64,000 nt of DNA, taken from NCBI GenBank assembly GCA_031409275.1, contig JANNXA010000016.1:32001-96000 (forward strand), read 5' to 3'. The DNA comes from Planctomycetota bacterium. Its GTDB lineage: Bacteria; Planctomycetota; B15-G4; SIAN01. Positions 1 to 64,000 of this stretch are shown here, one piece after another (within the stretch, counting starts at the first letter, position 1; every line of letters starts with the position of its first letter). The notes under the pieces were generated by a model that made no database searches, was not told where the DNA came from, and was given only the letters and a program-made list of their open reading frames with translations. The position numbers and the translations under genes are program-made.

Positions 1-48
1 GCCCCGCTGCGCAATGCGGTGCTGCACCCAGGTCGTTAGCGCGCGACG

Positions 49-1239
49 CTATTCCGCGTCGAACAGCGCGATCGACGCCGTGAAGCCGTGCAGGAAGTTG
101 CGGCCGCCGATGGGACCGATCTCGCCGGCGCAGAAGAAGCCGGCCGCTGGCATCGGCCCGGCGTGCCGCTGCAAGGCGCCAGCATCGTGGTCGGGCGCCT
201 CGAAGAAGCGCGCGCCGCGTCCGTTGCAGGTGAAGAGCAGCGCGCCGCCGGGCGCCCCATCCTTGCGCGCCGCCTCCAACAGGTGGCGCAGGTCCTCGTC
301 CGCCGACTCGGCATCGCGCACGTGGAAGCGGATGGTCCGGCCGCGGCGCGCATGGTCGCCGATGTGCATCACGCCGCTCTTGGGGTCGATGCCCATGACG
401 TTGCGCACCAGGAAATCGCCGCGCTCGGGTTGGCTCAGCACCTCGTCGATCACCTGGCCGACGTGCAACCCGCCGCCGCGCAGCGCCTTGGTCAGCAGCA
501 CCTTCTCGGCGGGCTCCGCCTCCTCGAAGAGGTTCTTCAGCTGCTCGAGCGGCGGCTTGCCGGCCAACTCCTCGACGACGTTCTCCTTCGCCTTGGTGAT
601 CACCATCGAGCGGCCGATCGGCTTGCAGCCCTGCGACACGACGTGGCGCACGGAGATGCCGCGCAGCAGCACGCCGACGGCTCCCGCGCGCAGGCACTCG
701 TCATCGAGGAAGAGCGCGTTCACGCCGGGGCCCTGGCCGCCGCTCGCCATCCCGCCGAGCACCTTCAACAGCGGCAGACCTTGATTCACCTGCTGCAGGA
801 AGAGGTCGGCGGGGAACGAGTAGGGCTCGCCGAGCAGCACCATCGAGACGCGCGCGTCCTGGCCGGGAACCACGCTGCCCACGCCGGGGAAGCCGCGCAC
901 GTGCAGGGTGTCGCCGTCCTCCTCGACCGCGAGATCGAACGGCTCGACTTCGCCTTCCGGGAACGCGGCGACCCACAACGAGACGCACGGCCCCTGCTCG
1001 ACCTCACGGCCGTTGCCGATGATCGAGTCGCCGCTGCAGCCGATCAGGTGGTCGGCACCGAGCCGAGTGCGGACCAGTCGAGCCACGCGCTCGAACCCGT
1101 CCGAATGGTCATGCGACACGAAGAGCACGGCGAGGCTCGGGCGCTCGCCCGCAAGCGGAACGATGGCGGCGGCGCACACCTGCTCGACGGCGGCATCGAG
1201 GTCGGCATCGGTCGAGACGGCGGCACCGAAACGGTTCAT
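49..1239 (-). CDS. FIST N/C domain sensory protein
   Basis: 396-aa ORF with FIST motifs: LIGCSG, LGGMASGG, VSQGCKPIG, LLFTCNGRG, GFFCAGEIGP..LHGFT. Confidence 0.9.
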   Translation of the reverse strand: MNRFGAAVSTDADLDAAVEQVCAAAIVPLAGERPSLAVLFVSHDHSDGFERVARLVRTRLGADHLIGCSGDSIIGNGREVEQGPCVSLWVAAFPEGEVEPFDLAVEEDGDTLHVRGFPGVGSVVPGQDARVSMVLLGEPYSFPADLFLQQVNQGLPLLKVLGGMASGGQGPGVNALFLDDECLRAGAVGVLLRGISVRHVVSQGCKPIGRSMVITKAKENVVEELAGKPPLEQLKNLFEEAEPAEKVLLTKALRGGGLHVGQVIDEVLSQPERGDFLVRNVMGIDPKSGVMHIGDHARRGRTIRFHVRDAESADEDLRHLLEAARKDGAPGGALLFTCNGRGARFFEAPDHDAGALQRHAGPMPAAGFFCAGEIGPIGGRNFLHGFTASIALFDAE

Positions 1240-1284
1240 GGACGCTCTCGCCAGGAAGGTGGAAGCGGCGCAGCGTAATCGAAA

Positions 1285-1328
1285 CGACGGCGGCGACGGA
1301 CGCCCGAAGGTCGCCGTCGCCGCCGTCG
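1285..1328 (-). terminator. 15-bp inverted repeat, probable intrinsic terminator of the cytochrome c peroxidase gene
   Basis: cgacggcggcgacgg (1285-1299) pairs perfectly with ccgtcgccgccgtcg (1314-1328). It is followed by only a short T run (TTT) on the minus strand and starts about 22 nt after the stop at 1351. Confidence 0.55.
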
Positions 1329-1350
1329 CGCTACCGGATCGGGGTCCCGC

Positions 1351-3000
1351 TCAGAACAGGTCGAACTCGATCCCCGCGCTGGTGGCGAAGCCGCCGACGG
1401 CCAGCCCGTCCTCGATGAACCACTCGGCGAAGAGCTCGAGGCCGATCAGCGTCGGATCGTCGGGCAGCTCGCCGACGAAGCTGGCGTAGCCGTTGCCGGC
1501 GCCGCTGCTGGCGGTGAGGAAGGTGCCGACGTAGGCGATCTGCGCGAGGTCGATGTTCACCGGGATGCCCTTCCACGTCGTGCCGGGCGGCGCCGCGGCG
1601 AACGCGAGGATCGCCAACGCGAGCCGATTGCCGCGCGCCTCGAAGACACCGAACTTGAAGTCCCAGTTGCCGACGTTGGGCGGCGTCACCGCGATCGCAC
1701 GCGGCTCGAAGCCGCCGGCGCCGCGCGTTCCGCGGCCATAGAGGCTCGGGTTGTTGAGGTTGCGCTCGGTGTAGAGCTGCGGACGGTCGAAGGGCGCCCG
1801 CTCCTGCGCGACCCGGCTGTCGGTGAGGCCGTTGACGACGAAATCGACGAGGTCGTCATGCTCGCGGCGCGTCAGGTTGAGCGGCACGATCGCGGCGTCG
1901 CGATTGTCGGCGAAGTCGCCGCCGCGGTTGTAGAAGTCGACCACCTGGTGCAGGTCGACGAATTGTCCCGTGTGCGTGAAGCGGCGGCGGATGCCGGCGT
2001 TGCGCAGGCTCGGCACCTTCATCTTCCCGCGGTCGCCGAAGTTGCCGGTGACCGTCTGCCGGCCCGGATCGGTCGCCGGATCGCGCAGCCCGATGTTGCG
2101 GAAGGTGTGATCGGAGAAATGGCCGAGCGCATGGCACTTCACGCAGCCCGCCTTGCCGGTGAAGACGTTCAGTCCATTCTGCTGGCGTGACGTCAGCGCG
2201 TTGCTGTTGCCGGCGTTGAAGTCATCCCACGGCGTCTGGTCCGGGATGATCGAGCGCTGATACGTGGCCAGTGCATACGCGATGCGCTCGGCGGTGATGG
2301 CCGGGTCGCCAAACGCCGTGTCGAAGAGGTCGGCATAGGTCGGATCGACGCTCAACGCCGCGACCACGTCGGCCGGCAGGTTGGCCGCGAGCGCCAACGG
2401 ATCGGAGAGCGAGAGCTTGGTCGCGACCTCGGTCCAGTCGCGCGCCGCATGTCCCATCTCGACCGACGAGACGATCGGCGCGACCGCCTGGCTTTCGAGC
2501 GCACCGCCACTGGCGATGGAGACGAGTCCGGTCTGCGGATCGATGAAGGTCGAGGCCGCGCGCCCGTCCCAGAAGTTCTCGGCGGCGAACGCGGCCATCA
2601 GGAACGACGGCGAGTTGCGCGGCGTCGCCTGCGCGAGGAAGCCGTGGATCGGATCGGGCTCGTACTGGTTGAACGCATCCGAACGGATGACGCCCGGCGA
2701 GCCGAACAGGTCATCGGGCGACGGCCGGATCCCATCGGGTCCGGGATTGGCGATGAAGCGCAGATCGGCGCCGCCTTGCGCCGGCCGATGGCACGTGCCG
2801 CACGCCACCGTGTTGTCGCTCGACAGCTGCTCGTCCCAGAAGAGGATCTTGCCCAGCACCGCTTTCTCCGGCGTCACCGGGTTCTCGGGCGGCGCGGTGG
2901 GCGGAGGAATCTGGGCCGACGCGTGGCGAGCCGCGAAGACGACGGCAGCCGACGCGGCGACACGGCCGAGGCAACGAGCAGCGAGCGGGGCTCGAATCAT
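1351..3000 (-). CDS. Di-heme cytochrome c peroxidase/MauG family protein with C-terminal extension
   Basis: Signal peptide; LGKILFWDEQLS..VACGTCH and GCVKCH heme motifs; FWDGRA; KVPSLRN. GGAGGT precedes the ATG at 3000. Confidence 0.88.
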   Translation of the reverse strand: MIRAPLAARCLGRVAASAAVVFAARHASAQIPPPTAPPENPVTPEKAVLGKILFWDEQLSSDNTVACGTCHRPAQGGADLRFIANPGPDGIRPSPDDLFGSPGVIRSDAFNQYEPDPIHGFLAQATPRNSPSFLMAAFAAENFWDGRAASTFIDPQTGLVSIASGGALESQAVAPIVSSVEMGHAARDWTEVATKLSLSDPLALAANLPADVVAALSVDPTYADLFDTAFGDPAITAERIAYALATYQRSIIPDQTPWDDFNAGNSNALTSRQQNGLNVFTGKAGCVKCHALGHFSDHTFRNIGLRDPATDPGRQTVTGNFGDRGKMKVPSLRNAGIRRRFTHTGQFVDLHQVVDFYNRGGDFADNRDAAIVPLNLTRREHDDLVDFVVNGLTDSRVAQERAPFDRPQLYTERNLNNPSLYGRGTRGAGGFEPRAIAVTPPNVGNWDFKFGVFEARGNRLALAILAFAAAPPGTTWKGIPVNIDLAQIAYVGTFLTASSGAGNGYASFVGELPDDPTLIGLELFAEWFIEDGLAVGGFATSAGIEFDLF

Positions 3001-3213
3001 GGCGGGACCTCCCATCGGGATGCCGCAGCGCGAAGCGGCTGCGAACGGGGCGTCAACCCGGACGGCGACGGGAGGTTTCGAGGAAACCTCGCGACGCTTC
3101 CAGCGCGTCCCATTGCACTCCCCGAACGACCGCTTTCCGTACGCCGCCTCGCCGAATCGTGCGCCACCGCTCGCTGCGACGAGCCGCGGCGACGACTCTC
3201 GGCGACGACTCGA

Positions 3214-4263
3214 TCAGTTGCCCGCGGGTGCCTCGGCCGGCACGACGACGTTCGCGGCGCAGTTCTCCGAGAAGCCGGCGTGCACGAAGGCGAGCGACTC
3301 GACTAGCGCCTTCTGGATCGTGCCGCCGCCCCAGCTGTGCTCGCCCTTCTGGATGAGGCGGAACGTGTGGTCGAGCTTCTGCTCGGTCAGCACCTTGTCG
3401 AGTTCCTGATTGGTCGGGCCGAAGCCGTAGCGATCGGCCGTGCCGGCGTCGAAATAGAGGCGCAGCCCTTTCAAGTCGCCGACGGTGCGAGCGATCGACG
3501 TCGGGTTGATCTTGGCGAACTTCTCCGGCTCGATCGGGCTGCCGAGCAGGAGGTTCCAGCCCAGCGACTCGCCGAAGCGCTCGACGGTGGCGCGGTGCTG
3601 CGGCGGCAGCTTCGCGAGGTCTTCGGGGAAGGTCGCCGCCGAGTGCGTGGCCACGGTGCCGAAGAGCTCGGGCGCGATGAGGCCGTAACGCAGCGCGGCC
3701 ATTCCGCCGAGGCTCACCCCCATCAGCACATGGTCGCGCCGTTCGGGCGAGATGCGGTAGTTCGCCATCGCCCAACCGACGACGTCCTTGGTCACGAGGT
3801 CGAAGAGGTTGCCCTCGACTTCACCGTTCGCGTAGAGCGTGCGCGAGGGCGCCGCCACCGCGATCACGATGCAGCGCGCGAGCTTTCCGCTCGCCACCAC
3901 GTCGTCGAGCACCTTGGCGCCGCCGAAGTGGAACGACTGATCGTCCTCGTTCATGCCGTGCAGCCACAGGATCAGCGGGTAGCGGTCGTCGGCATTCACC
4001 GGATCGGCGTAGTCGAAGGGCAGATAGACGCCGCAGCGCTCCTTGCCCGACGTGAGGTTCTTCGTCTCGAACTCGACGCGCTCATAGGTGAACTGCGTGA
4101 GCTCGACGGTCGCGGGGTCGCGCTCGCGGCCGCCAAAGCGTCCGCCGAAACGTCCACCGCCGCGACCCGGCCCGCCAGGAGGCCCGCCCCCGGGCTGTCC
4201 CTGCGCAAGGGCATCGCTGGCGCCAGCGGCGAGCAACGCCGCGAGGAGGACTGCAAGTCGCAT
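3214..4263 (-). CDS. Secreted alpha/beta-hydrolase (esterase family)
   Basis: Start MRLAVLL (signal peptide), Gly/Arg-rich linker, VYLP..YPLILWLHG, nucleophile elbow GVSLGG, C-terminal GEHSW. Confidence 0.85.
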   Translation of the reverse strand: MRLAVLLAALLAAGASDALAQGQPGGGPPGGPGRGGGRFGGRFGGRERDPATVELTQFTYERVEFETKNLTSGKERCGVYLPFDYADPVNADDRYPLILWLHGMNEDDQSFHFGGAKVLDDVVASGKLARCIVIAVAAPSRTLYANGEVEGNLFDLVTKDVVGWAMANYRISPERRDHVLMGVSLGGMAALRYGLIAPELFGTVATHSAATFPEDLAKLPPQHRATVERFGESLGWNLLLGSPIEPEKFAKINPTSIARTVGDLKGLRLYFDAGTADRYGFGPTNQELDKVLTEQKLDHTFRLIQKGEHSWGGGTIQKALVESLAFVHAGFSENCAANVVVPAEAPAGN

Positions 4264-4414
4264 CACCGGCTCCTGATCGTCGAGAACGCGCGCGGCGCCG
4301 CCGCGGGCGAAGGGCGCGACCTTATCGAGGCGGCGCCGAAGCGACAGCTCCGACCTGCGCCCCGCGCGCGCAAGATGGGGCCGCCGCCCCTCCCACGCGC
4401 CTCTCGGAGCCACC

Positions 4415-5875
4415 ATGCTCGCGCCGCTCTTTCCGCTCGCCCTGCTGACGCAGATTGCGCCTGCCGACACGATGCGGCCGGTCGAGCCGCCGACCGTGCG
4501 CCTCTTCCTGCTCGCCGGACAGTCGAACATGGAGGGGCACGCCGTCGCCGATCTCGACAATCCGCGCGACTACAACGGCGGACGCGGCAACCTGGTCCAA
4601 CTGCTCGCCGATCCGCAGCTCGAGCCACGTTTCCGCCAGTTGCGCGCGGCCGACGGCACCTGGGCCGTCCGCGACGACGTGCTGGTCTCCTACAAGACCG
4701 ACGCCGAACAGAAGGCCGGCCCGCTCTCGCTCGGCTTCGCGGTCTACTCCGATCGCCATCACTTCGGCCCTGAACTCGGCATCGGCCACGTGCTCGGCGA
4801 TCGCTTCGACGAGCCGATCGTGCTGATCAAGACGTGCTGGGGCGGCAAGAGCCTCGCCAAGGAGTTCCGCCCGCCCAGCGCGGGCGGCGCCGTCGGCCCA
4901 TGCTGGACGCAGATGCTGACCGAGTACCGCGCGGCCGTCGCGACGCTGGCGACGACCTTTCCGCAGCTGGCGAACCACGCGCCACGACTCGACGGATTCG
5001 TCTGGTTCCAGGGGTGGAACGATGGCTGCGACGATGCGGCCGCCGCCGAGTACGAGGAGAACCTGGTCCACTTCATCGGCGATCTGCGAAACGAGCTCCG
5101 CGACCCGCAACTGCCGTTCGTGGTCGGCGAGACGGGGAACATGGACAACGCGGTGTTGCGCGGCGCGCAGCAGAAGGCGTGCAGTCGCGCGGAGGTCGGC
5201 GGCGCCGCCCGCTTCGTCCCCACCGCGGCGTTCCTGCGCCGACCCGAGGATTCACCGAACACCGGCCACGGCCACCACTGGTTCGGCAATGCGGAGAGCT
5301 ACCTGCGAATCGGCGACGCGTTGGGTCGCGCGATGGTGGAACTGCTGGAGGAGCGCGCGATGGGAGCGGCGTCACGACTGCTGACCGAGTTCGACGAGGC
5401 CGATGTCGCCGCGCAGTGGATCACCGTCAACGACGGCGTGATGGGCGGCAAGTCGAGCGGCGGCCCGAGCTTCGCCGACGGCCGGCTCCTCTTCGCCGGC
5501 AGCACCAACACCGATGGCGGCGGCTTCTCCTCCATCCGCTCGACCCCGCGCGCGCTCGACCTCGCGGCCTTCGCCGGGATCGCCGTGCGCGTCCGCGGCG
5601 ACGGACGCACCTACAAGCTCGAGCTGCGCATGGCGGGGACCCGAGGGGCGCGCGACATCGCCTACCGCGCCGACTTCAAGACCACGGCCGGCGAATGGTG
5701 CGAGGCGCGGGTTCCCTTCGCCTCGATGAAGCCGACGTGGCGCGGCGAGGACCTCGAAGGGCGCGTGCCGGCGCTCGATCCGGCGCAGATCAGCGCGCTG
5801 GGGCTGATGATCTACGACGGCAAGGACGGCCCCTTCCGCCTCGAGGTCGAGCGCATCAGCGCCTACGCGAAGTGA
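4415..5875 (+). CDS. Sialate O-acetylesterase (SASA/SGNH) fused to a CIA30-like domain
   Basis: LAGQSNM, FGPELG, WFQGWND and GHHW in the N-terminal part; WITVNDGVMGGKS, GGGFSSIR, VRGDGRTYK and GPFRLEV (CIA30) in the C-terminal part. Confidence 0.85.
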   Translation: MLAPLFPLALLTQIAPADTMRPVEPPTVRLFLLAGQSNMEGHAVADLDNPRDYNGGRGNLVQLLADPQLEPRFRQLRAADGTWAVRDDVLVSYKTDAEQKAGPLSLGFAVYSDRHHFGPELGIGHVLGDRFDEPIVLIKTCWGGKSLAKEFRPPSAGGAVGPCWTQMLTEYRAAVATLATTFPQLANHAPRLDGFVWFQGWNDGCDDAAAAEYEENLVHFIGDLRNELRDPQLPFVVGETGNMDNAVLRGAQQKACSRAEVGGAARFVPTAAFLRRPEDSPNTGHGHHWFGNAESYLRIGDALGRAMVELLEERAMGAASRLLTEFDEADVAAQWITVNDGVMGGKSSGGPSFADGRLLFAGSTNTDGGGFSSIRSTPRALDLAAFAGIAVRVRGDGRTYKLELRMAGTRGARDIAYRADFKTTAGEWCEARVPFASMKPTWRGEDLEGRVPALDPAQISALGLMIYDGKDGPFRLEVERISAYAK

Positions 5876-5929
5876 GCGCGAAGCGCCGCGATCACCGCTT
5901 CCAGCGAAAGGCGTGGCGAAACTTGCGGA

Positions 5930-8900
5930 TCAAGCGGCACCTCCAGGCGCGGGTGCGGCGGCTGACGCCGCGCTGCGCTTCCAGCCGTCGCCCTTGCCGA
6001 ACGCTTCGGCCAGGTCCCAGCCCAGCGTCAACAGCGCCGGCACGAGGAACAGCGTGAAGAGCGTGCTGACCACCAGTCCGCCCAGCATCACGATGCCAAG
6101 CCCCTGGTAGAGCTCGCTGCCGGCGCCGCTGCCGAACGCGAGCGGCAGCAGGCCGCAGACGGTGGTGAGCACGGTCATCAGGATCGGCCGCAGTCGGCTC
6201 TTCGCCGATTCGAACAGGGCGCGCCGTCGCTCCATCCCTTCATCGCGGAAGTTGTTGGCCTGGTGGACGATGAGGATCGCGTTGTTGACCACGATTCCGG
6301 CCAGGATGATGAAACCGAGCATCGTGATGACGTCGAACGAGGCGTTCGGGAAGTAGCGCTGCGCCAGCGCGATCGCCGCGACGCCACCTCCCATCGCCAG
6401 CGGCACCGTCACCATGATGACCATCGGCGAGAGCCAGCTGCGGAACAGCGCGACCAGCAGCAGGTAGGTGATGAGGATCGCCAGCCAGAAGCTGCGAGTC
6501 AGCGCGGCGAGCGTGAGCGTGAGCTTGTCCGCCGAACCGCCGAACTCGATCGAGTAGCCCGGCGGCAGCGTCGCCTGCGCGGGCCGCAGCACCTGCTCCT
6601 CGGCGCGTACCAGCACGTCGCCGAGCGCCACTCCCGGCTTCAGGTTGACCGTCAACGTGATCGTGCGTTGCCGTTCGAGTCGATCGATCGAGACGGGGCC
6701 GCGCCGGCGCTGGATCTGCGCGAGGTCGCCGAGCGTCACCGTCGCGCCGGCCGGCGTCACCACCGGCAGCTCGCGCAGCTCGTCCTCGGAACGGACGCGC
6801 TCCTGCGGGACGACCAGGTTCACGTCGTAGTCGCGCCCGCCGGCGGAGAAGTTGCTGACGCGCCGACCCGCCAGCGCCATCTCGACCACGGCACCGACTT
6901 GCGCAACCGTCATCCCCTGTTCGGTCGCCTTGTGCGGATCGACCTTCACCAGCAGTTCGGGGCGTCCTTCGACGTAGCCGCTGCGCGCGAAGGCGACGCC
7001 GTCGACGCTCATCAGCGCGCCCGTCAGCTTCTGCGCCGCGGCATCGAGCACGTCGAGCTCGGCACCTGACACCTGCACCTCGAACTGCGAACCGGGATCG
7101 TTGAACAGCGAGAAACGGACCGGAAGCATGAAGTTGAAGCCGGGGGTCGTGAAGCAGACCGGCATCATCTTCGAGACGTAGGCGTCGAGCGCTTCGCCGC
7201 TGGCGTACTGCGGCTTGAGGATGATCCCGCCGCCATTGAAGTTGTTCGAGGCGACGGAGAAGCAGACGGCCGACTCCGGCTGCGCGCGCACCCACTCCTC
7301 GACGTGGCCGATGTTCTCGGCGATGCGCTCCATGCGCTGGCCCGGGGTCGGCTGGGCGAAGAAGAAGATGAAGTTCGAGTTGCCCGAAGGCAGGTAGCTC
7401 GGCGCCGGGATGAAGCGCAGCGTCACCAACGACGCCGCGGTGATCGCCAGCACGAGTCCGACGCGATGGCAGCCACCCGCGAAGCCGGGGCGCGTGAGCG
7501 GCGCGATGAAGAAACCGTACAGGCGCTCCATCCAGCCCGGCGCCCCCGCTTCCGCCTTGGTCGCGACCGCCCGCTTGCCGCGCCACAGCAGCGCGCACAG
7601 CGGCGGCACTCCCAGCAGCGCGACGATCAGCGAGAAGCCGACCGCCGAGGCGATGGTGATGGCGAGGTCGGCGAACAACTGACCGGCCTCCTCCTCGACG
7701 CCGAGCACCGGGAGGAAGACCGCCATCGTGGTCAGCGTGCTGGCGAGCACGCCGCCCCACACTTCGCGACCGCCTTCGATCGCCGCCTGCAGCGGAGGCT
7801 TGCCCATCGCCTTGTGGCGGAAGAAGTTCTCCAGCACCACGATCGCGTTGTCGACCACCATGCCCGACGCGAAGGCCAGGCCGGCGAGGCTGATCACGTT
7901 CAGCGTGCGGCCGAGCGCCTGCATGACCAGGAAGACCATCACCAGCGAGATGGGGATCGCCACGCAGATGACCAGCACGCTGCGGAACGAGCGCAGGAAG
8001 ATCAGCAGCACCGCGATGGACAGCAGCGCGCCGACCACGAGGTTGCCGGTGACGAAGTCGAGCGCCTCGTTCAGGTAGGTCGTGTCGCGGTAGACCGACT
8101 CGAAGCGCAGGTCGAGCCCCTGGTCGGCCAGTCGCCGGTTGATGGCCGCGAGCTCGACGTCGCACGTTTCGATCAGCTTCACGACGTTGGCGCCCGCCTG
8201 GCGGTTCACGCCCAGCGCGACGTTCTCGCGCCCGTCGCCCTTCACGAACGAGCTGCGCTCGCGGTAGGTGTCGACGACGGTGGCGACATCGTCGATCCGG
8301 ATGGTGGCGCGCGCGTCGCGACGAACGACGATGGCACCGATCGCGGCGGGAGCCAGCGCCTTGCCCTCGGTGCGAACCACCATCTGGCGCGTCGCCGTCT
8401 CGATCGTGCCGCCGCGCAGGTTCACGTGCTCGCGCGTCAACGCCTCGGCCACTTCGTCGAAGCGCACGCTGAAACCGGCCAGGCGTTCGGGATCGAGGCG
8501 CACCTGGATCTCGCGCTCCTCGCCGCCGAAGACCAGCAGTCCACCGACTCCCGGAACGCGCTTCAGCTGCGGCGCGACCTGATCCTCGACGAGCTGGCGC
8601 ACCCGGCTCGGGTCGTACGGCGATCGCGACACCAGCCACATCGCCGCCTCGCGCTGCATCGGCGGCACCAGCGAGACGATCGGCTGCTCGGCCTGCGCGG
8701 GGAGCGGCGGCATCTCCGCCAGCTTGTTCATCACGTCGACCAGCGACGCGCTCTTGTCGACGCCCCAGTTGTATTCGAGGCTGACGGCGCTGTAGCCCTC
8801 GGTCGAGGTGCTGCGCAGCTTCTCGACGCCCTCGCAGTTCTGCACCACGTCCTCGATGGCGCGAGTCACCTGCTCCTCGACCTCGCCGGCGCTGGCGCCG

Positions 8901-9055
8901 AGGTAGATCGTCTCGATGGTGATGATCGGCGTGTCGACCGTGGGTTTCAGCTGCACCGGGATCGACCGGAACGCGAGCCACGAAAAGAGGACGGCGAGGA
9001 TGCCGGCGACCGCGATCGTGTGGGGACGTTCGACGGAGAAGCGAACGGGATTCAT
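5930..9055 (-). CDS. RND efflux transporter permease (AcrB/AcrD/AcrF family)
   Basis: 1041 aa, 12-TM pattern, GMVVDNAIVVLEN, GIVVNNAIL, SRLRPILMT. Confidence 0.95.
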   Translation of the reverse strand: MNPVRFSVERPHTIAVAGILAVLFSWLAFRSIPVQLKPTVDTPIITIETIYLGASAGEVEEQVTRAIEDVVQNCEGVEKLRSTSTEGYSAVSLEYNWGVDKSASLVDVMNKLAEMPPLPAQAEQPIVSLVPPMQREAAMWLVSRSPYDPSRVRQLVEDQVAPQLKRVPGVGGLLVFGGEEREIQVRLDPERLAGFSVRFDEVAEALTREHVNLRGGTIETATRQMVVRTEGKALAPAAIGAIVVRRDARATIRIDDVATVVDTYRERSSFVKGDGRENVALGVNRQAGANVVKLIETCDVELAAINRRLADQGLDLRFESVYRDTTYLNEALDFVTGNLVVGALLSIAVLLIFLRSFRSVLVICVAIPISLVMVFLVMQALGRTLNVISLAGLAFASGMVVDNAIVVLENFFRHKAMGKPPLQAAIEGGREVWGGVLASTLTTMAVFLPVLGVEEEAGQLFADLAITIASAVGFSLIVALLGVPPLCALLWRGKRAVATKAEAGAPGWMERLYGFFIAPLTRPGFAGGCHRVGLVLAITAASLVTLRFIPAPSYLPSGNSNFIFFFAQPTPGQRMERIAENIGHVEEWVRAQPESAVCFSVASNNFNGGGIILKPQYASGEALDAYVSKMMPVCFTTPGFNFMLPVRFSLFNDPGSQFEVQVSGAELDVLDAAAQKLTGALMSVDGVAFARSGYVEGRPELLVKVDPHKATEQGMTVAQVGAVVEMALAGRRVSNFSAGGRDYDVNLVVPQERVRSEDELRELPVVTPAGATVTLGDLAQIQRRRGPVSIDRLERQRTITLTVNLKPGVALGDVLVRAEEQVLRPAQATLPPGYSIEFGGSADKLTLTLAALTRSFWLAILITYLLLVALFRSWLSPMVIMVTVPLAMGGGVAAIALAQRYFPNASFDVITMLGFIILAGIVVNNAILIVHQANNFRDEGMERRRALFESAKSRLRPILMTVLTTVCGLLPLAFGSGAGSELYQGLGIVMLGGLVVSTLFTLFLVPALLTLGWDLAEAFGKGDGWKRSAASAAAPAPGGAA

Positions 9056-10236
9056 CGAGCACCACCTGCCGCTGCGGCAGGCGCCGCCAGCAGCACCGAC
9101 ACGCCGGGGAACACGTTCTCCTTGCCCGTCAGGATCACGAGGTCGCCCTCGTTGAGTTTGGCGTCCCCCAGCGGCGCCACCGCCGCTCGGCGGTCGTCCC
9201 GCGCGAGCACGGTCACGGCGATGAGCGCGGCCGTCGGCGGCGACGAATCGCCGGTCGGAATCGCCAGCGCCAGGCGCGTCCCTTCCGGCCCTTCGATCAG
9301 CGTGTCGACCGGCACCACCAGCGCCGCCTGCGTCGCGCGCAACGTGAGGCGCGCGCGCACGAAGAGGCCCGGCAGCAGACGATGCTGCGGATCATCGGCG
9401 GCGGCGACGCGGACCACGCCCTGGAAGGTGCGCGCGCGCGCCTGCGCCGACGGCAGGATCGCGAACAGCGGAGCGTCGAGCGCGAATCCGGGCAGCTCGT
9501 CGCTGGTCAGCGTCGCTCGGGCACCGACCGACACCACCCCCGCGATCGACGCCGGGATCTCGAGCAGCACTTCGCGCCGCTCGATCGAGAGGAGCTCGCA
9601 GCAGAGATCGCCAGCGGCCACATAGTCGCCGACCGTGAGCGGTCGCGCCGTCACGACCGCATCGAACGGCGCGAGCAGCTGCCCCTGAGCCAGCCGCGCC
9701 ACTTGCAGCGCGAGGTCGGCTTCCATCTGCGCCACGCGCGCCGACTCATTGGCGGCCACCGATTCGGCGCGATCGAGCGCCGCTTTGCTGACCTCGGAGC
9801 CGAGTTCGCGCGAGCGCTGCGCGTCGCGCCCCGCCAGTTACGCCATCGTGCGCGCCTGCGCGACCGCCGCCTCGCTCGAGCGCACCTCTTCCTCGATGAC
9901 GTTGTCATCGAGGCGCGCCAGCACGCTGCCCGCCTTCACTTCATCGCCGAGGCGGACGTTGAGCTCGCGCACGCGCCCCGCCCGCTCGAAGGCCAGCCCC
10001 GCTCGCTCCGGCGCCGCGACGTCGCCCACCAACTCGATCGTCTCTGCGACGTCGCCGCGCGTCACCGCCACCGTCGTCACCGGCACCTTGAAGGGCGGAC
10101 GTGCCGGCGGTTCGGGAGGCAGCTCGCGCGGGCGCTGCATCCACCAAATGACGACACCGACGACCACGAAGCCGGTGAAGAGGGAGAAGAGGCCGGAGAC
10201 GCGTTGTCCGCGCGTTTCGTTCGAAGGTGCGTTCAT
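9052..10236 (-). pseudogene. RND periplasmic adaptor (membrane fusion protein) interrupted by an in-frame TAA at 9838-9840
   Basis: ORFs 9838..10347 and 9052..9759 are in the same frame and read ...AQARTMA*LAGRDAQRSRELG...ESVAANES. The N-half has the TM anchor and lipoyl half-motif (GRVRELNVRLGDEVKAGSVLARLD); the C-half has APFDAVV..VGDYV and LLPGLFV. Confidence 0.8.
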
Positions 10237-10512
10237 CCGGACGAGCATACGGCGAGCTTCGCCGGGCGGCTCCCGAGCACGGAGCCGCGATCCAGTTCGT
10301 GGACGCGGGAATTCCACGAGCCAAATTTCGACGTCGGGTTGCGCCACGAGCGTTCGGCGCTAAGCACGCGGCGCGCACGGTGCGAACCCCGTCGGTCTTC
10401 CAGCAATTCGTTCCGTTCGAGGCGCGCCCCCACCACCCGTCGCCTTCACCCTCAGCCCCCTCGATTCCACCGGCGAGGATCTGAAAGCCGATCCATCCGA
10501 CACTCACCTTCC

Positions 10513-12027
10513 ATGCGACGAATCACGACGCTCCTGCTGTTGCTGCTGCCCGCCTTTCTTGCGGTGCCGGCAGCGAGCTGCACTCCGCGCGAGCCGCGAC
10601 TGCAGGAAGTCGCAGTCACACCACCCACGAACGGAGTCGTCCCCGAAAAGCGCCCGCTCCCGCTGCCGCCCGCGCGCAAGCGCAACGTCTTCTTAATCAC
10701 CATCGACACGCTGCGCGCCGACCACCTCGGCGCCTACGGCTACCCGCGCAACACCTCGCCGAACCTCGACCGCTTCGCGCGGGAGAACGTGCTGTTTCGC
10801 GAGCCCTTGGCGCAGTGGCCGAAGACCTCGCCGAGCTTCGTCTCGATGCTCTCCGGCCTCCACCCGCAGACGACCGGGCTCACCCGTCTCTGCCCGCTGC
10901 AGATCGCCGAAGAGATGACGATGGTCGCCGAGCGCTTCGGGTCCGGCGGCTACCACACGCTCGCGGTCGTCTCCAATCCGAACCTCGACGCGCAGTTCGG
11001 CTTCGCGCAGGGCTTCGACGACTACTCCGAGGGTTGGAAGCCCGAACAGGAAAAGCGTCTCACGACGAAGGGAAAGCAGCGCGGGCCGGCGAGCTACGCG
11101 CAGTTCATCAATCGCCACGCCTTCTCCGCGCTCGACCGCGCCGGCACGAAAGAGGGCGTGTTCGCCTGGATCCACTACACCGATCCGCACGCTCCCTACC
11201 AGCCGCCCGCCGAGTACGCGAACCGCTTCGTCCGCGACCCCTGGTACGACCCGACGCGCATGGTCGACTTCACCGCGAGCAACGACGCATGCTTCGGCGG
11301 CGTCCGACCCTTCGCACAGCTCGAAGAGCATCGCGAGCTCGCCTACTACGTCGCGCAGTACGACGCCGCGATCTTCACCGTCGACGAGCAGATCGGGGAG
11401 CTCTTCAAGGGACTGAAGGCGCGCAATCTTCTGGATGACGCGCTCGTGATCATCACGGCCGACCACGGCGAGGCGTTGGGAGAGCACGACTACTACTTCG
11501 ATCACGGCGCGCTTCCCTACCAGGACTGCATTCGGGTGCCGCTGATGATGACGATGCCGGGCCTCGCCGCCCCGGTCACGATCGCGCAACCGGTCGGCCT
11601 CATCGACCTGGTGCCGACGATGCTCTCGTTCGCCGGGCTGCCGGCCGACCCGCGGCTCGAGGGGAGCGATCTCCTGCCGGTGATTCGTGGCGACGCGGAG
11701 CCGAGCGACTTCGTGGTGATGGGCGCGGGCTACGCAACCGACCACCAGCACGCCATCCGAGCCGGTCGTTGGAAGCTGATCTACGTGCCGTCCGAAACGG
11801 AACGTGCGTTCATGACCGGCGCCGAGTGGGAGCTCTACGACCTCGAGGTCGATCCCGGCGAGTTGCACGACCGCGCGGCCGAGCGCCCCGAAATCGTCGA
11901 ATCGCTGCGCCTCAAGCTCCTGGAATGGCTCGCGACTCATCACTCGGACGGCAGCAGCGCGGGCGGCGCGATCGCGCTCGATCCGCGCACCGAAGAGCTG
12001 CTGCGCAAGCTCGGCTACATCAAGTAG
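10513..12027 (+). CDS. Sulfatase-like hydrolase/transferase (alkaline phosphatase superfamily)
   Basis: NVFLITIDTLRADHL, TSPNLD, WIHYTDPHAPY, ADHGE..EH..HG, LYDLEVDPGE, LRKLGY. The active-site segment is KTSPSF (Thr-type) rather than the canonical C/S-x-P-x-R. Confidence 0.85.
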   Translation: MRRITTLLLLLLPAFLAVPAASCTPREPRLQEVAVTPPTNGVVPEKRPLPLPPARKRNVFLITIDTLRADHLGAYGYPRNTSPNLDRFARENVLFREPLAQWPKTSPSFVSMLSGLHPQTTGLTRLCPLQIAEEMTMVAERFGSGGYHTLAVVSNPNLDAQFGFAQGFDDYSEGWKPEQEKRLTTKGKQRGPASYAQFINRHAFSALDRAGTKEGVFAWIHYTDPHAPYQPPAEYANRFVRDPWYDPTRMVDFTASNDACFGGVRPFAQLEEHRELAYYVAQYDAAIFTVDEQIGELFKGLKARNLLDDALVIITADHGEALGEHDYYFDHGALPYQDCIRVPLMMTMPGLAAPVTIAQPVGLIDLVPTMLSFAGLPADPRLEGSDLLPVIRGDAEPSDFVVMGAGYATDHQHAIRAGRWKLIYVPSETERAFMTGAEWELYDLEVDPGELHDRAAERPEIVESLRLKLLEWLATHHSDGSSAGGAIALDPRTEELLRKLGYIK

Positions 12028-12039
12028 CGCGAGTGGCGG

Positions 12040-14364
12040 TCACTTCTCGTGCGCGAGCGCTCGCGCCAGCTCCTCGCGGCCGCGCGCCAGCCGCGGATCC
12101 TGATGGTGACGGCGGTCGGCCACCGCGACGGCCTCCTTCAGATGCGGCAGCGCGGCGTCGACCTCGCCGGCATCGACGAGCGCCAGCCCGAGCTGCAGCA
12201 GCGAACCGAGGCGCGCCGGCGAATCGACTTCGTAGTGCCTGCTGCGGATCGCCAGCGCGTCCTCGAAGAGCGGCACCGCCTCGGCCGGGCGCCCATCGGC
12301 CGCCTTGAGCTCGCCGAGCAGCGCCAGCGACCAGCCGATGTTGGGGCTCATCGCGTCGAAGAGGCCGCGGCGGATCTCGAGGCTGCGTTCGAAGAGCGCC
12401 TCTGCCTCGCTCCACTGCTCGAGCGCGCGCAGCACGCGGCCCAACGTGTCGAGCGCGATGCAGTAGCGCGGATCGGCTTCCGGCAGCAGCGTCGTGGTCA
12501 ACGCCAGCGCGGCGCGCGCCGGCGCCTCGGCGGCCGCCGTTTCGCCCGCCGCCAGCGAGTTGAGGGCCTGCGCGACCTGCAACCCCGCCATCACCGGGCG
12601 CTCCGGCCCGCCCGTCGGGCGCACCCGCTCGATCGTCGCGCGTAGCAGCCGATCCGCCTCGGGGAAGCGGTTCACCGCGGTGTACGACAACGCGAGGTCG
12701 TTGGCGATGAGCGTCCACTGCTCGCCCGGATCACCGAGCTCGTCGCACATCGCCAGCGCCTGCTGCAGGTGGCCGATCGACGCCTCGTAGCGCGCCGAGT
12801 TTCGCTCGGCCCAGCCGAGCCAGCGCAGAAGCTCGAGTCGATGGGCGGCGTCGAGCGCGCCGCTCGCGTCGGCCAACGCCTGCGCCTTCTCGAACTGCGC
12901 CGCCGCCCACCCCGCGTAGCCGAGCGAGCCGTTCACCCGACCGAGCGCGATGCGCAGCTCGACCTCGAGCGCGGGCTCGTCCTTCAGCAGCCCCTTCTCG
13001 AGCTCGTCGTTGGCGAACTTGAGCTGCTTGTTCAGCGATTCGCCGAAGCCGCGCGCCGAGCTCGGCTCGAGCTGCACCAGCATCTCTCGCAGCAGCTTGT
13101 TGACGCGCGCCGCCGCGTCGGCGTTGCGCCGCGCCTTGCGCGACCCGGAGACGAGCCCCGCGGCGCCCGCTGAAAGCGCGAACAGCGCGATCAGCAGCGC
13201 CGCGGCCAGCGCGCGCCGCCGCCTCAAGAACTTGGCGGTCAGGTAGACGAATCCGGGCGGCCGCGCGACGATCGGCTCGTGGGCGAGGTGGCGGCGCAGA
13301 TCGGCGGCGAGCTGGTCGACCGTCGCGTAGCGCCGCTCCGCTTCGGGCGCGATCGCATTGGCGACGATCGCGTCGAGGTCGCCGCGCAGCCGGCGCCGCA
13401 GCCGGGCCGGATCGGCCTCGCCGCGCGCATGCGCTGCCGCCGCGTCGATCGCCGTCGCGCTCGGCCTCGGAGGCGTCGTCTCGCAGATGGCGCGCTCGAG
13501 GTCGGTCGGCGAAGTCTCCGATTCGCGCCACGGTCGGCTGCCGGTCAGCAGCTCGTGGAGCATCACGCCGAGCGAGAAGACGTCGCTCGCCACCGTGACC
13601 GGCGCGCCGCGCACCACCTCGGGGCTTGCGTACTCGGGGGTGAGGCGCCGTTCGCGCGTGCGCGGCGCCTCCTCGCCGTCGATCGGCTCGAGCAGTTTCG
13701 CGATGCCGAAGTCGAGCAGCTTCGCGGCCCCGTCGGCGCCGATCAGCACGTTGCTCGGCTTCAGGTCGCGATGGATGACCAGCCGTTGGTGCGAGTACTG
13801 GACCGCCGCGCAGACGTCGAGGAAGAGGCGCAGCCGCGCATCGACGGACAGGCGCCGCTCGTCGCACCAGCGGTCGAGCCGCGTGCCGACGACCAGCTCC
13901 ATGACGAGGTAGGGCACCCCTTCCGGGGTCGCACCGCCGTCGATCAGCCGCGCGATGTTCGGGTGGGAAAGTCCGGCGAGGAGCTGCCGCTCGCGACGAA
14001 AGCGCTCGAACGCCTCGGCGCGCTCGACGCCGTGCTTCAGCAGCTTCAGCGCGACCTGCTGCTCGAAGGCGCCATCGTCGCGCGCCGCGCGGTAGACCAC
14101 CCCCATGCCGCCAGCGCCGAGCCGCTCGAGGACGCGCCACCGCTCGATCGTCCGGCCGATCCATGGGTCGGCCGCCTGCTCCAGCAGCCCGCGTGCGCCG
14201 GCGTCGTCGTCGACCGCGAGCAGCGCCGACACTTCGGCGCGCAACGCCTCGTCGCCGCGGCACTGCTCGGCGAGGAACGCGGTGTGACGCTCGCGCGGCA
14301 GCTCCTTCGCGGCGGCGAAGAGCGCTTCGAGTCGCTGCAGTCGTTGGCGATCGGCATCACTCAT
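12040..14364 (-). CDS. Hanks-type Ser/Thr kinase with TM segment and C-terminal TPR repeats
   Basis: LGAGGMGVVY, VALKLL, HRDLKPSN, DFGIAK, TPEYASPE, hydrophobic segment ALAAALLIALFALSAG, TPR-like helices. Confidence 0.93.
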   Translation of the reverse strand: MSDADRQRLQRLEALFAAAKELPRERHTAFLAEQCRGDEALRAEVSALLAVDDDAGARGLLEQAADPWIGRTIERWRVLERLGAGGMGVVYRAARDDGAFEQQVALKLLKHGVERAEAFERFRRERQLLAGLSHPNIARLIDGGATPEGVPYLVMELVVGTRLDRWCDERRLSVDARLRLFLDVCAAVQYSHQRLVIHRDLKPSNVLIGADGAAKLLDFGIAKLLEPIDGEEAPRTRERRLTPEYASPEVVRGAPVTVASDVFSLGVMLHELLTGSRPWRESETSPTDLERAICETTPPRPSATAIDAAAAHARGEADPARLRRRLRGDLDAIVANAIAPEAERRYATVDQLAADLRRHLAHEPIVARPPGFVYLTAKFLRRRRALAAALLIALFALSAGAAGLVSGSRKARRNADAAARVNKLLREMLVQLEPSSARGFGESLNKQLKFANDELEKGLLKDEPALEVELRIALGRVNGSLGYAGWAAAQFEKAQALADASGALDAAHRLELLRWLGWAERNSARYEASIGHLQQALAMCDELGDPGEQWTLIANDLALSYTAVNRFPEADRLLRATIERVRPTGGPERPVMAGLQVAQALNSLAAGETAAAEAPARAALALTTTLLPEADPRYCIALDTLGRVLRALEQWSEAEALFERSLEIRRGLFDAMSPNIGWSLALLGELKAADGRPAEAVPLFEDALAIRSRHYEVDSPARLGSLLQLGLALVDAGEVDAALPHLKEAVAVADRRHHQDPRLARGREELARALAHEK

Positions 14365-14418
14365 GGCCTGGTGCCGACTCCGCCGGTTCGGCGGTCGCGG
14401 CAGCTCACGAGACGTCGC

Positions 14419-15006
14419 TCACGTCGTGTCGCCGCGACGCAACTCGCGCAGCAGCCAGGCGCGGGCGAACTCCCAATCGCGCTTCACCGTCGCCGGCGAG
14501 GAAGCGAGCGCTTCGGCCGTCTCCTCCACCGAGAGGCCGGCGAAGTAGCGCAACTCGACCACCTTCGCCTTGCGTTCGTCGAGCGCCGCGAGTCGCGTCA
14601 GCGCTTCGTCGAGCGCCAGCAGATCGACTGGCTCCCCGGCATCGGGCGCGGGAAGCCCGGCCACGGCGTCGGTCCCTTCGCGCGCCCGCCCGCCGCCGCG
14701 TTTCTCGCTGCCGCGCTTCTCCGCATGGTGGACCAGCACGCGGCGCATCGCCGTCGCCGCGATCGCGAGGAAATGGGAGCGCGACTCGAAATGCGCCTGC
14801 GTCTGGCCGGCGAGCTTCAGGAACGCCTCGTGCACCAGCGCCGTCGGCTGCAGCGTGTGGCCCGGCTTCTCGCGACGCAGTTGCGCCGAGGCAAGATCGC
14901 GCAACTCCTCGTAGACCAGCGGGAACAGCAGCTCCGCCACCGGCTCGCCGCGCGCGAGGTCGGCGAGGAGTCGGGTCACCTCTTCGGAGCGGTCATCCGC
15001 GGGCAT
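14419..15006 (-). CDS. ECF sigma factor, TIGR02999/ECF43-like
   Basis: VTRLL..LFPLVYEELR..A..LRRE..HTLQPTALVHEAFLKL, KRGG, VELRYFAGLS.EE.A. Lies immediately upstream of the kinase. Confidence 0.92.
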   Translation of the reverse strand: MPADDRSEEVTRLLADLARGEPVAELLFPLVYEELRDLASAQLRREKPGHTLQPTALVHEAFLKLAGQTQAHFESRSHFLAIAATAMRRVLVHHAEKRGSEKRGGGRAREGTDAVAGLPAPDAGEPVDLLALDEALTRLAALDERKAKVVELRYFAGLSVEETAEALASSPATVKRDWEFARAWLLRELRRGDTT

Positions 15007-15231
15007 GGCGCGCGATTGTAGGGGACGGCGCAACCCGATGATTGCCGCGACGGCGCCCGCCGCCCGCGTCCACCGTCGGAAACTTCGTCCTCATCCCGCC
15101 ACGAAGAGGCGCTTCAGCCCGGGGGCGAACGACCTCGCAAGGGCAACCGGCGAACAACTCTCGGGGTCGACGATTCGAGCGGGTTGTGGTTCCGTCGGCG
15201 CAACCTAGAACGCTGCGCCGGAGATTGCGCC

Positions 15232-17370
15232 ATGACCCTGCGTCCACCCCGTTTCATCCGCGCGCTGTCGCTGCTCGCTCCGTTCGCGCTCGCCGCTTGC
15301 GGCGGAGGCGGCGGCGGGTCGCAAGCGGTGCGCAACGTCGCGCCGACGGTGACGCTGGCGCTGCAGGGGCCGTCCATGACGGACGCGGCGACGACGACGG
15401 TCCATGGCCTGGCGAGCAGCGCGGCGGGGATCGCCGAGGTGAGCGCCGGCGGCGTGCTGGCCGCGACCAGCGATGGCTTCGCGACGTTTGGCGTGCAACT
15501 GCCGCTCGTGTTGGGCGACAACGCCTTCAACGTCGTCGCGCGCGACCGGTCCGGCCGCACGAAGACGGTGGCGGTGCCGCCGATCCGGCGCGAGACACCG
15601 CTCTTGGCGGGGGTCAGCGCGAGCGCCATCGACCCGACCGGCAACTTCGGGCTCTCCGCTTCCAACAACCTTCCCAACGAGCTCTTCCTCGTCGACACGA
15701 CCACCGGCGCGCGCACTCGGCTCTCGGGTGCCTTGAACGGCGGCGGGTCATCGCTGCCGGTCACGTTCAGGGCCACGTTCACCGCCGACGGCAAGTCGAT
15801 CCTGCTTTCGACGTTCGGCAATTTCAGCGACGGACCGATCTTCGTCGTCGACACCTCGACCGGTGATCGGACCGCCCTGCCATTGACCGCTCGATTCGCC
15901 GGCGGACTGGCCCACGACCCCAAACGCAAGCTCGTGGTGTACACCACCGGCTCCAGCAAGACGCTGCGCATCGCGAAGCTCGACGGCAGCAGCGACGGGG
16001 TCTTCAGCGACGGCAACGACGGCAAGTCGCCGCCGATGTCGCAGCCAGCCGCCGTCGTGTACGACCCGACCGAGGACGACTACATCGTCGTCGATGAGTC
16101 CGCGACGAACCCTTCCGTGTTGCTGGTCTCCACGATCGACGGATCTCGCAAGCTCCTGTCCGACCTTGCCGACCCGGGAGCAGGGCCGACGGTGGCCTCC
16201 CCCGGCCCGATCGCCATCGACGACGCCAAGCGCGAGCTCTACCTGTTCGCCCAGAACTCGGGAGCGATCGTGCGCATCGACCTGAACAGCGGCACGCGGA
16301 CGATCGCCCTCGCCGCCGATCCCAACCTCGGACCACTCCCGGCCTTGGCCGGGGCGCTCAGCCTCGAGCCGAACAGCGGCCATCTCTTCGTGCCAGAAGG
16401 TCGGCGCTGGATCGAGTACGACCTCGCCGCGCAGCGGCGCACCAGTTTCGCCGACGCGATCGTCGGAAGCGGCACGCCGCTCTTCTTCGATCCCTTCGAC
16501 CCCGACCCCGCCCTTTTCACGACGCCCGATCGGTCACGTCGACGCTTGCTGTTGCATGCCGCGAACCGCGGGATCGACGCGCTCGATCTCGCCACCGGCG
16601 TTCGCGCTCCCCTCGTCGATGGAAGCTCGTCGGCGATCGAGTTCGGCGACGTCGAGGTGGGCGCCGACCTCGATCAACTGCTGGTCATCGATGAAGCGCT
16701 GCCCGGCATCCAGCGCCTCGATGCGAAGACGCTCGCCGCGACGCTGGTCAGCGACGACACCCGCGGAAGCGGGCCGAACTTCGGCGTCGGCACCTCCGCT
16801 CCAACGCAGCTCGCCGTCGATGCAGCCGGAGGCCGCTGCTTCGTGATGGACACGTCGAACCGGCGCCTGCTCGCCGTCGATCTCGCCACCGGCAATCGCG
16901 GCGTGCTCGCAGAGGTTGGCGACGGCAAGCCGACGTTCATCACCTTCCTGTTCGGAATCGCGTACGACTCGTTGACCGCCCGGCTCCTCGCCATCGACAA
17001 CAACCAACCTGGCGTCGTCGTGATCGACCCGGACACCGGCGCGCGCACCCTCTTCGCCAACGTTCCCAACGCCTCGATGCCGGACGTGCCGAAGGGCCTC
17101 TGCTGCATCGACGAGGCGTCGCACGCCCTTCTGGTGGCGCAACGCGACTTCGGTGGCACCCAGTCGCTGATTCGCGTCGACCTCGACGATGCGACGCGCA
17201 GCACGATCTCGTCATCGATCCTGGACATCGGAACCGGGCCCGCCATACGCTCCCTTCGCTCGCTCAGCTGCGACGGCTCAACGGGCCGCGCCTTCGGATT
17301 CGAAACCAGCCTGCTGGCGCTGTTCCAGATCGACCTCGAGAGCGGCGACCGCGTGCTGATCGCGAAGTGA
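15232..17370 (+). CDS. Lipoprotein with Ig-like N-terminal module and beta-propeller repeats (paralogue 1)
   Basis: Lipobox LAA-C followed by GGGGGGS; LVLGDNAFNVVARD Ig-like motif; many (I/V)D..(T/S)G.R blade repeats. Confidence 0.75.
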   Translation: MTLRPPRFIRALSLLAPFALAACGGGGGGSQAVRNVAPTVTLALQGPSMTDAATTTVHGLASSAAGIAEVSAGGVLAATSDGFATFGVQLPLVLGDNAFNVVARDRSGRTKTVAVPPIRRETPLLAGVSASAIDPTGNFGLSASNNLPNELFLVDTTTGARTRLSGALNGGGSSLPVTFRATFTADGKSILLSTFGNFSDGPIFVVDTSTGDRTALPLTARFAGGLAHDPKRKLVVYTTGSSKTLRIAKLDGSSDGVFSDGNDGKSPPMSQPAAVVYDPTEDDYIVVDESATNPSVLLVSTIDGSRKLLSDLADPGAGPTVASPGPIAIDDAKRELYLFAQNSGAIVRIDLNSGTRTIALAADPNLGPLPALAGALSLEPNSGHLFVPEGRRWIEYDLAAQRRTSFADAIVGSGTPLFFDPFDPDPALFTTPDRSRRRLLLHAANRGIDALDLATGVRAPLVDGSSSAIEFGDVEVGADLDQLLVIDEALPGIQRLDAKTLAATLVSDDTRGSGPNFGVGTSAPTQLAVDAAGGRCFVMDTSNRRLLAVDLATGNRGVLAEVGDGKPTFITFLFGIAYDSLTARLLAIDNNQPGVVVIDPDTGARTLFANVPNASMPDVPKGLCCIDEASHALLVAQRDFGGTQSLIRVDLDDATRSTISSSILDIGTGPAIRSLRSLSCDGSTGRAFGFETSLLALFQIDLESGDRVLIAK
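15250..15602 (+). repeat. Near-identical direct repeat, copy 1 (5' part of paralogue 1)
   Basis: Matches 17421-17773 with about 8 mismatches in about 353 nt by manual comparison. Confidence 0.9.
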
Positions 17371-17402
17371 CACCCCACGACCGACGATTTCGGAGAGCCT
17401 CC

Positions 17403-19550
17403 GTGCCCCAGCATCCGCCTCGTTTCATTCGCGCGCTGTCGCTGCTCGCTCCGTTCGCGTTCGCTGCTTGCGGCGGAGGCGGCGGCGGGTCGCAAGCGGT
17501 GCGCAACGTCGCGCCGACGGTGACGCTGGCGCTGCAGGGGCCGTCCATGACGGACGCAGCGACGACGACGGTCCATGGCCTGGCCAGCAGCGCGGCGGGG
17601 ATCGCCGAGGTGAGCGCGGGCGGCGTGCTCGCCGCGACCAGCGATGGCTTCGCGACGTTTGGCGTGCAACTGCCGCTCGTGTTGGGCGACAACGCCTTCA
17701 ACGTCGTCGCGCGCGACCGGTCCGGCCGCACGAAGACGGTGGCGGTGCCGCCGATCCGGCGCGAGACGCCGCTGCTGCGAACGTTCAGAGCGAGCGCCAT
17801 CGACCCGACCGGCGGGCACGGACTCGTCGCTTGCAACCGAACCCCAAGTGAAGTCCTGCTCGTCGACACCACTAGGGGCGCACGCACCCTGATCTCAGGT
17901 CCTGGGAACGGCAACGGCACGTTGCTCGGCGATCCGCTCGATGCCGCCTTCACTGCCGACGGCAACTCGATCCTGGTGTCGACCATCAATCCAGTCGCGA
18001 TGTTCCTGGTGGACGCGGCCAGCGGCGATCGCACGGTCCTTCCGCAGACGGCGAGCTTTGTTGGCGGAATCACCCACGACCCCAAGCGCAAGCGCGCGGT
18101 CTACACCAACAATTTCTTCGCCAAGGCGTTGCGTGCCGTGCCCCTCGCCGGCGGCAGCGACACCGTCCTCAGCGACGGCAACGACGGCAAGTCTCCGCCG
18201 ATGTCGGTGCCGAGTGGCGTGGTGTATGACCCGACGGACGATGACTACCTCGTCGTCGATGCGGACACGAGCGCGCCGACGCTGCTGCTGGTGTCGACGA
18301 TCGACGGCTCGCGCAAGATCCTCTCCGACCTCGTGGATGGCACGGTCGGGCCGACGGTCGCGAAACCGGGGCCGATCGCACTCGACGACGCCAAGCGAGA
18401 GCTCTACTTGTTCGCGCAGACCACGGGCGAGATCGTGCGCATCGACTTGAACAGCGGCACACGGACGCTCGCGCTCGCGGCCGATCCGGCCCTTGGACCG
18501 CTGATCACCTCCGCGGAGACGCTCAGCCTCGACCCGAATAGCGGCCACCTGCTGGCGGCGGACGGCAACTCCGACCATTGGATCGAGTACGACCTCGCCG
18601 CGCAGCGGCGCACCACTTTCGGCGAAGTGACCGTTGGCAGTGGCGACCCGCTCTTCAGCTCCTCGGCCTTTTTCGAGACCCGAGCCTTCGCGACGCCTGA
18701 CCTGACGCGCGGGCGCCTGCTCCTGGCGGCGGAGGATTTCGGTCTCGACGCCCTCGACCTCGCCACCGGCGCTCGCACCCACCTCATCGCGGGAAGCGCG
18801 ACCGCCATCGACTTCCAGAACGTCGCCATCGGCGCGAACGCGAATGAGCTGCTGGTCGCCGATACCGCCCTGCCAGGCATCCAGCGCCTCGACGCGACGA
18901 CGCTCGCCGTGACGCTGGTCAGCAGCAGCACGCGCGGCAGCGGCCCGAACTTCATTTTGGGCACCAGCGGTCCGACGCAGATCGTCGTCGACGCCTCGGG
19001 CGGACGCGGCTTCGTGCTCGACGCGAACGAATCGCGCCTGCTCGCCCTCGACCTCGCGACCGGCGATCGCACCGTCCTGGCGCAGAACGGCGACGGCAAG
19101 CCGGTCCCTCTGTCGTTCCTGCTCGGGATGGCTTTCGACGCCTCGACCAATCGCATCCTCGCCATCGACGCTGTCCAGCCCGGTGTCGTGGTCATCGACG
19201 CAGCGACCGGCGATCGCTCCCTCTTCGCGAACGTGAGCGTCAGCGGAATGTTCGACGTGCCGAAGGGCCTCTGCTGCATCGACGACGCGTCGCGCGCGCT
19301 GCTGGTCGTCGGATCGGTTGCGGGCGCTGGTGGCGTGGTGAACGACGTGATCCGCGTCGACCTCGACGACGCCTCGCGCCAGTTGATCTCGTCGTCCGCA
19401 TCCGGGATCGGCACGGGGCCCGCGCTATTCGAAGTGACCGCGATCAGCTGCGACGGGGCCGCTGGACGCGCCTTCGCCGTCGACGCGAAACTGGACGCGC
19501 TGTTCCAGATCGACCTCGCGAGCGGCGACCGCGTGCTGATCGCGAAGTAG
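17403..19550 (+). CDS. Lipoprotein with Ig-like module and beta-propeller repeats (paralogue 2)
   Basis: Same architecture as paralogue 1 and the same C-terminus (LFQIDL.SGDRVLIAK). The GTG at 17403 is preceded by GGAGAG; an alternative start is at 17367. Confidence 0.75.
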   Translation: MPQHPPRFIRALSLLAPFAFAACGGGGGGSQAVRNVAPTVTLALQGPSMTDAATTTVHGLASSAAGIAEVSAGGVLAATSDGFATFGVQLPLVLGDNAFNVVARDRSGRTKTVAVPPIRRETPLLRTFRASAIDPTGGHGLVACNRTPSEVLLVDTTRGARTLISGPGNGNGTLLGDPLDAAFTADGNSILVSTINPVAMFLVDAASGDRTVLPQTASFVGGITHDPKRKRAVYTNNFFAKALRAVPLAGGSDTVLSDGNDGKSPPMSVPSGVVYDPTDDDYLVVDADTSAPTLLLVSTIDGSRKILSDLVDGTVGPTVAKPGPIALDDAKRELYLFAQTTGEIVRIDLNSGTRTLALAADPALGPLITSAETLSLDPNSGHLLAADGNSDHWIEYDLAAQRRTTFGEVTVGSGDPLFSSSAFFETRAFATPDLTRGRLLLAAEDFGLDALDLATGARTHLIAGSATAIDFQNVAIGANANELLVADTALPGIQRLDATTLAVTLVSSSTRGSGPNFILGTSGPTQIVVDASGGRGFVLDANESRLLALDLATGDRTVLAQNGDGKPVPLSFLLGMAFDASTNRILAIDAVQPGVVVIDAATGDRSLFANVSVSGMFDVPKGLCCIDDASRALLVVGSVAGAGGVVNDVIRVDLDDASRQLISSSASGIGTGPALFEVTAISCDGAAGRAFAVDAKLDALFQIDLASGDRVLIAK
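17421..17773 (+). repeat. Near-identical direct repeat, copy 2 (5' part of paralogue 2)
   Basis: Offset 2171 nt from copy 1. Confidence 0.9.
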
Positions 19551-19558
19551 GGCGAGGA

Positions 19559-19870
19559 TCAGAAGAGGATCGAGAGCGCCATCGAGGCCCCGTTCGCGGC
19601 CAGCGACCAGAGCAGCGCGCGAGTGGCGCCCGGCTTCAGCAGCGCGGCGTAGAGCAACGCTTCGGCCAGCACCACCGTGGCCTCCACCGCGACGAACGAC
19701 GGCACGCTTCCCGTGTAGGCGAGGTTGGCGAGCGGATGGGTGAAGAGGTTGGCGAAGAGGCTCGCCACCAGCAGCGGACGCGCCGGCGTGCGCGCAGTGC
19801 GGGCCAGCAACGCAAGGACGAGCGCCTCGACGCCGACGGTCAAAGCCAGCGCCAGCAGGTAGCGCATCAT
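19559..19870 (-). CDS. Small multi-pass membrane protein
   Basis: MMRYLLALALTVGVEAL...ANLFTHP...VEATVVLAEA...ANGAS, four hydrophobic segments; ATGA overlap with the upstream stop. Confidence 0.7.
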   Translation of the reverse strand: MMRYLLALALTVGVEALVLALLARTARTPARPLLVASLFANLFTHPLANLAYTGSVPSFVAVEATVVLAEALLYAALLKPGATRALLWSLAANGASMALSILF

Positions 19871-20847
19871 GCGGGCGAAGGCGTCGGCAGCGGAGCGCGA
19901 GCGGCGCCCACGACGACGGCCAGGAACAGCGGCCACTCGACGTAGGCGTGGACGACGGCTGCAATCGCGTAGACGCGGCGAGCTTCGACGAACGATTGCC
20001 CAAACATCACCAGCAGCGCGAGGCCGACGACGACGGCCAGCGCGCCGCCGAACGCGACGCGACGAGGCACCGTCGAGGAAGCGCTCCTCGGCGCCGAAGC
20101 CGACGCGGCCGGACTCGCGAGACGCGGCAGCACGTGCAGCACCGTGAAGTAGTGGGAGCACTGCAGGTAGACCGCGGCGGTGAAGAGGCGTGGCGCGAAC
20201 TCCTCGGCGAGCCACGCCGGTGGCAGAAAGGCGCTGAAGTGGTCGTCCACCTCGCCGATGGCGAGGAACGCGCCGTCGCTCGACGGGATCGAGAGGATCT
20301 CGAGCAGCCGATCGCCGCCGCCCGCCAGCAACAGCAGCGGCACCCCGACGAAGGCGAGCAGCGCCAGAGCGAGCGTCGCTCGACGCGCGCCGCCGCGCAG
20401 TCGCTCGGCGAGGAATCCCAACGGCGTCAAGTTGTGCGCGAAGGCCAGCAGCGCGAGCGTGGCCGCCGGCGGTGCGACGAGGCCGAAACCGACGACGAGC
20501 GCCGTGCACGCGAGCGCCGCCACCCGCCGCTGCGCCGGCGCGGCGAATGCGGTGACGAGGAGGAGCGCCGCCAGCAGCGAGAGTTCCAGCGCGCCGCGAT
20601 CGAACGGCAGCGCGACGTGCAGCAAGGCGCTGATGCGCGCCGCCACCAGCAATGCCAGCAGCGCGAGCCACGCGACGACGAGGCGCGGATCGAGACGCGC
20701 GTCGAAGCGCGAGCGCACGTAGCGCAACTCGACCACGACATGCGCGAACCCGAACAGCGCCAGGGTCGCCGCATAGACCACCAGCGGCGCCGCGGCGACG
20801 ACCATCGCCGTGGTCAACGCCAGCGCGAGCAGCGCGATCGCCGCCAT
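19867..20847 (-). CDS. Integral membrane protein of unknown function with four His-containing segments
   Basis: Very hydrophobic 326 aa; FGFAHVVVELRY, AFAHNLTP, LQCSHYF, VVHAYVEWP. Confidence 0.7.
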   Translation of the reverse strand: MAAIALLALALTTAMVVAAAPLVVYAATLALFGFAHVVVELRYVRSRFDARLDPRLVVAWLALLALLVAARISALLHVALPFDRGALELSLLAALLLVTAFAAPAQRRVAALACTALVVGFGLVAPPAATLALLAFAHNLTPLGFLAERLRGGARRATLALALLAFVGVPLLLLAGGGDRLLEILSIPSSDGAFLAIGEVDDHFSAFLPPAWLAEEFAPRLFTAAVYLQCSHYFTVLHVLPRLASPAASASAPRSASSTVPRRVAFGGALAVVVGLALLVMFGQSFVEARRVYAIAAVVHAYVEWPLFLAVVVGAARAPLPTPSPA

Positions 20848-20854
20848 CGCTCGA

Positions 20855-21700
20855 TCACGCGACCGCAGGGGCTCGCCGCCGCAGCGCGAGCAGCCCCACC
20901 GCCCCGATCAGCGACAGGGCGAGCAGCGCGACGGCGCGGGCGGCTCCCGGCCCGCCGCCGGCGTCGCCACCAAGCCACCCTCCGACGACGGGCTTGCCCT
21001 TCTCGTCGAAGCGCTCCTGCTTGCCGGCGACCACCTGCCAGCGCTTCGCACCTTTCGCAGAGGCGTCGACTTCGCGCAGCTCGAGCGTCGTCGTGATCGT
21101 CTCGGCAGCCGAACTCGCCTCGATCGCGTCATGCGTGCGAACGCTCGGCGTGAGGCAGAGCCACGGCAGCGCCGCAGCCCAGCCTTCGGGCTGCCGCTGC
21201 TTGCCATCCGTCTCACGGAGATGGGCAAAGTCAGCGGCGTGCGCGGCATCGACCGCGACCACGTAGTAGCCGCGGCGCGGCGCGCGGAACTCCACGCCAG
21301 GGAAGACCCGATCGGCCTCCGCGAGGGTGTCGTAGCCGGAGCCGACGTAGAAGTGCCAGCCGATCGCCTCGCTCGAGCCGGCGATGGGCGCCTTCTTCGG
21401 CGCCAGCACCAGTGTCGCGCCGACCTTGAGCTTCTCTGGCACGAGGCCTTCGTTGCAGCGCAGCAGGTCGGCGACGCGGGTCGGGTCGCCGTAGACCTCA
21501 CGCGCGATCTTCTCCAGCGTGTCGCCCTCGCGAATGAGGCGCGAGTGCTCGCAGTAGTCGTCAAAGCGACCCGCGTCGATCACCGCCTGGTTCCGGACGA
21601 ACTTCGTCCCCGGCGCAATGAGGTCGGCGGCCGCCGGAGGAGCCGCCGCGACCGACGCCACCACCACCGCCATCGCCGCGAACCAACCCTGCATCGCCAT
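20855..21700 (-). CDS. LysM domain protein with signal peptide and C-terminal membrane anchor
   Basis: IREGDTLEKIAREVYGD...LLRCN..L.PEKLKVGATLVL is a LysM pattern; Gly-rich linker, TM helix and RRR at the C-terminus; GAGGA upstream of the start. Confidence 0.8.
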   Translation of the reverse strand: MAMQGWFAAMAVVVASVAAAPPAAADLIAPGTKFVRNQAVIDAGRFDDYCEHSRLIREGDTLEKIAREVYGDPTRVADLLRCNEGLVPEKLKVGATLVLAPKKAPIAGSSEAIGWHFYVGSGYDTLAEADRVFPGVEFRAPRRGYYVVAVDAAHAADFAHLRETDGKQRQPEGWAAALPWLCLTPSVRTHDAIEASSAAETITTTLELREVDASAKGAKRWQVVAGKQERFDEKGKPVVGGWLGGDAGGGPGAARAVALLALSLIGAVGLLALRRRAPAVA

Positions 21701-21983
21701 CACCCAGCTCCTCGTCGTACCGCCCGCCGTCGCGCGAACGCTACCGCGCCTCACTCCGACCGCGCGGCCGCGCCGAGGTTCCCGCCCCGGGAGTTACCCG
21801 GAATGAGCCGCGGCGCGCGCGGTTCCGGCGGATGGAGGTACTCCGCCCCCTCGTCGCTCCGTCGTCGTTCGCTGGACGCTGGCGGCGGGCGCACTCGGTT
21901 CCGCGACGGGCGGCGGCAGCAGCAGCAGCACGCGTCAACTCGAACGGCTCGTGATCGCGAAGTGAGCGACGCCGCCGCCCCGC

Positions 21984-23642
21984 TCACATCCCGCGATACT
22001 TCGGCCCGCTGCCGCCTTCGCGCGGCGTCCAACGCGGGCCGATCACGTCGGTCGCCTTGCAGTCGATGCAGTTCGGGGCGTTGACGCGCAGCTTGCCGTC
22101 GACCACCTCGTAGACGCCGGCGGGACACATCGCGGCGTAGAGCTTCGCGACTTCGGTCGGCACCTCGGCGTTCGAGATCAAGTGCGACGGGATCGAGTCG
22201 CGCGTCTGGTTGCCCGACTTGAAGACCGCATCGACCTTGCTGAAGGTCAGCTTGCCGTCGGGCACGAACGACGCCGGCGGCGTGATCTCCTTGCCCTCGG
22301 CCGCATCCTCCTCGACGTGCTGATGGCCGCCGAAGAGCGCCCCTCCCGTCGCGGTCATCACCGCGGCCTTGAAGCCGCCGACGTAGAAGCCGCTCTTGAA
22401 GGCCAACCGCATGTTGCGCGTGCGATGGAGGTCCTTGACGATCACCGATTCGTTGACCAGGCGGTCGTAGTCGCGCAGCGCGTCGTAGCTGACGTCGTCC
22501 TTCCGCAGCGCCGCGAAGATCGCGCGCGCGGCGAAGATGCCGCTCCACATCGCATAGTGGATTCCCTTCAGCGTCGGCACGTCGACGAAGCCGGCCGCAT
22601 CGCCCAGCACCACCAAACCGTCGCTGCAGCGTCGTTCCGGCAACGACCAGTAGCCGCCCTCGGGGATCGTCTTCGCCCCCCACTCGACCAGCTCGCCGCC
22701 GTCCAGCAGCTGCTTGAACAACGGGTGCAGCTTCAGCCGCTGCAGCAGCGCGTGGACGTCAAGCCCGCTTTGCCGCCAGTCCATGCCGACCACGAGACCC
22801 AGTGCGACGAGGTTCTTCCCCTGCGGATAGGCGAAGCTGCCGCCGAACGCGTCCTTGGGCAGCGGCCACCCCATCGTGTGGATCACGGTGTCGAGCGGGA
22901 CCTTGGTCTCCCACAGCTCCTTCACGCCGAGCGCGTAGATCTGCGGGTTCTTGCTCTGCACCTGCTGCCACTGCATCCACGCCTGCGTCAGCAGCCCGCG
23001 CGTGCCCTCCGACAGCACGGTGACGCGCGCCTCGATGTCGGTCGCGGGGCTCGCGTTGGCGCCCGCGCTGCCGTCACGCTCGAGGCCGCTTGGCGTCGTG
23101 CGCACGCCGACGACCTTCGGGCCGTCGACGCGCAACCCCGCCGCCGGGAAGCCGGTGAAGAGGTTGACGCCAGCCGCCTCCGCCTTCGCCCCGAGCCAGC
23201 GCACCATCTCGCTGATCGAGGCCGCGAAGTTGCCGTGGTTCTTCATCGTGGGCGGCGTCGGCAACTTGGTCTGCCCGTTCTCGGAGAGGAGGTAGACCGC
23301 CTCATCGTTGACCGGAACCTTGAACGGGAACTCGGCGTCGCTCATCCCCGGGAAGAGCTCGCGAAAGGCCGACGGGTTCACCACCGAGCCCGACAGGTTG
23401 TGCTCGCCGAGCGCCTCGGCCTTCTCCAGCACGCCGACTTCGAGGTCGGCCACCGATTCGCCGCGCGCCTTGGCCGCCGCCACCAGCCGCTTCAACTCGA
23501 TCGCGCCCGCCAGGCCACCCGGCCCCGCGCCCACGAAGACCACATCGAGCGGCACCGAGTTGTCGCCCGCGGGCCCCTTCACGATCAGCGAATCGTGCGG
23601 CAGCGACGGCTGGAAGCGCTTCGGGATCAGCGGAGAAGTCAT
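21984..23642 (-). CDS. Electron transfer flavoprotein-ubiquinone oxidoreductase
   Basis: DVVFVGAGPGGL, LSGSV, GAKTIPEGG, GDAAGF..KGIHYAM, C-terminal Fe-S segment MCPAGVYE..NCIDCKATD..WTPREGGSGP. Confidence 0.9.
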   Translation of the reverse strand: MTSPLIPKRFQPSLPHDSLIVKGPAGDNSVPLDVVFVGAGPGGLAGAIELKRLVAAAKARGESVADLEVGVLEKAEALGEHNLSGSVVNPSAFRELFPGMSDAEFPFKVPVNDEAVYLLSENGQTKLPTPPTMKNHGNFAASISEMVRWLGAKAEAAGVNLFTGFPAAGLRVDGPKVVGVRTTPSGLERDGSAGANASPATDIEARVTVLSEGTRGLLTQAWMQWQQVQSKNPQIYALGVKELWETKVPLDTVIHTMGWPLPKDAFGGSFAYPQGKNLVALGLVVGMDWRQSGLDVHALLQRLKLHPLFKQLLDGGELVEWGAKTIPEGGYWSLPERRCSDGLVVLGDAAGFVDVPTLKGIHYAMWSGIFAARAIFAALRKDDVSYDALRDYDRLVNESVIVKDLHRTRNMRLAFKSGFYVGGFKAAVMTATGGALFGGHQHVEEDAAEGKEITPPASFVPDGKLTFSKVDAVFKSGNQTRDSIPSHLISNAEVPTEVAKLYAAMCPAGVYEVVDGKLRVNAPNCIDCKATDVIGPRWTPREGGSGPKYRGM

Positions 23643-23743
23643 GGAAGGCGCATGTCCTCGCAGGGCGGCCCGCCGCATCGCGTCGCGACGCAGGCGAAAG
23701 AGGGGCGCGAGGATAGCGCCGCTCGCCGCAGCGGTTGGCGGCG

Positions 23744-24769
23744 TCAGCCCCCCTGCTTCCCTCCGCCCTCGAGCTGCGCCTTGATCAAGCCGAGCAGCCG
23801 CTCCTCTTCGAGCTTGTCCTCCTCGATGCGCAGCTCCTGCGACTTCTTGATCGAGCGCGCGGCGGCCTCGCTCCTGCCGAGCGCGCGCTGGGCGCGGGCG
23901 AGCCAGCGCCACGCTTCGCGGCTGGTGGGACGCTCGTCGGTCGCCTGGGTCATGAGCGGCAGCGCTTCGGCGGAACGGTCGCGCTCGACCAGGAACATCC
24001 CGAGATGCAACGCGGCCTGGAAGCGCGCGAGCTTCGAGCCCTGCGTCAACGCCGGGCGCAGCACCTTCTCCGCCGCCTCGTCCTTGCCCTGGCGCGCCAG
24101 CACGTCACCGAGGCGCCAGAGCGCGTCCTCGTGGCCCTTCAGCTTGACCGCGTTCGCGAACTCGCGCTCCGCCGCCGCGTAGTCGCGCAGGTTGGTGTGG
24201 TTCTCGCCGGACGTGAAATGGCACAGGCCGTTGTCAGGCGCGAGCTCGAGCGAGCGCTCGTAGGCAGCGCGCGCCTCGAGGTACTTCTTCTGCTGGCCGC
24301 GCGCGACGCCCAGCCCGAACCACAGCTGCGCCTCGTTGGGGAAGCGATCGCAGCCCGCGCGGAAGACCGCCTCCGCCTCGACCACCTTGCCGCTCATCGT
24401 CAGCGATGAGCCGAACAGGTTGATGACGTCGAGCGTGCCGGGCTTCAGCTCGCAAGCGCGGCGCGCGAAGGGCTCGGCGCCGACGAAGTCGGATCGAACT
24501 TCCGCGAGCCAACGCGCCATCGTCTTGGCCAGCTCGAAGTTGGCGGGGTCGGCGGCGAGCACTTCCGCCATCGCCGCGCGCGCCGCCACGAAGTCGCCAG
24601 CGAGGTGGAGCTTCTGCGCCGCCTCCCAGCGCGCGAAGAGCGCGGCGTTGTCGGGCGCAGCCGGCGCGGCCTGCGGCGCGGCCTGCGGCGTGGCCGGCGC
24701 GGGTGCCGGCGGCGGAACCGACGGCGCGTCCTGCAGCATCACGAAGGCAAGCCACCACGTGCTGCTCAT
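23744..24769 (-). CDS. TPR repeat protein, probably exported
   Basis: Pro/Ala linker followed by multiple TPR-like repeats (LWFGLGVA..YLEARAAYERSLELAP); ATGA overlap with the upstream gene. Confidence 0.8.
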   Translation of the reverse strand: MSSTWWLAFVMLQDAPSVPPPAPAPATPQAAPQAAPAAPDNAALFARWEAAQKLHLAGDFVAARAAMAEVLAADPANFELAKTMARWLAEVRSDFVGAEPFARRACELKPGTLDVINLFGSSLTMSGKVVEAEAVFRAGCDRFPNEAQLWFGLGVARGQQKKYLEARAAYERSLELAPDNGLCHFTSGENHTNLRDYAAAEREFANAVKLKGHEDALWRLGDVLARQGKDEAAEKVLRPALTQGSKLARFQAALHLGMFLVERDRSAEALPLMTQATDERPTSREAWRWLARAQRALGRSEAAARSIKKSQELRIEEDKLEEERLLGLIKAQLEGGGKQGG

Positions 24770-26499
24770 CGCTTCGCCACCTCTTCGAGCGTGCCGCCCT
24801 TCTCGAGCCGCAGTGTCCGCGCGCCCGCGACGTCGACGAACTCCTGCTGCGTGCCGTCGGGCCACGTCACGGTCAGCTTCTCGAGCACGGCGGCGCCGCC
24901 CAGACCGAAGTGCATGCGCAGGTCGCTGCTGCTGGCGAACGAGCCGCCAGCGCGAACCTGACGCGCGAGCTTGCGCCCGCCGACCTGCGCGACCGCGCGC
25001 GCGCCGATCGCGAAGCGGTTCATGCCGGTTGGTTGGCGCAGCTCGAGCAGCAGCGCGTCCTTGCCGCTGCCCTGGTTGATCAGCACGCTCGGGACTTCAT
25101 CCATCGCCATGACGACGACGTCGACATCGCGGTCGCCGTCGAGGTCGCCGAACGCGGCGCCGCGAAACGAGGCGCGCCGCGCGAAGCCCGACCCTGCCGC
25201 ATCCGTGACATCGAGCAGCGTCTTCTTCGCCTGCTGGTAGATGCGGTTCTGCTGGCGATAGGTCAGCTCGGGCGCGCGCACGTCCGCCTGCGGATAGACG
25301 TGGCCGTTGGCGACGAAGAAGTCGAGGTCGCCATCGTCGTCGAAATCGACGAACTCGGTGGCCCAACCCAGCGACAGGTAGGCCTTCGGTCCGAACGGGA
25401 AGCGGGCGGTCACGTCGACGAAGCTGCCACCGCCTTCGTTGCGATAGATCGTGTTGTCGTCGTGCGAGAAGTTGGTGACCGCGAGGTCGAAGAGGCCGTC
25501 GCTGTCGAGATCGCCGCACGCCACCCCCATGCTCGCCTGCGCCACGCCGTCGCGGCTGACGGCAACGCCCGCGAGGTCGGCAAGGTCACTGAAACGGCCG
25601 CGGCCGTCGTTGTCCCACAGCGAGTTGGCACGCGAGTCGTTGCCGACGTAGACGTCGATGTCGCCATCCTGGTCGTGATCGAACGCCGTGACGCCCAGTG
25701 CGTAGCGCGGGTCGTGGTCGCGGATGCCGGCCTTGTCGCTCATGTCGCGGAAGGTGCCATCGCCCTTGTTGCGGAAGAAGCTGTCGGGCTCAGGCACCAT
25801 CCCCTTCGGACCGCACGCGGCCGGCACGTCGAGGAACGGGCAATCGACCTTGCGCCAGCACTTCGGATCGCGCGCGATCGCCATCGCGAGGTAGTTGCCG
25901 ACGTAGAGATCGAGGTCGTCGTCACCGTCCGCATCGAAGAAGGCGGCGCCGACCGACCAGTGCGGGTCGCCGATCGCGACGTCGCGCGTCGCATCGACGA
26001 ACTTGCCGCTGCCGTCGTTGCGCAGGAAGCGGTTGGGCCCCCAGCAGGTGACGTAGAGGTCGAGGTCGCCGTCGCCATCGGGATCAGCGGCCGTCACGCC
26101 CTGGCCGAAGACATGGATCCCGGCGCCGGAGCTTTCAGTGACATCGGTGAAGCGGCCGCTGCCGTCGTTCTCGTAGAGGCGGCAGGTGCCGTCCTTCTTC
26201 GGCTTCCAGTCGACATCGAGCGGATCGACGCCGGGCGGCAGATCGGTCGGCGGCGCGAGCGTCCCCGCGTCGACGAGGAAGAGATCGAGATCGCCGTCCC
26301 CCTCCTTGTCGAAGAGGGCGCAACCGCAACCGATGCATTCGAGCAGGTAGCGCTTGTTCTGCGGATCGCCGCAGTGGTTGACCCACGTCACGCCGCGCGC
26401 GGCCGCTTCATCGACGAAGGTGAACGGCGGCGGCGAGGCCGCGGCGACCGGTGGTGTCGTCTCCTGCAGCAGCGCCAGGGCAAAGCAGAGTGCGTTCAT
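24766..26499 (-). CDS. CRTAC1-family protein (FG-GAP repeats plus ASPIC/UnbV domain)
   Basis: Repeated D.DGDGDLDL motifs; C-terminal NRFAIGAR..GGSFASSSD.R.HFGLG..V.WPDG. Confidence 0.92.
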   Translation of the reverse strand: MNALCFALALLQETTPPVAAASPPPFTFVDEAAARGVTWVNHCGDPQNKRYLLECIGCGCALFDKEGDGDLDLFLVDAGTLAPPTDLPPGVDPLDVDWKPKKDGTCRLYENDGSGRFTDVTESSGAGIHVFGQGVTAADPDGDGDLDLYVTCWGPNRFLRNDGSGKFVDATRDVAIGDPHWSVGAAFFDADGDDDLDLYVGNYLAMAIARDPKCWRKVDCPFLDVPAACGPKGMVPEPDSFFRNKGDGTFRDMSDKAGIRDHDPRYALGVTAFDHDQDGDIDVYVGNDSRANSLWDNDGRGRFSDLADLAGVAVSRDGVAQASMGVACGDLDSDGLFDLAVTNFSHDDNTIYRNEGGGSFVDVTARFPFGPKAYLSLGWATEFVDFDDDGDLDFFVANGHVYPQADVRAPELTYRQQNRIYQQAKKTLLDVTDAAGSGFARRASFRGAAFGDLDGDRDVDVVVMAMDEVPSVLINQGSGKDALLLELRQPTGMNRFAIGARAVAQVGGRKLARQVRAGGSFASSSDLRMHFGLGGAAVLEKLTVTWPDGTQQEFVDVAGARTLRLEKGGTLEEVAKR

Positions 26500-26514
26500 G
26501 GCGTGCGCCCGCGG

Positions 26515-27939
26515 CTACGCATGGATGGCGCGGCGATCGACGGCCATCGCCGCCTCCTTGATCGCTTCGGAGAGGGTCGGGTGGGCGTGGCAGCAGCGGG
26601 CGAGATCCTCGGCGCTGGCGTGGAAGTTCATCGCGACCGCTGCCTCGGCGATCAGCTCGCTCGCGTGGGAGCCGAAGATGTGGATGCCAAGCAACCGATC
26701 GGTCTCCGCGTGGGCCAGCACCTTCACGCGCCCCTCGATGGTGTTGGCAGCGCGCGCGCGACCGTTGCCGCGGAACTGGAAGAGCCCCTTCTTGAACGGC
26801 ACGTTCGCCGCGACGAGCTCCTCCTCGGTCTTGCCGACACCGGCGACCTCGGGGTCGGTGTAGACGACCGCAGGGATCGTGTCGTAGTCGACGTGGCCGT
26901 GGCCGCCGGCCATGAACTCGGCGCAGGCGACCCCTTCTTCCTCGGCCTTGTGGGCGAGCATCGGCCCGCGCACGACGTCACCGATCGCGTAGATGCCCGC
27001 CACGTTGGTGGCGAAGCGCTCGTCGATCACCACCCGCCCGCGCGGATCCTGCTTCACCCCCACCACGTCGAGCCCGAGCCCATCGGTGCAGGGCGCGCGG
27101 CCGATCGCCACCAGGACGCGCTCGGCGTGCAACTGCTCGCCCGCGGCGCCGTCCGCACCCACCAACTCGACGATCGCCTCGTCGCCGTTCTTCGGATCGC
27201 GCACGGCGCGCTTGACCTTCACGCCCAGCCGGAAGGCGAGCCCCTGCCGCTCGAGGATCTTCTTGGCGTCGGCGGCGATCTCGCCGTCCATGCCCGGCAG
27301 GATCCGCTCCATCAGTTCGAGCACGGTCACCTGGCTGCCAAGGCGCGCCCACACCGAGCCCATCTCGAGGCCGATCGCGCCCGCGCCGATGACGATCAAG
27401 TGCTTCGGCACGCTGGCGAAGGAGAGCGCCTCGGTGCTGGTGACGACGCGCGAACCGTCGACGTCGAGGCCCGGGATCTTTGCGACCTTGCTGCCCGTCG
27501 CGATCAGCGCGCGCTTCGCGACGACTTCGCCGGTGGCGCCCGCCGCGTTGGTCACCGCGACGCGCACGCCGTCCTGCCCCGCCGCGACGAAGCGCCCGGT
27601 GCCATGGTGGCGCGCGATCTTGCCCTTCTTCAGCAGCGCGTCGATGCCACTGGTGAGCCCCTTCACCACCGAGTCCTTGCGCGCCAGCATCGCCGCGAGG
27701 TCGAGCTCGACGCCGGCGACCTTCACGCCGTGCGCGGCGAGCGCGTGCTTCGCCTCGGCGTACTTCTCGCTCGATTCGAGCAGCGCCTTGCTGGGGATGC
27801 AGCCGACGCGCAGGCAGGTGCCGCCGAGCGCCGCCTCCTTCTCCACCACGGCCACCTTGAGGCCGAGCTGCGCGGCGCGGATCGCGGCGACGTAGCCGCC
27901 GGGGCCGGCACCGATGACGACGAGGTCGAGGGGGTCCAT
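26515..27939 (-). CDS. lpdA: Dihydrolipoyl dehydrogenase (E3)
   Basis: GAGPGGYVAAIRAAQLG, redox disulfide GGTCLRVGCIPSK, HAHPTLSE. Confidence 0.97.
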   Translation of the reverse strand: MDPLDLVVIGAGPGGYVAAIRAAQLGLKVAVVEKEAALGGTCLRVGCIPSKALLESSEKYAEAKHALAAHGVKVAGVELDLAAMLARKDSVVKGLTSGIDALLKKGKIARHHGTGRFVAAGQDGVRVAVTNAAGATGEVVAKRALIATGSKVAKIPGLDVDGSRVVTSTEALSFASVPKHLIVIGAGAIGLEMGSVWARLGSQVTVLELMERILPGMDGEIAADAKKILERQGLAFRLGVKVKRAVRDPKNGDEAIVELVGADGAAGEQLHAERVLVAIGRAPCTDGLGLDVVGVKQDPRGRVVIDERFATNVAGIYAIGDVVRGPMLAHKAEEEGVACAEFMAGGHGHVDYDTIPAVVYTDPEVAGVGKTEEELVAANVPFKKGLFQFRGNGRARAANTIEGRVKVLAHAETDRLLGIHIFGSHASELIAEAAVAMNFHASAEDLARCCHAHPTLSEAIKEAAMAVDRRAIHA

Positions 27940-27963
27940 GGCGCGATCAGGCTCCGGTGGCGT

Positions 27964-29169
27964 TCAGGCGTCCAACATGATGCGCGCGGGCGACTCGATG
28001 CACTCCTTCACCCGCTTCAAGAACATCACCGCTTCGCGGCCGTCGACGATGCGATGGTCGTAGGTCAGCGCGACGTACATCATCGGACGGATCACCACCT
28101 GCCCCTCGCGCGCCACCGGCCGCTCCTGGATCGCGTGCAGGCCGAGCACGCCCGACTGCGGTGGATTGACGATTGGCGTGGAAAGAAGCGATCCGTAGAC
28201 GCCGCCGTTGCTGATGGTGAAGGTGCCGCCCGAGAGCTCCTCGAGCGAAAGCTGGTTGCTCTGCGCGCGTTTGCCGAAGTCGGCGATCGCCCGCTCGACG
28301 TCGGCGAACGAGAGCCGCTCCGCATCGCGGATGACCGGCACGACCAGCCCCTTGCCGCCACCGACCGCGACTCCGAGGTCGCAGTAGTGGTGGTAGAGGA
28401 TCTCGTCACCATTGGCGCCCGCGCGGATCTGCGCGTTCAACGCCGGCACCGCCGCGAGCGCCTCGACCACGGCCTTGACGAAGAAGGACATCAGCCCGAG
28501 CTTCAATCCGTGTTTGTTCAGGAACGACTCGCCGTGGAGCTGGCGCAGCCGCTGCACTTCGCCCATGTCGATCTCGTTGAAGGTCGTGAGCAGCGCGGCC
28601 GTCGCCTGCGCCTCGACGAGGCGGCGCGCGATCGTGCGACGCAGCGGCGACATCGCGACCGCTTCAGTGGCGCGCGCCCCGGGCGTCGCGGCGGCGGGCG
28701 CGGCGCTCTTCGCGGCGACCGCTCGCAGCGCGTCCTCCTTCAGCAGGCGGCCGCCAGGACCGGTGGGTGTCGCCGCGCTGGCCGCGACGCCCGCGTCGGC
28801 GAGCACGCGCGCCGCAGCCGGCATCACCTTGCCGCTCGCGGCGGAGGAAACGGGCACGGCGGAAGGCGCCGGCGAACTGGCAGCAGCAGCAACGCTGGCG
28901 CTGGCGCTGGCGCTGGCCGCGCCGCTCGTGCCGCTCTCCTCCATCACGCCAAGGACCTCGCCGACGCGCACCTTCATGCCCGAGGTCTTGGCGATCTGCG
29001 TGATGACGCCGGCGACAGGTGCCGGGATCTCGACGGTCGCCTTGTCGGTCTCGATGACCACCACGACCTGGTCGCGCTCGACGCGCTGGCCCGGTTGCAC
29101 GAGCCAACCGCCGACCTGCACCTCGGTCACCGACTCGCCGACGCTCGGCACCTTGAGTTCAACGCTCAT
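27964..29169 (-). CDS. sucB: 2-oxoglutarate dehydrogenase E2 (dihydrolipoamide succinyltransferase)
   Basis: KVPSVGESVTE, lipoyl site IETDKAT, LTTFNE, FTISNGGVYGSLLSTPIVNPPQS, YDHRIVDG. Confidence 0.96.
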   Translation of the reverse strand: MSVELKVPSVGESVTEVQVGGWLVQPGQRVERDQVVVVIETDKATVEIPAPVAGVITQIAKTSGMKVRVGEVLGVMEESGTSGAASASASASVAAAASSPAPSAVPVSSAASGKVMPAAARVLADAGVAASAATPTGPGGRLLKEDALRAVAAKSAAPAAATPGARATEAVAMSPLRRTIARRLVEAQATAALLTTFNEIDMGEVQRLRQLHGESFLNKHGLKLGLMSFFVKAVVEALAAVPALNAQIRAGANGDEILYHHYCDLGVAVGGGKGLVVPVIRDAERLSFADVERAIADFGKRAQSNQLSLEELSGGTFTISNGGVYGSLLSTPIVNPPQSGVLGLHAIQERPVAREGQVVIRPMMYVALTYDHRIVDGREAVMFLKRVKECIESPARIMLDA

Positions 29170-29272
29170 CCGCTCGATCCCCGCAGGCTGCCGGCGGCGC
29201 CGCGAACGGGCGCTCCGAAGAGCCGGGCGCGAGAGTAGCGAGCGGCGGCGCGCCGCGGCGGCGCGCAACGCC

Positions 29273-31531
29273 TCATGCCGACTCTTGCGGGACCTCGGCA
29301 GTCACGCGGCGTTCCAGGTAGACGGTCAGCACCCGCTCGAGCGTGGCGAGGTCGATCGGCTTGGTGACGAAGTCGTTCATGCCGGCGGCGAGGCAGCGAT
29401 CGTGATCGCCTTGCGTCGCATTGGCGGTCAACGCCACGATCGGCACGCGCGCCGCCGATTCCGGAAGCTGACGGATCGCGCGGGTCGCGTCGAAGCCGTC
29501 CATCACCGGCATCTGGCAGTCCATCAGCACGAGGTCGAAGCGACCGGCGCGAACCGCCTCGAGTCCAAGACGGCCATTCGCCGCCACGGTCGGCGTGATG
29601 CCGAGCCGCGCGAGCATCTTCTTGGCAACCAGCTGGTTCAGCGGCTGATCCTCGACCAGCAGGACCTTGGTCGTCGCTGGAAAGCGTGGCGCGACGGTGT
29701 CCGCCGGGTTCACGGTCGATAGCGCGGTCGATAGCGCGGTCGAGGGCGCTGCCGGCGGCGGCACGGACGGCGAAACGACCGGCGCGGCGACGCGGGGCGC
29801 GATCGCGGGAGCGGCGACCGCCGGCGCGTGGCCGAGGCGGCTCAGTTGCTCGCTGCGCGCAGGCGCCATCAACGTGGTGGAGACGCTCGCGGCAGCCAGC
29901 ATCGCCGCATTCGGCGGCTCACGCCGCGGCACCAGCAGATGCAGCGGCGGCAACTTCTCGCCGCACTCAGCGGCGAAGCGGCGGCAGCTCGCCAACGCGC
30001 GCGCCGGATCGAGCGTGCCGTCGACCAGGACGAAAGCGGGCGCCGGCACGTTGCTCAGTGCGAGCAACGCCGTCGCGTCATCGGCAGCGCTCAAGACTCG
30101 CCACCCCTGCAGGGCGAGTCGCACCGAGAGGCTCGAGCGCGTCGCGCCGCGGCTCGCGACGACCAGCGCCGTCTCGTCGCGCTGCGGCACCACCGGCGCC
30201 GCCACGGCGCCGCGCAGCGGCAACTGCAGCCAGAAGGTGCTGCCGATCCCGATCTCGCTCTTGAGGCCGATCGTGCCACCCATCGCCTCGATCAGGCGCC
30301 GCGAAAGCGCCAGCCCGAGCCCGGTGCCGCCGAAGCGGCGCGTCATCGACGAGTCGGCCTGCGTGAACGCGCCGAAGAGCCTCGTCTGCGCCTCCGCGTC
30401 GATCCCGATGCCGGTGTCGACGACCGCGTAGCGCAGGCACGCGCCGCCCTCCGCATCGGTTCGGCACCCCAGCTGCAGGCGAACCTCGCCGAGCATCGTG
30501 AACTTCACGGCGTTCGAAAGCAGGTTGAGGAGAGCCTGGCGCAGACGCCGCGGATCGCCGGTCAAACGCGCCGGCACGTCGCGCCCGATCTCGAGGACGA
30601 GCTCGAGCCCCTTCTTCTGCGCCGTCTCGGCCACGAGCTCGATCGTCTCCTCGGCATTCGCCCGCGGATCGAACTCGATCTCATCGATCTTCAACCTGCC
30701 GGCATCGACCGCTGAGAAGTCGAGGATGTCGTTCAGGATGTCGAGCAGGGCATGGCTCGATCGCAGGACGGTGTCGACGCACTCCCGCTGCTCCTCGGTG
30801 AGAGGCGTGGCCGACATCAGCTCGGCCATGCCGATCACGCCATTCAACGGCGTGCGAATCTCGTGGCTGATGACGGCGAGGAAGTCGCTCTTCGCACGGT
30901 TGGCGACCTCGGAGTGGAGCTTCGCCGTCGTCAGTTCCGCGACCATCGCCTGGCTCGCGGTGACGTCGCGAAACACGAGGACCGCGCCACGCGGCTCACC
31001 CTGGAAGACGACCGGCGCCAGGACGCATGCGGCGGGAAACTCGGCGCCACCGCGCCGCATGAAGCGTTTGTCGTCGCTGCGCACGCCGCGGGCCGCGCGC
31101 GCCGCGAACGCCAACGGCTCGCCGCCGCTGCCCGCGGCCTCGAGGCGATCGAGCAGCGTCTCGCGACCGAGTTCCTGCGCCGTTCCGCCGAGGAGCTGCT
31201 CGGCCGCCGGGTTCATGAACTGCACGACGCCCTCGACGTCGAGCACGATCAGGCCATCGCCGATGGCGGCGATCACCGCCTGCAACCGGCTCTTCTCCTC
31301 GGCGAGCGACGACTCGGAGGTCGCGCGCAGCTGCTCGTAGAGACCGGCCATCTCGCGCGACGAGATGTCGAGCGACCGCTCCATCGTGTAGCGCTCGCTG
31401 TCCCCGTCGACGTAGACGCGCGAGATCCGTTCGAGCAGCTGCGCCCAAGTGGCGGCATCGGGCGGCTGCGACGGATCGGCGAGGCCGATGCGCTTCAGCT
31501 GACGCAGCAGGAGTGGGTGGAGCTCGCTCAC
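29273..31531 (-). CDS. Hybrid sensor histidine kinase (PAS-HisKA-HATPase-REC)
   Basis: PAS-like region, [40 protein letters not shown], receiver VLLVED..LMDCQMP..KP. Confidence 0.95.
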
Positions 31532-31541
31532 GCGCCCGGCA

Positions 31542-32681
31542 TCAATCTTCAGAGAGCGTGGTGACGGTCATGGTCTGGTTGTGCAGGTCGCACGAGCCGC
31601 TCGTGTAGGGCGAGATCTCGCCGTACGAGTAGAAACCGACCTGGCGCGTGCCCGGACGGAGCGCGTGCAGCGTTCCTTCGACCTCTTCTTCGGCGCGCTC
31701 GCCCAGCACCAGGCGACGGCCGACGCAGCTGATGGCGATCGACAGCGAATCGCCATGCGCTTCCATCGGCAGGACCACTTGCTCGGCAGCCTCGATGGCC
31801 CCGCCGACCAGTCGATCGAAGTTGGCGCGCATGAGCTGCATCGTCGAGCCGGTCGGCACGTCGCCGGCGAAGGTCATCGATTGATCGCGCTCGTTCACCG
31901 CGAGGATCGTGCGCACGAGCGACTTCTCGGCACCGCTGTCCTGGCGCAGCGCGATCGGGAAGAGCAGCCCCGTCGCCGGCAACCCTGCAGCCCGTTCGCC
32001 GAGGTACTCCTTGTAGAGCGCGAGCGCGGGCTTGCCGTCGATCTCGTAGAGGACGTTGCCCGTCGAGCGGGTGATGCGCCGCTCTGGACCGAAGATGTCC
32101 CAGCCGCCCTTCGAGCCGTGGCCGACCTTCACCGCGGCGCCGTAGAACCCGACCGCGCTGACGACGCCCGACGTCGGCTGATCGTCGTGCAGCACCCACG
32201 TGCTCTGGAAGCGACTGCCGTCGCCCGCAAGGCCGCCGGTCACGACCACCTCGCGCGGTGCCACCGAGTTGATGCCTGCCACGAGCTCGCTGCCGTTGAC
32301 GCAGAGCCCGTCGGAAAGGACGAAGATCGCCATGAGGTCGGGCGCGAGCAGCGTCCGCGCGAGCTCGGCGCCGGCGCGCTTCGAGTCGGCCGCCGTCGCC
32401 ACGACTTGATGCGCGGCGCGCACGTGCCCCTTCTCGAGCGTGAGGACCGCCACCGCGAGGGTGTCATCGTCGACGCGCGTGTCGAGGATCTCGCCCGCCG
32501 TCGAGCAGCCGACACGGACGGCGCTCGGATAGGCGCGCGCGAGCTCGGCGAACGGCTCAGGCCGCTGCGCATAGCTCGAGCCGCCGAAGACGATCACGAC
32601 GCTCGCGGGCTGCGGCGCGGTCGGAAGCGGTTTCGGCGACCAACCGCGAGTGAGGTGATGGCTGGCGATCTCGAGTTTCAT
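31542..32681 (-). CDS. FIST domain protein (NosP-like), adjacent to the histidine kinase
   Basis: GCSTAGEI, LSDGL.VNGS, TGGLAGDG, SCVGRRLVL, GFYSYGEI, LHNQTMT. Confidence 0.92.
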   Translation of the reverse strand: MKLEIASHHLTRGWSPKPLPTAPQPASVVIVFGGSSYAQRPEPFAELARAYPSAVRVGCSTAGEILDTRVDDDTLAVAVLTLEKGHVRAAHQVVATAADSKRAGAELARTLLAPDLMAIFVLSDGLCVNGSELVAGINSVAPREVVVTGGLAGDGSRFQSTWVLHDDQPTSGVVSAVGFYGAAVKVGHGSKGGWDIFGPERRITRSTGNVLYEIDGKPALALYKEYLGERAAGLPATGLLFPIALRQDSGAEKSLVRTILAVNERDQSMTFAGDVPTGSTMQLMRANFDRLVGGAIEAAEQVVLPMEAHGDSLSIAISCVGRRLVLGERAEEEVEGTLHALRPGTRQVGFYSYGEISPYTSGSCDLHNQTMTVTTLSED

Positions 32682-32798
32682 GCGTGCGATCCAGCGACGA
32701 CGAGTGGTGGCGTGACGTCGAGGCTTCGGATCACCGGAATCGAGAACGTGAGCGACTCGGGCGGACGTGAAAACGATTCCCGCCTGGCGCCGCTCTCA

Positions 32799-32956
32799 GG
32801 GCGCCTGACAGAATGGACGCGTCGCGCCGAGACCGAGCGAGGCCACCCAGGACGAGGAGACCGAAGCAGGCGACTCTGAAGAGTCGCCGATGGAGGTCGA
32901 CGGAGTCATGGGTGGCCGCAGCCGGTCGAACGCAGCGGACATTCTGTGAGGCGCCC
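32799..32956. mobile_element. 158-bp MITE-like element, copy 1
   Basis: 17-bp terminal inverted repeats (gggcgcctgacagaatg / cattctgtgaggcgccc, 16/17 match) flanked by TCA direct repeats; about 93% identical to 54390-54547. Confidence 0.85.
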
Positions 32957-34441
32957 TCAGTCGCGCGGGGCCGCGGAAAGCACCACCTTCAGGTCGGGCG
33001 TCTTCCCGTCCTGGACCACGCGCGGGAGCGCCACGCGCGTCGGCGCGATGCCGCTGGCGAGCAGCAGGCCGGTGAAGTTGTCGCGCCATTCGAGCTCGAG
33101 CGCGACGGCGCCGATCGGGAGTTCGAGCTCGGGAGGCGTGCGTGAGAGCGGATCGGCGAAGCCGTGGCCCACTTCGGCGCCATCGCTGGCGCGGAACGTC
33201 GCGACGAGCGTGCGCGGGATCACGATCTGCTCGTTCACGTCGCGCGGCGCCTCGGCCGGCCATTCGAGCAGCAGGCGCACGATCCGCGTCGGCGGGCGCA
33301 CCGGCTTGATGCGCAGGTCGAGCCGCTCGACCTCGCGACCGCCAAGCTCCACCACCACCTCGTGCAGCGTCGCCACGACGCCATCGGTGCGGACGATCTG
33401 CAGTCGCCACCGCCCCGCCGGCAGCGGACCGAGCGCGAAGCTGCCGTCGCCGCCGAGCGGCGCGAAGCCGCCCTGCAGCGCAGCGGAGTGGCCCGCGACG
33501 TCCGACGCCGCGAGGCGCGCCACACTCGCGATCGCTTGCGGCAGAGGCGCCTCGATTCCATCCCACGCCGCACTGCCGACGATGCGGAAGCCCGGCTGCA
33601 GTTCCACCAGCACGTCCCGGTCATCGCGCTCGCCAAGCTCGAGCGTGAACTCCGCCGGCAGCTGACCCGCCACCCGAACGACGCCGCTCCAACGGCCCGC
33701 ATCGAGCGCCGTGAAGCGAGCGCGCCCCTCCTCGTCGAGCCAGACGCCGCGCCGCGCGCTGCCCTGGCGGAGCAGCACGCCGGCGCGATCGTCGAGATCG
33801 GGCTTCGGGTTCGGGCGCACCACGATCGTCGCGGCGCAACCCGCTGCCGCGATCGCCGAGAGGTCGACGCGCAACGTGAACGGCGTCGTCAGCTCCGATT
33901 CGAGGAAGGTCGCGAAGCGCCGACCGCCCAGCATCAGCTCCGCCTCGATCTCGCTGCGATCGAGCGGCGCCAGCAACGACGCGGTCAGATCTCCGTTCGG
34001 ATTGCGGGTGAACTCCGCGAGCCGCGCGCCGCGCTGCACCAGCCAGACACGCGGGATGGTGCCGGCGGCCGCTGCCGTCAGCGTCGGCTCGTCGAGCGGG
34101 CGCGCGTGCTCGTCGGCCAACGCACCCGTCACCTCGACCCGCTCGCGGCGCAGCGGCTCGAAAGCGAGATCGTCGCGCGACACGAGCGGCGCGGCGGGAG
34201 GAGGGACGGCAGCGCTCGCGGGAGCCGCGGCGCGCGCAACGTCGTTGCGACGCCGCGCGACTTCATCCAACGCGGCGGGCGCCGCGCGATCGCCCTCGGC
34301 CGGCATCTCGAACTCGTTGCCCACGAAAATGCGCGTCGCGCCTCGCTCGCCGACCAGTGCCCAGGTCAGGAGCACGCCGATCAACGCGATCGCGCCACCA
34401 GCAGCGAGCACGATCAGGCGCGACCGAGGTGCGGCGCTCAT
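32957..34441 (-). CDS. Membrane-anchored hypothetical protein with carboxypeptidase-regulatory-like (Ig) modules
   Basis: N-terminal TM segment; DEEGRARFTALDAGRW and DGSFALGPLPAGRWRL motifs. Confidence 0.65.
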   Translation of the reverse strand: MSAAPRSRLIVLAAGGAIALIGVLLTWALVGERGATRIFVGNEFEMPAEGDRAAPAALDEVARRRNDVARAAAPASAAVPPPAAPLVSRDDLAFEPLRRERVEVTGALADEHARPLDEPTLTAAAAGTIPRVWLVQRGARLAEFTRNPNGDLTASLLAPLDRSEIEAELMLGGRRFATFLESELTTPFTLRVDLSAIAAAGCAATIVVRPNPKPDLDDRAGVLLRQGSARRGVWLDEEGRARFTALDAGRWSGVVRVAGQLPAEFTLELGERDDRDVLVELQPGFRIVGSAAWDGIEAPLPQAIASVARLAASDVAGHSAALQGGFAPLGGDGSFALGPLPAGRWRLQIVRTDGVVATLHEVVVELGGREVERLDLRIKPVRPPTRIVRLLLEWPAEAPRDVNEQIVIPRTLVATFRASDGAEVGHGFADPLSRTPPELELPIGAVALELEWRDNFTGLLLASGIAPTRVALPRVVQDGKTPDLKVVLSAAPRD

Positions 34442-34519
34442 CGATCCACTCCACTGCCAGCGACACCGGGCACGCAGCCAATCTCGCAGGACCTGCTTCG
34501 AACCAAGCTCGCAACGCGC

Positions 34520-37309
34520 TCAGCGCCCCGCCGCAAACGCCCCATCGAGCAGCCGCTGCAGCTCGATCTTGTGGCTCGCGTGCGAACCGGTGGCGGGGCT
34601 CGCCGAAGCGGGACGACTCACGCAGCGCAACACGCGGCCGTCGGGGAGGCGCTCGCCGAAGCGGCGGCGCAGGTACGGCCACGCTCCCATGTTCTCGGGC
34701 TCGTCCTGCACGAACAGGACGGGTGCGAGCGATGCGCCGGCGACCACGGGGCCGCTGCTGGCGGCAAGCGCAGCGCACAGCGCCGAGTCGGCCAGCGGAT
34801 AGGGCTGCTCCAGTCGGACGATCGCGATGTCGTGCGCGCCGCGCTTCACGCGCTCCTGCTCGAGGTCGTAGCAAAGCTTGCCGCTGACCAGCAACACGCG
34901 ACGCACCGGCGACGACGCGGCCGCGCGAGCCTCAGGCAACAGCCGCGCGAAGCGGCCGCCGGCCAGCTCCTCCAAGCTCGACGTGCTGGCCGCGCTGCGC
35001 AGCAAGCTCTTCGGCGTCAGCACGATCAGCGGCTTCCTCCACTTGCGCAGCGCCTGGCGGCGCAAGAGATGGAAGTACTGCGCCGGCGTCGTCGGCTGCA
35101 CGAGCTGCAGGTTGTCGGTCGCCGCGAGTTCGAGGAAGCGCTCGGGCCGAGCGCTCGAATGCTCTGGACCGGCCCCTTCGTAGCCGTGCGGCAGCAGCAG
35201 CACGAGGCCGGAAAGGCGCCGCCACTTCGTCTCGGCGCTCGCGAGGAACTGATCGAGGATCGGCTGCGCGACGTTGACGAAGTCGCCGAACTGCGCCTCC
35301 CACAGCACCAGCGCGTCGGGCGCATCGAGGCTGTAGCCATACTCGAAGCCCAGCACGCCGGTCTCGCTGAGCGCGCTGTTGACGATCGCGACCTTCGCCT
35401 GGCCGGGCGTGGCCGCGGCGAGCGGCATGAAGCGCTTGCCGTCGTGGACGTCGTGCAGCACCGCGTGGCGATGGCTGAAGGTGCCGCGCTCGCTGTCCTG
35501 TCCGGTGAGGCGGATCGCCACTCCTTGCGCCGCGAGCGTCGCGAAGGCGAGCGCCTCGGCGGCCGCCCAATCGAGCGGCAGCTCTCCGCGCGCCATCGCG
35601 CGCCGCTGCTCCAACAACCGCTCGATCTTCGCGTGCGGCCGGAAGCCCTCAGGCACGCGCGTCAACGCCTCGAGCAGCTCGACGAGGCGCGCGCGCGCGA
35701 CGCCGGTCTCGACCTCGGGCGCTCGCTCGTCGAGGCCGCCGAGATAGCCGTCCCACAAGCCGCCCGGCAGGTCGAGCTTCTGCACGTACTCGCGGCTCTT
35801 CGCCACGGTGAGCTCGCGTTCGAGCAGCGCCTTGCGCTCGGCGGCGATGGCGTCAGCTTCTTCGCGCGCGATGCCGCCGCGCTGCAGCAGGTGGTCGACG
35901 TAGCCGGCACGCACCGACTGGCGCCGCTGGATCGCCTGATAGAGCAGCGGCTGCGTGAAGGTCGGCTCGTCGCCCTCGTTGTGGCCGCGCAGCCGATAGC
36001 ACCACATGTCAATCACGACATCACGGCGGAACTGCGCCCGGAAATCGAGCGCGAGCTTCACGACCTGCGCGACCGCCTCCGGATCCTCGCCGTTCACGTG
36101 GAAGATCGGCACCTGCAGCAGCTTCGCCACGTCGGTCGCGTAGGTGCTGCTGCGCGACTCCTCGGGCGGCGTCGTGAAGCCGATCTGGTTGTTGACGATG
36201 ACGTGCAGCGTGCCGCCGGTCGTGTAGGCCGGCAGCTCGGAGAGGTTCAGCGTCTCCTGCACGATCCCCTCGCCGGCGAATGCGGCGTCGCCGTGGATCA
36301 GCAGGACGAGCCCCTTCTCGCGCCGCTCGTCGCCGACGCGCTCCATCTTCGCGCGCATGCGGCCGAGCGCGACCGGGTTGACCAGCTCCAAGTGGCTCGG
36401 GTTGAAGCACAACGAAAGGTGCACCTTGCGGCCGGCCGCCGTGGTCCACGTCGAACCGTGGCCCAGGTGGTACTTCACGTCGCCGCCGCCGAGGTTCAAC
36501 TCCGCGTCGACATCGGCGAACTCGCGGAAGATCTGGCGCGGCGACTTGCCGAGGATGTTGGCCAGCACGTTCAAACGCCCGCGGTGCGCCATCCCGATGA
36601 CGACCTCGTCGACTCCCTGCTGCCCCGCCTTCTCCAGAGCCAGATCGAGGAGAGGGATCAGCGACTCGGCGCCTTCGAGGCTGAAGCTCTTGGCGCCGAC
36701 GAACTTCTTCTGCACGAACTCCTCGAAGATCGCCGCGTCGGTGAGGCGCGTGAGGATGCGCAGCTGCTCGTTCTTGCCGAGCACGATGCGGTTGCGCGAC
36801 GCCTCCATCCGATCCTGCAGCCAGCGGCGCACCGCGAGGTCGTCGATGTGCATGAACTGCGCGCCGATCGAGCGGCAGTAGGTGTCCGCAAGGCGCTCGA
36901 CGACGCCGCGCACCGTGAAGGGGCCGTCGCCGGCGATCGTCTCGCGCGAGACCGGGCGCTCGAAGTCGTCGGCGCCGATCCCCCAGAAGGCGGGGTCGAG
37001 TTCGGGCGGGCGCGGTCGTTCGCGGCCGAGCGGGTCGAGCGTGGCGACCATGTGGCCGCGCACGCGGTAGTTGCGCACGAACTGATCGACGCGGTGCTGG
37101 AGCGCATCACTGCCGGCGGCGGACGGCGCGGCGGGCGCGACCGGCGACGGAGCGAAGCGCGAGCCGCTCGTCGGCACGTTCGGCCGCACCGCGGTGCGCT
37201 CCATTCGAGAGGCGCGCGCGGCGAAGTGCGGCGCCATGCGCCCGCGCGGTGCTGGTGCGGACGCCTGCTGCGCTTCGAGCCAGGCGACGCTTTCAGGCGA
37301 GACGTCCAT
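34520..37309 (-). CDS. sucA: 2-oxoglutarate dehydrogenase E1
   Basis: [77 protein letters not shown]. Confidence 0.97.
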
Positions 37310-37311
37310 AT

Positions 37312-39219
37312 CTACTGATCGTCCCCGGCGTCCTCACCACGCGGCGGCGACTTCGCGCCACGGCGGCGCGGCGGCTTCGCCACTCCGTTCTCGCGATCGC
37401 GTTCGCGCGCGCTGGGAGCGTCGGCGCGGCGATACCACTCGACGAAGACGCCAGCCATCTCGTCCCAGATCTGCGGCCCTTGCTCGACCCAGACGTTGGG
37501 GTTGGGGTTGAAGGGGTTGTTCTTGCTGTTGTCGAAGTAGCTGGTGCAACGCACCAGCGTGCCGCGCTCGACCGGGATCGGCGTCACGAACTCGTAGGCG
37601 TACTGCCAATCGGGATGCCATTTCTCGAGTTCGAGCGGCACGGTGCGAGTGCCGTCCGGCGCGATGAATTCGACCGTCACCGACTTGCCGCGCAGGTGCA
37701 TGTGCGGGATGAGGCGACGAATCATCGCGGCGAAGGGGAACTTGTATTCGGAGACGACCTCGTAGTGCTCGATGTTCGGCGGGATGCGCAGCTCGTACTC
37801 GCGGACGATCTTGCCGCTGACACGGTACTCGGGCGGTCCCGCGGCGAACTTGAACCCGATCTTGGTGCGCTCCTTCACCGGCGTCCCGTCCGGTGTGTAG
37901 TGCAGGTTGAAGCGGATCACCGCCCCCTTCTCGAGCAGCAGCGCTTGATCGGGAGGGAAGACGGTGGCCGCGCGTCCCGGCAGGTAGGAGTCGATGAACT
38001 CCATCGACTGCTGCTCGGGGTAGTAGGCGTGCGCGAGGACGTGGTGGCAGATGGTCGGATGCTCGGCGAGGATCTGGATCGCGGAGATCCAGACGTCTTC
38101 CTTCAAGTCGGTCGGAACATTGATCGTGAGGTATTCGACGACGCCCGTCGCCGGGATGTTGACCACGCGCGACTCGACGATCAGGTCGGGCTTGCCGATG
38201 GTCCAACCGCTCGGCCATGTCGGCGCGGGCATCGCCAGCGATTCATCCCCTACCGGACATTTCGCGTCGAGCCACGCCAGCAGCGCCGCTTTCTGATCGT
38301 CGGGCACGCGCATGTCGTGAAGGAAGGGGCCGCTGCTTGCGGTCGCGTTCCACGGCGGCATCGCGCCCGAGCGCAACACTTCGCGAATCATCGCCGCGTT
38401 GCCCGCGAAGTCCTCGGCGCTGCACAGTTCGAAACCTGCGGGGCCGCCGGTGCGGTGGCAACCCTGGCAGCGGTCGCGCGCGATCGGCTCGATGCCGCCG
38501 AACCAGGCGAGCGGCGCCGACGCGACCGGTTCGGGCGGAGCGGTGAGGAACTCGAGCAGGCAGCCGGGCGCGCTCAGTGCCGGTTGCTCGATCCGCTCGC
38601 CGGCGAGCAGCGCACCGAGCGCCTCCTTCAGGTAGTCGCGAGTCGCGGCCGGCTTCGAAGCGCCGCGCCCGATCTGGTCGTCGATGGCACCGCGGTAGCG
38701 CAACCGCCGCTGCGGATCGAGCACGAAGACGTCGCCGGTGGAGCGCACGCGAAGGTGCCAACCGAAACGCCCCTCGTGGTCGCGCGCGTAGCGGCCCGCG
38801 AAACCGAACTGAGTCGCTTCGGCGCGGCACTCCTCGACCGAATCGTCGCTGGTCGGGTTCACGTAGAGGAACGCGACCCCGCGCGCCGCGAAGTCGCGCT
38901 CGATCTCGGCGATGCGCAGTCCATACCGCTTCGAAACGGGGCATCCGACATCGCGCACGACGATCACCAGCGCGGCATTCGTCGCGTAGCTCGACAGGCG
39001 GCCGTCCTTGCCTTCGAGGTCGCAGAAGGCGAGGTCGGGGACCACCTGCCCGATCCCCCACTTGGCGGGATCGAGGACGTCCGCAAACTCGGCCGGCGCC
39101 AACGTCCCGTCGCCGGCGGGTGCCGATTGCGGCGCCGACTGCGGCGCGGCGCAGAGGAGCGACCACGGCAGCAAGACGGCAGCGAGCCCTGCAACGACAC
39201 GCATCGATTGTCGATCCAT
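37312..39219 (-). CDS. Redoxin domain + c-type heme + copper type II monooxygenase-like protein
   Basis: Thioredoxin-like [32 protein letters not shown] and DEM motifs. Confidence 0.8.
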
Positions 39220-39297
39220 CCAAGGTCGAGCGAGCGCGGCGGAGCATAGCTCCGCTTTTCGAGTCGTCAGGAGCTGCGCCCCGCGGGGCCGGAATCC

Positions 39298-41754
39298 TCA
39301 GCGAATCGCGCGCACCTGCATGTCGCGGCCGAAGCGGGCAGCCGCCCGCCACGTCTGCTCGATCGGGTGGAGCGACGGCTCGCGGAAGCCGGCGGCGACG
39401 AGTTCCTTGGCCAGCGTCTCCGGTGTCCAGCCCCAGTGGTGGCGCATCGGCAGCTCGGCGGCGCGGTTCGGATCGCCGTAGATGCCGATCATCGTGAGGT
39501 CGTCGCCGCGCTCGTCGAAGTGGCTTCCGAGCTCGCGAACGCAGACCGCAAGGTTCGGGCACTCGATCGCCAGCGTGCCGCCCGGCGCCAGCACGCGCTG
39601 CCACTCGCGCAGCGCGCGGCGCGCCTGCTCGCGCGTGAGATGCTCGAAGAGGTGGAAGCTGCGGATCGCCTCGATCGAGCCGTCGGGGAGCGCGGAGAGG
39701 TCGGTGACGTCGAGGAAGAGATCGGCCTTCGCAGTCGGCGCGCAGTCGACGTTGATCGAGTCGGCGTCGGGCCGCGGCCCGCAGCCGAGCAGCAGCCGGC
39801 GCGGCTTGCCGCTCGCGAAGAGGCGCTCCACGTCGGCGCGCGTCGAGCGGCGCGGCGCGGCGGCCACCGCCGTCGTCGCTGCCGCCGGCACGAAGTCGCG
39901 CCAGAGCGCGAGGTCGAGTTCCGGCACCAGCGCGGCCGTGGCCTGCACGTCACTCGCGAAGTAGTCGGCCAGACGCGCGCGCGCGGCGGCGTCGGGCTTC
40001 GGCACGAGGTAGGGCTTCTGGTTCACCGGCCGCTCGAAGTCGCGCGGCGTGCAGCGCGGATCGATGCCGAGGAACTCGCAGGTGCGCTTCCACGCCGGCC
40101 GCGGATCGTCGCGCAGCGCTTCGTACTGCAGCAGCAGCACTTGCGACCTCGGCACGCGCGCGAAGAGCTGGCGGAGCGCGTCCGCGATCCGGCAGCTCCA
40201 GAGCGCTTCGGGGAAGAGCGAGTAGTCCTCGAGCAGCCGCTCGCGCTCCCCTTCGAGGCCGAGCAGCTTCTTGCGCCCGTGCAGGAACTGGTTCCAGTTC
40301 GAGACGGCGCGGTCGACCGGATTGCGCAGGATCACCACGAGCTTCGCGTCCGGCGCGGTGTCGAGCAGGTAGCCGAGCGCGAGCGGGTGGTTCAGGAAGT
40401 TGCCCGACCACTCGCCGCACACCTTGCCGTCGGGGCGCGCGAACGCCTCGCGGTAGAGCGCCTTCGCGGCGGCGTCAGGGCCGCGGAAATCGTGGTGGCA
40501 GAAGTAGTGCAGCTCCTTCGCATCCAGGCGGTTCCTCACCACCTGCGGGTGCTGCTGCAACAGCTCGTACCACCAGCTGCCACCCGACTTGCCGCAACCG
40601 AGCCCGACGAAGTCGGGAGGGCCGACCCGCCAGGAGGCGGGCACCGGCGCAAGATCGCCACGCGTGAAGCAAGCGGCCATGCGCGCGCGCGGGCCGGGCG
40701 CAACCGTGGCAACGACCGCGGTGGGCGTCGGTGGCCGCGGCTCGATCACCGTGGTCGCGGCGGAAGGGTCGATCAGCGAGCGCGCCTGCACCATCGCCAG
40801 CAGTCGATCGTGCTGCGAGGTCAGCGCGCACGGATTCGTTCGCCAGCCAATCGGCGGAGCAACGGTGCGCACGCTGCCCGCGCCCGCGTCCTCGAATGCC
40901 TCCTCGCGACCATGCGTGGCGCGCGCCTGCGCGTCGAGCTGCTCGATCTCCGCGGCGGAGAAGGCGCTGGCCCAATACTGGCGGTGGTGCGAGTAGGTGT
41001 CGAAACGGGCGCCGAACGGCTTGGCGGCCGCGAAAAACTGGCGGTCCCAGTCGGCGCCGTAGAGCTTCTGGAAGTAGGGATAGGCGAAGCGGCGCGCGCG
41101 GCGCTGGTACTCGGCGCGCGAGATCGTCTGCGTGTTGACGGCGCCGTAGGTCGAGCCGCCGAGATGGCGGTAGCTCACGGCGTCGCTGTAGCCGAGCCAC
41201 CAACCGCGGCGATGCAGCTGGAACGACAGCTCGTGGATCGCGCCCCAGCAGTAACGGAACGCCGGATTGAGGAACCCGACCTCGCGCACCGCCGTGTCGC
41301 GGATCAGGAAGCCAAGGTAGTCGCAGGTCGTGACCGGACGAACGCTGCCGCCTGCCTGCGCACCGGCTTCGGGATAGTGGCCTCCCACTTCGGTCGGCGA
41401 GACCAAGGCGAGGCGCGGCGCGTGATCGAACGCATCATGCAGCCGCGCCAAGGGATCGACCCCGTCGGGGAAGACGAGGTCGTTCATCACGACCCAGTAG
41501 TCGTCGTAGCCGCCGCGCGCCGCCGCAGCGACCATCGCCTGGCGCAGAGCCAGGTTGTGGCCGAAGCACTTGCCGAGGAAGTCGGGGTCGTCGTAGGCGA
41601 GGGTGGAACGACTGCTCCACTGCTCCGGCGCGCTGCCGCACTCGACGACGTAGAGATCGTGCGGCGTCTTCACGTTGCGCGCCGCCCAATCGCCGAACGA
41701 GTCGACGAGGTCCTTGCGGTTGCGCGAAGCGACGAGGATCGCGGTCCTGCTCAC
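39298..41754 (-). CDS. GT2-like glycosyltransferase / sulfotransferase / SAM methyltransferase triple fusion
   Basis: N-terminal GT2-like region (VASRNR, VVECGS, VMNDL, VGFL, HLGGST); middle PPDFVGLGCGKSG..KELHYF..LRNPVDRAVS; C-terminal LLGCG..HLFEH..RVLAPGG..ECPN. The GTG start overlaps the upstream stop (GTGA). Confidence 0.82.
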   Translation of the reverse strand: MSRTAILVASRNRKDLVDSFGDWAARNVKTPHDLYVVECGSAPEQWSSRSTLAYDDPDFLGKCFGHNLALRQAMVAAAARGGYDDYWVVMNDLVFPDGVDPLARLHDAFDHAPRLALVSPTEVGGHYPEAGAQAGGSVRPVTTCDYLGFLIRDTAVREVGFLNPAFRYCWGAIHELSFQLHRRGWWLGYSDAVSYRHLGGSTYGAVNTQTISRAEYQRRARRFAYPYFQKLYGADWDRQFFAAAKPFGARFDTYSHHRQYWASAFSAAEIEQLDAQARATHGREEAFEDAGAGSVRTVAPPIGWRTNPCALTSQHDRLLAMVQARSLIDPSAATTVIEPRPPTPTAVVATVAPGPRARMAACFTRGDLAPVPASWRVGPPDFVGLGCGKSGGSWWYELLQQHPQVVRNRLDAKELHYFCHHDFRGPDAAAKALYREAFARPDGKVCGEWSGNFLNHPLALGYLLDTAPDAKLVVILRNPVDRAVSNWNQFLHGRKKLLGLEGERERLLEDYSLFPEALWSCRIADALRQLFARVPRSQVLLLQYEALRDDPRPAWKRTCEFLGIDPRCTPRDFERPVNQKPYLVPKPDAAARARLADYFASDVQATAALVPELDLALWRDFVPAAATTAVAAAPRRSTRADVERLFASGKPRRLLLGCGPRPDADSINVDCAPTAKADLFLDVTDLSALPDGSIEAIRSFHLFEHLTREQARRALREWQRVLAPGGTLAIECPNLAVCVRELGSHFDERGDDLTMIGIYGDPNRAAELPMRHHWGWTPETLAKELVAAGFREPSLHPIEQTWRAAARFGRDMQVRAIR

Positions 41755-42203
41755 AGGTAGCTCTCCTCGCGGTGGATCACCTTGATGACGACGTCGTCCG
41801 CCTCGAGCCGACGCGCGATCTCCTCGACGAGGATCGCGGAGCGATGGCGGCCCGCGTTGCAGCCGAAGCCGACGCGCACGTCGCCGTCGCAATCGAGCAG
41901 CACGCGCAGCAGCGGCACGGTCGCCTCGATGAAGCGGCGGCAGCCGGGCTGTGCCATCACGAACTCGCGCATCGCCGGAGTCACGCGTGCGAAGAGATCC
42001 CAACGCTCGTCGCGTGCCGGGTTCTTCAGGAAGCTGACGTCGAAGTAGTAGTTGGTCGGAGGCGGACCGAACTTGAAGCCGAACGACATCAGCGTCAGGC
42101 GCTTGGTCGCGCTCGGCTGCACGATCGGCGCCACGACGCGACCGTTCGTCTGGACGCCGGCGACGATCGTCGCGCCGGCCGTCGATTCCACCGCTTCCGC
42201 CAT
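41751..42203 (-). CDS. Stand-alone RapZ C-terminal-like domain protein
   Basis: SFGFKFG, FDVSFLKNP and GCNAGRHRS match the RapZ/YvcJ C-terminal motifs (SFGFK.G, D.RFL.NP, GCTGG.HRS); no N-terminal P-loop. Confidence 0.82.
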   Translation of the reverse strand: MAEAVESTAGATIVAGVQTNGRVVAPIVQPSATKRLTLMSFGFKFGPPPTNYYFDVSFLKNPARDERWDLFARVTPAMREFVMAQPGCRRFIEATVPLLRVLLDCDGDVRVGFGCNAGRHRSAILVEEIARRLEADDVVIKVIHREESYL

Positions 42204-42343
42204 CGCCCCCTCCTTGCGGACGGCCGCGCCAGGCGCGCGCCGTACCGCAGAGGGTCATCGGCTGAAGAGCGATCGACGCTGAAAGAAGGGAAATCGCTGC
42301 CCAAGGTCGGGGGCGGCCCGGGGAACGCGCCGGCCGGAGGCGA

Positions 42344-43843
42344 TCAGCGCTCCGTGCGCCGGTGACCCAGCAGCCATTCGATGGCGTGCGGCAGTTGCGC
42401 GGTGACCAGCAGCGTGTGGCCGAAGGCAGCGTGCTCTTCGATTTCGAGCGGCGCGCCGCGCGCCTGCGCCGCCCGCGCACCGCGCAGCAGCGGTCCCGGC
42501 GGCACGATCGGATCGATGGCACCCACCAGCAGCAGCGTCGGCGGCAGCTCGTCGCTCGGGGAGGAGGCGCCGCCGAAGCTCCCGCCGGCCAGGCACGCGG
42601 CGGCGGCCCACCGCTGCGGCACCTGACGCGCGAGCTGCGCCGTCGCGCCGGCTCCCATCGAGTGGCCGAGCAGGTAGACGCGCGCGCGATCGACGGCGTA
42701 GAGACGAGCCATCTCCTCGATCAGCGCGTCGACATGGCGCGCGTCGCTGGCGAAGAGGCTCGTCTGCGGAGTCGCAACCAGGAAGCCGTGCTCGTCGGCG
42801 AGGCGCACCAGCAGCCCCGCGCCATAGCCGTCGATGAACATCCGCTCGTCGCCGCCGGCGCCGTGCAGCGCGATGACCAGCGGCGCCGGCGCCGCATCGG
42901 GCGGCACCAACGCGATCGGTGCGTAGGTGCAGAGCGGCAGCTCGCGCCGCCCCACCTGCAGCACGCGCCAGAGCTCGCCCGCGCGCCGGTCGTAGGGATC
43001 GCGACCGGCACGCAACGCGGCCGCTTCGGAGTGGACGGCGCGCAGCAGCGCGAGCGGCTCGGCCAGGAACTGCGCCGAGTTCAGCGCCGAAGGCGTGTCG
43101 GTCAGCAGCCGCGCGCGCGCCCGACAAGTGGCAAGCGACTCGGCAAGCGCGGCCGTCGGCGCCGCAACCGTCGAAAGCGACTCGATCAGCGACTCGCGCG
43201 CGCGATCGAACGAGGCGTGCGCCAACGTCGTCGCCGCGAGCTCGACCGCCGGTGCCCCTTCGTGCGATGCGATCAGCCGATGGCGGCCAGGCGCGAGCTC
43301 GATCGCCGCCAGCGGCAACGTGACCGTCGCGCGGCCGGCCGAGGAGAGGCGCAGCGGGGCGCTCCACGCGATGCCGCCGTCCGGTCGCAGCAGCGCCAGC
43401 GTCGCCGCACCAGCGGCCGTCGGCGTCGCGCCGTCGTGCAGCTCCGCGAGTGCTTCGAGGCGAAGCTCGAGCGACGCGGTCCCGTCCGCCATCACCACCA
43501 CGGGCGGCAGCCCGTCGACCCGCAGGCTCGCCAGCGTTCGCTGCAGCGGATCGGCGGCGAGCCCGTCGAGTTCGAGCGCGAGCGTCTCGAGCGTTGCGCA
43601 GCTCGTGGCGAAGGCGCCGGTGAAGAACGCGAGCGACGCGCGGTCGAACTCGCGATTCAGGCGTTCCGCGTCGGCGACGAGGCGCTCGGGATGGCGGGCG
43701 AGCGCCCGCTCGAAACGGAGATAGCTACGCGCAAGGTCGGCGCGCGTGGCGAGTACGCGGCGCGCGTCGACGCCGACCTCTTCCTGCCAGAGAGGCAGCA
43801 GCGCCGCCATCGTCGCCGCGACGAGCCATGCCGCCATCGTCAC
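42344..43843 (-). CDS. Exported alpha/beta-hydrolase (esterase/PHB-depolymerase-like C-terminus)
   Basis: PLVIALHGAGG, RVYLLGHSMGA, GAIDPIV, GH; start overlaps the stop of the upstream gene. Confidence 0.8.
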   Translation of the reverse strand: MTMAAWLVAATMAALLPLWQEEVGVDARRVLATRADLARSYLRFERALARHPERLVADAERLNREFDRASLAFFTGAFATSCATLETLALELDGLAADPLQRTLASLRVDGLPPVVVMADGTASLELRLEALAELHDGATPTAAGAATLALLRPDGGIAWSAPLRLSSAGRATVTLPLAAIELAPGRHRLIASHEGAPAVELAATTLAHASFDRARESLIESLSTVAAPTAALAESLATCRARARLLTDTPSALNSAQFLAEPLALLRAVHSEAAALRAGRDPYDRRAGELWRVLQVGRRELPLCTYAPIALVPPDAAPAPLVIALHGAGGDERMFIDGYGAGLLVRLADEHGFLVATPQTSLFASDARHVDALIEEMARLYAVDRARVYLLGHSMGAGATAQLARQVPQRWAAAACLAGGSFGGASSPSDELPPTLLLVGAIDPIVPPGPLLRGARAAQARGAPLEIEEHAAFGHTLLVTAQLPHAIEWLLGHRRTER

Positions 43844-45198
43844 TTGCCGAGCAGGTGGCGCAGCGCGGCTTCGAGCGTCGGATAGCCCCACTGGTAGCCA
43901 GCCGACTGCAGTTTCGTCGGCGCCACCCGCTGGCTCGAAAGCAGCAGCTCGTCCGCCATCTCTCCGAAGACGAGGCGCGCGGCGAACGACGGCATCGGGA
44001 AGAGCGTCGGGCGGCCGAGCACGCGGCCGAGCGTCTTGGTGAACTCGTCGTTGGTGACCGGCGTCGGCGCCACCACGTTCACCGCGCCGCGCAGCGACTC
44101 CTCCTGCAACGCCTTCGCCACCGCGCCGATCACGTCGTCGAGGGCGATGAAGCTCATCCACTGCCGGCCATTGCCGATGCGTCCGCCGACGCCCATTCGA
44201 AACGGCGGCAGCATCTTCTTCAGCGCTCCGCCCGCGGCCGAGAGGATGACACCGAAGCGCAGGTGCACCACGCGGATGCCGGCGTCGACCGCGGCCTGCG
44301 TCGCCGCTTCCCATTCGCGACAGACGTCGGCGAGGAAGCCGCTGCCGAGCGAACTCTGCTCGTCGAGCCATGCGTCGCCGCGCGTGCCGTAGAAGCCGAT
44401 CGCCGAGGCGCAGATCAGCACCTTCGGCTTCTTCGCGAGACCAGCAAGGCCGCGCGACAGGAGCCTGGTGCCCACCACGCGGCTGTCGCGGAGGCGCTGC
44501 TTCTTCGCCGCGTTCCAGCGACCGTCGGCGATGCTGTCGCCTGCGAGGTGGACCACGGCGTCGATGCCCTCGAGCGGGCGCGCGTCGAACTCGCCTCGAT
44601 CCGGCCGCCAGCCGACATCGGTCGGCGCGCCGCTCTCGCGCACGAGACGACGCACCGAGTGGCCGCCGGCCGTGAGGAACGGCACCAGCGCCGAGCCGAC
44701 CAATCCGCTCGAACCGGAAACGACGACGTTCATCGGACGACTCCCGAGATGGCAGCGCAGGTCGAATGCGGTGACGCGATGTCGCCACGCGAAGGCACGT
44801 TCAAGCGAAGCACGGGCCCAACCGGCAGCGGGCGCGGACCACGGCGCGAGCGGCAGTTGCCACTCGATGTCGTCTTCGAGGATCGAGCCGCCGGGGGCCG
44901 CAAGGAAGCGGTGCGTGTGGTCGAACTGGCGAAACGGGCCTGATCGCTGCACGTCGCGGAAGCGCTCGCCGGGCACGTGCTCGATGTGTTCGGCCACCCA
45001 GCGCCGCGAGAACGGGCCGAGGTGCACGCGCAGGATCGCGCGCGTGCCCGCGGAAAGGCCGGTCGGCGCCTGCTCCAGCGTGACGCGCTGCCATGGCGGC
45101 GACAGGCGCTCGAAGGCGCCCGGCCGCGCGTGCCAGTCGTGGAGAGCGTTCGCGTCGACCGGCATCGCGCTGCGAAAAATGGAGTGTTGGGCTGCCAT
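43840..45198 (-). CDS. TIGR01777-family epimerase/oxidoreductase with N-terminal SRPBCC domain
   Basis: WHARPGAFERLSPPW..GPF...HTH (SRPBCC); SGSSGLVG, ASAIGFYG, CREWE, G.GRQWMSFI. Confidence 0.92.
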   Translation of the reverse strand: MAAQHSIFRSAMPVDANALHDWHARPGAFERLSPPWQRVTLEQAPTGLSAGTRAILRVHLGPFSRRWVAEHIEHVPGERFRDVQRSGPFRQFDHTHRFLAAPGGSILEDDIEWQLPLAPWSAPAAGWARASLERAFAWRHRVTAFDLRCHLGSRPMNVVVSGSSGLVGSALVPFLTAGGHSVRRLVRESGAPTDVGWRPDRGEFDARPLEGIDAVVHLAGDSIADGRWNAAKKQRLRDSRVVGTRLLSRGLAGLAKKPKVLICASAIGFYGTRGDAWLDEQSSLGSGFLADVCREWEAATQAAVDAGIRVVHLRFGVILSAAGGALKKMLPPFRMGVGGRIGNGRQWMSFIALDDVIGAVAKALQEESLRGAVNVVAPTPVTNDEFTKTLGRVLGRPTLFPMPSFAARLVFGEMADELLLSSQRVAPTKLQSAGYQWGYPTLEAALRHLLGK

Positions 45199-45205
45199 GG
45201 TCCGA

Positions 45206-46228
45206 TCACACGTGGTTTCGCAGCATGAGCTCTTTGGGATGCGGATCGAGGTAGGTCTGCATCGCGAGGTATCCGACCGCGAAGCGCCGCACGTAGTGGC
45301 GCAGCAGCGTCAGCGGGACGATCAGCGGGACGAGCCCGGCGCCGAAATCGGTGATCGACTGCGAAAGCTCCTGGCGGCCCGACGCGTCGAGTTGCTCGCT
45401 CACGTAGCCGGCCATGTGCTGCAGCACGTTCACGTGCCGTCGCGTCGGCGCCAGCGTGGCCAGCGCCTCCATGAACTTCCGGCGGTAGTCGACGGCGAGC
45501 TCGGCGCGCGGCCGCCCTTTCGCATGCGCGACCAGGCGTCCAAGCTCCTGGTAGAGCTTGGGCGAATGGGCCATCAGCAGCAGCTTCTCGCGCGAATGGA
45601 ACGCGACGAGGTCGCCGACGGTGAACGGGACGTCGAAGCGATCGCGCAGCCGCCGCCAGGCGAACAGGCGCTCGAAGAAGTTCTCGCGCAGGCGCGGGTC
45701 GTGGAGACGTCCATCCTCTTCCATCGGCAGCTGCGGGAACGCGGCGCTCATGGCCGCGGCGAAGAGCCCCTGGCCGCTCTTGTTGGGCATGCCGTTCTTG
45801 TCGTACACGCGCACGCGCATCAGGCCGCACGACGGCGAGTCCTTCTTGAAGACGAACCCGCAAAGATCGGCTCCGGCCAATCCCGCCGAGCGCTCCTTCG
45901 CCAACGTCGTCATGCCCGCGGTGTGGTCGGTGCCGCTCTTGCGCGCGATCAGTCGCAGCCCGTCATCGCCTTGCACCAGCCGCAACGTCTCCCGCGGCAC
46001 GCCAAGCCCCAGTTCGAACTCGGGGCAGACCGGCACCCACTCGACGAAGCGCCCGACCGTCTCGACGAGGAAGGGGTCGCGCTCGTGGCCGGCGTTCCAG
46101 CGCACCTTCTGACCCAGGAGGCAGGCCGAGATGCCGACGCGAAGGGGCGCCGCGAGGCGCGCCGCATCCGCCGAGAAACTGGCATCGGGAGCGGCCATCG
46201 CGGGGGCACGAGGCGCCAGATCGTCCAT
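45206..46228 (-). CDS. DUF523 + DUF1722 (YbgA-family) protein
   Basis: GISACLLG..VRW, VCPE..LGLGVPRE, KKDSPSCG, EEDGRL.D..LRENF, FHSREKLLLMAH. Confidence 0.9.
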   Translation of the reverse strand: MDDLAPRAPAMAAPDASFSADAARLAAPLRVGISACLLGQKVRWNAGHERDPFLVETVGRFVEWVPVCPEFELGLGVPRETLRLVQGDDGLRLIARKSGTDHTAGMTTLAKERSAGLAGADLCGFVFKKDSPSCGLMRVRVYDKNGMPNKSGQGLFAAAMSAAFPQLPMEEDGRLHDPRLRENFFERLFAWRRLRDRFDVPFTVGDLVAFHSREKLLLMAHSPKLYQELGRLVAHAKGRPRAELAVDYRRKFMEALATLAPTRRHVNVLQHMAGYVSEQLDASGRQELSQSITDFGAGLVPLIVPLTLLRHYVRRFAVGYLAMQTYLDPHPKELMLRNHV

Positions 46229-46675
46229 CGAATCCTCCCCGAGCGCCCGGAAGGCGGCCGCTCGATGTCGGGGGAGAATAGCCACAAAACGTTCAAATCG
46301 TCAGCGCAAACTCCCCCCAAACGCGGGGATCGCTCCCGCACCGATCGGAGTGCCACCTCGGCCACCCGCGCGCAGCTCTTCCGGCCACGCGTTCGCGCGT
46401 TCCCATCGGTCGCGAGCGCGCGGCCCGATGACGGTGCGCTCCTCTGGCGGAGCACCCACGAGCGCAGCAGACCGGACGTCGCCACGACGAGGGCGCGCGC
46501 AGAGTCGAATCGTTGCGGCCGTCCGCGGCGACCGCCGCCATTCGAAGCAGCCGGGGATCTGCAACTTCGCGAATCGCGCGCACAGTTCCGAGCGCTGCGA
46601 CACGAGGCCTTCGATCACGACCTCGCCTCTCTCGTCGAGCGTCCGATGCGAGGGCTGCTACGCTCGCGCCCCACG

Positions 46676-47659
46676 ATGACGACTCAACTCGCCGATCCGC
46701 GCCCGTTCTACAAATCGCTCGCGCCGCTGCTGGTCTGGCAGACGTTGCCGCGGCCGGCTGATTGGAGCGCGCTCTTCGGCCGCTCGGCGCCGCTGACCGT
46801 CGAGATCGGCATCGGCAACGGCGAGTTCCTGGCGCGCGAATCGGCCGCCCACCCGGAGCGCGACCACGTCGGCATCGAGATGCGCTGGTCGAGCGTGAAG
46901 CGGTCGCTGCGCAACCTCTCGAAGGTGGCGCCACCCGCCGGAGCGGCGCCGCCCGCGCGCGGCAACGTCCGCCTCCTGCTCGACGACGCGCGCCCGCTGC
47001 TCGAACGCTGCTTCGCGCCGCGCTCGATCGCGCGCGTGTTCGTCCTCTTCCCGTGCCCGTGGCGCAAGGACCAGCACGAGAAGCACCGCCTCTTCCATCG
47101 GGACTTCTGCGAGCTGCTGAACAACCGTCTCGTGGACGACGGCGAGGCGCTGCTGGTCACCGACTGGACGCCGTTCGCCGAATGGACGCTGGAGCAGCTG
47201 CCCGGCACCGGTTTCGCCGTCGACCACCGCCTGATCGACCCGACCTTCGACACCAAGTACGAACGCAAATGGCAGTCGCTCGGCCGCGACCGTTTCCATG
47301 AAGTGCGCATGCGCAAGGTCGACCATCGCAGCGTCGCGCTGCCAGAGGATCACCCGTTGAATCCGCCCCACCTCGCCGCCGTCGACCTCGATCGCGTCGC
47401 GCCAATCGACCTGTTCGGGCCGATCACCATCACCTTCAAGGAGACGGTCCACGACCGCGAGCGCCAGATCGCGATGATCCGCGCCGTGGTGGTCGAGGAG
47501 CCGCTCACGCAGATGGTGTGGATCACCGTCGCGCGCGAGAAGGATGGCAGCTGGTGGATCGTGCCGTCGCGCGGCTGCCAGATGGTGCCGACCGCCGGAT
47601 TGCAGCTCGCCCTCGAGCGCGTGGCCGAAGCGGCGCGCGCCACCGTCGCCACGCCATGA
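46676..47659 (+). CDS. trmB: tRNA (guanine-N7)-methyltransferase with C-terminal extension
   Basis: VEIGIGNGEFL, GIE, FPCPW.K..HEKHRL, VTD, TKYERKW. Confidence 0.88.
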   Translation: MTTQLADPRPFYKSLAPLLVWQTLPRPADWSALFGRSAPLTVEIGIGNGEFLARESAAHPERDHVGIEMRWSSVKRSLRNLSKVAPPAGAAPPARGNVRLLLDDARPLLERCFAPRSIARVFVLFPCPWRKDQHEKHRLFHRDFCELLNNRLVDDGEALLVTDWTPFAEWTLEQLPGTGFAVDHRLIDPTFDTKYERKWQSLGRDRFHEVRMRKVDHRSVALPEDHPLNPPHLAAVDLDRVAPIDLFGPITITFKETVHDRERQIAMIRAVVVEEPLTQMVWITVAREKDGSWWIVPSRGCQMVPTAGLQLALERVAEAARATVATP

Positions 47660-48573
47660 AACGGCTCGGCGCGCTCGAAACGGGCGGCACCACGACACGA
47701 GTCGCGGTCGCCGACTCCGCGTCGATCGACGCCGCGAGCGCCATCGCCCCGTTCGCCGCTCGCGCCAGCTTCGCGACCAGCGATCCGGCGACGACGCTCG
47801 GCCACGTGGCGGCGTTCTTTCGCGCCCACCCGATCGACGCGCTCGGCATTGCGGCGTTCGGACCGCTCGATCTGGTCGAAGGCTCGCCGACCTACGGCGC
47901 GCTGCTCGCCACTCCGAAGCCGGGCTGGTCGCGCTATCCGTTGCGCCATGCGCTCGAACACGCGCTGCAGGTGCCGGTGATGATCGATACCGACGTCGGC
48001 GCCGCGGCACTCGCGGAGCAGCACGCCGCGTTGAGCGCCAGCGTCGCCGGCGGCAATGGCACGCTCGCCTACGTCACGGTCGGCACCGGCGTCGGTGTCG
48101 GCCTCGCGCTTGGCGGCCGCATCCACCACGGCGCGCTCCATCCCGAAGCGGGCCACCTGCGCGTCGCGCGGGCGAGCGGCGACGTCTTCGCCGGCCTCTG
48201 CCCGTTCCACGGCGACTGCCTCGAAGGGCTCGCAAGCGGTCCCGCGCTCGCCGCGCGCGCTGGCGGCGATCCGGCCCGGCTGCCGCGCGAATCACCGGCG
48301 CTGCGGGCGGCGCTCGCGATCGAGGCCGACTACCTCGCGCAACTGGTCGTCACGTTGGTCGGGCTGCTAGCGCCGCATCGGATCGTGATGGGCGGAGGAG
48401 TGCTGCAGAGCGAGGGCTTGCTCGACGCCGTGCGCGGCCGCGCTGTCGCGCTGACGAATGGCTACGCGCCCGCGCTCGCCGATGGCGTGAGCGCGGCGCA
48501 GCTCGTCGTGCCGCCCCGATTCGCGGGTGACTCAGGGCTCGTCGGCGCGTTGCTGCTGGCGGCCGGCCGCTGA
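47656..48573 (+). CDS. ROK family sugar kinase (fructokinase-like)
   Basis: ETGGT, FGPLD, TPKPGW, DTDV..AALAE, TVGTGVG, HPEAGH, CPFHGDCLEGLASGPA; ATGA overlap with trmB. Confidence 0.92.
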   Translation: MKRLGALETGGTTTRVAVADSASIDAASAIAPFAARASFATSDPATTLGHVAAFFRAHPIDALGIAAFGPLDLVEGSPTYGALLATPKPGWSRYPLRHALEHALQVPVMIDTDVGAAALAEQHAALSASVAGGNGTLAYVTVGTGVGVGLALGGRIHHGALHPEAGHLRVARASGDVFAGLCPFHGDCLEGLASGPALAARAGGDPARLPRESPALRAALAIEADYLAQLVVTLVGLLAPHRIVMGGGVLQSEGLLDAVRGRAVALTNGYAPALADGVSAAQLVVPPRFAGDSGLVGALLLAAGR

Positions 48574-48607
48574 CCGTCGAGCGGTCGCGCGCGCCGAATC
48601 GCGCGGA

Positions 48608-51600
48608 TCACTCCTCGAAGAGCGCGACGACGCACGATCCGTCGAGCCGCACGAGCAGCGTGTCGGGCTCGGCCCCCGGCTGCGCATCGAGTCGCTCGAA
48701 GCGACGCGTGGCGCGATCGAGTCGTCGCACCTGAAGACGCGCCACGTCGCTGCCCGCTGGCGCATGCAGCAGCAGCGTCACCGGAATGGCGAAGGGAGCC
48801 GGAGCGCGGCCGAGTTCGATCGCATGGATTCGGCCGATGGTGGCGTGCGCCGCGGCGACGGGCGCGACGACGCTTCCGGCGGCATCGATGTAGAGCGGCG
48901 GCCCGGCCGTGCTGGCGATCGCGAGCAGATCCGCGTCGGCGCTGCTGCCCACCGGCAGGCGCAACTCGAGCGCGCCATCGAAGTTCGCCACCGCGGCCTG
49001 CGCGTCGGGGCCGACCACGGCGCGGACGACATCGACCACCAACGTCACGTCGCCGCGCGCGCCGCCCGGCACCGTCAGTTCGACGCCGAGCCGCGAGCCG
49101 TCCCAGATCGACTCGGGCAGTGCGGCACCGAAGAGCTCGGGCGTCGCCGGCAACGGCATGAGTTCGATCGAGCCGACCGGGTCAGGCACGTTGCGCACTC
49201 GCATTCGCGGCGCGCCATCGGGCGGCGTCCACGGGATCACCTCGATCGCCCCGCCCGCGGCCACACCGCGCGCGCGCTCGGGGTGAACGACGACGAGCGG
49301 CGGCGGGCCGAGCGAATCGCTGCGGCCGCCCTCGAGCTCGAGCGTGTAGCGATCGCGTCGCTCGCGCAGCGTGAACTCGGCGCGCTGGCCATCCTTCACC
49401 GCGGTGACGCGATCGCCAACGTGGACGCCCATGAGGCCGATCGTGCCATCGCCGTAGCTCACGCCCTGGTAGAGCGTGCGCCGGTCGTGCGCCTGCTCGA
49501 CGTGGACGACGACGCCCGACTGTTCCGCCGTACCGAGGCCGGCGAGCCGCAGCGTCGCGTCGAAGCCGCCGCTGTCGCCGTCACGGATCACCAGCGCCAA
49601 CTCGTCGCCGACATGGTTCTCGAAGGGCGGCGGCACCACACCGCCACGTTCGAGCGGCGTGGTCACCGGCGCGAAGGAGTCGCCGCGCATCCCTTCGTGC
49701 CATTCCTCGATCTGCTGCCAGCAACTGCGGCCATTCCACATGCCTTGGTTGGTGTAGGCCTGGTGGTTGCCGTGCCAGCAGATCTTCCAGTCCGAATACT
49801 GGTAGCCCATGATGCAGCGGCACATCTCGGGGTAGCTCAAGCCGCGGTACTCACCCTGCGGAGCGCCGAGGTACTCGTCGAAGAGCCCGAGCCCGTAGTG
49901 GCCGAACTCGTGCACGACGGTGCTGTAGTGGCCGCGCGCATCCCACGGCCCTTCCCAGTGGCGGCCGAAGTTGATCGCCGTGTTCCATGGCGCGTTGACG
50001 GCGTCGTAACGATGGCGGATGCCGGAGACGCTCGCGTTGGGATGGATGTGGTTGCACGCCCAATCCCACACGTCCGCCTGGTTCCAGCCGACGCCGCCGT
50101 CGACGATGACGACCCGGCCGTAGGTCAGCTGGCCGTCGCTCGCGGCGTAGAGGAACTCGGCCGCACGGCGCATCCCACGCCCGATCTCCTCGAGATAGGC
50201 GCGCGACGCATCCCATTCGGCGCAGACGTAGAGCGAGTAGCGCGTGGTCGAGCGGGCCAGCACGATGTCGCGGCCGCCTCCGGGCGTGACGGTCGGCAAC
50301 TGCTCGCGGCCGTCGTTGCCGATGGTCGCGCTGGAAAGCACGACGTCGTAGAGCAGGTTCTCGACGTCCTCGCGCCGCTCCTTCGCCGCAGGCTCGCGCC
50401 AGATCACCTTGCGCGCGCGCACCTGCCAGCCGCCGGCCGGCACGCCGCCGAACCCGTAGCCGCCGCCGCCATCCGAGATCGTTCGCGCGATCGCCTGGCC
50501 GTCGCGTTCCAACGTGACGTCGGCGCCGGCGACCGGCCGACCTTGCACGTCGAGGATGCGGCCGCTCAGGTTGCTGGCCCACGGCACGGGGACACCAACG
50601 TCGATCGTCTTGCGGCTGCGCGCCCCGTCGCGACCGCTCGACACCTCGAAACGGACCAACTGCGCGCCGCCGCTCGCGAGGTTCGGACGCACGATCCAGC
50701 TGCGCTGCACGATGGCATCGAGCGGCAAGTCGCCCAGCCGCGTTGCATCTTCGGGCGCGGCCAGAAGCTCGAGTCCCGGCGAGAAGGAGGCATCGATGCG
50801 CAGCTGCGCGCACGGCCCGACCGCACCATTCAGCGCGTTCTCGAGCTCGACCACGACGCGCGTCGCGTCGCTGGCCGGCAACGGCTCGAGGAAGGCGCGG
50901 CTGCGAACCGGCGCACGCTCGTCCAGCGGCGCGGGCGCGCCACGTTCGGCAGCCCCGAATTCCGCGGCGAGCGAGCGAGTCGCGCCGGGAGGCAGTGGCG
51001 CCGGATCGGCGTAGAGGGCGAGCGCGCTGTCGGGGCCGAGCGGCAGGTCGGGCGTGAACGCAAGATCGAAGGGGGCGGCGAGGAACGGCGCGAGCGGACC
51101 GAGCAGCAGGCGATCGGGAGCCTGGCCGCCGACACCACGCAGCGCCAGTTCGCGGCGACCGATGCCCACGACAGCGGGCAGCGCATCGCCAAGCCACTCG
51201 CCGGTCAGCGTCGCGATGCGGCGGCGGCCGAGGCGAAATTCCGGCGCATCATCGAAGCCGTCGATCAGGTCGAGCAGCAGGCGCGTGCCGACCACATGGG
51301 CAACGCCCCCGCGGTTCGAAACGTGGAGATCGAGACGAACTCGCGTGCGCGCCGCGACGTCCTGTTCGTCGACCCGTGGCGTCGCTCCGGTGAGGACGAC
51401 GACCACTTCGAGGTCGCCCTCGCGCGTCACCAGTTGCAGCCCGTCGCCTCGCCCCGCGATCCCGGTGCGCGGCGCCAGCATGCGCGCCTCGCCATCGACC
51501 TCGAGCGAAACGCGGCTCGTCGTCGCATCGGGAAACAACGAGAGGAGCGGCGCGAAGCCGCCCTCCCCACGTTCCGGTCGCGCTGCTGCGGCGAAGCCGC

Positions 51601-51958
51601 CGTCTTCGCCAAGCGCGACGCTGAAGGCGCCGAGGTGCTGCACGGCGACGCCGCTCGCCGGCGCGGGAATCGTGGTCCCGTCGGCGTCAGGACCGGGCGC
51701 GAGGAAGGCCGCGAGACGCCGCCACTGCGCCGCCTTCCGCGCGAAGGGCGAATCGGCGGGCGCTGGCGATGCCGCGACGAGCGCGTCGGCAAGCGCGGGC
51801 ACTTCCGCGAACGCCCCGCGCTGCAGCGCCGCCAGCAGCACGCGGTAGCGCTCCGCCTCGCTGGCCGCGTCGTCGCTCGAGCCGGATCGCGCCAACGCCC
51901 CCGCCGTCGCCCCTGCGACCGCGATCGCCGCGACGAGCGCCCGAGCGCCGGCTCTCAC
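48608..51958 (-). CDS. Large exported multidomain protein with carboxypeptidase-regulatory-like domain and CLCA-like Zn metallopeptidase motif
   Basis: Signal peptide; LSGRILDVQGRPVAGADVTL..SDGGGGYGF; LYAASDGQ, VVHEFGHYGLGLFDEY, CIM. GTGA overlap with the upstream gene. Confidence 0.75.
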   Translation of the reverse strand: MRAGARALVAAIAVAGATAGALARSGSSDDAASEAERYRVLLAALQRGAFAEVPALADALVAASPAPADSPFARKAAQWRRLAAFLAPGPDADGTTIPAPASGVAVQHLGAFSVALGEDGGFAAAARPERGEGGFAPLLSLFPDATTSRVSLEVDGEARMLAPRTGIAGRGDGLQLVTREGDLEVVVVLTGATPRVDEQDVAARTRVRLDLHVSNRGGVAHVVGTRLLLDLIDGFDDAPEFRLGRRRIATLTGEWLGDALPAVVGIGRRELALRGVGGQAPDRLLLGPLAPFLAAPFDLAFTPDLPLGPDSALALYADPAPLPPGATRSLAAEFGAAERGAPAPLDERAPVRSRAFLEPLPASDATRVVVELENALNGAVGPCAQLRIDASFSPGLELLAAPEDATRLGDLPLDAIVQRSWIVRPNLASGGAQLVRFEVSSGRDGARSRKTIDVGVPVPWASNLSGRILDVQGRPVAGADVTLERDGQAIARTISDGGGGYGFGGVPAGGWQVRARKVIWREPAAKERREDVENLLYDVVLSSATIGNDGREQLPTVTPGGGRDIVLARSTTRYSLYVCAEWDASRAYLEEIGRGMRRAAEFLYAASDGQLTYGRVVIVDGGVGWNQADVWDWACNHIHPNASVSGIRHRYDAVNAPWNTAINFGRHWEGPWDARGHYSTVVHEFGHYGLGLFDEYLGAPQGEYRGLSYPEMCRCIMGYQYSDWKICWHGNHQAYTNQGMWNGRSCWQQIEEWHEGMRGDSFAPVTTPLERGGVVPPPFENHVGDELALVIRDGDSGGFDATLRLAGLGTAEQSGVVVHVEQAHDRRTLYQGVSYGDGTIGLMGVHVGDRVTAVKDGQRAEFTLRERRDRYTLELEGGRSDSLGPPPLVVVHPERARGVAAGGAIEVIPWTPPDGAPRMRVRNVPDPVGSIELMPLPATPELFGAALPESIWDGSRLGVELTVPGGARGDVTLVVDVVRAVVGPDAQAAVANFDGALELRLPVGSSADADLLAIASTAGPPLYIDAAGSVVAPVAAAHATIGRIHAIELGRAPAPFAIPVTLLLHAPAGSDVARLQVRRLDRATRRFERLDAQPGAEPDTLLVRLDGSCVVALFEE

Positions 51959-53106
51959 CAGAGGTTTCGCCGCAGCCACTCGAGCGTGACATCGACGCTG
52001 CCATCCACCGGCAGAGCGACCTCGACTTCGACCTTGTCGTGCGCAGGCTTCGTCGTTGGATGGCTGGCGCCGACCACTTCGAACGGCGCACCCGGCTGCT
52101 CGACGATCACCAACGTCGTCGCCGCGCCGCTGCCGTTCCTCACCTTGTAGACGAGCTTCGTGCGTTGGTCGTAGGCGACCACCTTGTTCCAGCGATCGCG
52201 CCGCTCGTTCTCGTTGCCCTGGAAGGTGACGTAGCGATCCACCACGAAGTCGCGCGCGTGACCGACGTAGAGCTTCGCCTTGCCGCCGAGCGGCGTCGCG
52301 GACAGCACGTCTTCGCCCAGCAACCCGGGTTGCCCGTTCTCCTGCGGCGTCAGCAGGCGGATGCGTCCCGCCGCCAGGAACGGCCGCGCCAACGGCGAGC
52401 CGGCGCGATTCTCGAGCTCGACTTCGATGGCAGGAAGGGCGCCGTAGCGCGCCGGATCGAGGACGTAGCGCCGCTTGACCGGGACCTGCTCGACGCGGAA
52501 CAGCTCGACTTCGCGCCGCTCCCCTTGCGCGAGCGTCAACGCGGCGAGTTCGCCGCCGTCGAAGACGACGCGTGCGGCGTCGAGATCCTGGCCCGAGCGG
52601 TTGGTCACTTCGACCGTCCCGACCAGCGTCATCGAAGTGCCCGCCGCGTCGAGCAGACCGCTGTAGGCGACGCGCCAACCGATGCCGGCCAGCAGGTAGC
52701 GCGCGGTCAGCGTTGCCGTGCCCGCGTTGCCCGCGTCGACGTCGAAGTAGGTCATCGCGCCGCGCCGGCGAATCTTCTCGCGCTGCGTGATCGAGGCGCT
52801 GCCGCTCGACGGAGTCACGTCGAAGCGCAGCGAGCCTTCATCGAGCCGCTCGCGACTCCAATCGAAGCGCAGGCGATTGGGGCCCTGCGCCAGCGTGATC
52901 TTGCGCGTCGTGGCGACGCTCGCCGGCTGGTCGCTGGTGAGGCGCAGCGTGACCGTGTCGGGCGCGGTCGGCACGACCACTTCGACGAAGCCGTCGCCGT
53001 CGGGGCGAACCGGCGCTTGCGCGAGGAGCGCTGCCGGAACGACCACGCCGGAGAAGAGCGCGGCGAGCAGCGCGCGGGCAATGACGGTGGGCGTGGAGTG
53101 GTTCAT
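51955..53106 (-). CDS. DUF4139-like exported protein
   Basis: Signal peptide; YLLAGIGWRVAY, VTNRSGQDL, LAAGRIRL..LGED..TP, YKVRN. Confidence 0.7.
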   Translation of the reverse strand: MNHSTPTVIARALLAALFSGVVVPAALLAQAPVRPDGDGFVEVVVPTAPDTVTLRLTSDQPASVATTRKITLAQGPNRLRFDWSRERLDEGSLRFDVTPSSGSASITQREKIRRRGAMTYFDVDAGNAGTATLTARYLLAGIGWRVAYSGLLDAAGTSMTLVGTVEVTNRSGQDLDAARVVFDGGELAALTLAQGERREVELFRVEQVPVKRRYVLDPARYGALPAIEVELENRAGSPLARPFLAAGRIRLLTPQENGQPGLLGEDVLSATPLGGKAKLYVGHARDFVVDRYVTFQGNENERRDRWNKVVAYDQRTKLVYKVRNGSGAATTLVIVEQPGAPFEVVGASHPTTKPAHDKVEVEVALPVDGSVDVTLEWLRRNLW

Positions 53107-54350
53107 GGGTGGAGGTTCGTCTTCTTGACGGAGTAGGTGAGCTCGACCTTGCCGCCGGCGGGGACGTCGATCTTCCATTCGAGCGTCGTCTGGTCCTTGC
53201 GATTGGCGGGCGCGCTCGACGCGGTGAGCTCGAACGATGGCGTCGAGACGTGCTCCGTGACCGTGAGAGCGCGCGCGTCGGCGGCGCGGCTCTCGAGGAG
53301 CAGCTTCACGCTCTCCGTCTCGGAGTAGGAGATCAGCGCTTTGTTGTAGTCGCCGAAGACGAGGTCGCCGCGCTGCAGGTCGACCACCGTGCGCTCCACG
53401 GCGAAGTCGTTGGTGGGCCCGAGGTCGAGTTCGAGTTCCTGGCCCGGCGCGAGCGGCCCGAGTCCGCCGCTGCGCACGAAGCGCTCGGTCGCGGTCGCCT
53501 CGCGCTCGACCAGGAAGAGGCTGCCCGGCTGCAGCGTGACGCCGCCGAGCCCCGCATTCGCGGCGTTCGCCACCTTGGCGACCCGCCACACGCGCCCGCC
53601 CCAGCCGTTCACGTCGAAGCGCCATTCGAGCGTCGTCGCCAGCTCGCGTTTGGCGAGCGCGACGCGCCGCACGGTGACGCCATCGGGCAGCGAGAGCGGC
53701 GCGCCGAACGGCACCACCGTGTGCTCGGCCAGATCCTGCGCGAGCGGCGGCGTCGGCAGGCCGGGGGCGGCGTCGGGAGCCGGATCGGGCGCGCGGCCGT
53801 GCAGGACCGCGCTCGATGGCACGGTCCGGACCACGCCGAAGACGGCGCGCACGTCCGCCTGCGTGAAGCTCTCGCCGCTGCCGTTGCTGACTTCGAGCTC
53901 CTGCACCAGGTCGAGCGTCCACTTGGCCGCGTCGAAGGCCGCGGTGTAGGCCACGCTCGCCGCGAGGCCGCGCGCCGCGTAGCGCAACCGCAGCCGCTCG
54001 GGCCCCGGCTTCGTCGCCTCGAGCTCGACGAAGGTCGTGTTGCCGAGGTCGTCGCGTCGGAACAGCGAGACGACTTTCACTTCGCCGGCGCGGTCGAGCG
54101 GCACCACCTCGAGCGACGCGACATCGGCGTTGCCGCGCACGAAGTCGAGCCGCACCGACGAGCGTCCCTGCGCGAGGAGCACCGCCACCGTCTCCTCGAC
54201 GATCGTCAGATCGCCGGGATAGACGAGCAGGCGCGGGATCGAGGCGGCGGGCGCGGGAGCGCCTTGCGGAGACGCGGCGACCAAAGCAGCGCCGCCAGCG
54301 AGCAGCGCGGCCAGCACCGTCGCACCGCGGAGAGGGACGAAGCGATGCAA
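53103..54350 (-). CDS. DUF4139-like exported protein (paralogue)
   Basis: VYPGDLTIVEE, LRYAARGL, VSNGSGESF, LQPG, LEWKIDVPAGGKVELTY. Confidence 0.7.
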   Translation of the reverse strand: MHRFVPLRGATVLAALLAGGAALVAASPQGAPAPAASIPRLLVYPGDLTIVEETVAVLLAQGRSSVRLDFVRGNADVASLEVVPLDRAGEVKVVSLFRRDDLGNTTFVELEATKPGPERLRLRYAARGLAASVAYTAAFDAAKWTLDLVQELEVSNGSGESFTQADVRAVFGVVRTVPSSAVLHGRAPDPAPDAAPGLPTPPLAQDLAEHTVVPFGAPLSLPDGVTVRRVALAKRELATTLEWRFDVNGWGGRVWRVAKVANAANAGLGGVTLQPGSLFLVEREATATERFVRSGGLGPLAPGQELELDLGPTNDFAVERTVVDLQRGDLVFGDYNKALISYSETESVKLLLESRAADARALTVTEHVSTPSFELTASSAPANRKDQTTLEWKIDVPAGGKVELTYSVKKTNLHP

Positions 54351-54389
54351 GCGAGACTCCTTCGCGAGAGACGAGCGGTGCGACGCTAA

Positions 54390-54547
54390 GAGCGTCTAAC
54401 AGAATGGACGCGTCGCGCCGAGACCGCGCGAGGCAGCCCAGGACGAGGAGACCGAAGCAGGCGACTCCGAAGAGTCGCCGATGGAGGTCGACGAAGTCAT
54501 GGGCGGCCGCAGCCGGTCGAACGCAGCGGACATTCTGTTAGGCGCTC
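54390..54547. mobile_element. 158-bp MITE-like element, copy 2
   Basis: Terminal inverted repeats gagcgtctaacagaatg / cattctgttaggcgctc (16/17 match) flanked by TAA direct repeats (54387-54389 and 54548-54550). Confidence 0.85.
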
Positions 54548-54558
54548 TAAGGGCCGAT

Positions 54559-55533
54559 TCACTGCGCCGCCAGCGCCTCGTCGAGCAACTTGACCAGCGC
54601 ATCGCGGTCGTACGCGTACTGCTGCCCACCGTTCAACTGCACCACGCGCGCGAGCGCCGCCTTGATCGTCGTCGCGGCCTCGGCCTGGTTCGGCACGACC
54701 AGGTAGCGACGCTTCGGCTGCGGGGAGGTGAGCGCGTGGAGGAACGCCTGCGCCACCTCGTCGGGCTCCTTGTACTGCGCGCGATCGGTCGGGCCGGCGA
54801 GGAGCCGCTCCATCTGCTTCTCGTAGCGCGAGCCCTTGCCCGTGTAGCCGGCGTCCAGCAGCCGCTGGCGCATGTTCACCATGATCTCGCTCTTGTAGTT
54901 GCCCGGGTCGACCAGGCTCACCGCGACGCCGAAGGGCGAAAGCTCCGCGGCCAGCGTGTCGCTGAACGCCTCGATCGCGTGCTTGCTCATCGTGTAGGCG
55001 CCGCCCATCGGCCACGTGACGATGCCGGAGGTCGAGCCAGTCGTCGCGACGCGTCCCTTGCTCTCGATCAGGAGCGGCGCGAACGCCTGCGTCATGCGGT
55101 AGGGGCCGTAGACGTTGGCATCGAGCTGGAAGTCGAGGTCGCTCTCGCGCAGCTCGATCAGCGGGCCGAGCACCGCGACGCCGGCGTTGTTGATGAGCCC
55201 GTAGAGCCCGCGCCCGCCGTCGCGCACCGTCTGCACCGCGGCGTCGATCTGCTCCTGCTTCGTCACATCGAGCTCGATCGGCTGCACGTTCGCGAGCTTG
55301 CCGAGCTCCGCGAGGTCGGCCTCCTTGCGCGCGCCGGCGTAGACGAAGAAGCCGTTCGCCGCGAGCAGCTCGGTCGTCTTGCGGCCGATGCCGGAGCTGG
55401 CACCGGTGACCAGCACCGCGCGCCGCGGCGACGCCGCGGGCGGCGAGGAGTGCGCCGCCGCGTTGCGCAACGACCACCAGCCGGCAAGGAGCGCCACGGC
55501 TCCGCACGCCACGACGATGCGCCACCGATGCAT
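54559..55533 (-). CDS. Short-chain dehydrogenase/reductase (SDR)
   Basis: VLVTGASSGIG, LINNAG, catalytic YTMSK; N-terminal hydrophobic segment. Confidence 0.93.
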   Translation of the reverse strand: MHRWRIVVACGAVALLAGWWSLRNAAAHSSPPAASPRRAVLVTGASSGIGRKTTELLAANGFFVYAGARKEADLAELGKLANVQPIELDVTKQEQIDAAVQTVRDGGRGLYGLINNAGVAVLGPLIELRESDLDFQLDANVYGPYRMTQAFAPLLIESKGRVATTGSTSGIVTWPMGGAYTMSKHAIEAFSDTLAAELSPFGVAVSLVDPGNYKSEIMVNMRQRLLDAGYTGKGSRYEKQMERLLAGPTDRAQYKEPDEVAQAFLHALTSPQPKRRYLVVPNQAEAATTIKAALARVVQLNGGQQYAYDRDALVKLLDEALAAQ

Positions 55534-55833
55534 GCCTCGCTCCATTTCGACCTGCGGGAAAGGCGCGCGCGACTTCGGGCGCGAGGCGGGGGAGGCTACG
55601 AGGGCCGAGCGGGAAGGGCGAGCTGTCGAGCTTTGGGAACAGGAAGGCACCAGTTGATCGGGAGGTGACCGCGCAGGATCGTCACCCCGCCACAAGGAGT
55701 CTCCCCTGGGAAACGGCGCCTCACCGATTCTCCTGACCCGTTCACCCGCCGATTGCGCCTCAGATTCCGGCGGCCGCTCCCGACACAGCGCCCCGATCCA
55801 CCTTCTCGTGTCGAGCTTCCTCCGGAGACCAAC

Positions 55834-56430
55834 ATGGCACAGCGAAAGACCCCCTCGAAGCAGCGCACCGCAGCGAGCCCGTTCGTCGAGTTGACGATCG
55901 AGCAGCTCTACGAAGAGTCGCGGAAGATCGCACACGCGATGTTCCGGAACGAGCCGAGATCCGTCTCCTTCTCGCCGACCAGCATCGTCCATTCGGTGCT
56001 CGCCGACGAGGCGGCGCGCGGCTCGCTGCCGAGCGCCTCGTCCCCCCTCGATCCAACCGAAGCAACGCATCTCCTGCGTCGAATCCGCGTGGCAATCCGG
56101 AACAAGCTGATCGACCGCGCACGCGGCCGTCGGGCGGGGAAGCGCGGCGGTAACGCCAAGCGAGTCGAGCTCGATGAAGCGATGCGAGCCGAGGAACTCG
56201 GACCGGCAGAGATCGCTGAGATCCACGACCTCACCGAGCACCTCATGTCGAACGTGAACGCAATGGATCGCCAGCAGGCGGAGGCGTTCACGTTGCAGTT
56301 CTTCCACGGGCTGACCGTCGAGGAGGTCGCAGCGATCCTGGAAATCCCGATGGAAGCAGCGAAGACGCGGGCGCGCCGCGGTCGGGAGTGGATCGCCGCC
56401 CAAATGCGCCAGCAGAGCGGCGAGGGGTAA
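55834..56430 (+). CDS. ECF sigma factor, divergent TIGR02999/ECF43-like
   Basis: LYEESRKIA..FRNE..SFSPTSIVH (compare TLQPTALVH), LIDRAR.R.A.KRGG, LQFFHGLTVEEVA.IL; GGAG upstream of the ATG. Confidence 0.85.
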   Translation: MAQRKTPSKQRTAASPFVELTIEQLYEESRKIAHAMFRNEPRSVSFSPTSIVHSVLADEAARGSLPSASSPLDPTEATHLLRRIRVAIRNKLIDRARGRRAGKRGGNAKRVELDEAMRAEELGPAEIAEIHDLTEHLMSNVNAMDRQQAEAFTLQFFHGLTVEEVAAILEIPMEAAKTRARRGREWIAAQMRQQSGEG

Positions 56431-56541
56431 TCGCGCAGCACCTCGACACCGCTCGCGCACGAACGAGGGCGCCTCCACGCGGAGGCGCCCTCGTCACGCC
56501 TGACGCCCGCGGCTACGCTCCCCCGCCCGAGGGGGTGATCG

Positions 56542-59500
56542 ATGGCTCAGAAGAGAGTGCGACCGACCGCCGCGGCGATACCGGCGACGGCGCCGGTCCC
56601 GACGCACACTCGAACGGCTGGGAGCGACTCTGCGGTCGAGATCGAGGGCTATCGCATCGTCACCCGGCTCGGCGAGGGTGGCTGCGGAGTCGTCTATCTC
56701 GTCGAGGAGTTGAAGCCGGAGCGCGGCTCTGCGCAGCAGTTCGCGGCGAAAGTCCCGCGCGACGATTTCGACCTCGATGCAAACGCTACTCGCCGCCTCT
56801 CCGCGCTTCTCGAGGAGGAGATCAGCAAGCTGCGGGAGCTCCGTGACGAGCCGTCGATTGCCGCCTACCGCGGCACGCCCAAGGCGACCCGGAACGGCAA
56901 GCCAATCCCCTGCGTCCTCACCCGCTACCTGAGCGGCGGCGAACTCCTCAAAGAACTCGACGCGAGGTCGCCGCTGCACATGCGGCTCGCCGCGATGAGC
57001 GAGGTCTGCTACGCCGTCGCGCTTCTGCACGATCGTCACATCGTCCACGGCGACCTCAAGCCCGCGAACCTCCGCTACGACCGGCTGATCCGCGGCAAAC
57101 CCGTGCTGCTCGACTTCGGGCTCGCTGAACCGCTGCGACGGATCGGCCGCGATGCGGAACCGCAGATCGCCTCGCAACGGATCGCGGGAACGCTCGGCTA
57201 CATGGCACCCGAACGACTGCAGCGCGCCGCAGACTGCAACGACGCCGTCGACGTCTTCGCGTTGGGAGTGATCACGTTCGAGCTGCTGACGGGAAAGCGC
57301 GCCTTCTACGACTTGAAGGGACCCGGACCGGACGCGGTCGTGACGGCCATGAAGAGGTGCGCCCCCGAGGTCGAGAGTGCGCTCAATTCAATCCTCGCCG
57401 CCAAGAAGCTGGACGAGCTGCTCCCCTACCTGCGCACCGCGCTGGCGCTCGACCCGAAGCAGCGAACCATCCGTGCACGCAACTTGGCCCATTGGCTCGA
57501 CCACTTCGCGGTGCTGGAACGATTCCGGACCATCCTCCCGAAGCAGGGCTCCAGTGACACGGCGTTCGACACCTACAAGCGGCAGTTCCTCGAAGGGCTG
57601 AAGCACTTCCCGCAGCTCGGCGTCGGCTATCAGTCGGGTGGAAAGGGTGTGCAGGTCCAGACGAGGAGCCCGTACCAGCTCGACCTGCCCGAGATCAAGA
57701 TCGACCTCGTGGCGCAACGCAGGGGGACCGAGCACGCGACGCTGGCAGCCAGCAGCGAAGCCGGCACGATGTCATTCGACGCGCGCGACGCGTTCGAGCA
57801 GGCGCGAAGCGAGCTGCAAGACCAATCGAAACTCGGGTTCTTCCTCATCGGCGGCCCCGGCACCGGCAAGTCGACCTTCTTGCGTCTCCTCGCACTGCAA
57901 GCGATGACGAGCGACGGGCGCCAACGGCTTGGCCTCGGTGAGTCGCGCGTCATTCCCGTGATGGTGCAGCTCGCCGCCTACAAGGATTTCACTCCGCCGG
58001 ACCAGAGATCGCGAGGGAGGTCGAAGGTCCCTCAGCTCAGGCTGGCCCAATTCGTCAATTCCGTCATCGCGCAGACTTGTGCCGACTGCCGCGTTGAACC
58101 CGCGGTGCTTGCAAAACAGGGCGACCTGCTTCTCCTGCTCGACGGACTCGACGAGGTCGAGACGCAGCGCGACGAAATCGTGACGCAACTTTGCGATGCG
58201 CGTTGGCCGTGGAAGGGCCACCCGACGGTCGTCACTTGCCGGCCGGCTGGATTCGAGAGCCTCAAGCCCAAGCCGACCGATCACTTCGCGATCTTCCAGC
58301 TCGGCGGAGTCGACCTGCGCACGGCTCAGGCATTCGTCCGCAAGTGGTTTTTCCACGTCGCGACGAGCCACACCGTGCGCTCGAAGGAGAACGACCCGGG
58401 GGCCCATGGATCCGCGGACCGCATCGCGCAGCACGAACAAATGGCCGAATCGCTCTGCCAACAGTTGCGCGAACGGCGGATCGAGCTGTCGTCGCTGGTG
58501 TCGATCCCCCTGCTGCTGACGATGGTTTGCATCGTCCATCGCTTCCGCTGCCGGAACGGGCAAGTCGACCAGCCGCTCCCGGCGACGATTCACGATCTGT
58601 ACGAGGCCTTCGTGCAGACGGCGCTGCGGGAGTGGCCGCACTTCCGGAGCAAGGCGTCGCCAGGACATCGCCACGATTCACGGAAGCCCGCCGCGAACGA
58701 AGGCAACGACGGCGGAGACGATCCGACGACGCCCGACGAACTGCGGCTTGCCCTGGAATCGATCGCGCTCTATCTCCGCAGCGTGGCGTTGAAGGCGAAG
58801 GACGACGCCAAGAAGCAGACCACTCCGGCGACGCGCACGACCGAGCGTGCCGGTCGCCAGGCACTGGACACAATTCTGAAGGATGAGGCGTGGGCCGCCC
58901 TCCCGTGGGAGGGCGCGAAGTTCGAGCGCTTCTGGCAATTGGCCAACGACGAGTCGGGGCTGTTCGCCAACCACGGCGGCGCTGACCAGTGGGGCTTCCT
59001 CCACCTCGGCATCGAGGAGCACCTTGCCGCCAGCGCGTTGGCGCGCGACCCGCTCCGGGTTGGCTTCGGCATCGACCAGCTGGTCGAGCGCTTCGATGCG
59101 GTTGCGTTGCGAGAGGTCATCGGCGACTTCGCCGCGACCGCCCATGAGCTTCATGTCGAGGCGCTATTGGCCGCGGTGCTGCGCTCCGATCGGATCGCGG
59201 CCTTCGAGCAGCCGCTGGAAGTGGTGCTGCGCGCGCTGACGCGCCGTTTCGCGCCGACGGGGCGTGTGACGTCTGATCCTCGGCAGTCACAGATTCGCAC
59301 GCGCTTCCGGCAGATGCTGCTGCCAATCCTTCTGCAACCGGCCGCCGCCGCGGAGAAGCTTCGAGCTCGGCAGCTCGCCGCACGGATGGCGGCATTCCGT
59401 CAGCTGCGCGGGTGGGTTGTTCTGGCTTCCGAAGCCTGGAAGGAGCTCCGCTCAGCGTTGGCGGCGGATCACCACTTCGGCTCTCTCGAACTCGAGCTTT

Positions 59501-60258
59501 GGGCTCGCAACGAACTCGAAACGCGTGAATTCCAACGCGATCCCAAGAGCGGGATCGTGTTCGTGAAGGTGAAGGGAGCGCGCTTCGGCTTCGCGCAGGA
59601 CAAACCGGATGCAAGCTGGAACCACGACTATGAGCTGCAGCGCCACCAGCAGAAGCGCGAACGAGTCGTCGACCTGGCCGACTTCTGGCTGGCGACTGCC
59701 CCCGTCACCAACGAGCAGTACCGCCGCTTCCTCGACGATCGCGATGGCGATGCGGAGAACGACGATCTCCCGGAGTCGATGACGACTGCGGGCTTCGATG
59801 GACCGCAGCAGCCCGTCACCGGAGTCACCGCACTCGACTGCGAGAAGTTCTGCCGTTGGTGCTCGTCGCAAAGCGGTCCGCCGATCCGACTGCCCACCGC
59901 GGATGAGTGGGAGTACGCCTGCGTGGCGGGCAACGCCGCGCAGCAGGAGTACTGGAGCGGAAACGGAGAGGAAGCACTTGCAGCCGTCGGCTGGTACGCC
60001 GCGAACTCGGGCGGTACCACCCATCTGGTCGGACAGAAGCCGCCAAACGCCTTCGGACTCCACGACCTGCATGGCAACGTCTGGGAGTGGTGCGCTGACG
60101 ATCACCCATGCGACGCCGGCAGCCGCGTGGTTCGTGGCGGCAGCTTTGCCTTCGACGTCGCCGCGATCGCGCGGTCGGCCTTCCGGAACGCCTTCCAGCC
60201 GGGCTTTCGCTTCCGGTTCTTGGGCTTCCGCGCCGCCAAGGGTGTCTCCACTTTTTGA
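56542..60258 (+). CDS. DGR target protein: Ser/Thr kinase - NACHT NTPase - FGE-sulfatase (C-type lectin fold) domain
   Basis: Kinase: LGEGGCGVVY, AAK, HGDLKPAN, DFGLA, GTLGYMAPE, DVFALG. NACHT: GGPGTGKST, LLLLDGLDE, VTCR, PLLL, FLHLGIEEHLAA. FGE: RLPTADEWEYAC, PNAFGLHDLHGNVWEWC, RVVRGGS, GFR. Confidence 0.93.
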   Translation: MAQKRVRPTAAAIPATAPVPTHTRTAGSDSAVEIEGYRIVTRLGEGGCGVVYLVEELKPERGSAQQFAAKVPRDDFDLDANATRRLSALLEEEISKLRELRDEPSIAAYRGTPKATRNGKPIPCVLTRYLSGGELLKELDARSPLHMRLAAMSEVCYAVALLHDRHIVHGDLKPANLRYDRLIRGKPVLLDFGLAEPLRRIGRDAEPQIASQRIAGTLGYMAPERLQRAADCNDAVDVFALGVITFELLTGKRAFYDLKGPGPDAVVTAMKRCAPEVESALNSILAAKKLDELLPYLRTALALDPKQRTIRARNLAHWLDHFAVLERFRTILPKQGSSDTAFDTYKRQFLEGLKHFPQLGVGYQSGGKGVQVQTRSPYQLDLPEIKIDLVAQRRGTEHATLAASSEAGTMSFDARDAFEQARSELQDQSKLGFFLIGGPGTGKSTFLRLLALQAMTSDGRQRLGLGESRVIPVMVQLAAYKDFTPPDQRSRGRSKVPQLRLAQFVNSVIAQTCADCRVEPAVLAKQGDLLLLLDGLDEVETQRDEIVTQLCDARWPWKGHPTVVTCRPAGFESLKPKPTDHFAIFQLGGVDLRTAQAFVRKWFFHVATSHTVRSKENDPGAHGSADRIAQHEQMAESLCQQLRERRIELSSLVSIPLLLTMVCIVHRFRCRNGQVDQPLPATIHDLYEAFVQTALREWPHFRSKASPGHRHDSRKPAANEGNDGGDDPTTPDELRLALESIALYLRSVALKAKDDAKKQTTPATRTTERAGRQALDTILKDEAWAALPWEGAKFERFWQLANDESGLFANHGGADQWGFLHLGIEEHLAASALARDPLRVGFGIDQLVERFDAVALREVIGDFAATAHELHVEALLAAVLRSDRIAAFEQPLEVVLRALTRRFAPTGRVTSDPRQSQIRTRFRQMLLPILLQPAAAAEKLRARQLAARMAAFRQLRGWVVLASEAWKELRSALAADHHFGSLELELWARNELETREFQRDPKSGIVFVKVKGARFGFAQDKPDASWNHDYELQRHQQKRERVVDLADFWLATAPVTNEQYRRFLDDRDGDAENDDLPESMTTAGFDGPQQPVTGVTALDCEKFCRWCSSQSGPPIRLPTADEWEYACVAGNAAQQEYWSGNGEEALAAVGWYAANSGGTTHLVGQKPPNAFGLHDLHGNVWEWCADDHPCDAGSRVVRGGSFAFDVAAIARSAFRNAFQPGFRFRFLGFRAAKGVSTF
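60109..60239 (+). repeat. DGR variable region (VR)
   Basis: 131-nt match to 62388-62518 with 14 mismatches, all opposite TR adenines; lies at the extreme 3' end of the target gene. Confidence 0.97.
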
Positions 60259-60380
60259 CTTCACCACCTCACCACGAAGATCGCTGCGCCCACGATCGAC
60301 ACCGGCGTTGACAACCGGGCCCACCCGCGGTGTCGTGCTCGTATTTCGTTCGATTGACGGTGTGCTGGTAGGTGGGTAGT
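60258..60380 (+). promoter_or_regulatory. Nested imperfect inverted repeat downstream of the VR (candidate DGR target-recognition hairpin)
   Basis: cgacaccg (60297-60304) pairs with cggtgtcg (60328-60335); ccacctcacca (60264-60274) pairs with tggtaggtgg (60366-60375) with one bulge. Confidence 0.45.
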
Positions 60381-60433
60381 GGGCGGAGGGCGCGTAGTGC
60401 GACGTCGTGTGCGTCGCCGCTGGAGCCACGCCC

Positions 60434-60982
60434 TTGCGAGTCCATCTCCTGACGCTGCGATACAGCAGCACGCTTGGCGCCTTCGATACGGCACCGCTCA
60501 CCGCGCTGACCCACGGCTGCGAAGTCGTCGCCTTCCGCGAGCACTTCTTCCAAGTCGCGGACGTGCCGCATGCGCTGTGCGTCGTCACCGTCCATGACCC
60601 GCCGCCGCTTGCGCAAGGAGGCCACGAGGCGCGCTCCCGTGCGGACCACGGGGCGCCTTCCGGCTTGCCGCGCACCCGCACGCCTCGTGAAAGCCGTGAC
60701 CTCCGTCCCTTCGCGGCGCTGGATGAGGCACAACGCCAGCTCTTCAACCGGCTGCGTGAATGGCGATCGGCGACGGCGAAGTCGGAGGGGGTCCCTCCGT
60801 ACGTGCTGCTCACCAATCGCGAGGCGGTGCGCATCATCCTCGCCGCACCCGATTCGCTGACCACGCTCGGCCAGCTCGAAGGGATCGGCGCCAGCAAGGT
60901 CACGCGCTACGGCCATGCGATCCTCGGCTGCCTCCAGGGTGCGCCCGTCGCCAGCGCGCAAGCCGCGGAGCCGACGTCGTGA
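60434..60982 (+). CDS. HRDC domain protein (DGR accessory)
   Basis: LFNRLREWRS..AK.EGVPPYVLLTN....I....P.SL..L..LEGIG..KV.RYG..IL is an HRDC pattern. The TTG at 60434 has GGAG upstream; an alternative GTG is at 60407. Confidence 0.9.
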   Translation: MRVHLLTLRYSSTLGAFDTAPLTALTHGCEVVAFREHFFQVADVPHALCVVTVHDPPPLAQGGHEARSRADHGAPSGLPRTRTPRESRDLRPFAALDEAQRQLFNRLREWRSATAKSEGVPPYVLLTNREAVRIILAAPDSLTTLGQLEGIGASKVTRYGHAILGCLQGAPVASAQAAEPTS

Positions 60983-61356
60983 CGGCCCCCATCGATCGTC
61001 CGCGCGCACGCGAAGCCGGACCGGAACTCCTGGTGCTGGCCCGTTTCGAGGAGGGCACTCGGTGGCTCCTGGATCACACCGCACGCTGGCCGAAGCACGC
61101 GCGCTTCACCCTGACGCAACGGGTCGAGAACCATGCGCTCGACATCGTCGAGCTGCTGGTCCACGCGCGCTACGAGCCGCGTGGGCGCGCGGCACGGCTT
61201 GGCGACGTCAACCTGCGCCTCGAACGGATGCGCTTCCTGTTCCGGCTGGCGCATCACACGCGGGTGATGCATGCCGCCGGCTTCGAGACGGCCATGCGTT
61301 GGCTCGACGAGAGCGGGCGGATGTTGTTCGGCTGGCGCCAGGCGCTCGCGCCATGA
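60979..61356 (+). CDS. avd: DGR accessory variability determinant Avd
   Basis: 125 aa; WPKHARFTLTQRV, LERMRFLFRLA and ESGRMLFGW match the Avd four-helix-bundle pattern. GTGA and ATGA overlaps couple it to both neighbours. Confidence 0.9.
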   Translation: MTAPIDRPRAREAGPELLVLARFEEGTRWLLDHTARWPKHARFTLTQRVENHALDIVELLVHARYEPRGRAARLGDVNLRLERMRFLFRLAHHTRVMHAAGFETAMRWLDESGRMLFGWRQALAP

Positions 61357-62369
61357 GACGGAAAGGCGGTCATTGGCCGCTCATCACCCGCTTCGACCAT
61401 CTCTGCGCCTCGGCATGGCGAGCCGCCCGCGGCAAACGACAGACGGCCACGGTCGCGCGGTTCCTCGAACGACTCGAACCCGAGGTGCTGCAGCTGAAGC
61501 GCGAGCTCGAGACCCAGAGCTGGCGACCGCAACCACCCACCCGTTTCCGCATCCTCGATCCGAAGGAGCGCACGATCACCGCAGCGGCGTTCCGCGATCG
61601 AGTCGTCCACCACGCGTTGATCGACGCCATCGAGCCAGCCCTCGAGCGCCGCATGGTCGCCTGCAGTTTCGCCTGCCGGAAGGGCATGGGAACGCATCGC
61701 GCGCTCGATCACGCCCGACGACTGGTGCGCCGTTTCGGCTGGTTCCTCAAGCTCGACGTGCGCAAGTGCTTCGACTCGCTGCGGCACGACGTGGTCCTGG
61801 CAGCGGCTCGGCGGGTCATCAAGGGACGCGCGACGCTCGCCTTGATCGAGACGATCGTCCGCCACGACGCGAGCGCCGTCGCCGAGGGGCGCGGCCTCCC
61901 GATCGGCAGCCTCACCAGCCAGTGGCTCGCGAACCTCGTGCTGGACCAGCTCGACCACTTCGCGCTGGAGCAGCTGCGCGTTCCCGGCTACGTGCGGTAC
62001 ATGGACGACTTCGCGTTGTTCGGCGGTTCCAAGGGAGAGCTATGGCGCTGGCATGCGGCCGTCGAGCGCTTCCTCCGCGAACGGCTCGGTCTCGAACTGA
62101 AGTCGCAGGCCACCTGCCTCGCGCCGACCACGGAGGGGCTGCCGTTCCTTGGCTGGAGGATCCACCCGGGGACGACGCGGTTGAAGCCGGAGAGTCGGAG
62201 ACGATTACTGCAGCGCCACCGACGACTGACGCGGTCGCTGCAACATGGCGGGATGACGGAGGAGCAGTTCGCGGTGCGAGCACGCAGCCTGTTCGTCCAC
62301 GCCTCAGCGGGATCGACTCTCGCATGGCGCCGCCTCGTTTCGACGAGGGAGCCCATGCCTCGAACTTGA
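61353..62369 (+). CDS. DGR reverse transcriptase
   Basis: 338 aa; AARGKR, DPKER.I.A..FRDRVVHHA, SFACRKG.GTH, LKLDVRKCFDS, GLPIGSLTSQ (61893-61922, DGR-type SQ motif), YVRYMDDF, FLGW; no maturase or endonuclease domain. Confidence 0.96.
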   Translation: MRRKGGHWPLITRFDHLCASAWRAARGKRQTATVARFLERLEPEVLQLKRELETQSWRPQPPTRFRILDPKERTITAAAFRDRVVHHALIDAIEPALERRMVACSFACRKGMGTHRALDHARRLVRRFGWFLKLDVRKCFDSLRHDVVLAAARRVIKGRATLALIETIVRHDASAVAEGRGLPIGSLTSQWLANLVLDQLDHFALEQLRVPGYVRYMDDFALFGGSKGELWRWHAAVERFLRERLGLELKSQATCLAPTTEGLPFLGWRIHPGTTRLKPESRRRLLQRHRRLTRSLQHGGMTEEQFAVRARSLFVHASAGSTLAWRRLVSTREPMPRT

Positions 62370-62387
62370 TTGAACGTCCGTCGGCCG

Positions 62388-62518
62388 TGCGACGCCGGCA
62401 ACCGCGTGGTTCGTGGCGGCAGCTTTGCCAACGACGACGCCGCGAACGCGCGGTCGGCCTACCGGAACGCCAACCAGCCGGGCAATCGCAACCGGAACTT
62501 GGGCTTCCGCGCCGCCAA
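62388..62518 (+). ncRNA. DGR template repeat (TR)
   Basis: Adenine-rich copy of the VR with eight AAY codons in the VR frame; begins 18 nt after the RT stop. Confidence 0.95.
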
Positions 62519-62603
62519 TGTGTCGCCAACGCCCGATCGGCGCGCTCGCCGTGCGAACGGCATCGCGTCGCAGAGCACGGGACACCCAGGTCGACGGACG
62601 TGG

Positions 62604-62682
62604 CCGAGGTGACGAGCCTCGGACGAATAGCTGTGGCCGCGCCGGGGCTCGTAGGCCGCAAGGCCGAGCGCTCCGGCGCGGC
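62604..62682 (+). other. Stem-loops downstream of the TR (candidate DGR RNA 3' spacer structure and/or terminator)
   Basis: ccgagg/cctcgg (62604-62622); gccgcgccgg (62636-62645) pairs with ccggcgcggc (62673-62682) and encloses ggcc-GCAA-ggcc; followed by gtttctt. Confidence 0.6.
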
Positions 62683-62821
62683 GTTTCTTCAGGACACCGG
62701 GTGCGACAGGAGCACTTGTCCGCGGTTTGACCCCGTGCGTCGGCAACTGCGCCTGAGTGGGCTCCAGGGCGAGGAATGGTGAAGCGCCTCGCCCTCTCAT
62801 CCCAGAACGAGGGTCACTTCA

Positions 62822-63934
62822 ATGGATCGACTGGAACGTAAGGACAAGCAGCTGCTCGTGGCGCCGAGCGGCGAGTGCGTGGACTGCGGGAGTTTCGACT
62901 ACGAGCCAACTGACGCGGGACGCGAAGCGATCCGCGCGGTGCGGACTCGCGCCCTGCAGAAGCGGGGTCGCCTGGCGGCTTCGATGGCCGGTCGCTGGCT
63001 GACCTTGAACGCGGCAGCGATGGGCGCGGCGGCGCTGCTGCCGATCGGGGCGCAGTGGCCGTTCCTGATTGGAGCGGGTGGCATCCTGCAGCGGTTCGCC
63101 ACCTCGGGGATGCTGCACGAGTCGGCCCATCTCACCCTGCTCTCCCGGCGCAAGTGGAACGATGCGATGGGCCGCATCCTGGCGGCGCTGTCGTTCGTCG
63201 ACTTCGACGACTGGAAGGCTGCCCACATGAAGCACCACGCGGAGTTGGCCACCATCCGCGACCCGGAGTACGCCGAGCTGACGCTCCACGGCATGAAGCT
63301 CGACGGCATGTCGCCGAGCGAGTTGGCCCGCATGCTCGTGGCCCCGTTCCAGCCCGCGATGTTGCTGCGCGCCGCGAAGGAGAGCCTGTCGGTCTTCCGC
63401 AAGCGCACGCCGTGGATCGTCTGGGGGGCGCTCGCGAGCCTCGCGCTCGCCTGCGGGCCGCTCGGCATGACGTGGCTGCTGACGTGGTTCATCGCCAGCT
63501 TCTCGACGCGCAAGTTCGTGTGGCTGATCGCCAACGCGACCGAGCACTCCTTCAAGTTGCAGAAGGAGATGGAGGACGGCTCGACGCCGGCCGGCCGGAA
63601 GCTGCGGCAGATGCCCCTGCGGCTGCGGTGGCTGGCCATCTCGCGCGAGCGGCGCGGCGCGCTGTCTCGGCTGATCAGCCCGGAGTCGGAGGCGCTCTAC
63701 CACGCGACCCACCACTACGACGCGGGTGCGCCGGGCGGCGGACTGAAGGAGCTGCACGCCACCCTTCTGCAGCACCAGCCGGGCTATGCGGAAGTGCACA
63801 AGATCACGGACGGCCTCTTCATCGCGAAGCCTGGGCGCGCGGCGGCGCTGGATGACTTGCGCGCCGGAGCCGCTTCGGACGACGCGATCATCAAGTCGGG
63901 TCTCTGCAACGCCGAGGCGCGTCGCGCGGCGTAA
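62822..63934 (+). CDS. Fatty acid desaturase-like membrane di-iron protein
   Basis: His boxes LHESAH, HMKHH and YHATHH, plus NATEH and hydrophobic segments. Confidence 0.82.
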   Translation: MDRLERKDKQLLVAPSGECVDCGSFDYEPTDAGREAIRAVRTRALQKRGRLAASMAGRWLTLNAAAMGAAALLPIGAQWPFLIGAGGILQRFATSGMLHESAHLTLLSRRKWNDAMGRILAALSFVDFDDWKAAHMKHHAELATIRDPEYAELTLHGMKLDGMSPSELARMLVAPFQPAMLLRAAKESLSVFRKRTPWIVWGALASLALACGPLGMTWLLTWFIASFSTRKFVWLIANATEHSFKLQKEMEDGSTPAGRKLRQMPLRLRWLAISRERRGALSRLISPESEALYHATHHYDAGAPGGGLKELHATLLQHQPGYAEVHKITDGLFIAKPGRAAALDDLRAGAASDDAIIKSGLCNAEARRAA

Positions 63935-64000
63935 GCCGTCAGTTCGGATCGCCTGTTCGACCGAGATCGGAGTCATCGACTCCGTGCGCCCGGGTGCTCT

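Follow-up and report, generated by a model that had tools for sequence, protein, structure and literature searches.

The question raised by this locus is whether two similar 131-nt repeats, separated by a set of small genes, are the template repeat (TR) and the variable repeat (VR) of a functional DGR, and which kind of protein would be rewritten by it. All positions refer to the window, which is the whole stretch of 64,000 nt that was analysed.

The repeat pair, the DGR genes and the target site

The following features of the element were identified:

60109..60239, + strand: VR, covering about residues 1190-1233 of the target protein, with 14 A-to-N changes (13 T, 1 G)
60220..60239, + strand: GC-rich invariant 3' end common to TR and VR (IMH-like), beyond which the TR/VR divergence starts
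60407..60982, + strand: HRDC accessory gene, start uncertain (Pfam HRDC, 1e-14)
60979..61356, + strand: Avd accessory gene (NF033474, 80.3 bits at a cut-off of 80; Pfam bAvd)
61353..62369, + strand: DGR reverse transcriptase (RT), 338 aa (RVT_1; R73, D135, I184-GSLTSQ, YMDD)
62374..62386, + strand: 5' arm of the cPRT-stop RNA duplex (folding, covariation)
62388..62518, + strand: TR, non-coding and AAC-rich (alignment, adenine-masked scan)
62519..62690, + strand: spacer RNA (conserved CCCAG; 3' arm of the cPRT-stop duplex at 62589-62601; fold z -2.87)
within 62519..62690, + strand: further parts of the spacer RNA, a CGGACG-closed stem-loop, then AA, then a long stem at 62636-62682

The computed alignment of VR and TR (offset 2279) is gap-free over 131 nt and contains 14 mismatches, all of them at TR adenines, as had been reported in an earlier note on the basis of a manual alignment. 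The translations of both repeats given there were reproduced, as was the count of 22 TR adenines preceding the terminal AA common to both repeats (eight AAY codons, three GAC, AGC, TAC and CAG; the whole 131-nt TR contains 24) and the resulting 4^22 or 1.76e13 theoretical DNA variants. For the protein, 1.05e13 variants encodable from the TR adenines were computed. By analogy with the element described in PMC3240598, the segment 60220..60239 may be labelled IMH. An adenine-masked scan of all 55 contigs on both strands identified one TR and one VR and nothing else. No remote VR target was found in the genome (G000; both strands, masked-identity floor of 62%, assembly 93% complete), and none of its 6 further kinase-FGE fusions matches the TR.

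Because the changes are of the A/T type, a reverse-strand reading likewise scores 13 A-type mismatches, which would be in line with a simple duplication or a faulty assembly. The probability of this reading is negligible, as it is refuted by the alignment, the flanking DGR genes and the sample contigs: the chance that 14 mismatches all hit 24 of 131 positions is 8e-13, and single contigs from two samples hold both repeats and agree with the pieces from a third sample.

In the RT, the DGR-type motifs [I/V/L]GxxxSQ and YxDD are present as IGSLTSQ and YMDD, and the best PDB match is the BPP-1 bRT (8ub7, E 2.3e-37). Of 86 related loci with a TR/VR pair, 70 also contain an HRDC gene. The RT tree was a quick build containing no clade-5 reference RT; the supplement of PMC10907252 places Treponema, Haliscomenobacter and planctomycete RTs in clade 5, and such taxa are among the RT matches obtained here.

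The two arms of the cPRT-stop duplex pair perfectly over 13 nt at this locus. Among related sequences, 79.9% of the cells are paired and 31 cells are changed on both sides (covariation count), a level of pairing which was reached by none of 500 shuffles and which exceeds that of all slid registers; with a register shift allowed, at least 11 of the 12 duplex positions are paired in 15 of the 17 sequences of the clade. The spacer RNA was assigned from the clade alignment, covariation and comparison with the RNA described in bioRxiv 10.1101/2023.10.23.563531. Rfam gave no match within 60200-62830 or at the right junction of the inserted block described below. With adenine-only TR/VR differences, the RT motifs, Avd and HRDC, a VR in frame within a CLec-fold domain and the cPRT-stop duplex, the element is an intact DGR (target, HRDC, Avd, RT and TR) of the known cellular C-type-lectin kind.

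Downstream of the VR, one further feature was identified:

60257..60273, + strand: tandem pyrimidine motif with a period of 8 nt, GACTTCACCACCTCACC, which overlaps the stop codon and is a candidate mark of the target

A hairpin of the BPP-1 type (GC stem of 7-10 bp, GRNA loop, 4-34 nt after the VR) was not found, the best perfect short-loop stem having 5 bp and the region a z of -0.07. A stem at 60297-60335 (8 bp, 23-nt loop), considered as a post-VR hairpin, was no better than shuffles, and 60200-60480 contains neither a consensus sigma-70 promoter nor a terminator. The clade form of the tandem motif has one match genome-wide at up to 2 mismatches. The motif follows 34 of 94 related VRs versus 1 of 94 TRs, and the tandem 8-mer was identified after 36 of 98 VRs of the cellular set versus none of 60 viral ones, with a pattern drawn up post hoc from the sequences which held-out remote or inverted VRs matched in 4 of 10 cases. 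GRNA hairpins, in contrast, follow 31 of 60 viral but 5 of 98 cellular-set VRs. The motif likely contributes to marking the target, a role served by a hairpin in phage DGRs; for target finding by cellular DGRs devoid of a hairpin, the near-exclusive split between hairpin and 8-mer makes this 17-nt element a candidate.

Past rewriting, present activity and the base skew of the VR

That mutagenic retrohoming has occurred, the central claim of the earlier note, is borne out by the adenine-only mismatches, the position of the VR at the CLec/FGE C-terminus and the adjoining intact RT, Avd and HRDC genes. The note had also taken the absence of non-adenine mismatches as a sign of recent or ongoing activity. 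Here only the past rewriting stands firmly; recent or ongoing activity has less behind it, since the bound on divergence is loose (0 of 107 positions, TR/VR divergence at most 2.8% at the 95% bound) and no variants were seen. Zero non-A mismatches were also counted in 64 of 94 related pairs, a set picked for few such mismatches.

The polymorphism that had been proposed as a check was not seen in the VR, at the resolution of sample contigs, in which rare variants are lost. In samples X1 (depth 17.7) and X2 (20.7), either of which may be the source of the DNA, the VR is covered unbroken and without any differing letter by Logan contigs, and contigs from X3 carry the same allele across 60026-60202. 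The three samples belong to one study, and no variant VR contig was present among the Logan contigs from X1 and X2 or, for the part covered, from X3. For X4 and X5 the VR lay outside the coverage, with X5 having a small share and no informative piece. Rows with T-to-A changes in the sample contigs were mainly the TR aligned onto the VR, together with a few short unrelated contigs (two positions), and are not variants. As no VR variants occur in the contigs of three samples, present activity is without support; as contigs lose rare variants, activity at a low level may nevertheless continue.

The element could also be dormant or recently silenced, one old rewrite having been fixed and homing having ended. 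This is a serious possibility, though not a probable one. In its favour are the single VR allele across three samples and the absence of a GRNA hairpin downstream of the VR and of a sigma-70 consensus promoter upstream of HRDC. However, every gene is intact with its catalytic motifs, the RNA duplex is perfect, non-A drift between TR and VR is zero, the GRNA hairpin is likewise missing in close relatives, and a sweep or repression would equally give low diversity (as discussed in PMC10907252). Dormancy is compatible with the anatomy on which the best explanation, given below, is built.

The 14 changes in the VR consist of 13 A-to-T and one A-to-G, which converted five AAY codons to TTY and placed six Phe at variable codons. 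Among 94 related VRs, this one has the most extreme A-to-T share (pooled T/G/C spectrum 43/44/13%), and none of 105 others has more than 4 Phe (count over the 106 proteins, out of 126, that were parsed). From the sets of related pairs, 9 of 72 rows and then 12 of 107 rows and one duplicate were left out, for being short, for more than 2 non-A mismatches or as reverse readings; three opposite-strand VRs joined the set. The skew is target-level, since sibling VRs with a common RT differ in their spectrum (P = 0.012, 13 pairs); at locus L111, T accounts for 8 of 15 versus 1 of 16 changes. Among related VRs the T fraction does not correlate with GC, and it does not differ between NACHT and non-NACHT targets (40/77 vs 446/1072, P = 0.13). 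The Phe-rich allele seen today has likely been selected or has swept.

Two other origins of the skew were weighed. It is doubtful that it was set during copying, each retrohoming mirroring the momentary dNTP pool (here dATP-rich) without selection at the protein level. The 97 other VRs of the cellular set are overdispersed (chi2 348 versus 204 +/- 21 by codon-level permutation), to which lineage differences contribute. First and second positions of different codons match above chance for T (OR 1.19) and G (OR 1.29; P = 0.002 each), with the excess persisting at a separation of 9-20 codons, and the second VR of L111 has C at 9 of 16 positions versus 13% pooled; but selection for Phe/hydrophobic or Gly/small residues yields identical T-T and G-G correlations, and the correlation for C is non-significant (P = 0.09). 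Silent variable sites lean towards the base bias of their own VR, as would not be expected under protein-level selection alone, yet at P = 0.07 over 39 sites, some of which may lie outside coding frames. The TR of this locus has no third-position adenines and offers none to this test.

An RT with an intrinsic, strongly dA-favouring error profile is a very unlikely origin. In vitro, bRT favours dA opposite A (22.2 of 51.6%), substitutions such as Q187P increase this preference (both reported in PMC7826257), and 11 positions of the present RT depart from the 70% consensus. On the other hand, the Q of GxxxSQ and the equivalents of R74 and I181 are kept, the T fraction is unrelated to identity to this RT (rho -0.05, n = 85), and no correlation is seen between siblings (rho -0.12, n = 13). 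With one VR in this genome, such a bias could still belong to this enzyme itself. Natural VRs lean to one base beyond codon-level chance, with this locus as the extreme, and separating selection from per-event nucleotide pools would alter the reading of repertoire sizes such as 4^22.

The target protein and its predicted output

The target and its neighbours lie in an inserted block:

55553..64000, no strand assigned: block of ~8.4 kb (end near window position 64018), missing at the same site in genome G004
55834..56430, + strand: ECF sigma factor, 198 aa from ATG (Pfam Sigma70_ECF, 5.7e-22)
56542..60258, + strand: DGR target, 1238 aa, with Ser/Thr kinase 37-309, NACHT 434-603, a helical region and FGE-sulfatase/CLec 1034-1233 (Pfam)
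62822..63934, + strand: fatty-acid-desaturase-family gene, inside the block but not assigned to the DGR

In G004, a genome of the same genus, the block is absent between an SDR gene and an HTH regulator, and both the ECF gene and the DGR are missing with it. The block ends have no terminal direct repeat, the contig contains no tRNA and the block no anti-sigma gene.

The kinase motifs and the NACHT Walker A/B motifs of the target are intact, and its AlphaFold model (pLDDT 85) matches TvpA in Foldseek (2y3c, E 2.4e-15). The layout is NLR-like: an effector at the N-terminus, NACHT in the middle and a sensor at the C-terminus. NACHT-FGE homologs carry TIR, SIR2, DUF4062, metallophosphoesterase or CHAT in the slot of the kinase, a pattern of swappable effectors which is that described for clade 5D in PMC10907252. 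One hydrophobic window (KD19 2.17, residue 647) exceeds the threshold for a membrane helix; from a comparison with L111, it is read as the putative PLLL helix of NACHT. The target is likely a cytoplasmic immune-receptor-like sensor.

The ECF gene is located 111 nt upstream of the target on the same strand. An upstream TTG at 55753 is an alternative start, giving 225 aa, and the best NCBIfam match, TIGR02999, is under its cut-off. An alignment with other ECFs of the genome identified SPTS in sigma2.2 at the position of DAED, with Thr49 (nt 55978) as the candidate phosphosite; the Thr at the matching position is the site phosphorylated in EcfP (PMC8999054). The factor thus shows both sequence features of phosphorylation-activated ECFs, a Ser/Thr motif in the place of DAED and a Ser/Thr kinase encoded next to it, and 10 of 19 Sigma70_ECF matches in this genome sit directly upstream of a kinase. 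Since a kinase-NACHT-CLec target adjoins an ECF with Thr for DAED, ligand-triggered phosphorylation of the sigma factor is the likely output. Of the 7 related kinase-CLec DGR targets for which upstream sequence is present, only one (L021) has an ECF directly upstream, so that the coupling is not conserved across the clade.

The absence of the ECF from the other 6 of these targets would also fit an NLR-like defence protein that acts alone and whose kinase, as the effector, causes cell death or growth arrest, with the ECF as a co-inherited neighbour and not a substrate. This is rather unlikely. Homologs have the defence effectors TIR and SIR2 in the kinase slot, the kinase is matched best in PADLOC by MAD6 and PD-T4-6, both of them defence kinases, although the matches are confined to the generic kinase domain, and programmed cell death was proposed for this DGR lineage in PMC10907252, where it was untested; the ECF, however, is devoid of DAED, has the Thr typical of kinase-dependent ECFs and lies close to the target, on the same strand and inside the common block. 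ECF phosphorylation and transcription would be a plausible readout for a DGR-diversified NLR-like sensor, and one easier to assay than cell death.

The best explanation, which is fairly probable, is that a kinase-NACHT sensor, predicted to activate the adjoining ECF by phosphorylation, had its C-terminal lectin-fold tip rewritten by an intact DGR, with changes confined to the positions of template adenines. What is directly established is the anatomy of TR and VR, the complete set of genes, the intact catalytic motifs, the covariation of the RNA duplex, the order of the domains and the inserted block. Following established DGR biochemistry, the TR RNA would be cis-primed, RT-Avd would make its errors opposite adenines while copying it, and the VR would be replaced by the resulting cDNA. 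A ligand bound at the CLec tip would release the NACHT switch, oligomerisation would activate the kinase, and the activated kinase would phosphorylate Thr49. A far-reaching version, in which a mobile, self-contained island evolves gene-expression inputs (a DGR-rewritten NLR-like kinase acting on its own sigma factor), with tandem-repeat target addressing and nucleotide-pool-stamped rewrites (here near-pure A-to-T), is quite unlikely.

Comparison with known systems

In the literature searched (titles and abstract starts, few subscription journals), no description was found of a post-VR tandem motif, an ECF-coupled DGR target or a per-VR base skew. The closest known systems are the clade 5/5D CLec DGRs with NACHT/nSTAND1-CLec targets from Thiohalocapsa PB-PSB1 and other multicellular bacteria, which, as presented in PMC10907252, share the C-terminal CLec VR, the central STAND NTPase, the swappable N-terminal effector and the chromosomal location. 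In contrast to them, the present locus has a Hanks-type kinase N-terminus, an upstream kinase-type ECF, and a single DGR with a single target. With the DGR of the Treponema denticola type (architecture C, TvpA/CLec1; PMC5758913, PDB 2y3c) it shares HRDC and Avd, the FGE-type CLec and the RGGS...GFR frame of the VR, but here the rewritten protein is a large one with several domains and a signalling role, and remote targets were not found in this genome. The cyanobacterial Ser/Thr kinase-CLec DGRs (PMC7517822) likewise combine a kinase N-terminus with a hypervariable CLec C-terminus and led to the hypothesis of a ligand-gated kinase; a NACHT switch between the two and an ECF as candidate substrate distinguish the present locus, the term NACHT occurring 0 times in the main text of that paper.

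With the BPP-1 DGR, as described in PMC3240598, PMC7826257, PMC12875486 and bioRxiv 10.1101/2023.10.23.563531, the locus shares the RT motifs, Avd, the AAC-rich TR, the GC-rich invariant 3' end and the cPRT-stop duplex followed by a stem-loop and adenines. Different from BPP-1 are the tandem 8-mer in place of the GC stem with its GRNA loop and the order Avd-RT-TR with HRDC. An ECF adjoining a Ser/Thr kinase is also known from EcfP/PknT, EcfK/PknS and the planctomycete ECF59, 61, 62 and 217, and the phosphorylation-activated ECFs treated in PMC8999054 and PMC7826278 share the Thr-bearing replacement of DAED and the lack of an anti-sigma gene; unlike in those systems, the kinase input here is a DGR-rewritten lectin domain behind NACHT. 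The TR/VR pair is ordinary for a DGR; the system is a known one, and its wiring is modestly new.

Locus anatomy and the TR/VR pair

The DGR and its neighbouring genes are organized as follows.

55834-56430, plus strand: ECF sigma factor
56542-60258, plus strand: target, 1238 aa, with Pkinase, NACHT and FGE-sulfatase domains
downstream of the target, plus strand: HRDC, then Avd
61353-62369, plus strand: RT
after the RT, plus strand: template repeat (TR), then a desaturase-family gene
62374-62386 paired with 62589-62601: 13-nt RNA duplex enclosing the TR

Recomputing the alignment proposed in the earlier note, between the TR (62388-62518) and the variable repeat (VR, 60109-60239) in the target gene, gave 131 nt with no gaps and 14 mismatches, all opposite TR adenines, a placement with a chance of 8e-13. 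The figures of 22 variable adenines and 4^22 DNA variants also hold; as protein, the theoretical repertoire is 1.05e13 variants. Non-adenine positions differ in 0 of 107 cases, which places a 95% bound of 2.8% on TR/VR divergence. Past retrohoming at the VR is established. When the whole 5.59-Mb assembly was scanned on both strands with adenines masked, no TR/VR copies besides this pair were revealed. The genome has three further, less similar RT-like matches (contigs C35:2040-2753, C47:67239-68090 and C10:463-1053), with no match to this TR.

In Logan contigs of three samples from one study, the locus is contained in single contigs of X1 (depth 17.7) and X2 (depth 20.7), with no other letters, both samples being possible sources of the assembly; X3 has the identical allele across 60026-60202. 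None of the contigs listed for X1-X3 carried a variant VR; these samples represent this one study, and rare variants are lost from contigs. The "recent or ongoing" activity claimed before is more weakly supported than past retrohoming, and low-level homing may continue.

The best solved relative of the RT is the BPP-1 bRT (E 2.3e-37), and equivalents of R74, I181, Q187 and the catalytic Asp are retained. The C-terminal 246 residues of the target have a confident predicted fold (pLDDT 85), with matches to FGE/CLec structures. One of these is TvpA, itself a DGR target, in which the variable residues form the exposed binding site. The 13-nt helix around the TR covaries across 17 clade members (0 of 500 shuffles equally high) and matches the BPP-1 arrangement of cPRT-stop duplex, stem-loop and adenines, as given in excerpts of bioRxiv 10.1101/2023.10.23.563531. 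The desaturase-family gene (62822-63934), which lies within the DGR block, has a weak NCBIfam match to GntB (43 against a cut-off of 380 bits).

Related DGRs and the end of the target gene

In a quick tree, the RT sits in a 17-row clade (SH-aLRT 99), with Planctomycetota accounting for 8 of the 9 phylum-labelled rows. Together with the numerous ECF-kinase pairs of the assembly, this suggests a planctomycete host. In nine members of the clade the target is a kinase-FGE protein in which the kinase is followed by a hydrophobic segment, and others have SIR2-, TIR- or DUF4062-NACHT-FGE, or nSTAND1-FGE. Within the top 120 of 384 homologs, Pkinase, NACHT and FGE in one protein were identified for this target only, and kinase-nSTAND1-FGE proteins are present. 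Excerpts of published work describe kinase-CLec (PMC7517822, PMC5758913) and NACHT-CLec (PMC10907252) DGR targets, and connections of FGS/DGR to conflict systems (PMC7159879).

No GRNA hairpin was found 3' of the VR, a feature proposed as a conserved requirement in excerpts of PMC3240598; in its place, a pyrimidine repeat with an 8-nt period, a candidate target mark, overlaps the target stop codon. From 179 loci fetched by RT, 86 yielded 94 TR/VR pairs after filtering. With a loose pattern, drawn up after seeing the data, the tandem motif was identified in 34 of 94 post-VR windows, compared to 1 of 94 post-TR and 18 of 4700 random windows. Of 10 remote or inverted VRs that had been held out, 4 contained the motif, and 0 of 17 non-target FGE genes of this assembly did. 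When 60 viral pairs were added, the motif was present in 36 of 98 cellular-set VRs versus 0 of 60 viral ones, and GRNA hairpins in 5 of 98 versus 31 of 60, in a cellular set that may include prophages and with kin that are not independent. HRDC is present in 31 of 33 motif loci versus 39 of 53 others (Fisher P = 0.02, kinship ignored).

On one RT-tree branch (L005, L006, L087, L089, L096-L099, L172), the post-VR sequence is a purine-rich GCG(A/G)AGC type, not a pyrimidine tandem. At locus L026 (355 and 1207), two tandem CLec domains of one target are both diversified, the motif following the terminal VR only. Another genome, G061, contains six remote VR-like ends (L190, L197-L201) that differ from the local TR at 6-21 non-adenine positions, which suggests that they are older targets or derive from a second TR missing from the assembly.

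A-to-T skew of the VR

Of the VR changes, 13 of 14 are to T, the highest rank among 94 VRs; the pooled shares of the 93 other pairs are T 43%, G 44% and C 13%. The probability is 1.4e-4 (binomial) or 2.4e-3 (beta-binomial); the chance that any of the 94 VRs would be so skewed is about 0.2. Codon-level permutation gave an equally skewed VR in 0.9% of rounds. Far milder spectra are described for bRT in excerpts of PMC7826257 and PMC12875486. The skew is not a trait of the RT lineage, since T skew is not correlated with RT identity and sibling VRs sharing one RT differ in spectrum (P = 0.012). In cellular and viral sets alike, base spectra vary more among VRs than expected by chance (overdispersion), and the codons of a VR are correlated in spectrum. 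A TIR-FGE target (L111:9608-11365, minus strand) has a VR with 9 of 16 changes from A to C, compared to the pooled 13%.

Eight of the nine changed codons are hydrophobic, the top value of 158 VRs. Selection for a hydrophobic, Phe-lined surface, or a sweep, is in our judgement somewhat favoured, given that the samples seen carry this allele as fixed and that related targets (L026; the second target of L027) also have Phe-rich VRs. A dNTP-pool effect per event also fits, silent sites leaning its way without significance (P = 0.07, 39 sites).

Genomic context and proposed signalling

In G004, of the same genus, about 70 nt lie between an SDR gene and an HTH regulator; here the interval is about 8.4 kb and contains the genes from ECF through desaturase. 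With the queries used, the NACHT region and the desaturase had no match in five relatives (78-94% complete). Beside the right end of the block, just beyond the window (C16:96068-96274), the regulator is present only as its N-terminal ~70 codons; it is intact in G004. A minus-strand region that is syntenic in G004 (48608-54350) contains two DUF4139-like genes and encodes a protein of 1356 aa, which combines a carboxypeptidase-regulatory-like domain with an HEFGH metalloprotease-like motif. The window also contains an adjoining 2.1-kb direct duplication (15230-17368 and 17401-19548, 75% identity) and a 175-nt dispersed repeat with internal inverted similarity (32786-32960 and 54377-54551, 90% identity), possibly a small mobile repeat.

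Most likely, the target is a cytoplasmic protein of effector-NACHT-sensor type whose CLec tip is rewritten by the DGR. The effector is an intact kinase, which would most likely phosphorylate the neighbouring ECF. ECF-kinase pairs are numerous in this assembly, and the ECF has SPTS at the position where its canonical ECFs read DAED, with a Thr at the position used by EcfP (excerpts of PMC8999054, PMC7826278). Against ECF coupling counts that, of 7 related kinase targets for which upstream sequence is present, a single one is preceded by an ECF. Since, in addition, defence effectors fill the effector slot in homologs, a kinase acting as toxic effector rather than ECF activator is a real rival to ECF phosphorylation.

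The target architecture, the sigma-factor neighbour, the hairpin-less target end and the base skew make this locus a useful test case. The element itself is a genuine DGR of the known cellular kind, not a new system.
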